A stretch of 37,526 nt of DNA, taken from the NCBI GenBank assembly GCA_965656375.1, contig CBFHKH010000001.1, positions 475,319 through 512,844 of the forward strand, given 5' to 3'. Origin of the DNA: Minisyncoccia bacterium (GTDB lineage: Bacteria > Patescibacteriota > Minisyncoccia > Phycocordibacterales > UBA9973). The position numbers and the translations under genes were made by a program. How positions within the stretch are numbered: position 1 is the first letter of the stretch; every line of letters begins with the position of its first letter. The notes beneath the pieces were generated by a model. It ran no database searches. It saw nothing but the letters and a program-made list of their open reading frames with translations, and was not told where the DNA came from. Of the stretch, positions 1 through 37,526 are shown one piece after another.

Positions 1-45
1 CGCACCGTTATCAAACCAGAGACAAATTGTATTTTTTGATGTCAT
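1..45 (-). CDS. VOC/PhnB-like (3-demethylubiquinone-9 3-methyltransferase family) protein, 5' end only; runs off the window
   Basis: Minus strand from the ATG at 45 reads MTSKNTICLWFDNGA, typical of the family N-terminus. TATAAT lies 6 nt upstream of the ATG. Confidence 0.65.
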   Translation of the reverse strand, partial: MTSKNTICLWFDNGA

Positions 46-92
46 AATTCTATTATACTACGGGGCATTTCTAGCTCCTAAACTCTCGTAAT

Positions 93-488
93 TTATCTAT
101 TTAAATACGTAATAGTAAGCTGCAAGCAAGTAGCAAATAATACCCAGAGAAGGTATGGAATTTGGATATATGTGATCCATCGTGCATGAGCATATATGGC
201 AATCATTGCCCATATGAGAGTTCCGAGGACAAGGAGGATATCGATAGCACTTAGTAGATTACTTTTCAATCCAAACTGGAAGTACGTAAAACTAAAATTA
301 AAAATGAGGTTGAGGATGAAAGGAAGCGCTACAATAAATGGGATCTGCTTCTGCCATGTCATTAAAAATACTTTTCCAAATGAAATTGCAATTAAAACGT
401 ATAAGGATGTCCACACTGGACCGAAGAGCCACGCAGGTGGTGCCCAGGAAGGCTTTATAAGTTGAGAATACCAGCTGTATGAGTTCAT
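93..488 (-). CDS. tspO: TspO/MBR tryptophan-rich sensory protein
   Basis: WY..L.KPSWAPPAWLFGPVWT, LN..F...F and PYLLWV.FA motifs; multiple TM segments. Confidence 0.92.
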   Translation of the reverse strand: MNSYSWYSQLIKPSWAPPAWLFGPVWTSLYVLIAISFGKVFLMTWQKQIPFIVALPFILNLIFNFSFTYFQFGLKSNLLSAIDILLVLGTLIWAMIAIYAHARWITYIQIPYLLWVLFATCLQLTITYLNR

Positions 489-539
489 GAGTATATTGTA
501 GCACTTATTATCCTCCTTAGCAGATCTTTTGAGTGGTGG

Positions 540-1028
540 TTATTTTTCAGCTAAGTAGATTTTTAAGGATTCAATAAAACCTTCGCAGAATTTACTACTT
601 TCTTTTTCCATTTGGTTAGCAATCTGATGCGGATCAGCCCAATACACACCTTTCACTTCATCTTGCTGTAATTTACCTGGATCTGCTTTGCATTTGAATA
701 CATCAAACATGTGAGAAACCAATCTGTCAGGATATTTCTCATTTTCTGTATGACCATGGCCTACATATTCTAACGCCACGTCTTTTATCCCTAATTCTTC
801 TTCCAGTTCTCTCTTTGCAGCTTCTTCATATGTTTCGCCTATTTCTACATGCCCCGCCGCAGAGTGGTCTAGATAACCATCAGTTCTTTGCTGAATTACA
901 ATTTGACCTTGTTCATTCTCTACATAGACTACGGAAATACGATGAAGAGTCCCGTTTTTATGAGCTTCAACTTTTAGCATTTTGCCAATTATTTCATCTT
1001 TTTCATTTACTATTTCAACTTCGTACAT
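540..1028 (-). CDS. NUDIX hydrolase (IDI/YfcD-like)
   Basis: Nudix box GHVEIGETYEEAAKRELEEELGI; N-terminal H..G.LHR. Confidence 0.88.
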   Translation of the reverse strand: MYEVEIVNEKDEIIGKMLKVEAHKNGTLHRISVVYVENEQGQIVIQQRTDGYLDHSAAGHVEIGETYEEAAKRELEEELGIKDVALEYVGHGHTENEKYPDRLVSHMFDVFKCKADPGKLQQDEVKGVYWADPHQIANQMEKESSKFCEGFIESLKIYLAEK

Positions 1029-1096
1029 AAGTATAGCTATTATACCGTTTTCGCTGGCACGTTTGTACTGTAGCTTAGATCTAGAATTAGTGGTAA

Positions 1097-1109
1097 TTAG
1101 TTACCAACA
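1097..1109 (+). repeat. 13-bp direct repeat TTAGTTACCAACA, left copy
   Basis: Identical to 5273-5285; overlaps the palindrome TGGTAA-TTAG-TTACCA (1091-1106). Confidence 0.7.
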
Positions 1110-1110
1110 A

Positions 1111-2169
1111 CTATCTTTCCTGATGGTTTTTTATGATAGTTGAACCTAACTTTTTTGCGTAAAGTGGTGGTACAGCATTTCCTATCATACGAGCAACTGA
1201 AGCGATACTAGTACCAAAAAATTTATAGTTCTTGGGAAAGGTTTGCAAGCTCGCACCTTCTCTTAAAGAAATAGGTCGATTTTCATTTGGATGGGCAAAA
1301 CGACCATTAGAGATACTGAAAAACTTCGTAGTAATAGTCGGAGCTGGCTTATCCCACGCCATTCTTCCATAAGTATCATTAAAGGAAATATTTCGTCCTT
1401 TCTTCTTATATGCTTTGAGTTGCAGATTGGTGTTTGCCCATGAATTTCTTGAACCGCCATCCTTAGGGGTAAGTTTAAGTCTTTGTATATTTGCTTCACT
1501 AAGACCTGCAGTCGTATGCATGAAACTTGTTTTATCAACATGTCCATCTGAAATCTTGGGAAATCCATTTTTAACACCAATAAAATCAGCTACAGTAGGT
1601 CGCGAATTTCCTGGCTTTGGGAAAATCTCCTTATTGGTAACACGATTAGCAATCAAAGAAAATCTTTTTCTTGATTCAGGCACACCATATTCATTGAGAT
1701 GAACTATCTCATAATGAACCGCATAACCTCTTTTTCTTAAGTCGTCTATAAAACGATTGAGCCCGCTTTCTTTTTGTTTATTGAGAATACCTGGAACATT
1801 TTCAACGACAACATATCCTGGATTGTAGTATTTTATAAACCGATGAAATTCATGCAATAAATCCTTCGACTTTTCTGATTTATTTTTACTTGTTCTAATG
1901 ATTGTCCAGTATTGGCAAGGACTGCAGCCTATCATTATTAAATCATCATCGTTTTTTTTAATTTTGATTTCTTTTGAAAGGTCTTCTTCTTTAAGTTTAG
2001 AAACATCCGCTAAGATATATTTAGCCCCCTTGATGTTAGCTTCGTAAGTTTGCTTACAATCTGGATCAAAGTCCACTCCAGCAAGTACTTCAATCCCAGC
2101 TTGTTGCATACCAAAACTCATTCCACCACCGGAACAAAAGAAATCAACAGCTTTAAGTTTCTTGCTCAT
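1111..2169 (-). CDS. DNA (cytosine-5)-methyltransferase, Dcm family
   Basis: Motif I DFFCSGGG, catalytic SPCQ, motif VI ENV, motif VIII ESRKR, motif IX R....REGASLQTFP, motif X GNAV. Confidence 0.95.
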   Translation of the reverse strand: MSKKLKAVDFFCSGGGMSFGMQQAGIEVLAGVDFDPDCKQTYEANIKGAKYILADVSKLKEEDLSKEIKIKKNDDDLIMIGCSPCQYWTIIRTSKNKSEKSKDLLHEFHRFIKYYNPGYVVVENVPGILNKQKESGLNRFIDDLRKRGYAVHYEIVHLNEYGVPESRKRFSLIANRVTNKEIFPKPGNSRPTVADFIGVKNGFPKISDGHVDKTSFMHTTAGLSEANIQRLKLTPKDGGSRNSWANTNLQLKAYKKKGRNISFNDTYGRMAWDKPAPTITTKFFSISNGRFAHPNENRPISLREGASLQTFPKNYKFFGTSIASVARMIGNAVPPLYAKKLGSTIIKNHQER

Positions 2170-2196
2170 AAATAATCATTGAAATTATAACATAAT

Positions 2197-2721
2197 TTAA
2201 GAATTTTTTGATGCAGTGCTGGTCGTATTGTCGATGATAACTTTCGCCTCACTTATTAAGGCTTTCGTTATGCTGATATTCCAAGCACGCATAGTAGAAT
2301 GCCACTTCTTATATTTTAAAAATTGTTCCCATGTCAGTTCTAAAATTCTCTTTGGTCTATAATTTTTAAATATTTGTACAATAATCACATATTCAAATTT
2401 CTTCTCAGAGGTTATTGAATCATCTCTTTCACCAATACCATAAAACACGCCTGTCGTATTACCAGGCTCGGTGATTGTTTTGATACTATATCTTTCACCT
2501 TTTCTACTTAACGCATCTACATTTTGAGTTCCTTCAGGAGCTGCTTGAAGATTGGGTAATCCTGCAATTGAATTGTAGTTTTCTATTGCAAGAAATTCTC
2601 CTCTTTCTCCAACAATATTTCGAGTTCTTACTAGACCTCTATCTTTAAGTTCTTTTTCTGTTTCTGCGTATACTAACCATAGTTCTTCATTTGTAAGCAA
2701 ACTAGCTTTATCCTTGTTCAT
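2197..2721 (-). CDS. Hypothetical protein, probable PD-(D/E)xK restriction-endonuclease-like fold (174 aa)
   Basis: GERGE...NVDA...YSIK spacing resembles a type II REase core. Start moved to the ATG at 2721, which overlaps the upstream stop; adjacent to the methyltransferase. Confidence 0.55.
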   Translation of the reverse strand: MNKDKASLLTNEELWLVYAETEKELKDRGLVRTRNIVGERGEFLAIENYNSIAGLPNLQAAPEGTQNVDALSRKGERYSIKTITEPGNTTGVFYGIGERDDSITSEKKFEYVIIVQIFKNYRPKRILELTWEQFLKYKKWHSTMRAWNISITKALISEAKVIIDNTTSTASKNS

Positions 2722-4741
2722 TTTCTTTATCATCAACACTGAACGACAGTACATAATTCTGCTCATTTCCTTCTGGGAATCGGAGTTGAGGCCACCAAAT
2801 TTCAGTCCCTAGCTTATTTGTTTGTCTATACAAAAATAGTGTTGGTTTATCGCTTGGTGCAAGATTTTTTTCTCCACCAGATAAAATACCTTCTTTGACT
2901 CCACGACCAGGAGAAAGCTCACGGCCTCGCCTCACAACCAAGTACGCACTCTCTCCCATAAGATGTTCGATTGTTTCAAGTGCTGTCTTAATATTCTTCA
3001 TGTCCCATAAAGCAGACTCTTTTTCAGGATCTGTATGACAACGGTCAAGGAGGGAGATTAGATTTTTTATGGTTGTATTAACAGCTCCGTCTTCATTACC
3101 TATATGATTCAACTCGTCATCAATTGATTTTGTCACTGGAGCCATTTCTGCTGTTCGTAATGGATAGGAAGCGTTAATGCTTTTTCCTGCGACGTATGCG
3201 ACAAGCGAATCAGGATCTAAAACGTTTTTTCGTGTTGCCTGTAATGGTGATGAAATATATAAAACTTCAAATTGTCCTTTTGGATATTTATTAACGACAT
3301 CTCGTAAAGCACTCTCCATATCATGTATCAGAGAAAAATGCTTAGCCAATTTTTGTGGTAAATATAATCTTGTAACACCTAAGTCATGCTGGCGATATCC
3401 GTACATACGAGCATGTTGCAAGACAGTATCTGCATTAGGTCTTTTAGGATTTCTACCGTAATAACTAACCAAAAGATTTTTTATTGTCACACCTCTACCG
3501 AGCTTGTTACCTCCAACAAAAATATTGTAAGCAGCATCAAGTTCAACCTCATCGCCAGAAACAGAATTAATTACCTTAACTCTTGCTCCATGTAAATAAA
3601 ACTTCATTCTTTCTACAACCTTAGTAAAAGGCGGTAACCCTACCTGTGTTTTTTCTAAGTCTTTGTACGCTGACTCTAGCTCTGCAATAAATTTTTCATA
3701 CTGCTTTGAAGTAGAATCTTCCATTATATGGAAAACATCTTCTTTAAATGCCTCAATCAAAGAACAAATATAACTATGGTCAACCTTACTACTGCTAACA
3801 TGACATAGGAAAGCATAACCCTTAGTAGGATTTTCAATCCGCTTACAAGTTGCACCAACAAGAAACACTAAGAGTGCATTCCTTAGTCCTTTCGGTATTT
3901 GTCCAGTCGGAGAAGGTTGATGAGAAGAAGTCAGCTGTTCAACTTCTTCAATATCAACAAAACGAAGAAGTTTCTCGTCTTCATCTCCAAAAAATTCGTA
4001 GCCTCCAACGTAACCTTTACCTGGCTCACTTAATACGGTAAATGATGGACGATATCTATGATTTGGGTTTTGTAAAAATAATGATTGAGGGGTAGCTGTT
4101 ACCTGTAAATATGTAGTGACTCTAAAGAAATCCCTAAATTCACTTATAGCTTGATTGATAGTACTTGGACCTTTCCCAGTCTTTTTTTCTTTTGACGTAT
4201 TTGTGTTCAGACTTGCTTGATCAGCCTCATCATCAATAATAAGAGCAGAAAGACCTTTAGCTCCAGCTTTTTTAAATTCTTCAAGTAAGCCATTTAATAC
4301 AGTTCCATTTTTTGAACAAACTATAACAAGTGGTGGATTGCGAAGATTTCTTGCAAATCTTTTTGGATCTCCCCAATCAGTCTTACCTAGGACGTTTAAC
4401 CCCTGCAGAACCGACTTCATTCGTTTAAGGGTCTGTTCATACAGGATATCGTTATCCGAAGTTAGAATAACAATACACTGAAATCCGTTATCTGCTGCCA
4501 TCGCAGTAGTAACTTGAATTACACTTGTCTTGCCACTTTGAATAAGGCCATAGACTAAACCGTCACTAGATGTCTCTGGTGGAGCGGCAATAGGATCAAC
4601 ACATTGATGCAAAATGTGTGTTGCTTTTTCTGTGAGAGCGACAAGAGCAGCTCCTTCAATTTCATTAGAAAGAACATTAATTACTTCCTGAGTATGTAGT
4701 CCATCTTGAATGACTTCTCTTGTGTTTTGGTTATCTTGCAT
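2708..4741 (-). CDS. Z1-domain protein with SF2 helicase-like ATPase N-terminus (RM-associated)
   Basis: Walker A-like GLIQSGKT, Walker B IIDDEADQASLNT, TATP, and Z1-type IFVGGNKLGRGVTIKNL..SYY.R and DTVLQHARMYGYR. Confidence 0.88.
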   Translation of the reverse strand: MQDNQNTREVIQDGLHTQEVINVLSNEIEGAALVALTEKATHILHQCVDPIAAPPETSSDGLVYGLIQSGKTSVIQVTTAMAADNGFQCIVILTSDNDILYEQTLKRMKSVLQGLNVLGKTDWGDPKRFARNLRNPPLVIVCSKNGTVLNGLLEEFKKAGAKGLSALIIDDEADQASLNTNTSKEKKTGKGPSTINQAISEFRDFFRVTTYLQVTATPQSLFLQNPNHRYRPSFTVLSEPGKGYVGGYEFFGDEDEKLLRFVDIEEVEQLTSSHQPSPTGQIPKGLRNALLVFLVGATCKRIENPTKGYAFLCHVSSSKVDHSYICSLIEAFKEDVFHIMEDSTSKQYEKFIAELESAYKDLEKTQVGLPPFTKVVERMKFYLHGARVKVINSVSGDEVELDAAYNIFVGGNKLGRGVTIKNLLVSYYGRNPKRPNADTVLQHARMYGYRQHDLGVTRLYLPQKLAKHFSLIHDMESALRDVVNKYPKGQFEVLYISSPLQATRKNVLDPDSLVAYVAGKSINASYPLRTAEMAPVTKSIDDELNHIGNEDGAVNTTIKNLISLLDRCHTDPEKESALWDMKNIKTALETIEHLMGESAYLVVRRGRELSPGRGVKEGILSGGEKNLAPSDKPTLFLYRQTNKLGTEIWWPQLRFPEGNEQNYVLSFSVDDKENEQG

Positions 4742-4747
4742 AATTTT

Positions 4748-5170
4748 TTAAGTTAATTCTGAAATAATTGTAGACCACCTGGAAACAGGAACCTTTCTTT
4801 TCATATCTGAAGCTTGTCCTGTAACTCCATAGCTTTCGCCGTGTTTTCTTCTTAAGGTAATCCATCCTGGTTTTGAATCAAGTAAGGCACTTGCTTCATT
4901 CCATGTAATCCAACAGACCCCATCTCCTCCACAGGTCAAACCAACGACGACTCCACCGTATTCTGAATTCATTTTAATACAACGATCAACATCTTCTTGG
5001 TCAAAGTTGAAAGTCCATGGAGTTCTTGAGTTCGTTCTATACTTCAAAAAAGCAAAAACTTTGTCATTAACAATATATCCCAGTAAACCCTTTTTCTTAA
5101 TAGAAAACCCCTCGTTTTCGAGTAAAGAGATTAACGCAGCACCATGGTAATACTGGGATTTTTCTATCAT
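4748..5170 (-). CDS. Hypothetical protein, first gene of the Z1/methyltransferase cassette
   Basis: 140-aa ORF ending 6 nt before the Z1 start; no family recognised with certainty. Confidence 0.7.
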   Translation of the reverse strand: MIEKSQYYHGAALISLLENEGFSIKKKGLLGYIVNDKVFAFLKYRTNSRTPWTFNFDQEDVDRCIKMNSEYGGVVVGLTCGGDGVCWITWNEASALLDSKPGWITLRRKHGESYGVTGQASDMKRKVPVSRWSTIISELT

Positions 5171-5272
5171 AAGAGTAAATTGTCTAACAACTGAATATTA
5201 CCATTTTTACATTGATATTTCTAGTTTTTATTGTATTTGGACTTTATAAATTTTTTAACTTTTCTATACCTT

Positions 5273-5285
5273 TTAGTTACCAACA
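5273..5285 (+). repeat. 13-bp direct repeat TTAGTTACCAACA, right copy
   Basis: Identical to 1097-1109; forms the outer arm of an imperfect hairpin spanning 5277-5340. Confidence 0.7.
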
Positions 5286-5358
5286 CTACGCTCTTTAGAC
5301 GCTCTAGACTCGTCAAAGGCTTTGCGTCATTCATTGATAATGGGTAATCTTATTGTAA

Positions 5359-5760
5359 TTACCAAATCCCTTCTTTAATCAAATCAGGGATTACATCTTC
5401 CTGATTATGTGGAATCATAGGATATTTTTTACTCTCAAAATCTTCCTTTGTTAACCATACAATCTCTTCTATTTCAGCATCAGGCTTTATCTCTCCTTTG
5501 ATTTCTGCAATATATAATCTTTCGATTATTCCACGATCTGAGTTATAAAAACTTATTGTTTGATATTCCTTGAAGAAACGACTTTTTATAATTTCCACTC
5601 CCATTTCTTCTTTGAGTTCCCTTTGAAGGCATTCTTCGTCTGTCTCGTTTTCCTTAATTTTTCCGCCCGGTGTCCATAATTCCTTATATCCTGTACCAAT
5701 CTGCATAAGGAGGTTGCCATCCTGAATAATTATTGCGGCAATTCTAGTATGAGTTGTCAT
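5359..5760 (-). CDS. NUDIX hydrolase
   Basis: PGGKIKENETDEECLQRELKEEMG Nudix box. Confidence 0.88.
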   Translation of the reverse strand: MTTHTRIAAIIIQDGNLLMQIGTGYKELWTPGGKIKENETDEECLQRELKEEMGVEIIKSRFFKEYQTISFYNSDRGIIERLYIAEIKGEIKPDAEIEEIVWLTKEDFESKKYPMIPHNQEDVIPDLIKEGIW

Positions 5761-5828
5761 GGCTAAAGTATACCATTTGTTACTATAACTTTAGCTAAAA
5801 TATACTCAATAAAATGGTACATACCATT

Positions 5829-6287
5829 CTATCTTTGCAAAATATAATACACGAGCAAGAGAAGCCCTCCCCACCATCCAATATCTGAAAAAATAAGACT
5901 CACCATAATTTTCTTCTGCCATGACTGTGGCAATAATTCTCGTGACAGTCCTTCTTTTTCACGCTTGAGTAAGAACGGGCTCACCTTAAACGAGAGAAAG
6001 TACCCGTTCACAATAAGAACAAACGCTATAATAGTATGAATGAATGGGATACCCGAAAAAGGTTCTGCTCGGTAAAAAATACATCCGCCAATAATCGCAA
6101 GAATAATACCGATCCAAATCATCGGTTTTGTCACTTTGTGAGTGCGAGTAGTAGCTTCAGTCCAATACGAAGACTTCCTTCCCAAAAAACCGTGAATGTC
6201 TATGACGGTTACCGCACCAAGGCCGATTATAAATCCTGCCATAAGTAAAAATAATCCGAGCCCATCAAACCATAGTTGTGTTGTCAT
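5829..6287 (-). CDS. Hypothetical membrane protein (about 4 TM helices)
   Basis: 152-aa ORF with four hydrophobic segments; 2 nt from the upstream stop. Confidence 0.75.
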   Translation of the reverse strand: MTTQLWFDGLGLFLLMAGFIIGLGAVTVIDIHGFLGRKSSYWTEATTRTHKVTKPMIWIGIILAIIGGCIFYRAEPFSGIPFIHTIIAFVLIVNGYFLSFKVSPFLLKREKEGLSRELLPQSWQKKIMVSLIFSDIGWWGGLLLLVYYILQR

Positions 6288-6289
6288 AC

Positions 6290-6802
6290 CTATTTTACGT
6301 TAAAGACTTTTTGTGTGGTTTCTTCTAAACTACTATCAGCATTAATAACTATTGCGCCATTTTCAATCAGACCCTCTTCAAATGATTTTTTAATTTCTAT
6401 AATCCATTCCTGCATTTCAGGACTCCTCGCAAAATCATGAGTCGTTCTCGTAGAGAGTCTGTGTCGGATAGTTTCGGGGCTCGCCTGAAGTAAAATAACT
6501 TTATCGAACAAAGGGATGATATCTAGTATATTTGTTGCTGTACCGCAATAAAAGCTAAGGTCACTTGCTTCCTTGGCAATGAGCTCCGATAGCTTTTCTT
6601 TATTACACGCAAAGATGAGATACCTAATTTGCTCCACGTTATTAGTATCCCACTTGGTAAGTATTTCTCCAGTTCTTGAATCTGTAGTTGTAAACATACC
6701 AGGAATATTTTCTATATCATGTACCGTATACCCAGCATTCTTTAATGATTTACCTAGGGTTGATTTTCCTGTACCAGACATGCCTGTAATGAGGATTTTC
6801 AT
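6290..6802 (-). CDS. P-loop nucleoside/nucleotide kinase-like (AAA family) protein
   Basis: MKILITGMSGTGKST Walker A at the N-terminus and R...R lid motif. Start set at the ATG at 6802, 6 nt after TGcTATACT. Confidence 0.8.
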   Translation of the reverse strand: MKILITGMSGTGKSTLGKSLKNAGYTVHDIENIPGMFTTTDSRTGEILTKWDTNNVEQIRYLIFACNKEKLSELIAKEASDLSFYCGTATNILDIIPLFDKVILLQASPETIRHRLSTRTTHDFARSPEMQEWIIEIKKSFEEGLIENGAIVINADSSLEETTQKVFNVK

Positions 6803-6827
6803 TCGTTTAGTATAGCATTTTCGAGTC

Positions 6828-7283
6828 TTACATATTAACTGAACTAAAAATACCCTTGATGATCTTTGTACCTGGATAGAGAACCACAGGTAAAGATCCA
6901 TTATTAGTCACTTCGAGGATAAGTTGGTTATTTGTATCTGGCTCTACGATAAACGAACTCTGGGCTACATCTATCCCCATTTGTGCGATCGTTGATCGAG
7001 TACCCACTAGACATATGTATTTGCCTTTCAAATTAATCGTTTCTTTTGTATTACATAAAACCAATTCGCCTGGATTTAATTTATACCCTTGTTCAGGAAT
7101 TTCAATCTCATCGAACTCTGGATCAATACGTGAATCTAGAAATTCTTTATTTTTCAAAGTTCTAATTTTAGAATCAAGTGTAAAAGTGTAGCTGGCTTCC
7201 TTAAGAAGATTTGGGTCAAAAGGAGTAATTTCTATTTCTCCTTTTATTACTAAATCATGTATTTGATCTTTTGAGTAAAACAT
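6828..7283 (-). CDS. dcd: dCTP deaminase / trimeric dUTPase family protein
   Basis: I.I.PF...L..ASY..TL, L.PGE..L..T.E, RSTIAQMGI, LEV.N....PV.LYPG.KI; start at ATG 7283. Confidence 0.75.
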   Translation of the reverse strand: MFYSKDQIHDLVIKGEIEITPFDPNLLKEASYTFTLDSKIRTLKNKEFLDSRIDPEFDEIEIPEQGYKLNPGELVLCNTKETINLKGKYICLVGTRSTIAQMGIDVAQSSFIVEPDTNNQLILEVTNNGSLPVVLYPGTKIIKGIFSSVNM

Positions 7284-7312
7284 AGTGGTGCTTTTAGTAT
7301 AACAAAATGATA

Positions 7313-7327
7313 GAGATAATGGGGTCA
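7313..7327 (+). repeat. Partial REP-like copy GAGATAATGGGGTCA
   Basis: 15/15 identical to 14464-14478; continues as the palindrome GGTCATGACC. Confidence 0.7.
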
Positions 7328-7364
7328 TGACCGTATTCCTACAGACCATCATAAGGCAATTAAA

Positions 7365-9506
7365 CTAGTTGCCTGCGAGCAGCCTAGAAAATTCATTGAG
7401 CTTGGAACGTGTACGAGGTCCTACTATACCGAATCCTCGAGATTTACTGTTTGCAATATTGTATTTGATCTGAAATCTCTGTACTGCTTTTAACGTAACA
7501 GGTCCGAAATGCCCATCTACTGTACCTTCAGGGTAAACCTTTGGATCTTTAGCGAGAATACTCTGGAGCAAGGTAACGGCTTTGCCGGTATTTCCTTGAA
7601 AGAGTGTTTTTGCAGGAAGTATATCCTTTGTCGAAGCTGAATCGCCCTGCGCAACGACTTTCGATATACTCAGTGGAACAGTAGGTACCGATAACGCCCT
7701 GATCATAGACCAATGTCCTGTGTTTGTCTTTGCGACCACACGAACACTACGAACTACCTGGATTGCCGCATTACCCGACGAGTCGCTTACATCGTATGTA
7801 ATGGTATATACCCCTGGGACCAAGGTATTCACTGGGTTATATACAGAGATAGAATTCGTGATGACACCATCCACATCATCGCTTGCTGTCGCACCAGCAT
7901 CTATATAAGTGGTTCCGGCAGTTACTTCGACAGATGAATCCCCGACACGCGTAATTATCGGTGCGGTATGATCAGTCGAATTGTAGCCTTGCGCAAGGAA
8001 ACTGATATCTGACTGCGAAAGCACGCGCTGATACACGCGAAGATCATCGATGAGGCCGTTGAAATATTTAGGTGCAGTACCGTCAAGCCCGTACCCAATG
8101 CGCGCAGTCGCACTAGTACTGAGTGTCGCCATACTACCTGAACCGGTTCCATCAATCGCGCCGTCTACATAGAGCTTTATCTGTCCTATTATTTTCGCTC
8201 GCGTAGCGCATACATGATGCCAGGTGTCATCCGTGATTATCGTTGTACCGTTGACTGTTGCGTCATAACCTCCACCGTTTCCGTATTCTATATACCCGTT
8301 CGAATCCACACCGAATCCGAAATCATTGGCGAGACCGGGAACTTCAGCGTCAAAAACCGGGGCGCTTTCCCAGTGATTCGTCCCATTCCCTGCAGTTGCA
8401 GTCTTGATCCACGCACAGACAGTCATATCGTCAGAAACGGGACGATTGACGGTGACATAGGTATCGGTGCCATTAAAACCGAGAGAGTGTGAATCACTGA
8501 AAAATAGCGATGGAGTGGTCGCAAGCGGAGCGACAGCGCCTGAATACGTACCGTCGTTCCCGTTTCCACTTGAGTCGCATGAATCCTTTCCTCCAGTACA
8601 TGTCCCCGAAGAAATTTCATCGAATTTCCAATACCCAACAAGGCCAAAGAGCAGCCCATTGCCTGTTGCCTGCGTAAAAAAGCTAGAAGAGGTGACCGTC
8701 GAATTTCCTTCCGCATCGATGCCGAGCACATAGAGTGTCGGACTGAGGGTCGTATGGGTTTCGGAAATGTCTGATCCATTATTCGCACAGTTCACCGTAG
8801 TATATGTCGATCCATCATAAGAATATTGGCAAAATGTACTTGCTCCCCAATCAACAGTAGGGGCCCATGTGCTGATAGTCTGTCCGTTCCCCGGAGCAGT
8901 GATCGATATGGATGGCCCTGCTCCACCGATAGTGATCGAAGTATCGTCAAACACCGTGCCGTACTGACCTGCCCAGAATTCCGCATCATGGCCTTCTTCT
9001 TGTATGTATATATAACGCAAGCCGGAGCCATAACCTGTAAACGTATGTGAAATTTCAGTCCATACATTATCTCCCGCTTCTGTTTGCGTACCCGTATCAT
9101 AGCTCGCAATCACACTATGATTATCATCACGCAGCTCCACAAGCACTCGATATGTATCAGAGGGATTCGGCCAATGCCCTGTGGTAAAAGCATTAAGATT
9201 GATCACAGGCGATCCGTCGAGCGCGCTCGTCGAATATCCTCTTGCGACGAGATCTATCTCCTGACTCATTGTATCGAGTCCGTAAGAGGAAATGAATCCA
9301 AGATTACCACTATGTGCATAACCGCTCCCGACAATCCCCCATCCACTATCAAAACCATCTCCCAGAGACCATCCGCTGAAATCTCCCATTTCGGCACCGG
9401 GATTCGCCACTAGATTGAGAGACGCGGCAGAAGCCGCATACGGAAACACAAAAAAACAAATCAAGGATCCTAGGAATAAGAATGTTTTGGTTGTTATTTT
9501 TTGCAT
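7365..9506 (-). CDS. Secreted multidomain surface protein: FBA (Fbs1-type lectin) domain, LamG-like domain, Ig-like (DUF5011-type) domain, C-terminal peptidoglycan-binding domain
   Basis: Signal peptide ending ASA; NLVANPGAE...QEIDL...WTEISHTF..YG.G.RY...FWAGQYG; GLVGYWKFDE...WHHV...LYVDG...FNGLIDDLRVY; GATASDDVDG...G.YTITY.VSD..GN; LQ..L...DGHFGPVT..AV.RFQ. Confidence 0.85.
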   Translation of the reverse strand: MQKITTKTFLFLGSLICFFVFPYAASAASLNLVANPGAEMGDFSGWSLGDGFDSGWGIVGSGYAHSGNLGFISSYGLDTMSQEIDLVARGYSTSALDGSPVINLNAFTTGHWPNPSDTYRVLVELRDDNHSVIASYDTGTQTEAGDNVWTEISHTFTGYGSGLRYIYIQEEGHDAEFWAGQYGTVFDDTSITIGGAGPSISITAPGNGQTISTWAPTVDWGASTFCQYSYDGSTYTTVNCANNGSDISETHTTLSPTLYVLGIDAEGNSTVTSSSFFTQATGNGLLFGLVGYWKFDEISSGTCTGGKDSCDSSGNGNDGTYSGAVAPLATTPSLFFSDSHSLGFNGTDTYVTVNRPVSDDMTVCAWIKTATAGNGTNHWESAPVFDAEVPGLANDFGFGVDSNGYIEYGNGGGYDATVNGTTIITDDTWHHVCATRAKIIGQIKLYVDGAIDGTGSGSMATLSTSATARIGYGLDGTAPKYFNGLIDDLRVYQRVLSQSDISFLAQGYNSTDHTAPIITRVGDSSVEVTAGTTYIDAGATASDDVDGVITNSISVYNPVNTLVPGVYTITYDVSDSSGNAAIQVVRSVRVVAKTNTGHWSMIRALSVPTVPLSISKVVAQGDSASTKDILPAKTLFQGNTGKAVTLLQSILAKDPKVYPEGTVDGHFGPVTLKAVQRFQIKYNIANSKSRGFGIVGPRTRSKLNEFSRLLAGN

Positions 9507-9579
9507 TGATCTTTAATTTTAAGACATTCCATGTGGAGATTATATCACAGTTCGAATCTCAAACTCTGAATTTTAAAGA

Positions 9580-12500
9580 CTAGCGCAAATTCCCACAAGA
9601 ATTATTTATAAGTTCTCGTGTTACCGGACCTATTAATCCATCTTGTTTAGTACCTAGAAATTTTTGCATCCTTTTTATAGCGCCATCTGTTATAGGACCT
9701 AAGATGCCGTCTTCCTTGCCAGAAGCAAATCCGAGTCGATTCATGTGAGCTTGAAGGATCTTCACTTCTTTTGCTTTACCATGGGTAAATGAATTGTATA
9801 CGCCATTTCGTGCTCCAGCTTTCATATTTTGAGTTAATATTTGCTCTGATTTACATGTACCTTTATTAAATACTGTAGCAATTGGAACACTTTTTAGTTG
9901 GTGTGTTCCTCGATACCCAGATGGCGAAACGGTCGTCGGAATATTTTGTCCAGTAATAGTGATAGTTATTTCTCCATAAATTCCTGATCCATCATTTGCA
10001 GTAGCCCTGACGATGACAATTCCATTGGAAACGGCTGTAAGTAATCCAGAACTATCTATATTTGCTCTGCCAGTATCCGACGCGACACTCCAGGATACTG
10101 ACCCGTCTGTTGCATCAATTGGAAGTACATTCGCTGACATTTGGAGTGTCCCACCGGCAGTCGTGATAGTAGTTGCGTTTCCTGCTCCTGTAACCGTAAT
10201 ACCGGTAACCATCGTTGTAGGAACGATAATTCGAAATAATACACCCGTTCTCGTTATAGAAGCGGCAGTATTTCCCGCAAAATCAGTTCCCGTAAAAACA
10301 AAACTATATGTTGTACCTGAGATAAGGTTAGAGACATCTGAGGTACAGCTATTGGCAATATCGGAAAGATCAATTGTATGAGTTCCAGAATTAAGCGCAG
10401 TACCTGTAAGCGTGCACGTATGCACAATGGCATCTGCTGTTCCGGACATTCGGGTGATGGTAATAGAGCCGCTTGCTAACGCTTCACTTGAAGTAAAAGC
10501 AATGGCTGATGATGAGGTTACCGTATCTATTGTAGATGAGCTCGCAGGAGTGACAGAAGAAAGGAGAGGAAGAGTTGCATCATAGATGACTGTGTTATCC
10601 GTACTAGTGGAATCAGAGTTTGCATTTCCCAATAGATCATAGACTTTCGAGGCAGAAATTGTAGGAACAATAGTACCGTCAGAACCAACTGCTGTAGCAC
10701 TCAATGTAAAGTGTATATGATCTCCTGTATCTGTGATTCCCCAGGTGATGCTACTTGCTGTTCCCATTTGAGTTATATCATCCGTTGTAAATGTATCGGT
10801 ATCTATTGCTTCGCTCCACACAACACTAAACGTAACAGGCGTACTATTTGTAGGATCTGATTGGCTGTTAGATTGATTTATTATAACGCTAGGACTCGTA
10901 TGATCGTTTGCGTTTATGGCAGGTGAATCTACTGCAGAAGGAGAAGTGGTAAAAGGAACGCTTTCGTTATTCGCCTGATCCAGGAGAACAATTGAAAGAG
11001 CAATTTGGTCATTTTGTACAATATTGCCTTCCCCTCCGGTAATTATATGTGTCAGAGTATATGTCCCGTCATGATTATCAACAAACGTATCCGGGGCAAC
11101 ACCATTTATAGAAATGGTGCCGTCGGTATATCCCGGCGCATCAGCAGTAACGATAACAGTCAGTGTATCGCCCACTTGAAGGATCCCTGTGGTCGGAGAG
11201 AAACTAACACCATTAATGGTCGGAATTGTCTTATCGATTTTTACTGTTCTAGAAACCGCAGTCTCTATGTTGCCATCGTTATCTATAGATCTATATCTGA
11301 AATAATTAGTTCCTTCAGTTGAAATAGTAACTTGATATGGTGAGGTAAGGAGAGTTCCAACCGATGGATCACACGTGTTGTTTGTGTCTATACAATATTT
11401 GGTTGAAGCAACTCCGCTGATGTCATCATCGGGACTAAGGGTGATAGTCTGGTTTGTATTTTGCCAAACTCCATCTTTGGATCCATAGTCATCATTTGTC
11501 TGGGGAGGATTCGTGTCTACTATTATAGCCGACCATGTCAAAGTAAATTCATCGTACGTAAAATTCCCAGCATTGTCGACAACAGTCAAGCGAATGACAT
11601 AGGTATCTTCTGTATCAGCAGAGATTGTAGTATCTTCTGATGTTGCTGAGCCAAACGTTATTATCCCTGCACCGGACTCTTGAGACCATTGATATGTTGC
11701 TACCCCCGAAGCATCGTCTGATGTAGCTGCATTTTCTAAAAATGTTGCATTTCTAGTTTTATCAACTCCAGCATTAACTGATGGCGGCGTATCATCGATC
11801 TTTACAGTCCTAGAAACTGTATCTTGCACATTGCTCGCATTGTCTGTAGAAGCATATCTCAAGTATCGTACTCCTTCCGCGCTCATAAGGATCTGGTACG
11901 GTGAATTCAATATAGTTCCTACTGATGGATCGCAGGTATCCGAAGAATCAATACAATATTTTGTGACAGCAACCCCAGAGAATGCATCTGTTGGGATTAA
12001 TGTGATTGTCTGATGAGTGGTAACCCAAGTATCGTTATGAGCATAATCGTCGGATGTGGTTGGCTTGCCAGAATCTACTTTCGCCATATCACTAGAAGTA
12101 TAAGTGGTCTGGTTGCCCGCTGTGTCCTCGATAAAGTATTGGTATTCATAACAGTTCCCGCTTGAAACAGTTGTGTCAGAATATGGTGAATCAGTATAAC
12201 CTGTGTGTAAATCCGAGAAAGAGCCGAATGTGTCGCACGTACCGTCAGTCAATAACGCAGCAGAAGCTCTTTTGATTTTCCCCGTTCCAGTATTCAATCC
12301 AGAAACTAAATCTGTTCCTATATCGTATGTAATGGTAACTGATTCGGTTGTGTAATATCCACTGGTATACGAAACCGATCCGCCGGTCGGTGCTGCTGTA
12401 TCTACTTTGGCGACATTACTTGAAGTGTAGGTAGCTTGGTTGCCAGCGGCGTCTTGTATAACATATTGATATTTATAACAATGATCGCTCGTAACCGTTG

Positions 12501-14367
12501 TGTCAGAATATGGTGAATCAGAAAAACCAGTATGAAGATCAGTAAAGGAACTGAAGGCACCGCACGTACCTCCAGATAAAGTAGCTGAGGCTCTTTTGAT
12601 TTTACCGCTCCCAGTATTCAATCCTGAAATTGAATCAGATCCAGTGGTATAGGTAACAGGAACAGAAGCTGACGTAAAGTAACCATTTGTATACGATACA
12701 GAGCCGCCGGTCGGTGCTGCTGTATCTACTTTGGCGACATTACTTGAAGTGTAGGTAGCTTGGTTGCCAGCGGCGTCAGAAACAAGATATTGGTATTTAT
12801 AGCAATTGCCGGAAGAAACGCTCGCATCAGTGAAGTTCGGATACGAACCTGATGTAGTGACGGTTGAGAAGGTCCCAGTGTAGCTTCCGCACGTACCTCC
12901 GGATAATGTCGCTGAGTCTCGTTTGAGTACTCGGGTAGAAGTATTTATCCCAGAACCTCCCGAATCACTTCCATCACTCACAGTTACAGAAACCGAAGCT
13001 GACGTAAAGTACCCATTTGTATACGATACCGAGCCGCCGGTCGGTGCTGCTGTATCTACTTTGGCGACGTTGTTCGAAGTATACGTGGCTTGGTTGCCGG
13101 AATTGTCGGAAACCAAATATTTGTATTTGTAACAGTTGCCTGAAGAAACCGTACTGTCAGTAAAATTAGAATATGTTCCAGTCGGAGTTATGGTTGAAAA
13201 AGTTCCCGTGTAGCTTCCGCACGTACCTCCGGATAATGTCGCTGAGTCTCTTTGGACAATTCTTGTAGACGTATTAATTCCCGAGGCAGAATCAGTACCA
13301 TCACTAGCTGTCAGAGCTACCGAAGCTGATGTAAAATATCCGTCAGTATACGAGATGGACCCGCCAGTTGGCGCGATGCTATCAGTAACCGTCACGGTCG
13401 GCGAAGTAACGATCGTGTCATAACTTACTGAAGAATTTGCTCTGGAACCTGTCGTGAACGTACTTGTTTGAGCAGTGGATGGAGCTGTTGCTGCTCCTCC
13501 GGCGCCTGTACCATAGTTAACAGTTATTGTCTGACCATTAGTAAGAGAAATATTACTTACCTGGATATGGTTACCAGAAAAGTTTGGGACTACAGTACTG
13601 CCACTTCCTACACCAATAGTAAAATCATCAACCCATATGTTTGCAGTTTGAACTGACGAATTGTTAATTTGAAATCCGTAACTCTGTACATTGTTTCGAA
13701 TAGCAGTACTTCCAAAGGTGAACGTAACGTGTGTCCATGTATTTGCTGTGATTGAGTTTGATCCTGCTTTACCAAATTGCAAACTTTCAACCTGGTTTGA
13801 GAAAGAAGCATTCTGACTGTTTGCGTATATAAAAGACAAGTTACCGTTACTGAAAGTGGCGGAAGAACGAATCCAAAAACCAACAGTGGTAAATGAAGTC
13901 CAGTCTTGTGCGGTGATATTCTTCACCATAACGTCGTGGTTGCTCTCACTGCTGTTTACACATTTTACCGAACCGGTACCCTCTTGTTTTAGAGTTAAGT
14001 CATTTGTAATACCACCGGAGCACGCACTGCCGCCCCATGTACTTGCATCTTGAGTACCATCAGCAGTATCGAAAATTCTTCCGATGGTACCAGTAGTGGA
14101 TGCAGTCGTATACCCAGCAGTCCCTGAAACACCGTTCGGCGTAGTCCAGCCTGCGGGTACATTTATATCTATACCTCCTCCGTCACTCATGTCTTCGGCC
14201 GCAGTAAATATAAATTGTAAAGTGTTATTTGTAGAACTATAGCTCGTTGAAGTCGGCGATACGGTATTGGTTCCGGTTCCAATCGCAAATGCAGGAGAAA
14301 AAGAGAAAAAGAATCCTTGAAGTATGAGGAGGGATGTAATTAAAACTTTATTGTTAAGTTTTTTCAT
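9580..14367 (-). CDS. Large Ser/Thr-rich secreted surface protein with tandem Ig-like repeats, a Big_2-like domain and a C-terminal peptidoglycan-binding domain
   Basis: Signal peptide ending AFA; four ~110-aa Cys-paired repeats plus two of a second repeat type; V.WS......[21 protein letters not shown]; LQ....LGF....DGI.GP.T..AI...Q. Confidence 0.88.
12066..13383 (-). repeat. Four intragenic tandem repeats of ~324-330 bp
   Basis: Unit [14 protein letters not shown]...C...CYKY.Y...D.AGNQ.TYTS..VAKV. 12380-12453 is identical to 12704-12777 (74 bp) and 12878-12920 is identical to 13208-13250 (43 bp). Confidence 0.9.
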
Positions 14368-14465
14368 AAGGATCTTTTCCGGATTGAAATACTGCTGCTA
14401 CAGTATATCAATATCTGTATAAATTTGCATTAGTATACCGTGAATTTGACACGACATATATGGGA

Positions 14466-15204
14466 GATAATGGGGTCAGGTACCATTTCTTGGCCTTCCA
14501 CGATTCCTCGTTGTTGCAATAAGATTATGCCTTTGTATAGCATGATTTGACCAGGTATTAGAACCATATGGCTTCCCTTTCTGAATAGAGAGACGTAATG
14601 CTTCTTGTTCGTGCTTATAAATTGGCATATTTACAAAAGACAGATAATCCTGGGGTTCTTCAATTGGCCATCTATCTAAAAAATTATTTCGATTTGATAA
14701 CCGTTTTGAAAGACTAGAATAATTCCAATCTTCAGCTCTTTGTACAAGATCTGCACGTAAAGGATTTCGCTCTATATAACGGATTGCCGTTAAAAGATGT
14801 TTATCTTTTTCGATAAGAAAAGATTTGTATCTTCCTTGGTATAAATGACCAGATCCTATTGTTTTATTCTTGATGTGCCATCGCTGAGTATGAGTAAGAG
14901 TTACCCACTGCATAAATTTTCCGAGATCACCTTCTTTTTTCGGATAAAGAACGAGATGAAAATGATTTGGCATTAAGCAATACGCTATAATTCTCATGCC
15001 ATATTTTTCTTTTCCATCTTGCAATATATTTTCAAAAAGCTTGTAATCATTTTCGTCAAAAAATATCGGCAATCTTGCATTTGCTCTGTTTAAAATATGA
15101 TAAACTTCATCACCTACATCAACTCGTACACTTCGTGCCATAATTAAACAATAGCAAGAAGTAAATAAAAGAATTCTAAATTAATGGTACCTGACCCCAT
15201 TATC
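14466..15204. mobile_element. RAYT (REP-associated tyrosine transposase) module with 22-bp perfect inverted repeats
   Basis: GATAATGGGGTCAGGTACCATT (14466-14487) and its exact reverse complement (15183-15204) flank the HUH transposase; the left copy contains the stop codon. Confidence 0.85.
14476..15141 (-). CDS. REP-associated tyrosine transposase (Y1_Tnp, IS200/IS605 superfamily)
   Basis: YHILNR, HUH motif MPNHFHLV, GHLYQGRYKS, catalytic YIERNP, W..SS, C-terminal RGRP. Confidence 0.92.
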   Translation of the reverse strand: MARSVRVDVGDEVYHILNRANARLPIFFDENDYKLFENILQDGKEKYGMRIIAYCLMPNHFHLVLYPKKEGDLGKFMQWVTLTHTQRWHIKNKTIGSGHLYQGRYKSFLIEKDKHLLTAIRYIERNPLRADLVQRAEDWNYSSLSKRLSNRNNFLDRWPIEEPQDYLSFVNMPIYKHEQEALRLSIQKGKPYGSNTWSNHAIQRHNLIATTRNRGRPRNGT

Positions 15205-15376
15205 CTAACGGAGAGGAAATAATTCTATCAATAAGTATTCCTTTGTTTTTGATATTTTGAGCGGTAACTCTTGCTTGTTGTTTACCTTTTTCAGTTAGAA
15301 GTGAGTTATCACGTTGCCCAGCAAATACACCCTTAAGGTTCGCTTCACTTTCACCATGTCGGACAAAATAAATCAT
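15200..15376 (-). pseudogene. Truncated histidine phosphatase (phosphoglycerate mutase family)
   Basis: MIYFVRHGESEANLKGVFAGQRDNSLLTEKGKQQARVTAQNIKNKGILIDRIISSPLG* (58 aa); the stop codon lies inside the RAYT inverted repeat. Confidence 0.85.
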
Positions 15377-15382
15377 AAAAAA

Positions 15383-15721
15383 TTAACTCAACTTATTTCC
15401 AATATCCACTGAATCAGTTTTAGGTTCAATTAGAACCCATCCATCACCAGCATTATTTTTAAATCCGAGTGTTAGTACTTCTGAAAAGAATGTACCAATT
15501 TGCTTTGGAGGAAAGTTCACAACACAGCATACAAATGAATTAAGTAGATCCTCTTTTTTATGAGCACCAACAGCCTGAACACTCGATTGTTTTATTCCTA
15601 TGTCCTGACCAAAATCAATCTTTAATTTATAAGCAGGTTTTCGAGCTTCTGGGAAATCAGAAATTTCTATAATTTTTCCAACTCGTATATCTACTTTTTC
15701 AAAATCTTCATATGTGATCAT
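15383..15721 (-). CDS. csaA: tRNA-binding protein / secretion chaperone CsaA
   Basis: ITYEDFEKVDIRVG...FPEARKPAYKL.IDFG..IG.K.SS, VVNFPPKQI..F.SEVLTLG; start at ATG 15721. Confidence 0.9.
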   Translation of the reverse strand: MITYEDFEKVDIRVGKIIEISDFPEARKPAYKLKIDFGQDIGIKQSSVQAVGAHKKEDLLNSFVCCVVNFPPKQIGTFFSEVLTLGFKNNAGDGWVLIEPKTDSVDIGNKLS

Positions 15722-15761
15722 AAATATTTTATTTAAAAACTTTATAGAGCTCAATACCTAA

Positions 15762-16310
15762 TTACTTTAATTCATACTCCCAGCCTGGTTGCCAAGATCG
15801 TGTCTTGCGCCAATCCTCTGCGAGTGCTTGTTTCCACGTTTTGCCTTTAAGTAATACATCAAGAGAAAGTTGCGGAGCTTTATGACCTACGAGGGCAACA
15901 TGTTTACCATCATAATTCTTCTTGAGAAATTCAAGAAGGTCAGCAATTCTATTCTTAACATCTTCATAGCTTTCCCCTTCTGGGAATGGTTTGTAGATAC
16001 ACTCATCTTCTTGCATTGGTTCGACGATTGCTGATGATGCAGCGTTTAGTTTTCCATAGTTACATTCTCGGAGCCGTGTATCAGGAATGATTTCATATAA
16101 TCCTTCCCATGCTAATTTTGCGGATTTATGAGCACGTTGTAGATCAGAACAAAAGACTACATCAAATTTCATATCTTTTGTTTCATCTTTCAATTCTATA
16201 GACTGTTTTACTCCTAAATCCGAAAGAGCTACATCAGACCAGCCTGATGAGATTTCTTTTTCGTTATCTGTTGTCGTACCGTGTACGAAGTATGTTATTT
16301 TGATAGACAT
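15762..16310 (-). CDS. Histidine phosphatase family protein (VHG variant of the RHG motif)
   Basis: YFVHG, D..LS..G..Q, SDLQRA, LRECNYG, FP.GES, LVGH. Confidence 0.88.
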   Translation of the reverse strand: MSIKITYFVHGTTTDNEKEISSGWSDVALSDLGVKQSIELKDETKDMKFDVVFCSDLQRAHKSAKLAWEGLYEIIPDTRLRECNYGKLNAASSAIVEPMQEDECIYKPFPEGESYEDVKNRIADLLEFLKKNYDGKHVALVGHKAPQLSLDVLLKGKTWKQALAEDWRKTRSWQPGWEYELK

Positions 16311-16564
16311 ATATTTTTAAAAGAGTATCTAGGACTCGAACTGAGAATTCATTGATAAATATAGATATTTTAATTTTAGCATTTTGACCCGTCTAGGTCA
16401 CTTTTTGTGATTTTCAAAATGAGCATTGTCCTGTATGACGCGTCATGGTCGCAAGGTACCAAAAACTAGACTGCTGGCGTCTTTGAGCTGGAACGGTGGT
16501 CGGTCAAGCCCTGCAAGGACATTTTCAATACTTTTAGCTTAACATTTCGACGGTCCTTGAGCAC

Positions 16565-16735
16565 CTATAAAGTTACCTCTCTTCCATGTCCATCTAACAC
16601 CACTCCTTTTGGAAGCTTATACAGATCAGGGTTCTGTTCCTTATCCATTTTTATCAGTAGATCAAATAGACCAACGACTCTATCTCGTTCTTCCTGTGTC
16701 CAATTCTTAGGATTTTTCTTATCTTCTTGATTCAT
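16565..16735 (-). CDS. Small hypothetical protein (56 aa)
   Basis: MNQEDKKNPKNWTQEERDRVVGLFDLLIKMDK...; amphipathic helix; ATG at 16735 preferred over the upstream GTG. Confidence 0.6.
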   Translation of the reverse strand: MNQEDKKNPKNWTQEERDRVVGLFDLLIKMDKEQNPDLYKLPKGVVLDGHGREVTL

Positions 16736-16799
16736 AAAAAGTGACAAAAGTGACACGTATTAGGCTTATAAAATTACAGTTGCGTGTCACCTTAAATTG

Positions 16800-17711
16800 T
16801 TACTCAAAACCAACACTCGGATCTTTGATTAGTTTAATCATTTCCAATCTTTCTTTTTGATCTTTTGAGTCTGCTTGAGCATCTTCGACCATACCAATAA
16901 TCGAAGACATATGCCCGGTTCTCTTTCTCATTAGGAAATGCAAATATTCATTATCTTCCGCTGGATCAAGAGGTAATGGCTCCAATTCTTTCAGTAGATT
17001 GATCCGATCCAGACCGTCCGTTTTTAATAGAAATAGAAGAACTTCCATCATTGCAATCTCGTCGCTTTCAAAATTTATTTCTTCATCACCCCAGACAACC
17101 TTTGCCGCCTTAGACCAACTTCCTGAAATTTCGTATGTGTATAAATTCTTTGTTGTTGCGGCTTTATCAGTAATTTTATATAGATCCTTTGCTATTTTTT
17201 TCACTGTCTTTCCCATGAATTTTTTGATCTGCAAAGAATTCTCGGCACCGATAATATCGTCTTCGACCCTTATGCCGAGGTGTTTATGTAGAAATGTAAG
17301 AAACAGCTTTTTGTCCTTAGATAGATTATCAATTTGAGGAAGATTGAAACGACCATAGCGATGGTCTTCGTAAAACACAGAGAGAAGCGTAAGCAACCCT
17401 GTATGGACAGGACCCAGATCTAAATCAACGCTTTTCTTAAGTCTGTTATAGAGAGTAATGTGGTCGTGAGTAATTAGAGTTTTCTCGAATTCGTCTATAT
17501 TGGTATCGTCATTAACCTCTACTAGGACAATAGCGACCTTGAACATCCTCTCCAGTCCAATGGAGAGATTATAGAGAACTGGAAATATCTCAATTTCCAA
17601 ATTCAAGGTTTCCATTTCATGGAGATTTCTCAATCCATCATAGATAAAGTTACAAGCAATTTCTTGCTCTTCTCCCATTTTAAAGTTTTGCCAAAATTCT
17701 GAAGGATTCAT
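16800..17711 (-). CDS. Hypothetical protein with a HEPN-like N-terminal domain
   Basis: GLERMFKVAI ... THDHITL ... YEDHRY follows the E..LK / H.L..L / RY pattern of HEPN domains; last gene of the defence operon. Confidence 0.55.
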   Translation of the reverse strand: MNPSEFWQNFKMGEEQEIACNFIYDGLRNLHEMETLNLEIEIFPVLYNLSIGLERMFKVAIVLVEVNDDTNIDEFEKTLITHDHITLYNRLKKSVDLDLGPVHTGLLTLLSVFYEDHRYGRFNLPQIDNLSKDKKLFLTFLHKHLGIRVEDDIIGAENSLQIKKFMGKTVKKIAKDLYKITDKAATTKNLYTYEISGSWSKAAKVVWGDEEINFESDEIAMMEVLLFLLKTDGLDRINLLKELEPLPLDPAEDNEYLHFLMRKRTGHMSSIIGMVEDAQADSKDQKERLEMIKLIKDPSVGFE

Positions 17712-17714
17712 AAG

Positions 17715-18143
17715 TTAAAGAGGTAATACTTCTATAAGATTATGTTCATCTCGTCCAAGTTCAATACGATATAGGAATTCGTACCCATGTTTGAGATGAA
17801 TAGCCCTGAGCTTATTCTCATCATTGTCTCTTGGTTCGTCGTTCCAATACCCCTTAACTTCTATAGCTATCAAATTGCGTCCCGTAGGACCAAATTCGTG
17901 AACAATAATATCAGGAACGATCAGATTTCCATCGAGATCCTTTTTTGGCTTTCTGTTACCAATCTCTCCCTCTCGATTGTATTCAGACCAAACTTCATAA
18001 TTTGGAAAATGCTCACGTAGGTACGGCAATATTTCAGGAACAATAGTCCTCTCATGAGCCTTTTCGTCGATCAAATTTTTATTATCTCGATAAATGATTC
18101 TGCAGGCTTCATTGATTATCTTTTCAATAGTTTCTTTATTCAT
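17715..18143 (-). CDS. PD-(D/E)xK nuclease-fold protein (142 aa)
   Basis: HE...EYNR...PDIIVH...IAIEVK; the ATG at 18143 overlaps the helicase stop. Confidence 0.7.
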   Translation of the reverse strand: MNKETIEKIINEACRIIYRDNKNLIDEKAHERTIVPEILPYLREHFPNYEVWSEYNREGEIGNRKPKKDLDGNLIVPDIIVHEFGPTGRNLIAIEVKGYWNDEPRDNDENKLRAIHLKHGYEFLYRIELGRDEHNLIEVLPL

Positions 18144-20745
18144 GTTTTTTAGGTAGTCTAAAAATCTCTGCGACTTCTTCGTAATGTTCGTTTTTCTTAT
18201 CAAAAGCATTTAATAACTCAATTTCGCTCACATCAAGCAGTTCTCCAATGTCGCTGAATGAAAGAAAGTTTCCATGCTCGCTGATAATATATCTCGAAGC
18301 TCCACGAGAAAATCCCAGATTTTGCATCTCTATAACTCGCTTGTCTGTAGTACCGTATTCGATAAATTCAGACCAATCTTGCCCGGCATTTTCTTCACCG
18401 AGTACATATTTAGAAATTAAGTAGTAGTTCAAGAAGTACTTTTCAATCTTAAATCGCAAGCCATTTTCAATATCACTCATTATCTGCTCAATGATGATAT
18501 TGATTTGTTTTTGATCACCAGTAAAACGCTCGTTCTTTGGTCTGCCATCTTCATAGAACCAAATGTCACCCTTATCTTGATGATAGTTAATAGAGAAAGT
18601 AATCAATCGACTCAAAGGCTCTGCCTTTGTCCAGTTTTTCATTAGCATAGCCCAGTATCTAAGACGGCTTTTACCATATCCCGCATCTACAAGCCCTTTC
18701 GGTATTAATGGGTCTCTTCCTCCTGATTCCTCGATGTCCCAGCCATACATCGTGTATAGGGTTTCTAGAGCATGAACAATAATCTCGATATTATCGTTAC
18801 TTATATTTAAAACAGCCTCCTGTTTCTTTGCTTGAATGTGAGCAAGAACTTTGTTTTGGTATATCGGCTTGATTGTCGAAGATGATCTAAGAATATCGCT
18901 AGGAACCTTGTTGGTATTTTTTGTCTTTTCCAAAAGCTCCAAAGCCTTGGGGTTCTTCTCAAAAAATCCTGACTTAAGCACAGAGGCTTCATTCTCTATG
19001 TGATGCAAAAGCATTATGGTCGAATAGTGGGTTAGGTTTTCTTTCTCACCCACACGAAGACTTTTTGCCATGTCTCCATTCACAAGAGCTTTTCCAATAT
19101 TTGTAAATTCTTTAGTCTTCCGTTTCTCTTTATTCACCAAGAAACTATCGACCTTGCCAAGACTCGTTTTCTTTAACAGCTCTGCGCCATCTTGCCAACG
19201 CCTATCTTCGTCTCGGACACATATTACGTTACCTGAGATTTCTTTTGTTAGTCTTCCTGCTCGACCAATTAGATTTTCAAAATCAATTTTTTCAAATGTA
19301 TGAGAACCGTGACCGTCATTAAAAACAAAGATGTTCTTTGCTGGAAGATTTATACCCTCAAGTAAAGTTGAGGTGCAAAATACATACCTGAGTGATGAGT
19401 CTTTGTCGGCAAAAAAGTCTTCGATCTTACGTCGTACAGGCTGTGGCATTTTTCCGTGATGAAACGCAACCCCTTTTCTTAAGCATTCGATCAAGTAATA
19501 ATCCTTGTGAACATAGTCCGCTATATATACGAGCAAGTCTCGAAGCTCCTGGGTATCTGGAACCTTTGGTAAGGTTGATGCAAAATCCTTTGCTCTACGC
19601 ACAGTCTCGGAAATTCCATTACAGTAAATAATATTGTTTACGCCACTACCAAGATTTTCTATAAGCTTCTGAGAGTTTAGGTTAAAATCGAAATTTTCTA
19701 TCGTATGTTTGTCTCCAAGCTCGGAAAACAACACAGCTTCCTTATCTTTAAAATCAACAAAGTACCTATTCTGGGCAACTGTCTGTTCTGTAATAGGAAG
19801 CGAACCTCGATCGTCTTTTTCAAACAGTTTTAGGAAAATATCAGGGTTTGGAATATTTGGAGATGCAAAAACTAGTTTTGTAGCGAACCTGCGCGTTGTT
19901 TCGTATATTGCATGATAATAAAGCGAACTCCGAGAATCATTTTCGGCAATAACTTTCTGTGCTTCATCAACAAAGAGGTATTTAATACCGAGGGCGTTAG
20001 AACTTACGTAACTGAGCAATCGTTCTGGTGTAAAGACGAAGATATGGTATTTATATTTCTTTTGAGCATATGATGATAGAACGGGATGTGAAGCTATATT
20101 CACATTACTATCGTCAATTTCATCTCTTAGTTCTGCAACAACCTGACTGATTAATGCCCTTGTTGGTACAAGGATTACAACCGCGCCATCAATCACCTGA
20201 TTCTGCTGTAGCAGGTGACGGATGTAGTCTTTCATTATGAAAGATTTACCAATCGATGTTGGTCCAGAAAAACTAAAGTAGTCAAAGGATTCCAGTTCCT
20301 TTCTTACTTTATGCTGAGCATCGGTAAAAATGTACTTTCCATTCGATATTTTTTGATTTTCCGACTTTACCTTTCTTTCGATGTTTCTTTCTAAAGGAAG
20401 AGCATCGACATATTCCTCATTATCACGAAGAAATTTCAACGCAGGAAAATTCCCCAATTTTGCCAAGATCGCACTCGCAAATAATTGAAAACTCTTAGAT
20501 TTGCCAAAGGCTTTCACTAAAAGAGCAATGATCTTGTACGCTTTATTTCTTGCATCCGCGTCTTTTGAATGAGAGAGCAGATCAGCAAATCTCATCAGGT
20601 CATTAAATTCCTTTTCAGATATTGATTCGTTTGTTCCAATACTAAAACAATCATGTGCTGAGATGATTTCTGCCTTACTGAAGAGACTCAAAAAATAATC
20701 GTCTTTCAGTATGTCTTCTTTGAGTCTTTCAGCAATAGTCGTCAT
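18136..20745 (-). CDS. hamB: Ski2-like SF2 helicase, Hachiman HamB-like
   Basis: GPTSIGKS, LVPTRAL, TPER, FVDEAQK, GVAFHHG, TSTLLEGINLP, NLIGRAGR; coupled to the DUF1837-like gene by an ATGA overlap. Confidence 0.82.
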   Translation of the reverse strand: MTTIAERLKEDILKDDYFLSLFSKAEIISAHDCFSIGTNESISEKEFNDLMRFADLLSHSKDADARNKAYKIIALLVKAFGKSKSFQLFASAILAKLGNFPALKFLRDNEEYVDALPLERNIERKVKSENQKISNGKYIFTDAQHKVRKELESFDYFSFSGPTSIGKSFIMKDYIRHLLQQNQVIDGAVVILVPTRALISQVVAELRDEIDDSNVNIASHPVLSSYAQKKYKYHIFVFTPERLLSYVSSNALGIKYLFVDEAQKVIAENDSRSSLYYHAIYETTRRFATKLVFASPNIPNPDIFLKLFEKDDRGSLPITEQTVAQNRYFVDFKDKEAVLFSELGDKHTIENFDFNLNSQKLIENLGSGVNNIIYCNGISETVRRAKDFASTLPKVPDTQELRDLLVYIADYVHKDYYLIECLRKGVAFHHGKMPQPVRRKIEDFFADKDSSLRYVFCTSTLLEGINLPAKNIFVFNDGHGSHTFEKIDFENLIGRAGRLTKEISGNVICVRDEDRRWQDGAELLKKTSLGKVDSFLVNKEKRKTKEFTNIGKALVNGDMAKSLRVGEKENLTHYSTIMLLHHIENEASVLKSGFFEKNPKALELLEKTKNTNKVPSDILRSSSTIKPIYQNKVLAHIQAKKQEAVLNISNDNIEIIVHALETLYTMYGWDIEESGGRDPLIPKGLVDAGYGKSRLRYWAMLMKNWTKAEPLSRLITFSINYHQDKGDIWFYEDGRPKNERFTGDQKQINIIIEQIMSDIENGLRFKIEKYFLNYYLISKYVLGEENAGQDWSEFIEYGTTDKRVIEMQNLGFSRGASRYIISEHGNFLSFSDIGELLDVSEIELLNAFDKKNEHYEEVAEIFRLPKKHE

Positions 20746-21671
20746 TGGATATGTTCGATTATCTTTTTTCTGGTCGAATCCAGACTTATGTCACCCTTTT
20801 TAATAAAAGGGACAGCGTATATATAAAAATGATACCCATCAAGGTTATGGGTTGTGATTTGCTCTTGGATATAGTCGTATCTATCCTCTACAGACTTTTT
20901 AACTTCTTCTTTGATCTTCTTTTCAAAATCCTGATCTGTCATCTGTTGGAGATCCCAGTCATTTATATCAATTTCAAAACCAACAAAAATACCAAAACAA
21001 TTTGCTTTCGTAACAGAGGTGTCACGCGCCGATGGTTTAATGATGTTCTTGAGGTATTCCACTGCATCTTCAGCAAAAGATTCTTTCATCAGATTAGAAT
21101 CCACCAAATTTATTTCTCCACCAATTCCTTCCGTTTCGACTTTTTTAATGGACTTAAAAGCATCCGCTATTGCCTTGCGGAAGCTTGAACCTTTTTCGGT
21201 TGAATCACTGATCATCTTTGATTCTCCGAAAATGAGATGAAAATTTCCGTTACCAAGATCAAGAAGATGAATACCATCAGCGCCCTTTATGTAGTCATTC
21301 CCAGAAGTCTTGAGTTCCATTTTTGATAGAATCTTCGGAGCATTCAAATGAGTTTCAAGGAAGCAGTACAAAAACAGTTCACCACCCTCGCCATCATTAA
21401 CTTCAAAATCTCTGAACGACTGTTGTACTTGTTTGATGTGCTCGTGTAATTTACCTTCCTCAATACCTTCAAATTTGGTTCGAGAAAAGACATATGTAAT
21501 GGCGGCGTTACCCAACTCGCGATTCATGCTCTCATAGTCAAAACGCCCACCGTCTATTCGGAGGACATACAGACTTAGTTTGGTCTTTACCGTTAGATTA
21601 TGGGCATCTATCTCTGGCTCATAAAATAAATCTAAGAATTTCTTACCATTTTTAATACTTTTCTCTATCAT
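20742..21671 (-). CDS. hamA: DUF1837 / HamA-like PD-(D/E)xK nuclease
   Basis: GELFLYCFLE, KMELKT, GADGIH, FGESK and terminal Y.VPF motifs. Start set at ATG 21671; the ORF track extends to 21770. Confidence 0.82.
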   Translation of the reverse strand: MIEKSIKNGKKFLDLFYEPEIDAHNLTVKTKLSLYVLRIDGGRFDYESMNRELGNAAITYVFSRTKFEGIEEGKLHEHIKQVQQSFRDFEVNDGEGGELFLYCFLETHLNAPKILSKMELKTSGNDYIKGADGIHLLDLGNGNFHLIFGESKMISDSTEKGSSFRKAIADAFKSIKKVETEGIGGEINLVDSNLMKESFAEDAVEYLKNIIKPSARDTSVTKANCFGIFVGFEIDINDWDLQQMTDQDFEKKIKEEVKKSVEDRYDYIQEQITTHNLDGYHFYIYAVPFIKKGDISLDSTRKKIIEHIQ

Positions 21672-22051
21672 AAAATCTCTTGGATATAAGTGTATCCTAC
21701 TTGCAGATTCTAGCATTTTCCTCTTGATTTTTCCAGTTTTTATTGTATGGCTTTTAACTGTTTCCACCACTCTGTGCCGGAGAAGACTGTCAAGGATTCT
21801 TTTGCATCATCAACACCAAAAGTATCGTCGCATTTCAGTCAACAAATAATTTAAACGCCATTTATATCCCTTATTACAAGGGTATTTTTATGTCTGCATA
21901 CCAAACACCGTATACACAAATTGATACGCCCCTTGCACATTCCAAAACCCCACATTCACTTTTTTAGTATCGTGACTATGTAACACAGAGCTGTCATTTT
22001 CGGAGAAATGTACGCCACTGATTACTTTATTAGCACTAATTCATACACATT

Positions 22052-23332
22052 ATGAAAAAAGAAAAACTTGAATGGAGTTCGGGGGTTCGTGAGGTTACGA
22101 AGCTAAAGCCTTGGAAAGATAATCCGAGGTCGATAACAGCATCGGCGTTTGAAAAGTTAAAAGACAGAATCAGGGAACGTGGCTTTCACAGCACGATTGT
22201 CATTGATACGGACAATACTATCCTCTCAGGAAACATGCGAAGAGAGGCACTCATTGCACTTGGCATAAAGGAGGTAAATATTCTTGTTCCGAATCGAAAA
22301 CTGACAAGCGAAGAAAGAAAACGGATCGCACTCGAAAGTAACTTGAACGATGGAGAGTGGAACATGGAGGCTTTGAAGTCATTTAATTTGGAACTACTCA
22401 CCGATGTTGGATTCGATCAGATGAAATTGGTGGAGTTCTGGGACAAGGATGCGGAAGTTGCAAAGGATTCGTTTGATCTGAAGAAAGAAATCAAGATTGC
22501 TGAAAAGACGAAGATAAAACGTGGCGATATGTATCAGCTCGGTTGTCACAAATTAATCTGTGCCGATGCGACAGATCCGAATACTGTCATCAAATTGATG
22601 GATGGTGTAAAGGTAGATCTCGTCAATCAGGATCCCCCCTACAATATCGGGCTGTCATATGACAAAGGGGTGGGTGGAAAAAAGAGCAGTAAAAAGTATG
22701 GTGGTCAAACCGATGACAACCTGAGCGACGAGGGCTACAAGGATTTCATCAGGAAGATGATGAAGAATGCGTTGTCCGTCAGCAAGAAAGATTGCCATTT
22801 TGCCTACTGGGGAGATGAACGCTTTGTCTGGGTTTTTCAGACTCTCTACAAAGAACTAGGTATCGCTTCCAAGAGACTCCTCATATGGGTAAAAAACAAT
22901 GCATCGCCCACGCCTCAGACCGCATTCAACAAAGCAACGGAATACATCATTTATGGTACGACTGGATCGCCGTACCTCTCTCCCAATGTTCACAATGCCA
23001 ATGAAGTAATAAACTTCGACACCACAACAGGAAATGATTTGCTTGATGAAGTGAGCAATATCATTCTTCAGAAAAGACTTCCCAGCAACCAATATCATCA
23101 CCCCACCCAAAAAGATCCTCAGGTACACTCGAAGATTCTCAAGCGTTGCACCAAGATTGGCGATGCGGTGCTTGATCTGACCGCTGGCTCTGGAAGCATC
23201 ATGTCTGCGTGCGAACAGCTCGGCAGAGTTGCCTATATGTCTGACTACGAGCCTGTGTTCTGTCAGGTGATCTTGAACAGGTACAAGAAGATGACAGGAC
23301 TTAATCCAGTAAAGATATATGAAGAAAAATAA
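22052..23332 (+). CDS. ParB-like N-terminal domain fused to an N6/N4 DNA methyltransferase (phage-type)
   Basis: NPR...IVID...ILSGNMR (ParB); G.HKLICADA, DPPYN, HPTQK, VLDLTAGSGS (beta-class motif order). Confidence 0.9.
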   Translation: MKKEKLEWSSGVREVTKLKPWKDNPRSITASAFEKLKDRIRERGFHSTIVIDTDNTILSGNMRREALIALGIKEVNILVPNRKLTSEERKRIALESNLNDGEWNMEALKSFNLELLTDVGFDQMKLVEFWDKDAEVAKDSFDLKKEIKIAEKTKIKRGDMYQLGCHKLICADATDPNTVIKLMDGVKVDLVNQDPPYNIGLSYDKGVGGKKSSKKYGGQTDDNLSDEGYKDFIRKMMKNALSVSKKDCHFAYWGDERFVWVFQTLYKELGIASKRLLIWVKNNASPTPQTAFNKATEYIIYGTTGSPYLSPNVHNANEVINFDTTTGNDLLDEVSNIILQKRLPSNQYHHPTQKDPQVHSKILKRCTKIGDAVLDLTAGSGSIMSACEQLGRVAYMSDYEPVFCQVILNRYKKMTGLNPVKIYEEK

Positions 23333-23714
23333 GATCCAGGATAAGTTCCTGGAAGAATTGAGGACTATTCCCATAGTGCAGGTCGGTTGCGAGAAATCAG
23401 GGATTTCCAGAAACAGCGTGTATCGATGGAAAAAGGAAGACAAGACTTTTTCCAATAAGATGGATCAAGCACTCGCTGACGGCGTGGCTTTTGTAAGTGA
23501 CATGAGTGAGAGTCAACTGCTTACGCTCATCAAGGAGAAGAATTTTCCTGCTCTGAGCTTTTGGCTACGGCACAGGAATGATAACTACAAAAGCAAAGTC
23601 GAAGTGTCTGGCACTATCTCTACCAAAGATGAACCTCTAACCAAAGAGCAGAAGAAGCTCGTACGACAGGCATTGAAATTGTCCTCCCTAAAGCATTATG
23701 AAAAAGAAAAGTGA
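23319..23714 (+). CDS. HTH protein, putative terminase small subunit
   Basis: CEKSGISRNSVYRWKKED HTH and A..FWL motif; overlaps both neighbours and directly precedes TerL. Confidence 0.72.
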   Translation: MKKNKIQDKFLEELRTIPIVQVGCEKSGISRNSVYRWKKEDKTFSNKMDQALADGVAFVSDMSESQLLTLIKEKNFPALSFWLRHRNDNYKSKVEVSGTISTKDEPLTKEQKKLVRQALKLSSLKHYEKEK

Positions 23715-25146
23715 AAGCGATGAAATCTTCGAGCGTGTCCTGAAAGATCAGCGTTTTCGGCAAGAAGTTGTCAGGAAGAGTCTTGAGTTTTTCTTCCCGA
23801 TATATCTGCACGAATACATCAAGTACGAAACCGCACCGTTCCAAAGAGAGATATTTCGTATTCTTCAAAACGAGAAGAACAAGCTTGCCGTCATAACGGC
23901 GTTTCGAGGATCAGCCAAATCAACCATCATTACGACCGCATATGTCCTGTGGTCTATCTTGGGCGTGCAACAAAAGAAGTTCATTATGATCTGTTCGCAA
24001 ACTGAAACGAAAGCGAGACAGCATTTGAATAACATCAAGGATCAGCTTTTACATAACGAACTTTTGAAAAAAGACCTCGGACCATTCGAGGAAGAAAAGA
24101 ACAATCTTGGAAACGCCACAGCTCTCATCATCAAGCGAATGAATGTGAAGATCATGATCTGTTCTATCGAGCAGAGTATCCGTGGTATGCGTCACAACGA
24201 GCATCGTCCCGACCTTATTATTCTCGACGACATCGAAGATCTTAACTCAGTCAAAACAAAGGAGGGACGAAACAAAACTTTTGACTGGCTGACTGGTGAC
24301 ATCATTCCCGCAGGTACGAGGAAGACTCGGATTATCGCAATTGGTAACCTGCTCCACGAGGACTGCGTACTCAAACGATTGGAAAAGAAAATTGAAAACG
24401 GCGAGATGAAAATAATGAACGGCATCTATCGTGAGTATCCGATCATTGATGGCAAAGGCAATCCTTTGTGGGCTGGCAAATATCCTACACCCGAATCTAT
24501 TGAGGAAGAGCGAGAGAAAACCATGAACGATACCGCATGGCACAGAGAGTACTTACTTAAGATCATTTCAAGCGATGAACAGATCGTACACCCCGAATGG
24601 ATCAAACTCTATGACAAGATTCCTCCCGACGGTTTTAGAGGTATTTATATCGGCGTTGACCTAGCTATCGGAGAGAAAGAAACGAATGACTGCACATCCA
24701 TGGTTATTGGGTACGTTTTTGGTATTGGAAAGAAAATGCATATATACATTCGTCCTAAACCGTTCAATGCACGAGTTCCTTTCCCAGAACAAGCTGAATA
24801 TCTCGCAGGTCTTATCGCACGAGAAAAGATCATGCACCGCAGAGTCAAAGTATATGTTGAAGATGTGGGCTACCAACGAGCATTGGTTCAATATTTTGAT
24901 AGCAATAAATACGATATCGAGGCTGTGCCAGTCGGCAGAATGAGCAAGTCATTGCGACTGCAATTGACCACACCACTCATTAAAGAAGGCAGAGTTCTTT
25001 TTCCAGAGGAAGGATGTGAGGAACTGCTTGATCAGATCCTAGGATTTGGAAAAGAAAAACATGACGATCTTGTCGATGCTTTTTCCTTATTGGTTATGAA
25101 AGTGATTGATAACAATCCGAACAATGCAGGAATACTGTTTGGTTAA
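23698..25146 (+). CDS. terL: Phage terminase large subunit
   Basis: Walker A FRGSAKST, Walker B LIILDDIE, RNase H-like IGVDLA, D.TS, YVED and HDDLVDA. Confidence 0.9.
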   Translation: MKKKSESDEIFERVLKDQRFRQEVVRKSLEFFFPIYLHEYIKYETAPFQREIFRILQNEKNKLAVITAFRGSAKSTIITTAYVLWSILGVQQKKFIMICSQTETKARQHLNNIKDQLLHNELLKKDLGPFEEEKNNLGNATALIIKRMNVKIMICSIEQSIRGMRHNEHRPDLIILDDIEDLNSVKTKEGRNKTFDWLTGDIIPAGTRKTRIIAIGNLLHEDCVLKRLEKKIENGEMKIMNGIYREYPIIDGKGNPLWAGKYPTPESIEEEREKTMNDTAWHREYLLKIISSDEQIVHPEWIKLYDKIPPDGFRGIYIGVDLAIGEKETNDCTSMVIGYVFGIGKKMHIYIRPKPFNARVPFPEQAEYLAGLIAREKIMHRRVKVYVEDVGYQRALVQYFDSNKYDIEAVPVGRMSKSLRLQLTTPLIKEGRVLFPEEGCEELLDQILGFGKEKHDDLVDAFSLLVMKVIDNNPNNAGILFG

Positions 25147-25148
25147 CT

Positions 25149-25574
25149 TTACTTGATCTTTTCTCCGTCGAAAATGAACTCTACAACTTTCCAGTTCGCA
25201 TCTGTCTCGACTGACTCCTGAGTATCTTGCCCGCCGATATATTCGAGCTTCATAGACCAGTAGGTACGGATCATCGCCCCGAACCCATTTTGACTGTCGA
25301 TATACGACGATACTTCAAACAGGTTCGGATTTGTCGGATCGACTTTTGTTGTTGGCGGATTATATTTCGCTGTTGATGGCGACTTCAGTGGAACTTTATC
25401 AATGTACGACTTTGCAAGAATTCGTGCGCTCTGATATTTCACTTCGCTGATCTGCTGAGCAGGTGTAGGAGCAGGGCTACTATTTATATCTGCGACCATT
25501 CCGACAACAAACAGAACACCTAAAATAAGAACAAGCTTCTTACCTGTAGACCAGGTAGATATTTTTAAATTCAT
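25149..25574 (-). CDS. Membrane-anchored hypothetical protein
   Basis: N-terminal TM helix, Pro-rich linker, LKSPSTAK and IDSQNGFGAMIR motifs. Confidence 0.75.
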   Translation of the reverse strand: MNLKISTWSTGKKLVLILGVLFVVGMVADINSSPAPTPAQQISEVKYQSARILAKSYIDKVPLKSPSTAKYNPPTTKVDPTNPNLFEVSSYIDSQNGFGAMIRTYWSMKLEYIGGQDTQESVETDANWKVVEFIFDGEKIK

Positions 25575-25616
25575 AAAACTTTAGCGGTTTTTTATGACTA
25601 ATAATGTTTGAGGAGA

Positions 25617-25718
25617 TGCAAAAATCTCCCCGCCAGTTGCGATCCGATCTTTCGACCGAACCCATACCCGTTTCCAGATATGACCGCTAAAGTGACTCCT
25701 GACGAGGAGGTTTTTACA
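25617..25718 (-). ncRNA. Structured ncRNA resembling c4/CI antisense RNAs
   Basis: A 20-bp closing stem (one mismatch, three G-U) encloses two GAAA-capped hairpins and an unpaired segment complementary to sites upstream and downstream. Confidence 0.65.
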
Positions 25719-25934
25719 CTTTAGCGGGTTTTGCGCCATACCTTTGGAACAAGTTCTAAAGGGTTAGGCGACTATATTCAACTGTAAATGAATAATAACA
25801 TTTTCGACCTTATTATTCTAGATTGATTCTATCGCTGATACATGGTTTTGCTAAGACTTAGGTCGCGAGTATGCGACGTATTTCTAGTTCTGCATAGTCT
25901 ATGCACCATCCACCAGTCTGTCATCAATATAGAT

Positions 25935-27254
25935 ATGGAAACCCAGTACATAAGTAACCTTGGTGTTAAAACGGAGATAGTTCAAGCAAAAGTTCGCTAT
26001 GTTCTATACGCCAGAAAATCGACTGAATCAGACGAGAAGCAAGCTTTGTCTATTGAGTCGCAAGTAAAGGAAATGTTAACTATCGCAGATCGTGATGGAC
26101 TCACTGTGGTAGATATCAGGCGAGAATCACATAGCGCTAAAGAATCAGGACAGCGACCTGTATTTAAAGAATTGCTTGAAGATGTTCGTAGAGGCAGATA
26201 TACGGGAATATTAACATGGGCACCTGATCGTCTTTCTCGAAACGCAGGAGATCTTGGGTCTGTGGTTGATCTCATGGACGAGAATAAATTGATAGAGATT
26301 AGAACATACGGACAACATTTCAAGAACTCACCAAATGAAAAGTTTCTCTTAATGATCTTGTGTTCTCAAGCAAAGCTAGAAAACGACAACAAGAGCATTA
26401 ATGTAAAACGAGGATTAAGAACGAGATGCGAAATGGGGCTACGACCAGGACCTGCGGTTGTCGGATATCTCAACGAAAAGCGAATGGATAAAAAGTGTGA
26501 AGTGATTATAGATCCTGAACGAGCACCGATAGTAAAACAGATTTTTGAAAAGGTAGCGTATGAGCAATGGTCAGGCAGAAAGATTTTTCATTGGCTGAAG
26601 TTTGATCTGAACTTCAAGACCAGAAGTGGCAACAAAGGACTCACTCTCAGCAATATCTACCTCATACTGCAAAACCCCATCTACTATGGGGTTTTTGAAT
26701 ACCCAAAGAAAAGCGGAAATTTCTATACAGGAAAGCATGAGCCAATAATTTCTAAGGAACTCTTTGATCAAGTCCAAGGACAGATAAAAAGTCAGGTACT
26801 ACGAGTACAGGAACCAAAAGAATTTGCGTTCACCAAGATGATGACCTGTGGTCTATGCGATTCTGGTATCTGTGCAGATGAGAAGTTTAAGAAACTCAAA
26901 GACGGATCAGTGAACAGGCATGTTTACTATAGCTGTACCAAATCAAAGGATAAGTATTGCAAATGCGGATATATAAACGAAACCGAGTTGATAGAACAGT
27001 TCGAGAAACTTCTTGAATCAATCAATATCAGCGAGATCGGAATGAAAGAAAAGATCAAATATGAGGTTGAACGGATCAAGAAATTCAATCAGTCTGTTTT
27101 GAATATAAAACAGCAGATACAGATCAAGGATGTAGACATTAGAGACTACGCCAAATTTATCTTGAAAGACGGTTCGATTGAGGAGAAGCGAGAATTACTT
27201 ACTTGTTTTAAAAGCAAGATTATACTAAAAGATAAAATTATTTCACTAGATTAG
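25935..27254 (+). CDS. Large serine recombinase (resolvase, recombinase and zinc-ribbon domains)
   Basis: YARKSTE, S.ESQ, RP.F..L, DRLSRN, L.NP.Y.G, GKHEPIISKELF, CGLC...YYSC...C; start at ATG 25935. Confidence 0.93.
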   Translation: METQYISNLGVKTEIVQAKVRYVLYARKSTESDEKQALSIESQVKEMLTIADRDGLTVVDIRRESHSAKESGQRPVFKELLEDVRRGRYTGILTWAPDRLSRNAGDLGSVVDLMDENKLIEIRTYGQHFKNSPNEKFLLMILCSQAKLENDNKSINVKRGLRTRCEMGLRPGPAVVGYLNEKRMDKKCEVIIDPERAPIVKQIFEKVAYEQWSGRKIFHWLKFDLNFKTRSGNKGLTLSNIYLILQNPIYYGVFEYPKKSGNFYTGKHEPIISKELFDQVQGQIKSQVLRVQEPKEFAFTKMMTCGLCDSGICADEKFKKLKDGSVNRHVYYSCTKSKDKYCKCGYINETELIEQFEKLLESINISEIGMKEKIKYEVERIKKFNQSVLNIKQQIQIKDVDIRDYAKFILKDGSIEEKRELLTCFKSKIILKDKIISLD

Positions 27255-27258
27255 GAAA

Positions 27259-27657
27259 CTAACTAAAATTAACCACAAAATTATACATACCCATACTGCA
27301 TGTTCCCTGAAGAGGAGTGCCTGCCTCTGGTGTACCTACATCAACAACCTCTTCTCCTGTCTGAGGTAATACTTTTTGAAAACCAATTGATCGAATCACC
27401 AATGATGATGAACAATCGTATGTACCGTCAGTTTTAATAATTAATTTTGTAGGGATACCAGCCTTTGCTGTAGAAACTTTTGGAGAATAACCACCCTTAG
27501 CTTCAATCGTCACGTATTGAATACCATCTCTTACCTCCACATTTTGTAATGCCTGATTCGACACGGAACCTGTATCACTTTTTGTACCACCAACAAAGAT
27601 AATACCAATACCGACAACAAGAGCTATAGTGATGATGATTGAGGCTGTTTTGTTCAT
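27259..27657 (-). CDS. Cupredoxin-domain protein
   Basis: N-terminal TM, GYSP..., GTCSMGMY copper ligands. Confidence 0.82.
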   Translation of the reverse strand: MNKTASIIITIALVVGIGIIFVGGTKSDTGSVSNQALQNVEVRDGIQYVTIEAKGGYSPKVSTAKAGIPTKLIIKTDGTYDCSSSLVIRSIGFQKVLPQTGEEVVDVGTPEAGTPLQGTCSMGMYNFVVNFS

Positions 27658-27676
27658 ATGATTATTATACTTAAAA

Positions 27677-28684
27677 TTAAATGTTGAATAAAGGATTAAT
27701 AATTCCGAGTCCTGCTAGTCCCGCAAGAAGCGCAAATAAACCAAGTCCAATCACCACGACACCAGCAGACTTGAAGAACAATGGCGCGTGCTTCCCATGT
27801 GCGAACGAGGCAGAACCAAATGAAAGAAGCAGGAGCATTGGAAGTGTTCCGAGAGCGAATGCAAGCATGATAAATAGTCCCGAGGTGAAGGAACCACTTC
27901 CCAACGCAGAAACTTGCATAGACTGTGTAAAACCACACGGTAAAAAGAAAGTGGCAAAACCGAGAATGAGTGGCGTAAACGTCTTATGTTCAATTCTTCT
28001 GAAGAAATTGAACAATCCTGACGGTAATGCGATCCTATTCTTGGCAAAAACACCCACAAGATTAAGACCAAGCAGTAGCATCACCAAAGATGCCAGTATG
28101 CCTAATATTGAAGTAAGGGTAAAATTAATTCCAATTACACTACCTACAGCCCCGAGAACACCTCCTAACACAGCAAAACTTACCAGTCTCCCTGCGTGAA
28201 AAAGTAAGAATGTTTTCGTGTCACTCACATTATCCTGTGATATTTTTGCAGAGAGCGACAGAACGAGACCTCCGACAATAGCGAGACAACTTGATACTGA
28301 AGCAATGAGTCCAATAACAAAGCTTGTTACAGGTGTTATTTGACCTCCAATGCCGAGATTTAAGATTCCTGACTTTTGCAAAAGAAAGAACAGAATGAGG
28401 AATATAAGCCCAATCGGCAGAGCTTTCCAAATAACTCCATCAGATTTATTTTCTTTTATTGGTTTTTCAAGCGACAACTTATATCCATTTACTTTAATTT
28501 TTTCTGTTAGGATTTGAACTAATGCCTCAGGATCGTGACCACTGTCGGTCTCAATTTCAACAGTCTCTTGCTTTAGGTTAACTCGAGTATTTTTGATGAA
28601 GTCCTGTTCATTCAAGACATCTTCAATGAAGATTTTACATGACGGACAATGAGTACCTGAAACGTGAAAAGTGTATTTATTCAT
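27677..28684 (-). CDS. HMA domain fused to a DsbD_2 / sulfite exporter TauE-like membrane domain
   Basis: GTHCPSC, SSCLAIVGG, FH.GR..S, LPCGFTQ, FALGTLP. Confidence 0.85.
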   Translation of the reverse strand: MNKYTFHVSGTHCPSCKIFIEDVLNEQDFIKNTRVNLKQETVEIETDSGHDPEALVQILTEKIKVNGYKLSLEKPIKENKSDGVIWKALPIGLIFLILFFLLQKSGILNLGIGGQITPVTSFVIGLIASVSSCLAIVGGLVLSLSAKISQDNVSDTKTFLLFHAGRLVSFAVLGGVLGAVGSVIGINFTLTSILGILASLVMLLLGLNLVGVFAKNRIALPSGLFNFFRRIEHKTFTPLILGFATFFLPCGFTQSMQVSALGSGSFTSGLFIMLAFALGTLPMLLLLSFGSASFAHGKHAPLFFKSAGVVVIGLGLFALLAGLAGLGIINPLFNI

Positions 28685-28686
28685 AA

Positions 28687-30981
28687 TTATAATTTCTTAG
28701 CTTTAATACGAAGTGAGTTCGACACGACGGACACTGATGACATTGCCATGGCAAAGCCTGCAAAGATCGGATTGAGCAACCATCCAAAAATTGGATAGAA
28801 TAATCCAGCCGCAAGCGGAATACCCACTAGGTTATAGATAAACGCCCAAAAAAGATTCTGTTTGATTCCTCGCATGGTGATCTTTGAGAGCTTAATCGCC
28901 TTAACAAGTTTTGAAATATCACCACCAAGAAGCGTGATGCCCGCAGATTCTATTGCCACATCGGTTCCTGTTCCCATAGCAATACCCACGTCTGCTTGAG
29001 CGAGTGCAGGAGCATCGTTTACTCCGTCACCTGCCATCGCAACGATACGACCCTCCGATTGCAATTCCTTAATTTTTGCCAATTTGTCCTGTGGTAAAAC
29101 ATGAGCGATAACATCATCAATACCCGCAAGCGATGCAATATACTTAGCGGCTTTTTCATCATCTCCTGTGAGCATGACAATCTTAATGCCGAGTGCATGT
29201 AGATTTTTTATTGCCTCAACCGACTCAGCCTTGATCTCATCTGCCACCATTACAAAACCGAGAACTTCCTCTGAAGACGCAACGATGACTGGAGTTTTCC
29301 CTTGGAAAGTAAACTCATTGAGCTTTGTTGTATCAAAGAGAATACCAAGATCACTTATAAGTTTTGCATTTCCAACAAAGTACTCCGTGTTGTTGATTAC
29401 TCCCTTTAACCCCTTACCTTGTATACCCTCAAAATCTGATACCTCGGATGCAGATATATTTTTTTCTTGAGCATAATTCACAATCGCATGAGCAATTGGA
29501 TGTTCAGACTTTTTCTCAAGTGAAGCAAGAATTGATACCAGTTCATTATCTTTTAAACTCGAAAGATTTTGTATATCAACTAGAGTAGGTTTACCTTTTG
29601 TGATTGTTCCTGTTTTATCAACCACCACAGTATTCACTTTATGGAGCTTTTCTAGAGTCGCAGCGTCTTTGATGAGAATACCTTCCTTAGCTCCCTTACC
29701 AACACCCACAATGATCGCCGTAGGTGTTGCAAGCCCAAGGGCGCATGGACAAGCGATGACAAGTATTCCTACAAACGAGACAAGTCCGAATGAAAGAGCT
29801 TGAGAAAATCCTAAATATTGAGAGCCGATAATAAGCCATGCCCCGAGGGAAAGAAAAGCAATAACAAGCACAATGGGAACAAAGACTGCTGATATCTTAT
29901 CTGCCAGTGCTTGTATTGGAGCTTTACTTCCTTGAGCGTCTTCAACCATTTTTATAATCTGAGCAAGCAGTGTTTCTGCACCAACTTTTGTAGCCTTAAA
30001 GGTAAACGAACCGCTTGTATTGAGTGTCCCTGAGACAACACTGTCTCCAATTTTCTTCTGTGCAGGCATAGGCTCTCCAGTAACCATAGATTCGTCAATA
30101 AACGAACTTCCATCGGTTATAACACCGTCTACAGGAATCTTTGCTCCTGGCTTAACGATAATGAGATCGCCATGCTTTACTTCGTTCACTGAAATCTCCA
30201 CTTCTTTTCCATCTCGAATTACTAATGCTGTTTTAGCTTGGAGATTAAGAAGCTTCTCGATTGCATCACCCGTCTTTATTTTTGAACGAGCTTCAAGATA
30301 TTTTCCTAGTGCAATAAAAGTAATAACCACGATCGTCACATCGTAATATTGATATTCCACATTTATGAACGGACGAAGCACATCCTCAAGAGCACTAACT
30401 GCAAAACTGTATAAAAAGGCAGCAACAGTACCGATACCGATAAGGGTATCCATATTTGCCTTGCCGTATCGTAAAAATCTATAAAAACCTAGCAGGTACG
30501 GCTTACCAACTACAAAAAGAATATATGTAGCAAAAATTGGAAGAAGGTGGTGAAAAAATTCTTTGAGAGTGTAGCTCATTGCGGGAATGATGCTGTACTC
30601 TGCAAGAATGTCCCAACCCATAACAAAAGCAGCAAAAATTGCGAGAGGGATAGCTGAGAAAACTTTCGTTCTCATATCAGTAACTTCTGCGAGCTTCTCC
30701 TTCTTTGACTGATTAGTTCCCAAATGAGCTGCATGTTCATCGGGAGACATACCCATCTCTTCGGCAGAAGCAGGAACATCAAGCGAATATCCGAGAGGTT
30801 CTATATGCTTAGACAGATCGTGTGGGTTTGTTTTTGAAGGATCAAAAGAGACCTTCGCTTTTTCTGTACCGTAGTTTACTTCAGCAGAATGAACACCTTC
30901 AACCTTCTTAAAAGTCTTCTCTATCACAGAAGAACAAGAAGCACAGTGCATTCCTTTTACTTTGTATGTTTGTGTATGCAT
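28687..30981 (-). CDS. copA: Copper-translocating P1B-type ATPase
   Basis: GMHCASC, TGE, CPCALGLATP, DKTGT, SEHP, GDGVNDAP, YN and MAMSS. Confidence 0.95.
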   Translation of the reverse strand: MHTQTYKVKGMHCASCSSVIEKTFKKVEGVHSAEVNYGTEKAKVSFDPSKTNPHDLSKHIEPLGYSLDVPASAEEMGMSPDEHAAHLGTNQSKKEKLAEVTDMRTKVFSAIPLAIFAAFVMGWDILAEYSIIPAMSYTLKEFFHHLLPIFATYILFVVGKPYLLGFYRFLRYGKANMDTLIGIGTVAAFLYSFAVSALEDVLRPFINVEYQYYDVTIVVITFIALGKYLEARSKIKTGDAIEKLLNLQAKTALVIRDGKEVEISVNEVKHGDLIIVKPGAKIPVDGVITDGSSFIDESMVTGEPMPAQKKIGDSVVSGTLNTSGSFTFKATKVGAETLLAQIIKMVEDAQGSKAPIQALADKISAVFVPIVLVIAFLSLGAWLIIGSQYLGFSQALSFGLVSFVGILVIACPCALGLATPTAIIVGVGKGAKEGILIKDAATLEKLHKVNTVVVDKTGTITKGKPTLVDIQNLSSLKDNELVSILASLEKKSEHPIAHAIVNYAQEKNISASEVSDFEGIQGKGLKGVINNTEYFVGNAKLISDLGILFDTTKLNEFTFQGKTPVIVASSEEVLGFVMVADEIKAESVEAIKNLHALGIKIVMLTGDDEKAAKYIASLAGIDDVIAHVLPQDKLAKIKELQSEGRIVAMAGDGVNDAPALAQADVGIAMGTGTDVAIESAGITLLGGDISKLVKAIKLSKITMRGIKQNLFWAFIYNLVGIPLAAGLFYPIFGWLLNPIFAGFAMAMSSVSVVSNSLRIKAKKL

Positions 30982-30984
30982 AAA

Positions 30985-31260
30985 TTATTTTCTCTTTAGC
31001 TTATAAACTTTCAAAATTTCTTGCTTGGCTTTCTCAGTCTGCCCAGCCTTAACTTGGTTCAAAATACATCCGCCTAGATGATTTTCGAGTAACAAGTCTT
31101 CGACATTCGAAAGACCTTGTTTTACTGCTGATGTTTGAGTGATCACGTCTATGCAGTACGTGTCATTTTCAATCATTTTCTGCAAACCTCGAACCTGACC
31201 TTCTAGAAGCTTGAGCCTGCGAATGATTTTGCTTTTATTTTTATCTTCCATATATTTCAT
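30985..31260 (-). CDS. csoR: CsoR-family metal-sensing repressor
   Basis: RL..LEGQVRGL.KMI....YC.D...Q, H...C ligands. Confidence 0.92.
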   Translation of the reverse strand: MKYMEDKNKSKIIRRLKLLEGQVRGLQKMIENDTYCIDVITQTSAVKQGLSNVEDLLLENHLGGCILNQVKAGQTEKAKQEILKVYKLKRK

Positions 31261-31273
31261 ATATAGTGATTAT

Positions 31274-31291
31274 ATACCCCCTAGGGGGTAT
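31274..31291. promoter_or_regulatory. CsoR-type operator in the csoR promoter spacer
   Basis: Perfect palindrome ATACCCCCTAGGGGGTAT lying between TTGCAT and TATAAT (18-nt spacer) on the minus strand. Confidence 0.88.
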
Positions 31292-31301
31292 CATGCAAGT
31301 C

Positions 31302-31337
31302 AAACAAAAAGACCACCCGTATTGGATGGTTTTTTGT
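31302..31337 (-). terminator. Intrinsic terminator downstream of tRNA-Gln
   Basis: Minus strand ACCATCC-AATAC-GGGTGGT followed by CTTTTTGTTT. Confidence 0.7.
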
Positions 31338-31417
31338 TCTGGATACTGCTCTCAGCAGGTATGCAATTTACAGTATGGTTGTCTTTTACTAGCTATCTTT
31401 GAGCTAGCTCAAGTTTG

Positions 31418-31488
31418 CTGCCGGTCAGGGACTCGAACCCCAATACCATCCTCCAGAGGGATGTGTCCTACCATTAGACGAACCGGCA
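31418..31488 (-). tRNA. tRNA-Gln (anticodon CTG), CCA not encoded
   Basis: Acceptor TGCCGGT/ACCGGCA, anticodon arm CATCC-CTCTGGA-GGATG, T loop GGTTCGAGTCC. Confidence 0.96.
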
Positions 31489-31562
31489 ATATTGTTCTAC
31501 CTGCCATACGGCGACAAGCAATATAACTCCGATATAGTACCATAAAACAGCAAAAAAACAAT

Positions 31563-31591
31563 TTGAAATGGGCCTGGAAGTGCTGTACAAT
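31563..31591 (+). promoter_or_regulatory. Sigma70 promoter of the LOG gene (leaderless)
   Basis: TTGAAA-17 nt-TACAAT, with the ATG 7 nt downstream. Confidence 0.65.
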
Positions 31592-31598
31592 GATGTGC

Positions 31599-32330
31599 AT
31601 GGATAAACTAGACCCTGTAAAATACAGACCAAAACATTTAACTATAGACGATATTAAGAGCGGTTGCATCACTCTTTATGGAGACAATGATCAGGAAACG
31701 AAGCTCTGCATGATGGAAGAAGAATTCCGCCAGGGACTCGAAGTCATCCAGGATCTGACTCCATCAGTGACGTTCTACGGTTCTGCTCGACTTTCTGAGG
31801 ATCACCCATCATACAAGCAGGCACGATCACTCGCCTACCGCATATCAAAGGAACTCGGATACAACGTTCTCTCGGGTGGAGGTGGAGGAATTATGGAGGC
31901 ATCAAACCGCGGTGCACATGAGGCAGGCGGCCGATCTGTAGGACTTACAATCCGACTTCCCCAAGAGCAAAGGACAAATAAATACGTTACAGATGAGATT
32001 CCTTTTTACTTTTTCTTTACTCGACAAGTTTCCATGTCCTACGCGACAGAAGTCTGTATTTTCTGTCCTGGTGGATTCGGTACATTCAACGAACTTTTCG
32101 AGATGCTCACACTCCAGCAGACTGGCAAGATCGGCAGAATTCCAATTATTCTCCTCGGTACTGATTTCTGGAACCCAATGGAGAAATTAATCCGAGAAGT
32201 TCTCGTTGATAAGTACCAGGTTATAAGTCCAAATGATGTAAACCTCTATACGATCACAGACAATGAAGATGAAATACTAAAGATCATTGCAGAAAGTAGA
32301 CTTCGCGATGGACAGGATGCATTGGCATAG
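31599..32330 (+). CDS. LOG family (TIGR00730) nucleotide phosphoribohydrolase
   Basis: VTFYGSAR, GGGGGIMEA.NRGA, PGGFGT..E.FE; start at ATG 31599. Confidence 0.9.
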   Translation: MDKLDPVKYRPKHLTIDDIKSGCITLYGDNDQETKLCMMEEEFRQGLEVIQDLTPSVTFYGSARLSEDHPSYKQARSLAYRISKELGYNVLSGGGGGIMEASNRGAHEAGGRSVGLTIRLPQEQRTNKYVTDEIPFYFFFTRQVSMSYATEVCIFCPGGFGTFNELFEMLTLQQTGKIGRIPIILLGTDFWNPMEKLIREVLVDKYQVISPNDVNLYTITDNEDEILKIIAESRLRDGQDALA

Positions 32331-32374
32331 CAAAGATAGCCATTAGCTTTTAAGAGATAGCGACTAGTAAATTG

Positions 32375-32426
32375 AATAAGAAAAAATAAAATCCCGCATA
32401 TTTGTGGGATTTTATTTTTTCTTATT
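32375..32426. terminator. Bidirectional terminator between the convergent LOG and pyrG genes
   Basis: 24-bp inverted repeat (one G-T) with a TATT loop and A/T tracts on both sides; overlaps the pyrG stop. Confidence 0.85.
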
Positions 32427-34097
32427 TTTTATACATGCTTTGATGAATTGAGTGAAAAGCGGATGTGGAGAAAGGGGTCGTGCTTTGAATTCCGGATGGA
32501 ACTGCGTTCCCAGGAAAAATGGATGTACCGAGAGAGGCAATTCGGCGATTTCTGCAAGCATTCCATCAGGAGAAGTACCGGAGAACACGAGGCCTGCTTT
32601 CTCGAGCGGATCACGATACGCATTATTCACTTCGTAACGATGACGATGACGCTCGGAAATACGAGTAGATCCATATGAAAGAGCAGCAAGACTTCCCTTT
32701 TTAAGATGGGCATCAAATGCACCAAGGCGCATACTGCCCCCGAGCTTTTTGGTAGCAATCTTGTCCTTCTGATCTTCCATCACGTCGATCAAAATATTCT
32801 TCGAAGCGGAACTCACTTCCCGAGTATTGGCATCTTTGAGTTTGAGCACATTGCGAGCATACTCGATAACCAGAAGCTGCATTCCGTAGCAGAGGCCGAA
32901 ATACGGGATCTTGTGCGTACGTGCATACTCGATAACTTTGATCTTGCCTTCGATACCACGTGAACCAAACCCACCAGGAACGATGATGCCGTCGTATTTG
33001 GAGAGTTCTTTTACTTTCTTTGGATCCTTCTCAAAATCAACAGAGGAAAGCCAAGTAAGGACCGGCATACGTCCTGACTGATATGCAGAGTATTTGATCG
33101 CTTCTATAACAGAAAGATACGAGTCAGAGAGCGTAAAGTCTCCTGTATTAAAATATTTGCCGATTACTGCGATACGAACTTCATTCTTTGATGCATGAGC
33201 AGACTTTGCAAATGCATTCCATTTCTTTGATGATGGAGTATCGCCGGAACTGCAGGTCATACCGACGACATCGCAGATCATATCGCCAAGGCCTTCTTTT
33301 TCAAAGTTGACCGGGATATCATAGATGCTTGCGACATCAGGCGCAGAGATAACATGATCAGGAGAAATATTACAAAACATCGAGAGCTTTTCCTTGCGGC
33401 GATCATCAAGCGCAACTTTACTGCGAGCAATGATAACATCCGGCTGAATACCAGAAGCATTGAGTGTCCGAACAGCGTACTGGGTTGGTTTGGTTTTCAT
33501 CTCTCCCACTTTTGATGGTATTGGAAGGTATGACACCATAACAAAGAAAACATCTTTTGGCTGCTTGATCTTCATCATACGTGCAGCCTCGAGGAAAAGC
33601 ATATTCTGGTACTCCCCTACCGTTCCGCCAATTTCAATAACAACAACATTAGCTCCGACGTTGTCACGAGCTTCTTCTATTCGACGAATAACTTCAAGAG
33701 GAATATGCGGCACAACTTCAACACATTTGCCACCGTATTCGAGATTGCGCTCTTTGTTTATGACACTCTGATAGACCATACCAGTCGTCATGTAATTGAT
33801 GCTACCGAGAGTAATATCAAGGAATCGCTCGTAGTTGCCCATGTCTTGATCACATTCATAGCCATCATCGAGAACGAAGACTTCGCCATGCTCAGTTGGG
33901 TTCATTGTACCAGCATCGATATTGATATACGGATCGATCTTGATAGCGGTAACGCGCTTGCCACGGTTCTGGAGAATGCGCGCAATAGAAGATGCAGCGA
34001 CACCCTTCCCCACTCCGGAGATAACTCCACCGACGACAAAAATATATTTACAGGATAGAGAATCTTTCTTGGTCTTGTCAGTCGATCTATTCTTCAT
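32412..34097 (-). CDS. pyrG: CTP synthase
   Basis: KYIFVVGGVISGVGKG, DPYINIDAGTMNPTEHGE, KTKPTQ, GLCYGMQ, ERHRHRYE, QFHPEF; start at ATG 34097. Confidence 0.97.
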   Translation of the reverse strand: MKNRSTDKTKKDSLSCKYIFVVGGVISGVGKGVAASSIARILQNRGKRVTAIKIDPYINIDAGTMNPTEHGEVFVLDDGYECDQDMGNYERFLDITLGSINYMTTGMVYQSVINKERNLEYGGKCVEVVPHIPLEVIRRIEEARDNVGANVVVIEIGGTVGEYQNMLFLEAARMMKIKQPKDVFFVMVSYLPIPSKVGEMKTKPTQYAVRTLNASGIQPDVIIARSKVALDDRRKEKLSMFCNISPDHVISAPDVASIYDIPVNFEKEGLGDMICDVVGMTCSSGDTPSSKKWNAFAKSAHASKNEVRIAVIGKYFNTGDFTLSDSYLSVIEAIKYSAYQSGRMPVLTWLSSVDFEKDPKKVKELSKYDGIIVPGGFGSRGIEGKIKVIEYARTHKIPYFGLCYGMQLLVIEYARNVLKLKDANTREVSSASKNILIDVMEDQKDKIATKKLGGSMRLGAFDAHLKKGSLAALSYGSTRISERHRHRYEVNNAYRDPLEKAGLVFSGTSPDGMLAEIAELPLSVHPFFLGTQFHPEFKARPLSPHPLFTQFIKACIKNKKK

Positions 34098-34098
34098 A

Positions 34099-35022
34099 TT
34101 ATTTTCTGAGATAGCGGTGGATAGCAAAGACGCTTGAAATACTTCCCAAGATCACTCCTGATACAAGCATGATGATAAACAATTGGAAGAAATTTGATTT
34201 GAAATACGTCCAAAGATTGATGCCGATAAAATCGGTCATCTGATTACCGAGCCAGATAGATATCGGGACAAAAAGAAGTATCGTCACAAGGCTTGCGCAG
34301 ATACCAACAAGCATACCGGAGACGATGAACGGTCCGCGTATGTACTTTGATCCTGCACCGACGAGTCGCATGACGCTAATTTCCTCGCGTGACATATATA
34401 TAATGAGGCGAACCGTACTGAAAGTAATAATGACAGAAATAAGGATAAGAACAAACGAGACCGCGAATCCAAGTCTTTTTGCGCCATTGATAATAGAGGT
34501 AAGACGATCAATCACAACTTTGTTCTGATGATAGTCAACTTTATCGATGATAGAAAGAGACCCTTGGGTAAGGGCGCCACCCGTTTCGAAAAACTTAGCA
34601 ATGCTCTCATATTGGGACGGATCTTTTGCCTTTACATTGAGCGATGCACCAAGCGGGTTTTCATCAAGCTCATCGAGAGCCTGAAGTGTAAGATAGTCGC
34701 TCGCATGGCGCTCTTTGAACTCAGTAAGCGCTTCTTCTGCAGAAGTATAGCTGATACTTTTGACCTCAGGAATCTTTTCAAGTGCAACTTTGACGTTCTC
34801 TATGGCAGATTCATTCGCATCCGGCACAAAGTAAACCGTCACATCGACTTTTTCCTTGATATCATCGAGTGCAGTGTGAAGGGTTGTCTGTATAAATATG
34901 AGACTGACGATCACAAAAAGCGTAATCGTCATAATGAGAATAGAAGCAATAGAAGTAAAGCCACTTCGCATAAAACTGCGATAGCCTGAACGTATGATTC
35001 TTTTTGTATCAGTCATCAACAT
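34099..35022 (-). CDS. ftsX: Cell division permease-like protein FtsX
   Basis: 4-TM ABC permease topology, NPL, REEI.VMRLVGA...IRGPF; downstream of ftsE. Confidence 0.92.
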
Positions 35023-35029
35023 ACGAGAA

Positions 35030-35707
35030 TTATATCATATACTTACCATCTTTATCATCTCGAATGACCCGACCGTTCTCGAGTGTAATAACGCGTTTCT
35101 TTATTTGCTCAATGACAGATCGGTTGTGTGTTGTAAGCACAATAGTCGTACCGAGATCATTGATCTTTTTCAAGATATTGACCACTTCGTTCGTATTGAT
35201 AGGGTCGAGGTTACCCGTTGGCTCGTCAGCAATGATAAGCTCAGGCTGCGTAATGATCGCACGTGCAATCGCAAGACGCTGCTTCTCTCCGCCTGAAAGC
35301 TGGTGAGGAAAATGTGTTGCTTTACTCGATAGGTCGACGAGTTCAAGTACATGTGGAACGTCTTCCCTAATCTCGTCATCGCCTTTCCCTGTTGCTTCCA
35401 TGGCAAATGCGATATTTTCGTAAGCAGTTTTGTTCGGAAGGAGTCGAAAATCCTGAAATACAACGCCTACCTTGCGACGAAAGTTTGTAAGGTCTTTTTT
35501 ATTGAGCTTGTGGATATCTGTAGATTCAAAAAATACCGTACCATCAGTCGGTGACTCTTCTGCGAGGATCAGTTTTGTGAGTGTAGTCTTCCCTGCGCCA
35601 GAATGTCCTACAATAGAGACAAATTCACCCGCACCGATCGAGATACTGATATCTTCGAGAGAAATGCTGTCAGAGTATTTCTTTGTAACATTATTGAAAT
35701 AGATCAT
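35030..35707 (-). CDS. ftsE: Cell division ATP-binding protein FtsE
   Basis: [35 protein letters not shown]; start at ATG 35707. Confidence 0.93.
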
Positions 35708-35723
35708 GAACCTCTTAAGAATA

Positions 35724-36611
35724 TCATAAATGCGACTCTGCCTCAATAAAGGGAGCAAGGAGACCATCTTCTAAGACAGAGTCAACTCCGTGCACTTCAA
35801 CATTTGTCCTATGATCCTTGATTTGCTTGTATGGATGGAGAACATATGAGCGAATCTGGTTTCCCCATTCGATTTCTGTGGTCTTTGAGACCGATAATCC
35901 GAGTTTTTCTCGAGCTTCATCTTCTTGTCGTTTCTTGAAAAGCTTACCTTTGAGCATTTCCATAGCGCGCTCGCGATTTTGTTCCTGGGAACGTTCTGTT
36001 GCAACATGAACCGAGAGGTTCGTCGGAATATGAACGATACGGACTGCAGTCTCGCGTTTGTTTACATTTTGTCCGCCAGGGCCGCCGGATTTTGAAAACT
36101 CGATCTTGAGATCCTCAGAAGGAATTTCTATCGCACTATCAGTTACGGGAAGCTTGGGAATAACTTCAACGAGAGAGAATGATGTATGACGGAGCTTTTT
36201 TGCATTAAACGGAGAGATACGGACCAAGCGATGAACACCGGATTCATTTTTGAGAGTGCCATAGGCTCTTTTACCCACTACTTCGATTGATACAGTGCGG
36301 TATCCGCCGAGGTCGTTCTTGTTTTCATGTATAAGCTGTACTTGCCAGCCTACCCGCTCTATGTATTTGATATACATTCGCAAAAGAATTGCAGAAAAAT
36401 CTTCGGCATCATCACCGCCTGCTCCGGAGATGATCGAGAGGATTGCGTTACCACTATCGTACTTTTGACTACCTAAGAGTTCGTCTTTGAGCTCAGCAAT
36501 TTTTTTTATGACACTTTGTGCTTTTACCTTATCATTCCAAAAATCAACGCTCGCCATGCTCGTTTCAAGGGCTTCTATTTCTTTTTTTATAGATTCAGTA
36601 TCACTCGCCAT
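35724..36611 (-). CDS. prfB: Peptide chain release factor 2, short form
   Basis: ESGVHRLVRISPF (SPF tripeptide), GGPGGQNVNK, WGNQIRSYVLHPY. Confidence 0.93.
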   Translation of the reverse strand: MASDTESIKKEIEALETSMASVDFWNDKVKAQSVIKKIAELKDELLGSQKYDSGNAILSIISGAGGDDAEDFSAILLRMYIKYIERVGWQVQLIHENKNDLGGYRTVSIEVVGKRAYGTLKNESGVHRLVRISPFNAKKLRHTSFSLVEVIPKLPVTDSAIEIPSEDLKIEFSKSGGPGGQNVNKRETAVRIVHIPTNLSVHVATERSQEQNRERAMEMLKGKLFKKRQEDEAREKLGLSVSKTTEIEWGNQIRSYVLHPYKQIKDHRTNVEVHGVDSVLEDGLLAPFIEAESHL

Positions 36612-36634
36612 AGGGCTATTATATCAAAAATTTG

Positions 36635-36707
36635 AGCCACCTCGCAGGATCGAACTGCGGACCCCGTCTTTACGAAAGACGTGCTCTACCAACTGAGCTA
36701 AGGTGGC
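36635..36707 (-). tRNA. tRNA-Thr (anticodon CGT), CCA not encoded
   Basis: Acceptor GCCACCT/AGGTGGC, D arm GCTCAGTTGGTAGAGC, anticodon arm CGTCT-TTCGTAA-AGACG, T loop GTTCGATC. Confidence 0.96.
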
Positions 36708-36739
36708 AACTAGTCCATACAGACTAACATATTCCCATA

Positions 36740-36768
36740 TTGCAATGGAAGAGTTCCTATGGTAGATT
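36740..36768 (+). promoter_or_regulatory. Candidate sigma70 promoter for the leader peptide / proC-like transcript
   Basis: TTGCAA-17 nt-TAGATT (with TG extension), ATG 6 nt downstream. Confidence 0.6.
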
Positions 36769-36774
36769 GGAAAT

Positions 36775-36858
36775 ATGACTCACGTCACAATACAAAATCA
36801 GATTCCCTTCCTCTGCCTCCCTTGGACTCCAAGTGAAGGGCTGTCTTTTGTAATGTAG
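36775..36858 (+). CDS. Candidate 27-aa leader peptide
   Basis: MTHVTIQNQIPFLCLPWTPSEGLSFVM*; lies between the promoter and the terminator hairpin. Confidence 0.5.
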   Translation: MTHVTIQNQIPFLCLPWTPSEGLSFVM

Positions 36859-36885
36859 TGAAGTAACTCTCAAACTAGATTATAA

Positions 36886-36913
36886 AAAAGAGCTCTCCAC
36901 GGAGAGCTCTTTT
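36886..36913 (+). terminator. Intrinsic terminator / attenuator upstream of the proC-like gene
   Basis: AAAAGAGCTCTC-CACG-GAGAGCTCTTTT followed by T-rich sequence. Confidence 0.8.
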
Positions 36914-36949
36914 CATTCATTTGTTCTTTCACATTTAAAATATAAACCC

Positions 36950-37526
36950 ATGATTAAAATTGGCATCGTTGGCCCCAACGGAAATGTAGGTATCGCATTT
37001 ACAAATGCTATTAAAAACTACACAAAAGGATATACAGTGTATCCTCTTACACGAGATTACTTTGTTAACAACATGGCATCGAACTCCCCTCGAGTTCCTC
37101 TTTCCCAATTGGACATTATCATCCTAGCAGTAAAGCCAAAAGATGCGATGAGTGCCCTCTATCCGATGAGAAATCAAATATCTCCGGAGACGCTTTTCAT
37201 CTCACCGGTATCTTGCCTTAATTCCTTCAACATCAAAACGACACTCAATATTGCGTTTGATAGAATTGTAACGCTTACGCTCAATACAAATATTGAGTAC
37301 GGGCAAGGAATCGTAGCATACAACGCTACGGGCGGTGCAGCATCGAGGGAGATTATTGATCTTTTAACACCTTTTTCAAAAAAAATTGAAGCGGTGCCAC
37401 AAAAGGATATTCAGAAAAATGTAACTATCATTGGCTCTGGTAATGCATTCTGGGCTCGGTATCTTGCCTTGCGTGCAGTCGGACGACCAGAAGCGCAGTT
37501 TGACCACTTTAACGAATACATATCAA
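36950..37526 (+). CDS. Pyrroline-5-carboxylate reductase-like protein, partial; runs off the window
   Basis: MIKIGIVGPNGNVG Rossmann start, DIIILAVKP, LNT...G.G and GSGNAF, matching the ProC motif order; frame open to the window end. Confidence 0.65.
   Translation, partial: MIKIGIVGPNGNVGIAFTNAIKNYTKGYTVYPLTRDYFVNNMASNSPRVPLSQLDIIILAVKPKDAMSALYPMRNQISPETLFISPVSCLNSFNIKTTLNIAFDRIVTLTLNTNIEYGQGIVAYNATGGAASREIIDLLTPFSKKIEAVPQKDIQKNVTIIGSGNAFWARYLALRAVGRPEAQFDHFNEYIS

Follow-up and report, generated by a model that had tools for sequence, protein, structure and literature searches.

The stretch of DNA analysed here (37,526 nucleotides, hereafter the window) contains a mobile island of ~11-15 kb in an ultra-small CPR/Patescibacteria host, and this island is an intact member of a wider family. 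The element spans 16473 to ~27257, perhaps extending to a tRNA-Gln gene at 31417. The core of the family consists of a ParB-methyltransferase, TerS, TerL and a large serine recombinase, with exchangeable cargo held in slots between or beside the core genes and, in many members, a second methylase following the ParB-methyltransferase. The features are as follows.

16473-16570, no strand assigned: left-end conserved block, opening with a short hairpin-forming stretch
16565-16756, minus strand: orf63, a small protein without assigned function that accompanies the left end and this recombinase type
16800-17711, minus strand: cargo slot 1, 303-aa protein without assigned function, its cluster present in 4 loci, adjoining the left end
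17715-18209, minus strand: cargo slot 1, PD-Lambda-3_A-like candidate defence gene (PADLOC PDLC03986, 3.4e-13, profile positions 9-156 of 159)
18136-20745, minus strand: cargo slot 1, HamB, Hachiman helicase (PADLOC HamB 8.7e-275, full length; Pfam DEAD and Helicase_C)
20742-21770, minus strand: cargo slot 1, HamA, Hachiman DUF1837 effector (Pfam HamA 2.3e-52; PADLOC HamA 1.7e-93)
22052-23332, plus strand: core gene, N6/N4 DNA methyltransferase with a fused ParB-like domain
23319-23714, plus strand: core gene, TerS, small terminase with an N-terminal helix-turn-helix
23698-25146, plus strand: core gene, TerL, large terminase with intact ATPase and nuclease motifs
25149-25574, minus strand: cargo slot 2, 141-aa protein with an N-terminal hydrophobic segment (phrog_13160, 3.7e-16, a family without assigned function)
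25641-25770, minus strand: LOOT RNA (Rfam RF03000), heading cargo slot 2, which runs antisense
25842-27254, plus strand: core gene, large serine recombinase, presumably the integrase
27259-31260, minus strand: copper-resistance cluster of a cupredoxin, HMA-DsbD, CopA-type ATPase and CsoR (Pfam)
31417-31488, minus strand: tRNA-Gln(CTG), found by ARAGORN and the Rfam tRNA model, with its 3' end toward the recombinase

The original prediction described overlapping, intact genes for the ParB-methyltransferase, TerS and TerL, the last ending 2 nt from a convergent gene, and the ORF coordinates and motifs agree. The methyltransferase and TerS overlap by 14 nt and TerS and TerL by 17 nt, and the stop codons of TerL and the convergent 141-aa ORF lie 2 nt apart. 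The rest of its gene list also stood, although the LOOT RNA and the association with a convergent tRNA-Gln had been missed. The methyltransferase matches Pfam N6_N4_Mtase (1.7e-22) and phrog_498 (8.5e-79), and its N-terminal part is ParB-like (phrog_620, 1.2e-18). TerS matches five PHROG small-terminase families (best 1.8e-8); its top-ranked fold matches are the small terminases of Sf6, NV1 and PaP3, none of them significant (best E 0.18, TM 0.35). TerL matches phrog_38 (4.4e-84), the NCBIfam T7-type large terminase (2.5e-19, below the family cut-off) and the sequence of the T7 gp19 structure (9.7e-5). Its ATPase motifs (Walker A-like G71/K74/S75; Walker B D172/D177/D178) and nuclease residues D321, E388, D456, D457 and D460 are invariant in 43 aligned relatives, and its C-terminal tail has the length and pattern seen in phage TerLs. 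A check for relaxed selection on TerL found strong purifying selection instead, with dN/dS of 0.033 and 0.040 for TerL, 0.017 for TerS and 0.05-0.06 for the methylase, values that come with saturated synonymous sites.

The recombinase has the Resolvase (1.2e-20), Recombinase (2e-17) and Zn ribbon (Zn_ribbon_recom, 6.6e-5) domains of Pfam and matches phrog_95 (2.1e-62). Its best NCBIfam matches are CcrB and XisF, and the CcrB-like match (3.4e-36) falls far below the cut-offs (125 vs 900 bits). This domain architecture is shared with CcrB/CcrC of SCCmec, with SPbeta-type prophages, which unlike the present element are full prophages, and with XisF of the fdxN element; SCC elements are not known to carry a terminase. 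In 60 of 75 loci a recombinase lies downstream of TerL on the same strand. Modules are shuffled between elements, as seen for locus L008, where TerL is 46% but the recombinase 87% identical to the window copy.

The left border lies at 16473. When the window is aligned by blastn with L008, L011, L022 and L013, every alignment starts at 16472/16473, and leftward of 16473 the flanks are dissimilar in all five loci (alignment A2). The border had been placed at 16397, which was 76 nt too far out. The left-end block is better conserved than the coding parts and was found with this recombinase type only, in just 5 of the loci compared; it is present as a single copy in the genome. The adjacent orf63 is 65-95% identical between the window and L008, L011 and L022 and matches no family of Pfam, PHROGs or NCBIfam; a directionality factor or regulator would be a guess. 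On the right, two borders come into question, the stop of the recombinase gene (~27257) and the tRNA-Gln at 31417. Homology among elements ends right at the recombinase stop codon, and the convergent tRNA-Gln follows 4.2 kb further on. Wherever a tRNA gene lies downstream of the recombinase it is convergent (18/18 loci), and the tRNA-Gln is possibly both the insertion-site tRNA and the outer right border. The whole element sits inside a variable region of ~49 kb, which measures ~3-8 kb in two genomes of the same genus. In one genome of this genus, G025, the same tRNA-Gln site holds a similar recombinase and a type I restriction-modification (R-M) system without TerL.

The cargo upstream of methylase-TerS-TerL is a Hachiman system, with HamA (DUF1837) and HamB (helicase) adjacent and overlapping by 4 nt. 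The 303-aa protein of this slot matched nothing in Pfam, PHROGs, PADLOC or NCBIfam, and the protein atlas gave clusters of hypothetical proteins only. The content of cargo slot 2, here a small membrane protein, differs between otherwise alike elements, with other genes in L011, L022, L013 and L012. At its head, the LOOT RNA scores 85.2 bits over model positions 1-121, above the gathering score of 46.4. It is the sole copy in the genome and occupies the equivalent position in L010, L011, L012 and L022; the conserved block that runs on into the recombinase begins within it, at 25660. The copper-resistance cluster is possibly a third cargo slot between recombinase and tRNA, its membership being uncertain. 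Downstream of the recombinase, five loci (TerL identity 43-89%) have a CopA-type gene, and L008 and L022 have other genes there despite sharing the recombinase type. In related loci the variable flanks hold mainly restriction-modification and other defence genes, the commonest cargo clusters being type I R-M, an Eco57I-type methylase with a PLD-SNF2 helicase, reverse transcriptase and OLD nuclease. A LexA-like S24 repressor is divergent from the operon in 10 loci and an HTH_3 protein is present in 10 related loci; no regulator, the PICI types being AlpA, MerR and Stl, was recognised in the window copy.

A family of capsid-less integrative elements, under purifying selection, exists in the Patescibacteria (CPR). 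We clustered the genes of 125 loci, comprising the window, 3 loci from the same genus, 42 from genome contigs and 79 from IMG/VR; some of these share one contig or come from near-identical contigs and so are not fully independent, and presence in IMG/VR does not equate to encapsidation, as a terminase gene alone can get a contig flagged as viral. Only four genes recur, TerL (123 loci), the methylase (97), TerS (83) and the recombinase (69), with the next largest cluster at 14. Their order, methylase-TerS-TerL-[0-5 genes]-recombinase, is constant across many CPR lineages, and in the element clade the methylase is upstream of TerS/TerL in all 72 loci with at least 2.2 kb of upstream sequence. 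Among the phylum genomes sampled, the TerL family was found in 48 of 401, representing 44 of 320 sampled genera. The phrog_2662-type portal family was found in 11 of the 401, and only one genome contains both.

The suggestion that the window contains no portal, capsid, tail, primase or relaxase gene held up in Pfam scans of 35 ORFs spanning its whole length. Extending the virion search to the host genome (0.87 Mb, 97.9% complete) with six portal/capsid families, phrog_2662, phrog_12, phrog_10, PF05065, PF04860 and PF05133, gave no match, and no member of a portal or major-capsid cluster occurs in any of 97 element-clade loci. All 99 element-type TerL entries group in a single clade (SH-aLRT 99) that includes no portal-bearing locus, and the portal-bearing phage TerLs form grades below. 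By this sequence phylogeny the element TerLs arose once, from a lineage of phage terminases. In the portal-bearing relatives the portal is fused to MuF (phrog_2662, 1e-107 to 1e-120) and accompanied by a protease and a capsid of HK97 type. Among these relatives are the CPR siphophages of IMG/VR (L109, L097/L098, L117 and L119), which share the TerL family at 33-42% identity but differ from the element in having portal, protease, capsid and tail genes and no serine recombinase adjoining TerL in the sequenced stretch examined. In L109 the methylase, TerS and TerL clusters of the element are followed by portal and capsid genes, and its structural proteins are 34-50% identical to those of a prophage in a CPR genome. 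Siphophages with this methylase-TerS-TerL-portal(MuF)-capsid order are the likely ancestors of the element and candidate helpers.

A possible decaying prophage, having kept its packaging genes by chance, is contradicted by these data. In its favour, the module is clearly phage-derived, and G025 has a similar recombinase and type I R-M at the same tRNA-Gln without TerL. We nevertheless consider this explanation very improbable, given a single clade of 99 TerLs with a virion gene in no locus, dN/dS of 0.03-0.06 (synonymous sites saturated) with invariant catalytic residues, and an identical layout over many CPR lineages. The block recurs without portal or capsid and with variable cargo, as had been predicted. 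As the closest TerL homologues are not in complete prophages and the genes are under purifying selection, the proposal of an intact, recurrent, capsid-less element with defence cargo is supported; its further part, the hijacking of helper capsids, is something we infer.

The element is not a complete tailed prophage, as only 2 nt separate TerL from a convergent cargo gene and the genome has no virion family match, nor a gene transfer agent, the six portal/capsid families being without match in the genome. PICIs and SaPIs are likewise small integrative islands with an integrase, accessory and defence cargo and their own TerS to redirect packaging, a function predicted also for the TerS at 23319-23714. 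Judged against the PICI core genes as listed in the account of PMC10085698, the element has an integrase at one end (the serine recombinase at 25842-27254; tyrosine and serine integrases are treated as interchangeable by SatelliteFinder in the same account) and a small terminase. A primase-replicase was not recognised by Pfam, PHROGs or NCBIfam in the ORFs of 16473-27257 or in the recurrent clusters of the 125 loci, the 303-aa protein being a conceivable exception. The LexA-like S24 repressor beside the packaging operon in 10 loci is a further likeness in those members. Unlike PICIs, the element has TerL besides TerS, a large serine recombinase, a ParB-methyltransferase and CPR hosts, and its core lacks primase-replicase and capsid-morphogenesis genes. 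The cf-PICIs, in the account of PMC10085698 the only described satellite family encoding terL, share this gene with the element but add genes for the capsid, head-tail adaptor and connector, none of which is present in the window, the genome or 97 related loci. P4-like satellites are recognised by an alpha primase-helicase and Sid/Psu/Delta; no primase was found in the element with general Pfam and PHROGs profiles and we do not assign it to them. The PLEs of Vibrio cholerae and the marine VEIMEs are satellites with a large serine recombinase, as here, though from hosts of other phyla, and PLEs carry their own replication initiator. Certain VEIMEs have terS besides R-M and Abi-like genes, and, as far as the account in PMC9618062 extends, no large terminase is reported for either, the helper TerL presumably complementing. 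Our literature search found no description of a family of capsid-less terminase elements.

We propose, with moderate confidence, that the element is a phage satellite which depends on a helper but supplies the full terminase itself, the most likely carrier being the capsids of another phage. Infection by a CPR siphophage, or the SOS response in members with the LexA-like repressor, would switch on the methylase-TerS-TerL operon. TerS would recognise a packaging site on the element itself, and TerL, docked on the helper's portal, would load the element DNA into helper procapsids. Prior methylation by the element's methylase may guard this DNA against restriction in the next cell, where the serine recombinase would integrate it near a tRNA gene. 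Capsid diversion, together with the cargo, would also shield the host population. Against a satellite we count the lack of a replication or primase gene in the conserved core and in the window copy, as packaging needs concatemers. No conserved right-end site or reconstructable attB was found in the compared loci, and no free circular or concatemeric form was seen, terminal repeats being absent from 51 of 51 whole-contig loci; both observations likewise count against it. So does the TerL of the two portal-MuF-type CPR prophages examined (G420 and G253), which belongs to a different family, so that the pairing of TerL and portal is only putative. The assembled contigs of the probable source sample showed no helper phage for this genome, excision product or packaged form.

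The same observations can be read in other ways. The terminase could be a decoy within a defence-only island, mis-packaging or cutting DNA while procapsids are built and so aborting the phage, with the island spreading through transformation and recombination and not in capsids. Defence systems do dominate the cargo, there is no replication module, no circular form was seen, and an orphan methylase could mark self DNA. We think this unlikely, as co-transcription of the methylase with the terminase, together with the integrase and end block, would fit DNA that exits and re-integrates, and as module shuffling between lineages and spread over 44 of 320 genera argue for efficient horizontal movement. 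Interference with the phage and a satellite lifestyle are not exclusive, because satellites interfere with their helpers too. It is also conceivable, if improbable, that the integrated element is a packaging platform resembling lateral transduction or gene transfer agents, from which the terminase starts in situ and packs adjacent chromosome into helper capsids. The neighbouring variable region, as opposed to a discrete excised element, would then be mobilised, in keeping with the missing replication gene, a right end without a defined site, variable cargo running past the recombinase up to the tRNA, and the ~49 kb of hypervariable sequence around the element. The dedicated recombinase and an end block tied to recombinase type instead suggest a discrete excisable unit, and a genome without its own capsid genes is not a self-sufficient gene transfer agent. 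Re-use of the terminase independently of capsids, for instance to process or resolve DNA of the element or to export DNA by another route, appears quite improbable, and we know of no precedent. The related portal type is absent in 47 of 48 genomes with the TerL family and no helper phage is known, as such a role would allow, but TerL retains its translocating ATPase and nuclease motifs and a phage-like C-terminal tail, and TerS is retained beside it.

Phages and gene exchange in Patescibacteria are scarcely known. Here a TerL family in 48 of 401 genomes keeps a selected, complete packaging enzyme without a virion gene, alongside cargo that includes R-M, Hachiman, reverse-transcriptase and OLD-nuclease systems. 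More tentatively, these elements may be the first CPR phage satellites and the first satellite type with a complete terminase (TerS and TerL) and no capsid gene, needing only the empty procapsids and tails of the helper. Occurring in roughly one in eight of the Patescibacteria species sampled, they might be a main vehicle for the exchange of defence and metal-resistance genes in these tiny-genome bacteria, with the LOOT RNA as a control element of the cargo slot. If the element is a satellite, the range of satellite strategies would widen to an owner of the motor and not only of the TerS specificity factor, with dependence on the helper through the portal alone. This phylum, with genomes of 0.5-1.5 Mb, would gain a concrete route of horizontal transfer. 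Experimental handles would follow in a compact packaging module, a serine integrase whose end block is defined and the orphan LOOT RNA, which could be given a function. Otherwise, a strongly selected terminase in a capsid-free cell would be a function still to be explained.

The element under study lies in a genome of 0.87 Mb (7 contigs, completeness 97.9%), and it combines an operon of packaging genes with a large serine recombinase and genes on the opposite strand.

Features of the element (window positions, strand, description)
16565-16756, minus strand: orf63, an open reading frame
16800-17711, minus strand: open reading frame for a 303-aa protein without a family
17715-18209, minus strand: PD-Lambda-3_A-like protein (match at 3.4e-13)
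18136-20745, minus strand: HamB, a Hachiman defence gene (match at 8.7e-275)
20742-21770, minus strand: HamA, a Hachiman defence gene (match at 1.7e-93)
22052-23332, plus strand: ParB-N6/N4 methyltransferase (profile match)
23319-23714, plus strand: TerS (profile match)
23698-25146, plus strand: TerL (phrog_38, 4.4e-84)
25149-25574, minus strand: open reading frame of 141 aa, convergent to TerL
25641-25770, minus strand: LOOT RNA (85.2 bits)
25842-27254, plus strand: large serine recombinase (profile match)

The original prediction described three overlapping and intact packaging genes, a gap of 2 nt behind TerL and the lack of any virion, primase or relaxase gene. This observation was correct, since neighbouring genes of the operon overlap by 14 nt (methyltransferase and TerS) and 17 nt (TerS and TerL), the stops of TerL and the convergent 141-aa gene are 2 nt apart, and Pfam scans of 35 ORFs spanning the window returned no portal, capsid, tail, primase or relaxase. 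In a fold search with TerS small terminases were top-ranked, yet none reached E 0.001, and the ranking weakly suggests that the protein may be a small terminase. The 303-aa protein matched no family in Pfam, PHROGs, PADLOC or NCBIfam and fell only into unnamed clusters of a protein atlas. Neither promoter-like sites (28 found, 37.8 expected) nor terminator-like sites (14 found, 10.8 expected) gave a signal between 16300 and 31600.

TerL relatives were found in the same genus (four strong matches and one weak among 36 genomes) and in none of 24 genomes from other families of the order. Across the phylum sample 48 of 401 genomes, from 44 of 320 genera, matched TerL at E <= 1e-20, some with two copies. 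We took 42 TerL loci from one-genome-per-species contigs and used the best 79 loci of 203 TerL relatives in IMG/VR. The 42 genome-contig loci carry the labels of CPR lineages (28, with Saccharibacteria and Paceibacteria among the carriers), unclassified bacteria (5) or other phyla (9); five of these last nine carriers were inspected, and four have genomes of 0.8-1.3 Mb and one of 5.2 Mb. Two family members were also seen in single genomes (G080, G091, G139, G245, G292 and G306) and on the single IMG/VR contigs behind L054/L081, L072/L087 and L090/L091.

Clustering of 2,074 ORFs from 125 loci was dominated by four recurrent clusters, TerL (in 123 loci), methylase (97), TerS (83) and recombinase (69), the next largest occurring in 14 loci. 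The order is constant, running from methylase to TerS to TerL, then zero to five variable genes and a recombinase on the same strand, and a second methylase of ~252 aa often follows the first. The proposal that this block recurs with variable genes was thus borne out. Presence was counted over the 99 loci outside the phage grades, 97 of them with a called TerL ORF; the loci are partly non-independent, as several pairs share one contig or near-identical contigs. With at least 2.2 kb of upstream sequence, 72 of 72 element loci have the methylase and 56 of 72 a TerS-cluster ORF, at least some of the misses arising where the ORF caller took an antisense ORF. A same-strand recombinase follows in 60 of 75, a proportion biased upward because the denominator admits any locus in which a recombinase was seen, besides those with 9.5 kb or more of downstream sequence. 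No member of a portal or capsid cluster occurs in any of the 97 element loci.

The modules have clearly been swapped within the family, and identities of TerL and recombinase are weakly correlated (Spearman 0.30, 1,492 pairs). Seven loci (L029, L058, L060-L063 and L106) carry two tandem, diverged TerL genes. In the TerL tree the first and the second copies mostly separate into different subclades; the exceptions are L106, both of whose copies group with the first ones, and L071, where a single copy is seen.

The TerL of the window is under strong purifying selection. The Walker A-like residues G71, K74 and S75, Walker B residues D172, D177 and D178, and nuclease residues D321, E388, D456, D457 and D460 are invariant in an alignment of 43 relatives, and the C-terminal tail of element TerLs resembles that of phage TerLs. 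Measured against the two nearest relatives, L022 and L011, dN/dS was 0.033 and 0.040 for TerL and 0.060 and 0.050 for the methylase, and 0.017 for TerS against L011, with dS above 1.4 and synonymous sites close to saturation; for other pairs dS was beyond estimation. Relaxed selection on TerL, which had been named as evidence against the element, is excluded by these ratios.

In ten loci TerL is followed by a gene of ~720 aa, a portal-MuF fusion (phrog_2662, 3e-107 and 1e-119), then a protease/scaffold gene and an HK97-type major head protein (phrog_10, down to 6e-90). In a maximum likelihood TerL tree (125 rows, quick LG+G4 search) the 99 element-type rows form a single clade with an SH-aLRT of 99 and no portal-bearing locus inside; of these rows, 72 come from loci with a recombinase, 24 from loci whose available stretch shows the methylase alone, and 3 were left unassigned. 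The portal-bearing phages form grades beneath this clade, and L100, a locus labelled by its methylase, places among them. In one phage, L109, portal, protease, capsid and tail genes come after a methylase, TerS and TerL of the element clusters. A prophage in the CPR genome G253 has structural proteins 34-50% identical to those of L109, and the capsids of L098 and of the prophage in G420 share 57% identity. The packaging module was thus acquired once, from a CPR siphophage lineage, and that lineage provides the natural candidate helpers. A caveat is that the G253 and G420 prophages have a TerL of another family; terminase modules are therefore swapped among CPR phages with a common structural module. 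Both prophages (L151 in G253, L150 in G420) are apparently complete, with portal-MuF, HK97-type capsid and ParB-methylase.

Searches of the window's own genome gave no match to phrog_2662, phrog_12, phrog_10, PF05065, PF04860 or PF05133. Among the 401 genomes the portal family occurs in 11 and the TerL family in 48, and both are found only in G080, on separate contigs. Since this genome combines family members with a portal-MuF contig, it is a possible candidate for a natural satellite-helper pair. In a reference phage collection the best TerL identity was 25%; all 238 matches were below 60%, which leaves this TerL without a close relative among cultured phages.

We located the ends of the element by comparison with four loci that have a similar recombinase (L008, L011, L022 and the truncated L013). 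In blastn all alignments with the window begin at 16472/16473, and a second conserved block runs from 25660, within LOOT, to the recombinase stop at 27242-27257. The homology-defined unit thus extends from 16473 to about 27257 (10.8 kb), near the 16397-27254 originally predicted. Sequence to the left of 16473 is dissimilar in all five loci, and the 98-nt block at the left end is confined to these five, with one copy in the genome. Because L008 shares the left end (87%) and the recombinase (87%) with the window and its TerL is only 46% identical, the end block tracks the recombinase type, like an attachment-site arm.

For the right border the sequence offers two candidates, the recombinase stop and a tRNA-Gln 4,163 nt further on, with a copper-resistance cluster in between. 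In the available sequence a tRNA lies beyond the recombinase in 18 of 60 loci, convergent with it in all 18 (Gln 8, Ser 8, Glu 2) and in some only 95-187 nt away. The genes past the recombinase differ, being an Eco57I-type methylase and PLD-SNF2 helicase in L008 and a C5 methylase in L022; CopA-type genes lie downstream of the recombinase in five loci, in one of which (L034) a tRNA-Ser stands between recombinase and CopA-type gene. The window borders yielded no reconstructable att core and no convincing direct or inverted repeats, and terminal repeats were absent from all 51 whole-contig loci. Two hairpins, one at the left end and one behind tRNA-Gln, were considered as attL and attR; their 10-nt match is lost in L008, L011 and L022, and they are not read as such because each is palindromic by itself. 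The hairpin behind tRNA-Gln(ctg) resembles the left end of the element and is of another kind than the AAACTGCTTT-loop hairpins seen downstream of at least five tRNAs on contig C1 of the same genome, namely tRNA-Ile(gat), tRNA-Leu(taa), tRNA-Gln(ttg), tRNA-Ser(tga) and tRNA-His. In assembled contigs of three sequencing runs from one study, one the probable source, we found two minor joints, 16511>16736 and 26394>31330 (the latter with sides of 21 and 33 letters); they lie in low-depth contigs and were rejected as excision products, most likely representing related strains.

The surroundings are hypervariable. Orthologues of genes at 443-458 kb of the window's genome lie 3-8 kb from LOG-pyrG in two same-genus genomes (G010 and G012) and 49 kb away here, the element sitting within this ~49 kb region (window 1-16472 and about 458-507 kb of contig C1). 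Next to LOG-pyrG the 11 same-genus genomes examined all differ, and no empty site could be defined for attB. Genes at 1111-4741 encode a C5 methylase, DUF6998 and Z1-domain proteins and are R-M-like (PADLOC Helicase_II, 1.5e-98); two NUDIX genes, a kinase, a dCTP-deaminase-like gene and an IS200-type transposase (14476-15141) are also present. Two surface-type giants on the minus strand, of 713 aa (7365-9506) and 1595 aa (9580-14367), each have a C-terminal peptidoglycan-binding domain together with lectin/LamG, F-box-associated, PKD and Ig-like domains, and may serve an epibiont in attachment. Genome G025, which has no TerL match, has at this tRNA-Gln/LOG/pyrG site a serine recombinase of 73% identity with type I R-M behind it (L137), either a terminase-less relative of the island or a derivative of it.

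For the 20 non-core clusters that recur most, representatives were run through Pfam; 5 of the 20 had no family. The cargo comprises type I R-M (HsdM, HsdR, HsdS) with a YgjP peptidase, an Eco57I-type methylase with a PLD-SNF2 helicase, a 745-aa N6_N4 methylase, a reverse transcriptase, an OLD-family nuclease, DUF2779 and two small secreted-type proteins (DUF4352 and tRNA_anti-like); a further non-core cluster is an HTH_3 protein. A LexA-like S24 repressor occurs in 10 loci and, where mapped, is divergent and directly upstream of the methylase operon. In SaPIs the packaging operon is under host LexA control. LOOT RNA belongs to an orphan Rfam family, RF03000. It leads the antisense cargo genes in 5 of 7 loci from genomes and in 3 of 20 short ones from IMG/VR (besides the window L010, L011, L012, L019, L022, L067, L076 and L085), is missing where the recombinase abuts TerL, and is present once in the window's genome. 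It was rejected as a family-exclusive marker: 30 of 151 phylum genomes have it, 23 of the 30 outside the TerL-matching genomes, although the 151 need not all lie within the 401-genome TerL sample. None of 14 control genomes has it, and LOOT has the appearance of a leader or sRNA that goes with variable genes throughout CPR.

PICIs carry an integrase, a regulator, a primase-replicase, terS and sometimes capsid-morphogenesis genes, and terL only in cf-PICIs, together with capsid and connector genes, according to the available text of PMC10085698. The element family shares integrase and terS with PICIs and terL with cf-PICIs; it lacks the replicase of the former and the capsid genes of the latter, and would thus be PICI-like in working yet, by that text, a member of neither. 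For marine VEIMEs serine recombinases and terS are mentioned and terL is not in the available text of PMC9618062. We found no description of a methylase-TerS-TerL-serine recombinase element in the literature text searched, although the supplementary gene tables of both papers (PMC10085698, PMC9618062) might list TerL-bearing ones. Nor did we find satellites described in CPR bacteria in that literature text.

The family is selected, monophyletic, capsid-less and integrase-bearing, with exchangeable cargo. We give about an even chance to life as a satellite: the whole terminase would come from the element, and procapsids, tails and lysis from a CPR siphophage. This reading is favoured by the retention of TerS beside a TerL with translocase, nuclease and phage-like C-terminal tail, by a methylase co-transcribed with the packaging genes, by an integrase with a matching end block and by the wide spread of the family over the phylum. 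Phages employ such methylases to shield their DNA on entering the next cell. Against it, we found no replication gene and no helper, saw no free form and recovered no att core.

Set against the same evidence, an interference device serving defence only seems unlikely, and a platform for packaging in situ, akin to lateral transduction, is equally improbable; a use of the terminase independent of any capsid is more doubtful again. That the element is a prophage remnant is scarcely credible. The suspicion that its nearest relatives sit in complete prophages and that the window holds a lone remnant is contradicted by the recurrence of the block and by the 97 element loci, all free of portal and capsid genes. 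We rate this family of CPR bacteria as belonging with phage satellites or integrative defence islands.

Follow-up and report, generated by a model that had tools for sequence, protein, structure and literature searches.

A LOOT RNA as a candidate two-fold leader switch of a cargo gene in a Patescibacteria mobile element

A structured RNA on the minus strand of the window, the 37,526-nucleotide stretch of Minisyncoccia bacterium DNA that we analysed, belongs to the LOOT family. A long-range helix (b:c) enclosing two of its hairpins covaries across homologues, as do the pairings of a short inner segment (the seed, a′) with its hairpin partner (a) and with a third copy (a2) located 3 nt before the start codon of the following gene. 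From these observations we arrive at a reading that we hold to be probable, if only somewhat so, in which the RNA would act as the 5′ leader, bistable in its folding, of a cargo gene that differs between loci, within an element carrying a serine integrase and a terminase.

The RNA and its family

The locus is laid out as follows.

25842–27254, plus strand: large serine recombinase gene, divergent from the RNA (Resolvase, Recombinase and Zn_ribbon_recom; phrog_95 integrase)
25775–25786, minus strand: conserved promoter-like box immediately preceding the RNA, TACAGTTGAATA here and TACAAyTnAATA in relatives (30-locus alignment)
25734–25770, minus strand: P1 hairpin with internal loop CCUAAC/UAUGG (Rfam LOOT alignment)
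25717–25727, minus strand: a, the 5′ arm of P2, CCGCUAAAGUG, which pairs with 25694–25684 in the Rfam consensus and in the MFE fold
25699–25718, minus strand: b, comprising the A-run, apical 5′ strand and loop of P2, and forming the 5′ strand of helix b:c (covariation, 98 sequences)
25683–25694, minus strand: a′, the 3′ arm of P2 or 'seed', CACUUUAGCGGU, complementary to a and a2
25663–25682, minus strand: P3 hairpin with conserved GAAA loop, CATATCTG-GAAA-CGGGTATG (Rfam alignment)
25641–25662, minus strand: P4 hairpin with a GAAA loop in the window copy, GGTTCGGTC-GAAA-GATCGGATC; 3′ end of the Rfam model (Rfam alignment)
25617–25636, minus strand: c, made up of c1 CUGGCGGGGAG and c2 AUUUUUGCA, the 3′ partner of b in the long-range helix, not covered by the Rfam model (covariation)
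25610–25616, minus strand: d, UCUCCUC, which pairs with GGGGAGA of c in the local hairpin of the alternative fold (MFE fold)
25578–25588, minus strand: a2, the third copy, ACCGCUAAAGU, 3 nt 5′ of the start codon (sequence)
25149–25574, minus strand: ORF of 141 aa whose product has a hydrophobic segment near its N terminus; cargo gene behind the RNA, with its ATG at 25574 (ORF list)

An Rfam scan matched LOOT RNA (RF03000) at 25770–25641 on the minus strand with 85.2 bits against a gathering score of 46.4. The match spans model positions 1–121 of 121, has an E-value of 6.9e-15 in the window, and is the sole non-tRNA Rfam match across the whole window. The first-pass annotation had proposed a c4/CI-like antisense RNA switch, with the c4, c4-2 and c4-a1b1 models as a check; a permissive cmscan of 25300–26100 at E ≤ 10 returned eight matches with no c4-type family among them and LOOT alone above its cut-off, and c4 membership was therefore dropped. 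That annotation's broader claim of a structured RNA on the minus strand was upheld by the LOOT match, by the fold of the 201-nt RNA and by covariation in homologues, and a re-reading of the minus strand from 25950 to 25400 located every pairing that it had listed. The 201-nt RNA has an MFE of −68.7 kcal/mol (z = −4.87, with none of 200 shuffles as stable), and its single-sequence MFE structure equals the Rfam LOOT fold plus a local hairpin, GGGGAGA/UCUCCUC, just 3′ of P4.

The window copy contains the P1 internal loop CCUAA...AUGG (GCCUAACCC...GGUAUGGC at 25769–25735), as well as the long P2 and the two short GAAA-loop hairpins P3 and P4 that LOOT requires; its a:a′ helix measures 11 bp, and the apex pairs of P2 are scored as non-canonical in the Rfam alignment. 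What had been described as a further hairpin at 25770–25734 thus turns out to be P1 of LOOT, and the two GAAA hairpins whose G-U pairs were said to fix the strand are P3 and P4, where these pairs would become C/A mismatches on the opposite strand. Across 30 sequences, 99.6% of P3 cells are paired, and the CUAA and A.G of the P1 loop are invariant in 98 homologues. The loop CCUAAC...UAUGG is one letter off the 11-nt GAAA-tetraloop receptor, for which the available part of a recent report gives the sequence CCUAAG_UAUGG (10.1101/2024.03.11.584472), and the GAAA loop of P3 would accordingly be a candidate to dock into this receptor-like loop of P1. A distant LOOT copy (L101, G161:C3) has the canonical receptor letters CCUAAG...UAUGG in P1.

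On every feature tested, the window RNA is a member of LOOT. It shares with the family the P1 hairpin with its CCUAA/AUGG loop, the long P2, the two 3′ hairpins and the occurrence in small Patescibacteria genomes, the core being identical. The 121-nt model differs from the window locus in that it is without strand c, its partner d and the start-proximal a2, all three of which are present here. The motif stems from the survey of Weinberg et al. 2017 (PMC5737381) and is pictured in the Rfam 14 paper (PMC7779021). In the available main text of the survey, 'LOOT' occurs solely as an author name and the motif description sits in the supplements, which may already describe some of these features; the accessible portions of the literature searched, in which the motif is only named (the Rfam 14 and Rfam 15 papers and Rivas 2020), give no function for it. 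LOOT is typed as an sRNA in Rfam, and the data presented here point to a leader rather than an sRNA.

A long-range helix and a recurring seed

Helix b:c joins TGTAAAAACCTCCTCGTCAG (25718–25699) to CTGGCGGGGAGATTTTTGCA (25636–25617) on the minus strand through 19 of 20 possible pairs, three of them G-U, with one C/A mismatch. The first-pass annotation had drawn this 20-bp helix around the two GAAA hairpins, and the drawing was borne out by covariation in 98 homologues and by an RNAalifold consensus. In a MAFFT alignment of 30 loci, 14 of the 20 pairs have changed on both sides and 90.1% of cells are paired, while controls in which the partner was slid by 1–3 columns gave 36.9–45.2% for the whole structure, and none of 500 shuffles reached the observed values. 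In 98 loci from across the phylum, all 20 pairs have changed on both sides and 87.8% of cells are paired, level with the accepted helix P3 in the same loci (88.2%). The part of b:c formed by the A-run and the U-run covaries as well, for example as AUACUGAAC with GCUUAGUGU in L019. When applied unguided to 21 full-length leaders, RNAalifold arrived at the structure originally drawn, in which b:c closes off a junction that contains P3 and P4. Duplexes of b2 with c1 averaged −15.0 kcal/mol for cognate strands vs −7.4 kcal/mol for non-cognate ones, and in 56 loci the cognate duplex ranked within the top five of the 98. As judged from this comparison of homologues, helix b:c is real, though it lies outside the 121-nt Rfam model. 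Family-wide support for the local hairpin c:d is modest, with 56.7% of cells paired in fixed columns and duplex energies of −9.0 (cognate) vs −6.7 kcal/mol (non-cognate).

The seed, CACTTTAGCGGT at 25694–25683, has 11-nt perfect complements at 25727–25717 and at 25588–25578, the second lying 3 nt 5′ of the ATG (25574) of the 141-aa ORF. Both had been described as target sites flanking the seed; both are present, though the upstream one is not an independent site, being the 5′ arm of P2 that pairs with the seed in cis. The complement before the downstream start codon stands as described and changes together with the seed across loci, so that the co-changes proposed as a check on the first-pass annotation were seen for a′:a2 as they were for b:c. 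The 10-mer CCGCTAAAGT occurs three times in the 870,982-base genome, each time in the LOOT locus, and a search of the window allowing one mismatch returned the same three sites. For the window locus, the idea that the seed guides recognition of an attachment site of the element or of another genomic target was dropped, as the 10-mer is confined to these three local sites.

Searching each of the 98 loci for an exact complement of at least 9 nt to its own a′, between +22 and +120, we found a2 in 30 loci, compared with 35 of 9258 non-cognate combinations of a′ and downstream region (similar seeds excluded). For 28 of these copies, the distance between the end of a2 and an ATG is −1 to +5 nt; in the two exceptions the copy ends 23 nt before the ATG (L078) or overlaps it (L088). 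Eighteen distinct seed sequences, counted by eye, occur among these loci. The a:a′ helices are contiguous over 10–12 bp with 336 Watson-Crick vs 2 G-U pairs, and the a′:a2 helices over 9–14 bp with 325 vs 2. This near-absence of G-U pairs contrasts with the G-U-rich b:c and P3 and suggests that the P2 stem is replaced in blocks. "28 cross-covariations" are noted for LOOT in the available part of PMC7657543, and block-wise stem exchange may account for them. Near-identical LOOT copies (L039, L042, L044 and others) differ at no fewer than four positions per P2 arm while their pairing stays perfectly Watson-Crick, and the stems of copies inside one genome (G049, G015, G003) are all different.

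The remaining 68 of the 98 loci have no a2 by the same search (exact complement of at least 9 nt, +22 to +120), which means that masking of the start by a′ cannot be a universal function of the family. A crude duplex scan of low power, which recovered a′ in 15 of 28 loci with a2, detected no start-region pairing beyond shuffles in 57 of 64 a2-less loci with a called start. In three genomes (G015, G049 and G007, using the stems of L042 and L013/L016), no third seed copy was found near the locus, where the hairpin arms were the only matches; the G049 stem 10-mer had two distant extra matches, in line with a reversed-pattern control. Several a2-less loci (L013, L016, L030, L035, L036, L039, L042 and L044) often have a AAACGCAAAA-like box at +45 to +60, shortly 5′ of the start codon. 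By eye, this box is complementary to the UUUUUGCGU loop (c2) of the c:d hairpin, the pairing reaching z < −2 in two loci only; in L011, L046 and L053 the box and the c2 loop have both changed, to GUUUG/CAAAC. Such a box might represent another kind of expression platform, one that works in the reverse sense.

Genomic setting and transcription signals

The source genome (0.87 Mb, 97.9% complete) has one LOOT. Above the cut-off, LOOT was found in 45 of 101 genomes in a sample of relatives and in 30 of 151 genomes evenly sampled from the phylum (the source genome included in both), in 33 of 60 other genomes of the same genus, with up to four copies per genome, and in none of 14 control genomes. 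An ATG-initiated ORF starts 30–73 nt past the 3′ end of the Rfam model in 54 of 58 order-level loci and at +126 to +265 in the other four.

We compared 128 ORFs around 30 LOOT loci with Pfam. Seven loci (L001, L005, L008, L021, L028, L029 and L030) have a gene for a large serine recombinase immediately upstream in divergent orientation, and resolvase-domain ORFs lie within 1.5 kb in three more (L003, L004, L027), bringing serine recombinases to 10 of 30; L020 has a tyrosine integrase. Also frequent around these loci are convergent genes of the terminase or small-terminase-like type, and DNA methylases. The genes directly behind LOOT are mutually unrelated and mostly without a Pfam family, the rest including SNase, Trypsin_2, DUF805, bPH, DUF5655, FemAB and TPR.

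In the window, the 141-aa product is a small membrane-anchored protein that matches phrog_13160 (function unknown, E 3.7e-16) and no Pfam family; its ORF is followed by a convergent terminase gene. According to PHROGs, the element at 20742–27254 encodes a serine integrase, TerL, a TerS-like protein, a ParB-methylase and a helicase-like 869-aa protein, and no capsid or portal was detected in the window. The integrase gene ends 4 nt from chromosomal copper-handling genes (27259 onward). Elsewhere in the window, two NUDIX hydrolase genes (phrog_1198; 540–1028 and 5359–5760), a dCTP deaminase-like gene (6828–7352) and a cytosine/adenine methylase lie within 8 kb. A loose pattern search of IMG/VR viral contigs returned at least 120 stretches, and four among the matches listed (L126, L146, L147 and L214) are LOOT by nhmmer; the three copies with listed lengths are on contigs of 7.2–7.8 kb that could each be a complete small element.

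A Shine-Dalgarno-like tetramer at −20 to −4 precedes one of the 33 larger window ORFs, and many of the 33 have a TATAAT-like box 8–15 nt 5′ of the ATG, a pattern that suggests leaderless or very-short-leader mRNAs in this Minisyncoccia bacterium host. A structured leader of about 230 nt is unusual in this genome, and, since Shine-Dalgarno use is scarce, initiation should depend on an open start region. Directly next to P1, the promoter-like box TACAGTTGAATA has (near-)invariant columns A11, A13, A14, T16, A18, A19, T20 and A21 in the 30-locus alignment; we infer that this box is a −10 element, at which transcription would start. An automated promoter scan gave weak 9-of-12 matches only, further upstream. 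We also considered a2 itself as the −10 box of a leaderless mRNA and rejected this, as the spacing is too short and most seeds are unlike a −10 hexamer. The terminator scan found none on the LOOT strand, including after a2. On the plus strand it flagged 25696–25709, where the P2 apex is followed by GTTTTTAC, antisense to LOOT; this hairpin may stop transcripts entering from the terminase side. In three metatranscriptome runs from different studies (X15, X16, X20), contigs match relatives of the LOOT part at 80–95%, where DNA carry-over is possible and transcript ends, strand and level cannot be read from the contigs.

The proposed switch and its alternatives

In the reading that we favour, the 141-aa cargo gene, part of a serine-recombinase/terminase element integrated into a Patescibacteria (CPR) genome, would have LOOT and about 65 further nucleotides as its 5′ leader, and this leader would adopt either of two folds. 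Fold A, the Rfam fold, would consist of P1, the long P2 (a:a′ and a small apex), P3, P4 and the local hairpin c:d, leaving a2 single-stranded. In fold B, which corresponds to the first-pass drawing, c would invade the P2 apex and the A-run to form the 20-bp b:c around P3 and P4, releasing a′ into the junction, where it would be free to pair with a2. The a′:a2 helix would then cover the start region from −14 to −4 and block initiation, and in this way a′:a2 pairing probably lowers translation. The balance could be shifted by the kinetics of co-transcriptional folding, by a protein or ligand binding to the tetraloop-receptor core, or by temperature.

The two folds are expected to be mutually exclusive. 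In the window copy, only 4 nt separate the end of b from a′, too few to span a 20-bp helix, for which reason P2 and b:c are taken as alternatives; this is a geometric argument rather than a computed result, and loci with a 9-nt linker might form a strained pseudoknot. The non-pseudoknotted MFE of the window copy is fold A, not fold B, and its a:a′ and a′:a2 helices are balanced at 11 bp each. With forced constraints, the stability advantage of fold A over b:c alone came to −1.2 to +14.5 kcal/mol across the 19 loci with aligned b:c columns, a range that excludes the misaligned L051 and L056, and the a′:a2 duplex is worth a rough −10.4 to −21.0 kcal/mol before loop penalties. Because this energy is comparable to the advantage of fold A, the two states would be of the same order, as far as such rough numbers go.

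Mutually exclusive partners of a single strand are familiar from three-segment attenuators, from riboswitch expression platforms and from the alternative structures of the lambda cIII mRNA. Here, c would choose between b and d, and a′ between a and a2. The leader differs from attenuators and riboswitches in having no known ligand, leader peptide or tRNA input, and in coupling two toggles within a core that a tetraloop-receptor contact would stabilise. The IsrK RNA of the Gifsy-1 prophage is similar in being a prophage transcript with two structures, one of them translationally inactive, between which the balance is shifted by a short RNA segment whose pairing exposes or occludes a start region, according to the accessible part of PMC4825925; its sequence is unrelated, and the IsrK sRNA isoform activates in trans, whereas the window RNA is proposed to mask in cis.

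The conserved layout of a2 and b:c also resembles P4 CI and P1 c4, as the first-pass annotation had pointed out. In P1, the c4 target overlaps the ribosome-binding site of icd, upstream of the antirepressor (icd-ant), and in the P4 CI system pairing brings about premature transcription termination ahead of replication genes. The c4 RNA of P1, 77 nt long according to the title of Citron and Schuster 1992 (cited in PMC8546580), represses Ant synthesis in trans (PMC8546580, available part), and P4 CI is a processed RNA from the leader of the genes it controls, with a segment complementary to sites on both sides (seqA/seqC; PMC4825925, available part). The likeness to P4 CI lies in a seed complementary to one upstream site (25727–25717) and one downstream site (25588–25578), the upstream one here being its hairpin partner, and the likeness to P1 c4 in the proposed repression of the downstream gene. 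The layout claim holds as regards sites on both sides of the seed within the transcript; homology to c4 is seen in neither sequence nor structure. The target gene is of another kind: in P4 CI and P1 c4 the target is an antirepressor or a replication operon, whereas a2, although it does abut a start codon, precedes the small membrane protein of phrog_13160.

It is possible, though in our view unlikely, that LOOT acts in trans as these phage RNAs do. Helix b:c with the U-run (AUUUUUG) would then serve as an atypical intrinsic terminator whose loop contains P3 and P4, or a nuclease would trim the transcript, giving a discrete LOOT RNA of about 150–165 nt; its exposed a′ would pair with the a2 of read-through transcripts, whether these come from the same element or from an incoming one of its type, the variable seed providing element-specific repression or immunity. 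A conserved U-run does lie directly 3′ of the GC-rich b2:c1 (T172–T176 and G177 near-invariant in the 30-locus alignment), the layout is that of the processed P4 CI RNA, and the sRNA type in Rfam, the 18 seed variants and the different stems of same-genome copies in G049, G015 and G003 would all suit such an RNA. The same U-run, however, pairs with the A-run with compensatory changes, a branched 'loop' of 75 nt would be unusual for a terminator, and the terminator scan was negative on this strand. The lack of a c4-family match, of a seed copy elsewhere in the source genome and of a third copy near a2-less loci in the three genomes tested also argues against action in trans.

An improbable reading, in our estimate, takes LOOT as a constitutive structured leader or as a sensor of a ligand or protein, in which the GAAA tetraloop-receptor contact would keep P1, P3 and P4 together. 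Helix b:c would then belong to a single native fold with a pseudoknot, and a2 would be a minor addition found in some lineages. In favour of this, conservation is highest in the receptor-like CCUAA/AUGG loop and the GAAA loop, and b:c is universal while a2 occurs in 30 of 98 loci only. Against this, a2 lies no more than 5 nt from an ATG in 28 of its 30 loci, and such precise placement, together with its covariation, would not be expected of an element without consequence; moreover, the genes behind LOOT are mutually unrelated, unlike the regulon of a metabolite riboswitch; a metabolite riboswitch in the sense of an aptamer before functionally related genes was rejected, the genes behind the 30 loci being unrelated.

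Bolder, and decidedly doubtful, is the idea that LOOT is an addressable RNA regulator of small capsid-less CPR elements. The hypervariable, perfectly paired 10–12-nt stem, of which at least 18 variants were seen, would be a specificity code, and same-code cargo or incoming copies would be silenced in trans after termination or processing at b:c and the U-run. If true, this would be a phylum-wide RNA-only immunity or incompatibility system with a logic like that of P4 CI and P1 c4 and of unrelated descent.

We consider it very unlikely that the three copies, two direct and one inverted, are DNA sites for the element's repressor or recombinase with incidental RNA pairing, a reading favoured by their near-perfect Watson-Crick arms with hardly any G-U, by a/a2 identity that runs into the flanks (17 nt in L008, 16 nt in L015) and by the adjoining recombinase gene, and opposed by the many G-U pairs and strand-specific covariation of the other helices of the RNA in which the repeats sit, by the tie of a2 to the start codon rather than to the promoter, and by the absence of the seed from the element ends and the rest of the genome. 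As the element is integrated, an intact attP is not expected at the locus; and as a, a′ and a2 are nearly free of G-U, strand asymmetry gives no argument against a DNA-level role of these three elements themselves.

LOOT has been an orphan motif since 2017, and the window locus and its relatives provide a concrete candidate mechanism for it, built on a conserved helix missing from the database model and on a self-complementary 'address' that recurs at the start codon. If the two-fold leader is true, a corrected, longer LOOT model for database searches would follow, and LOOT, so far listed as an sRNA without an assigned function, would become a switch in the leaders of cargo genes that mobile elements carry in ultra-small bacteria, organisms in which gene regulation is almost unexplored and ordinary ribosome-binding sites are rare.
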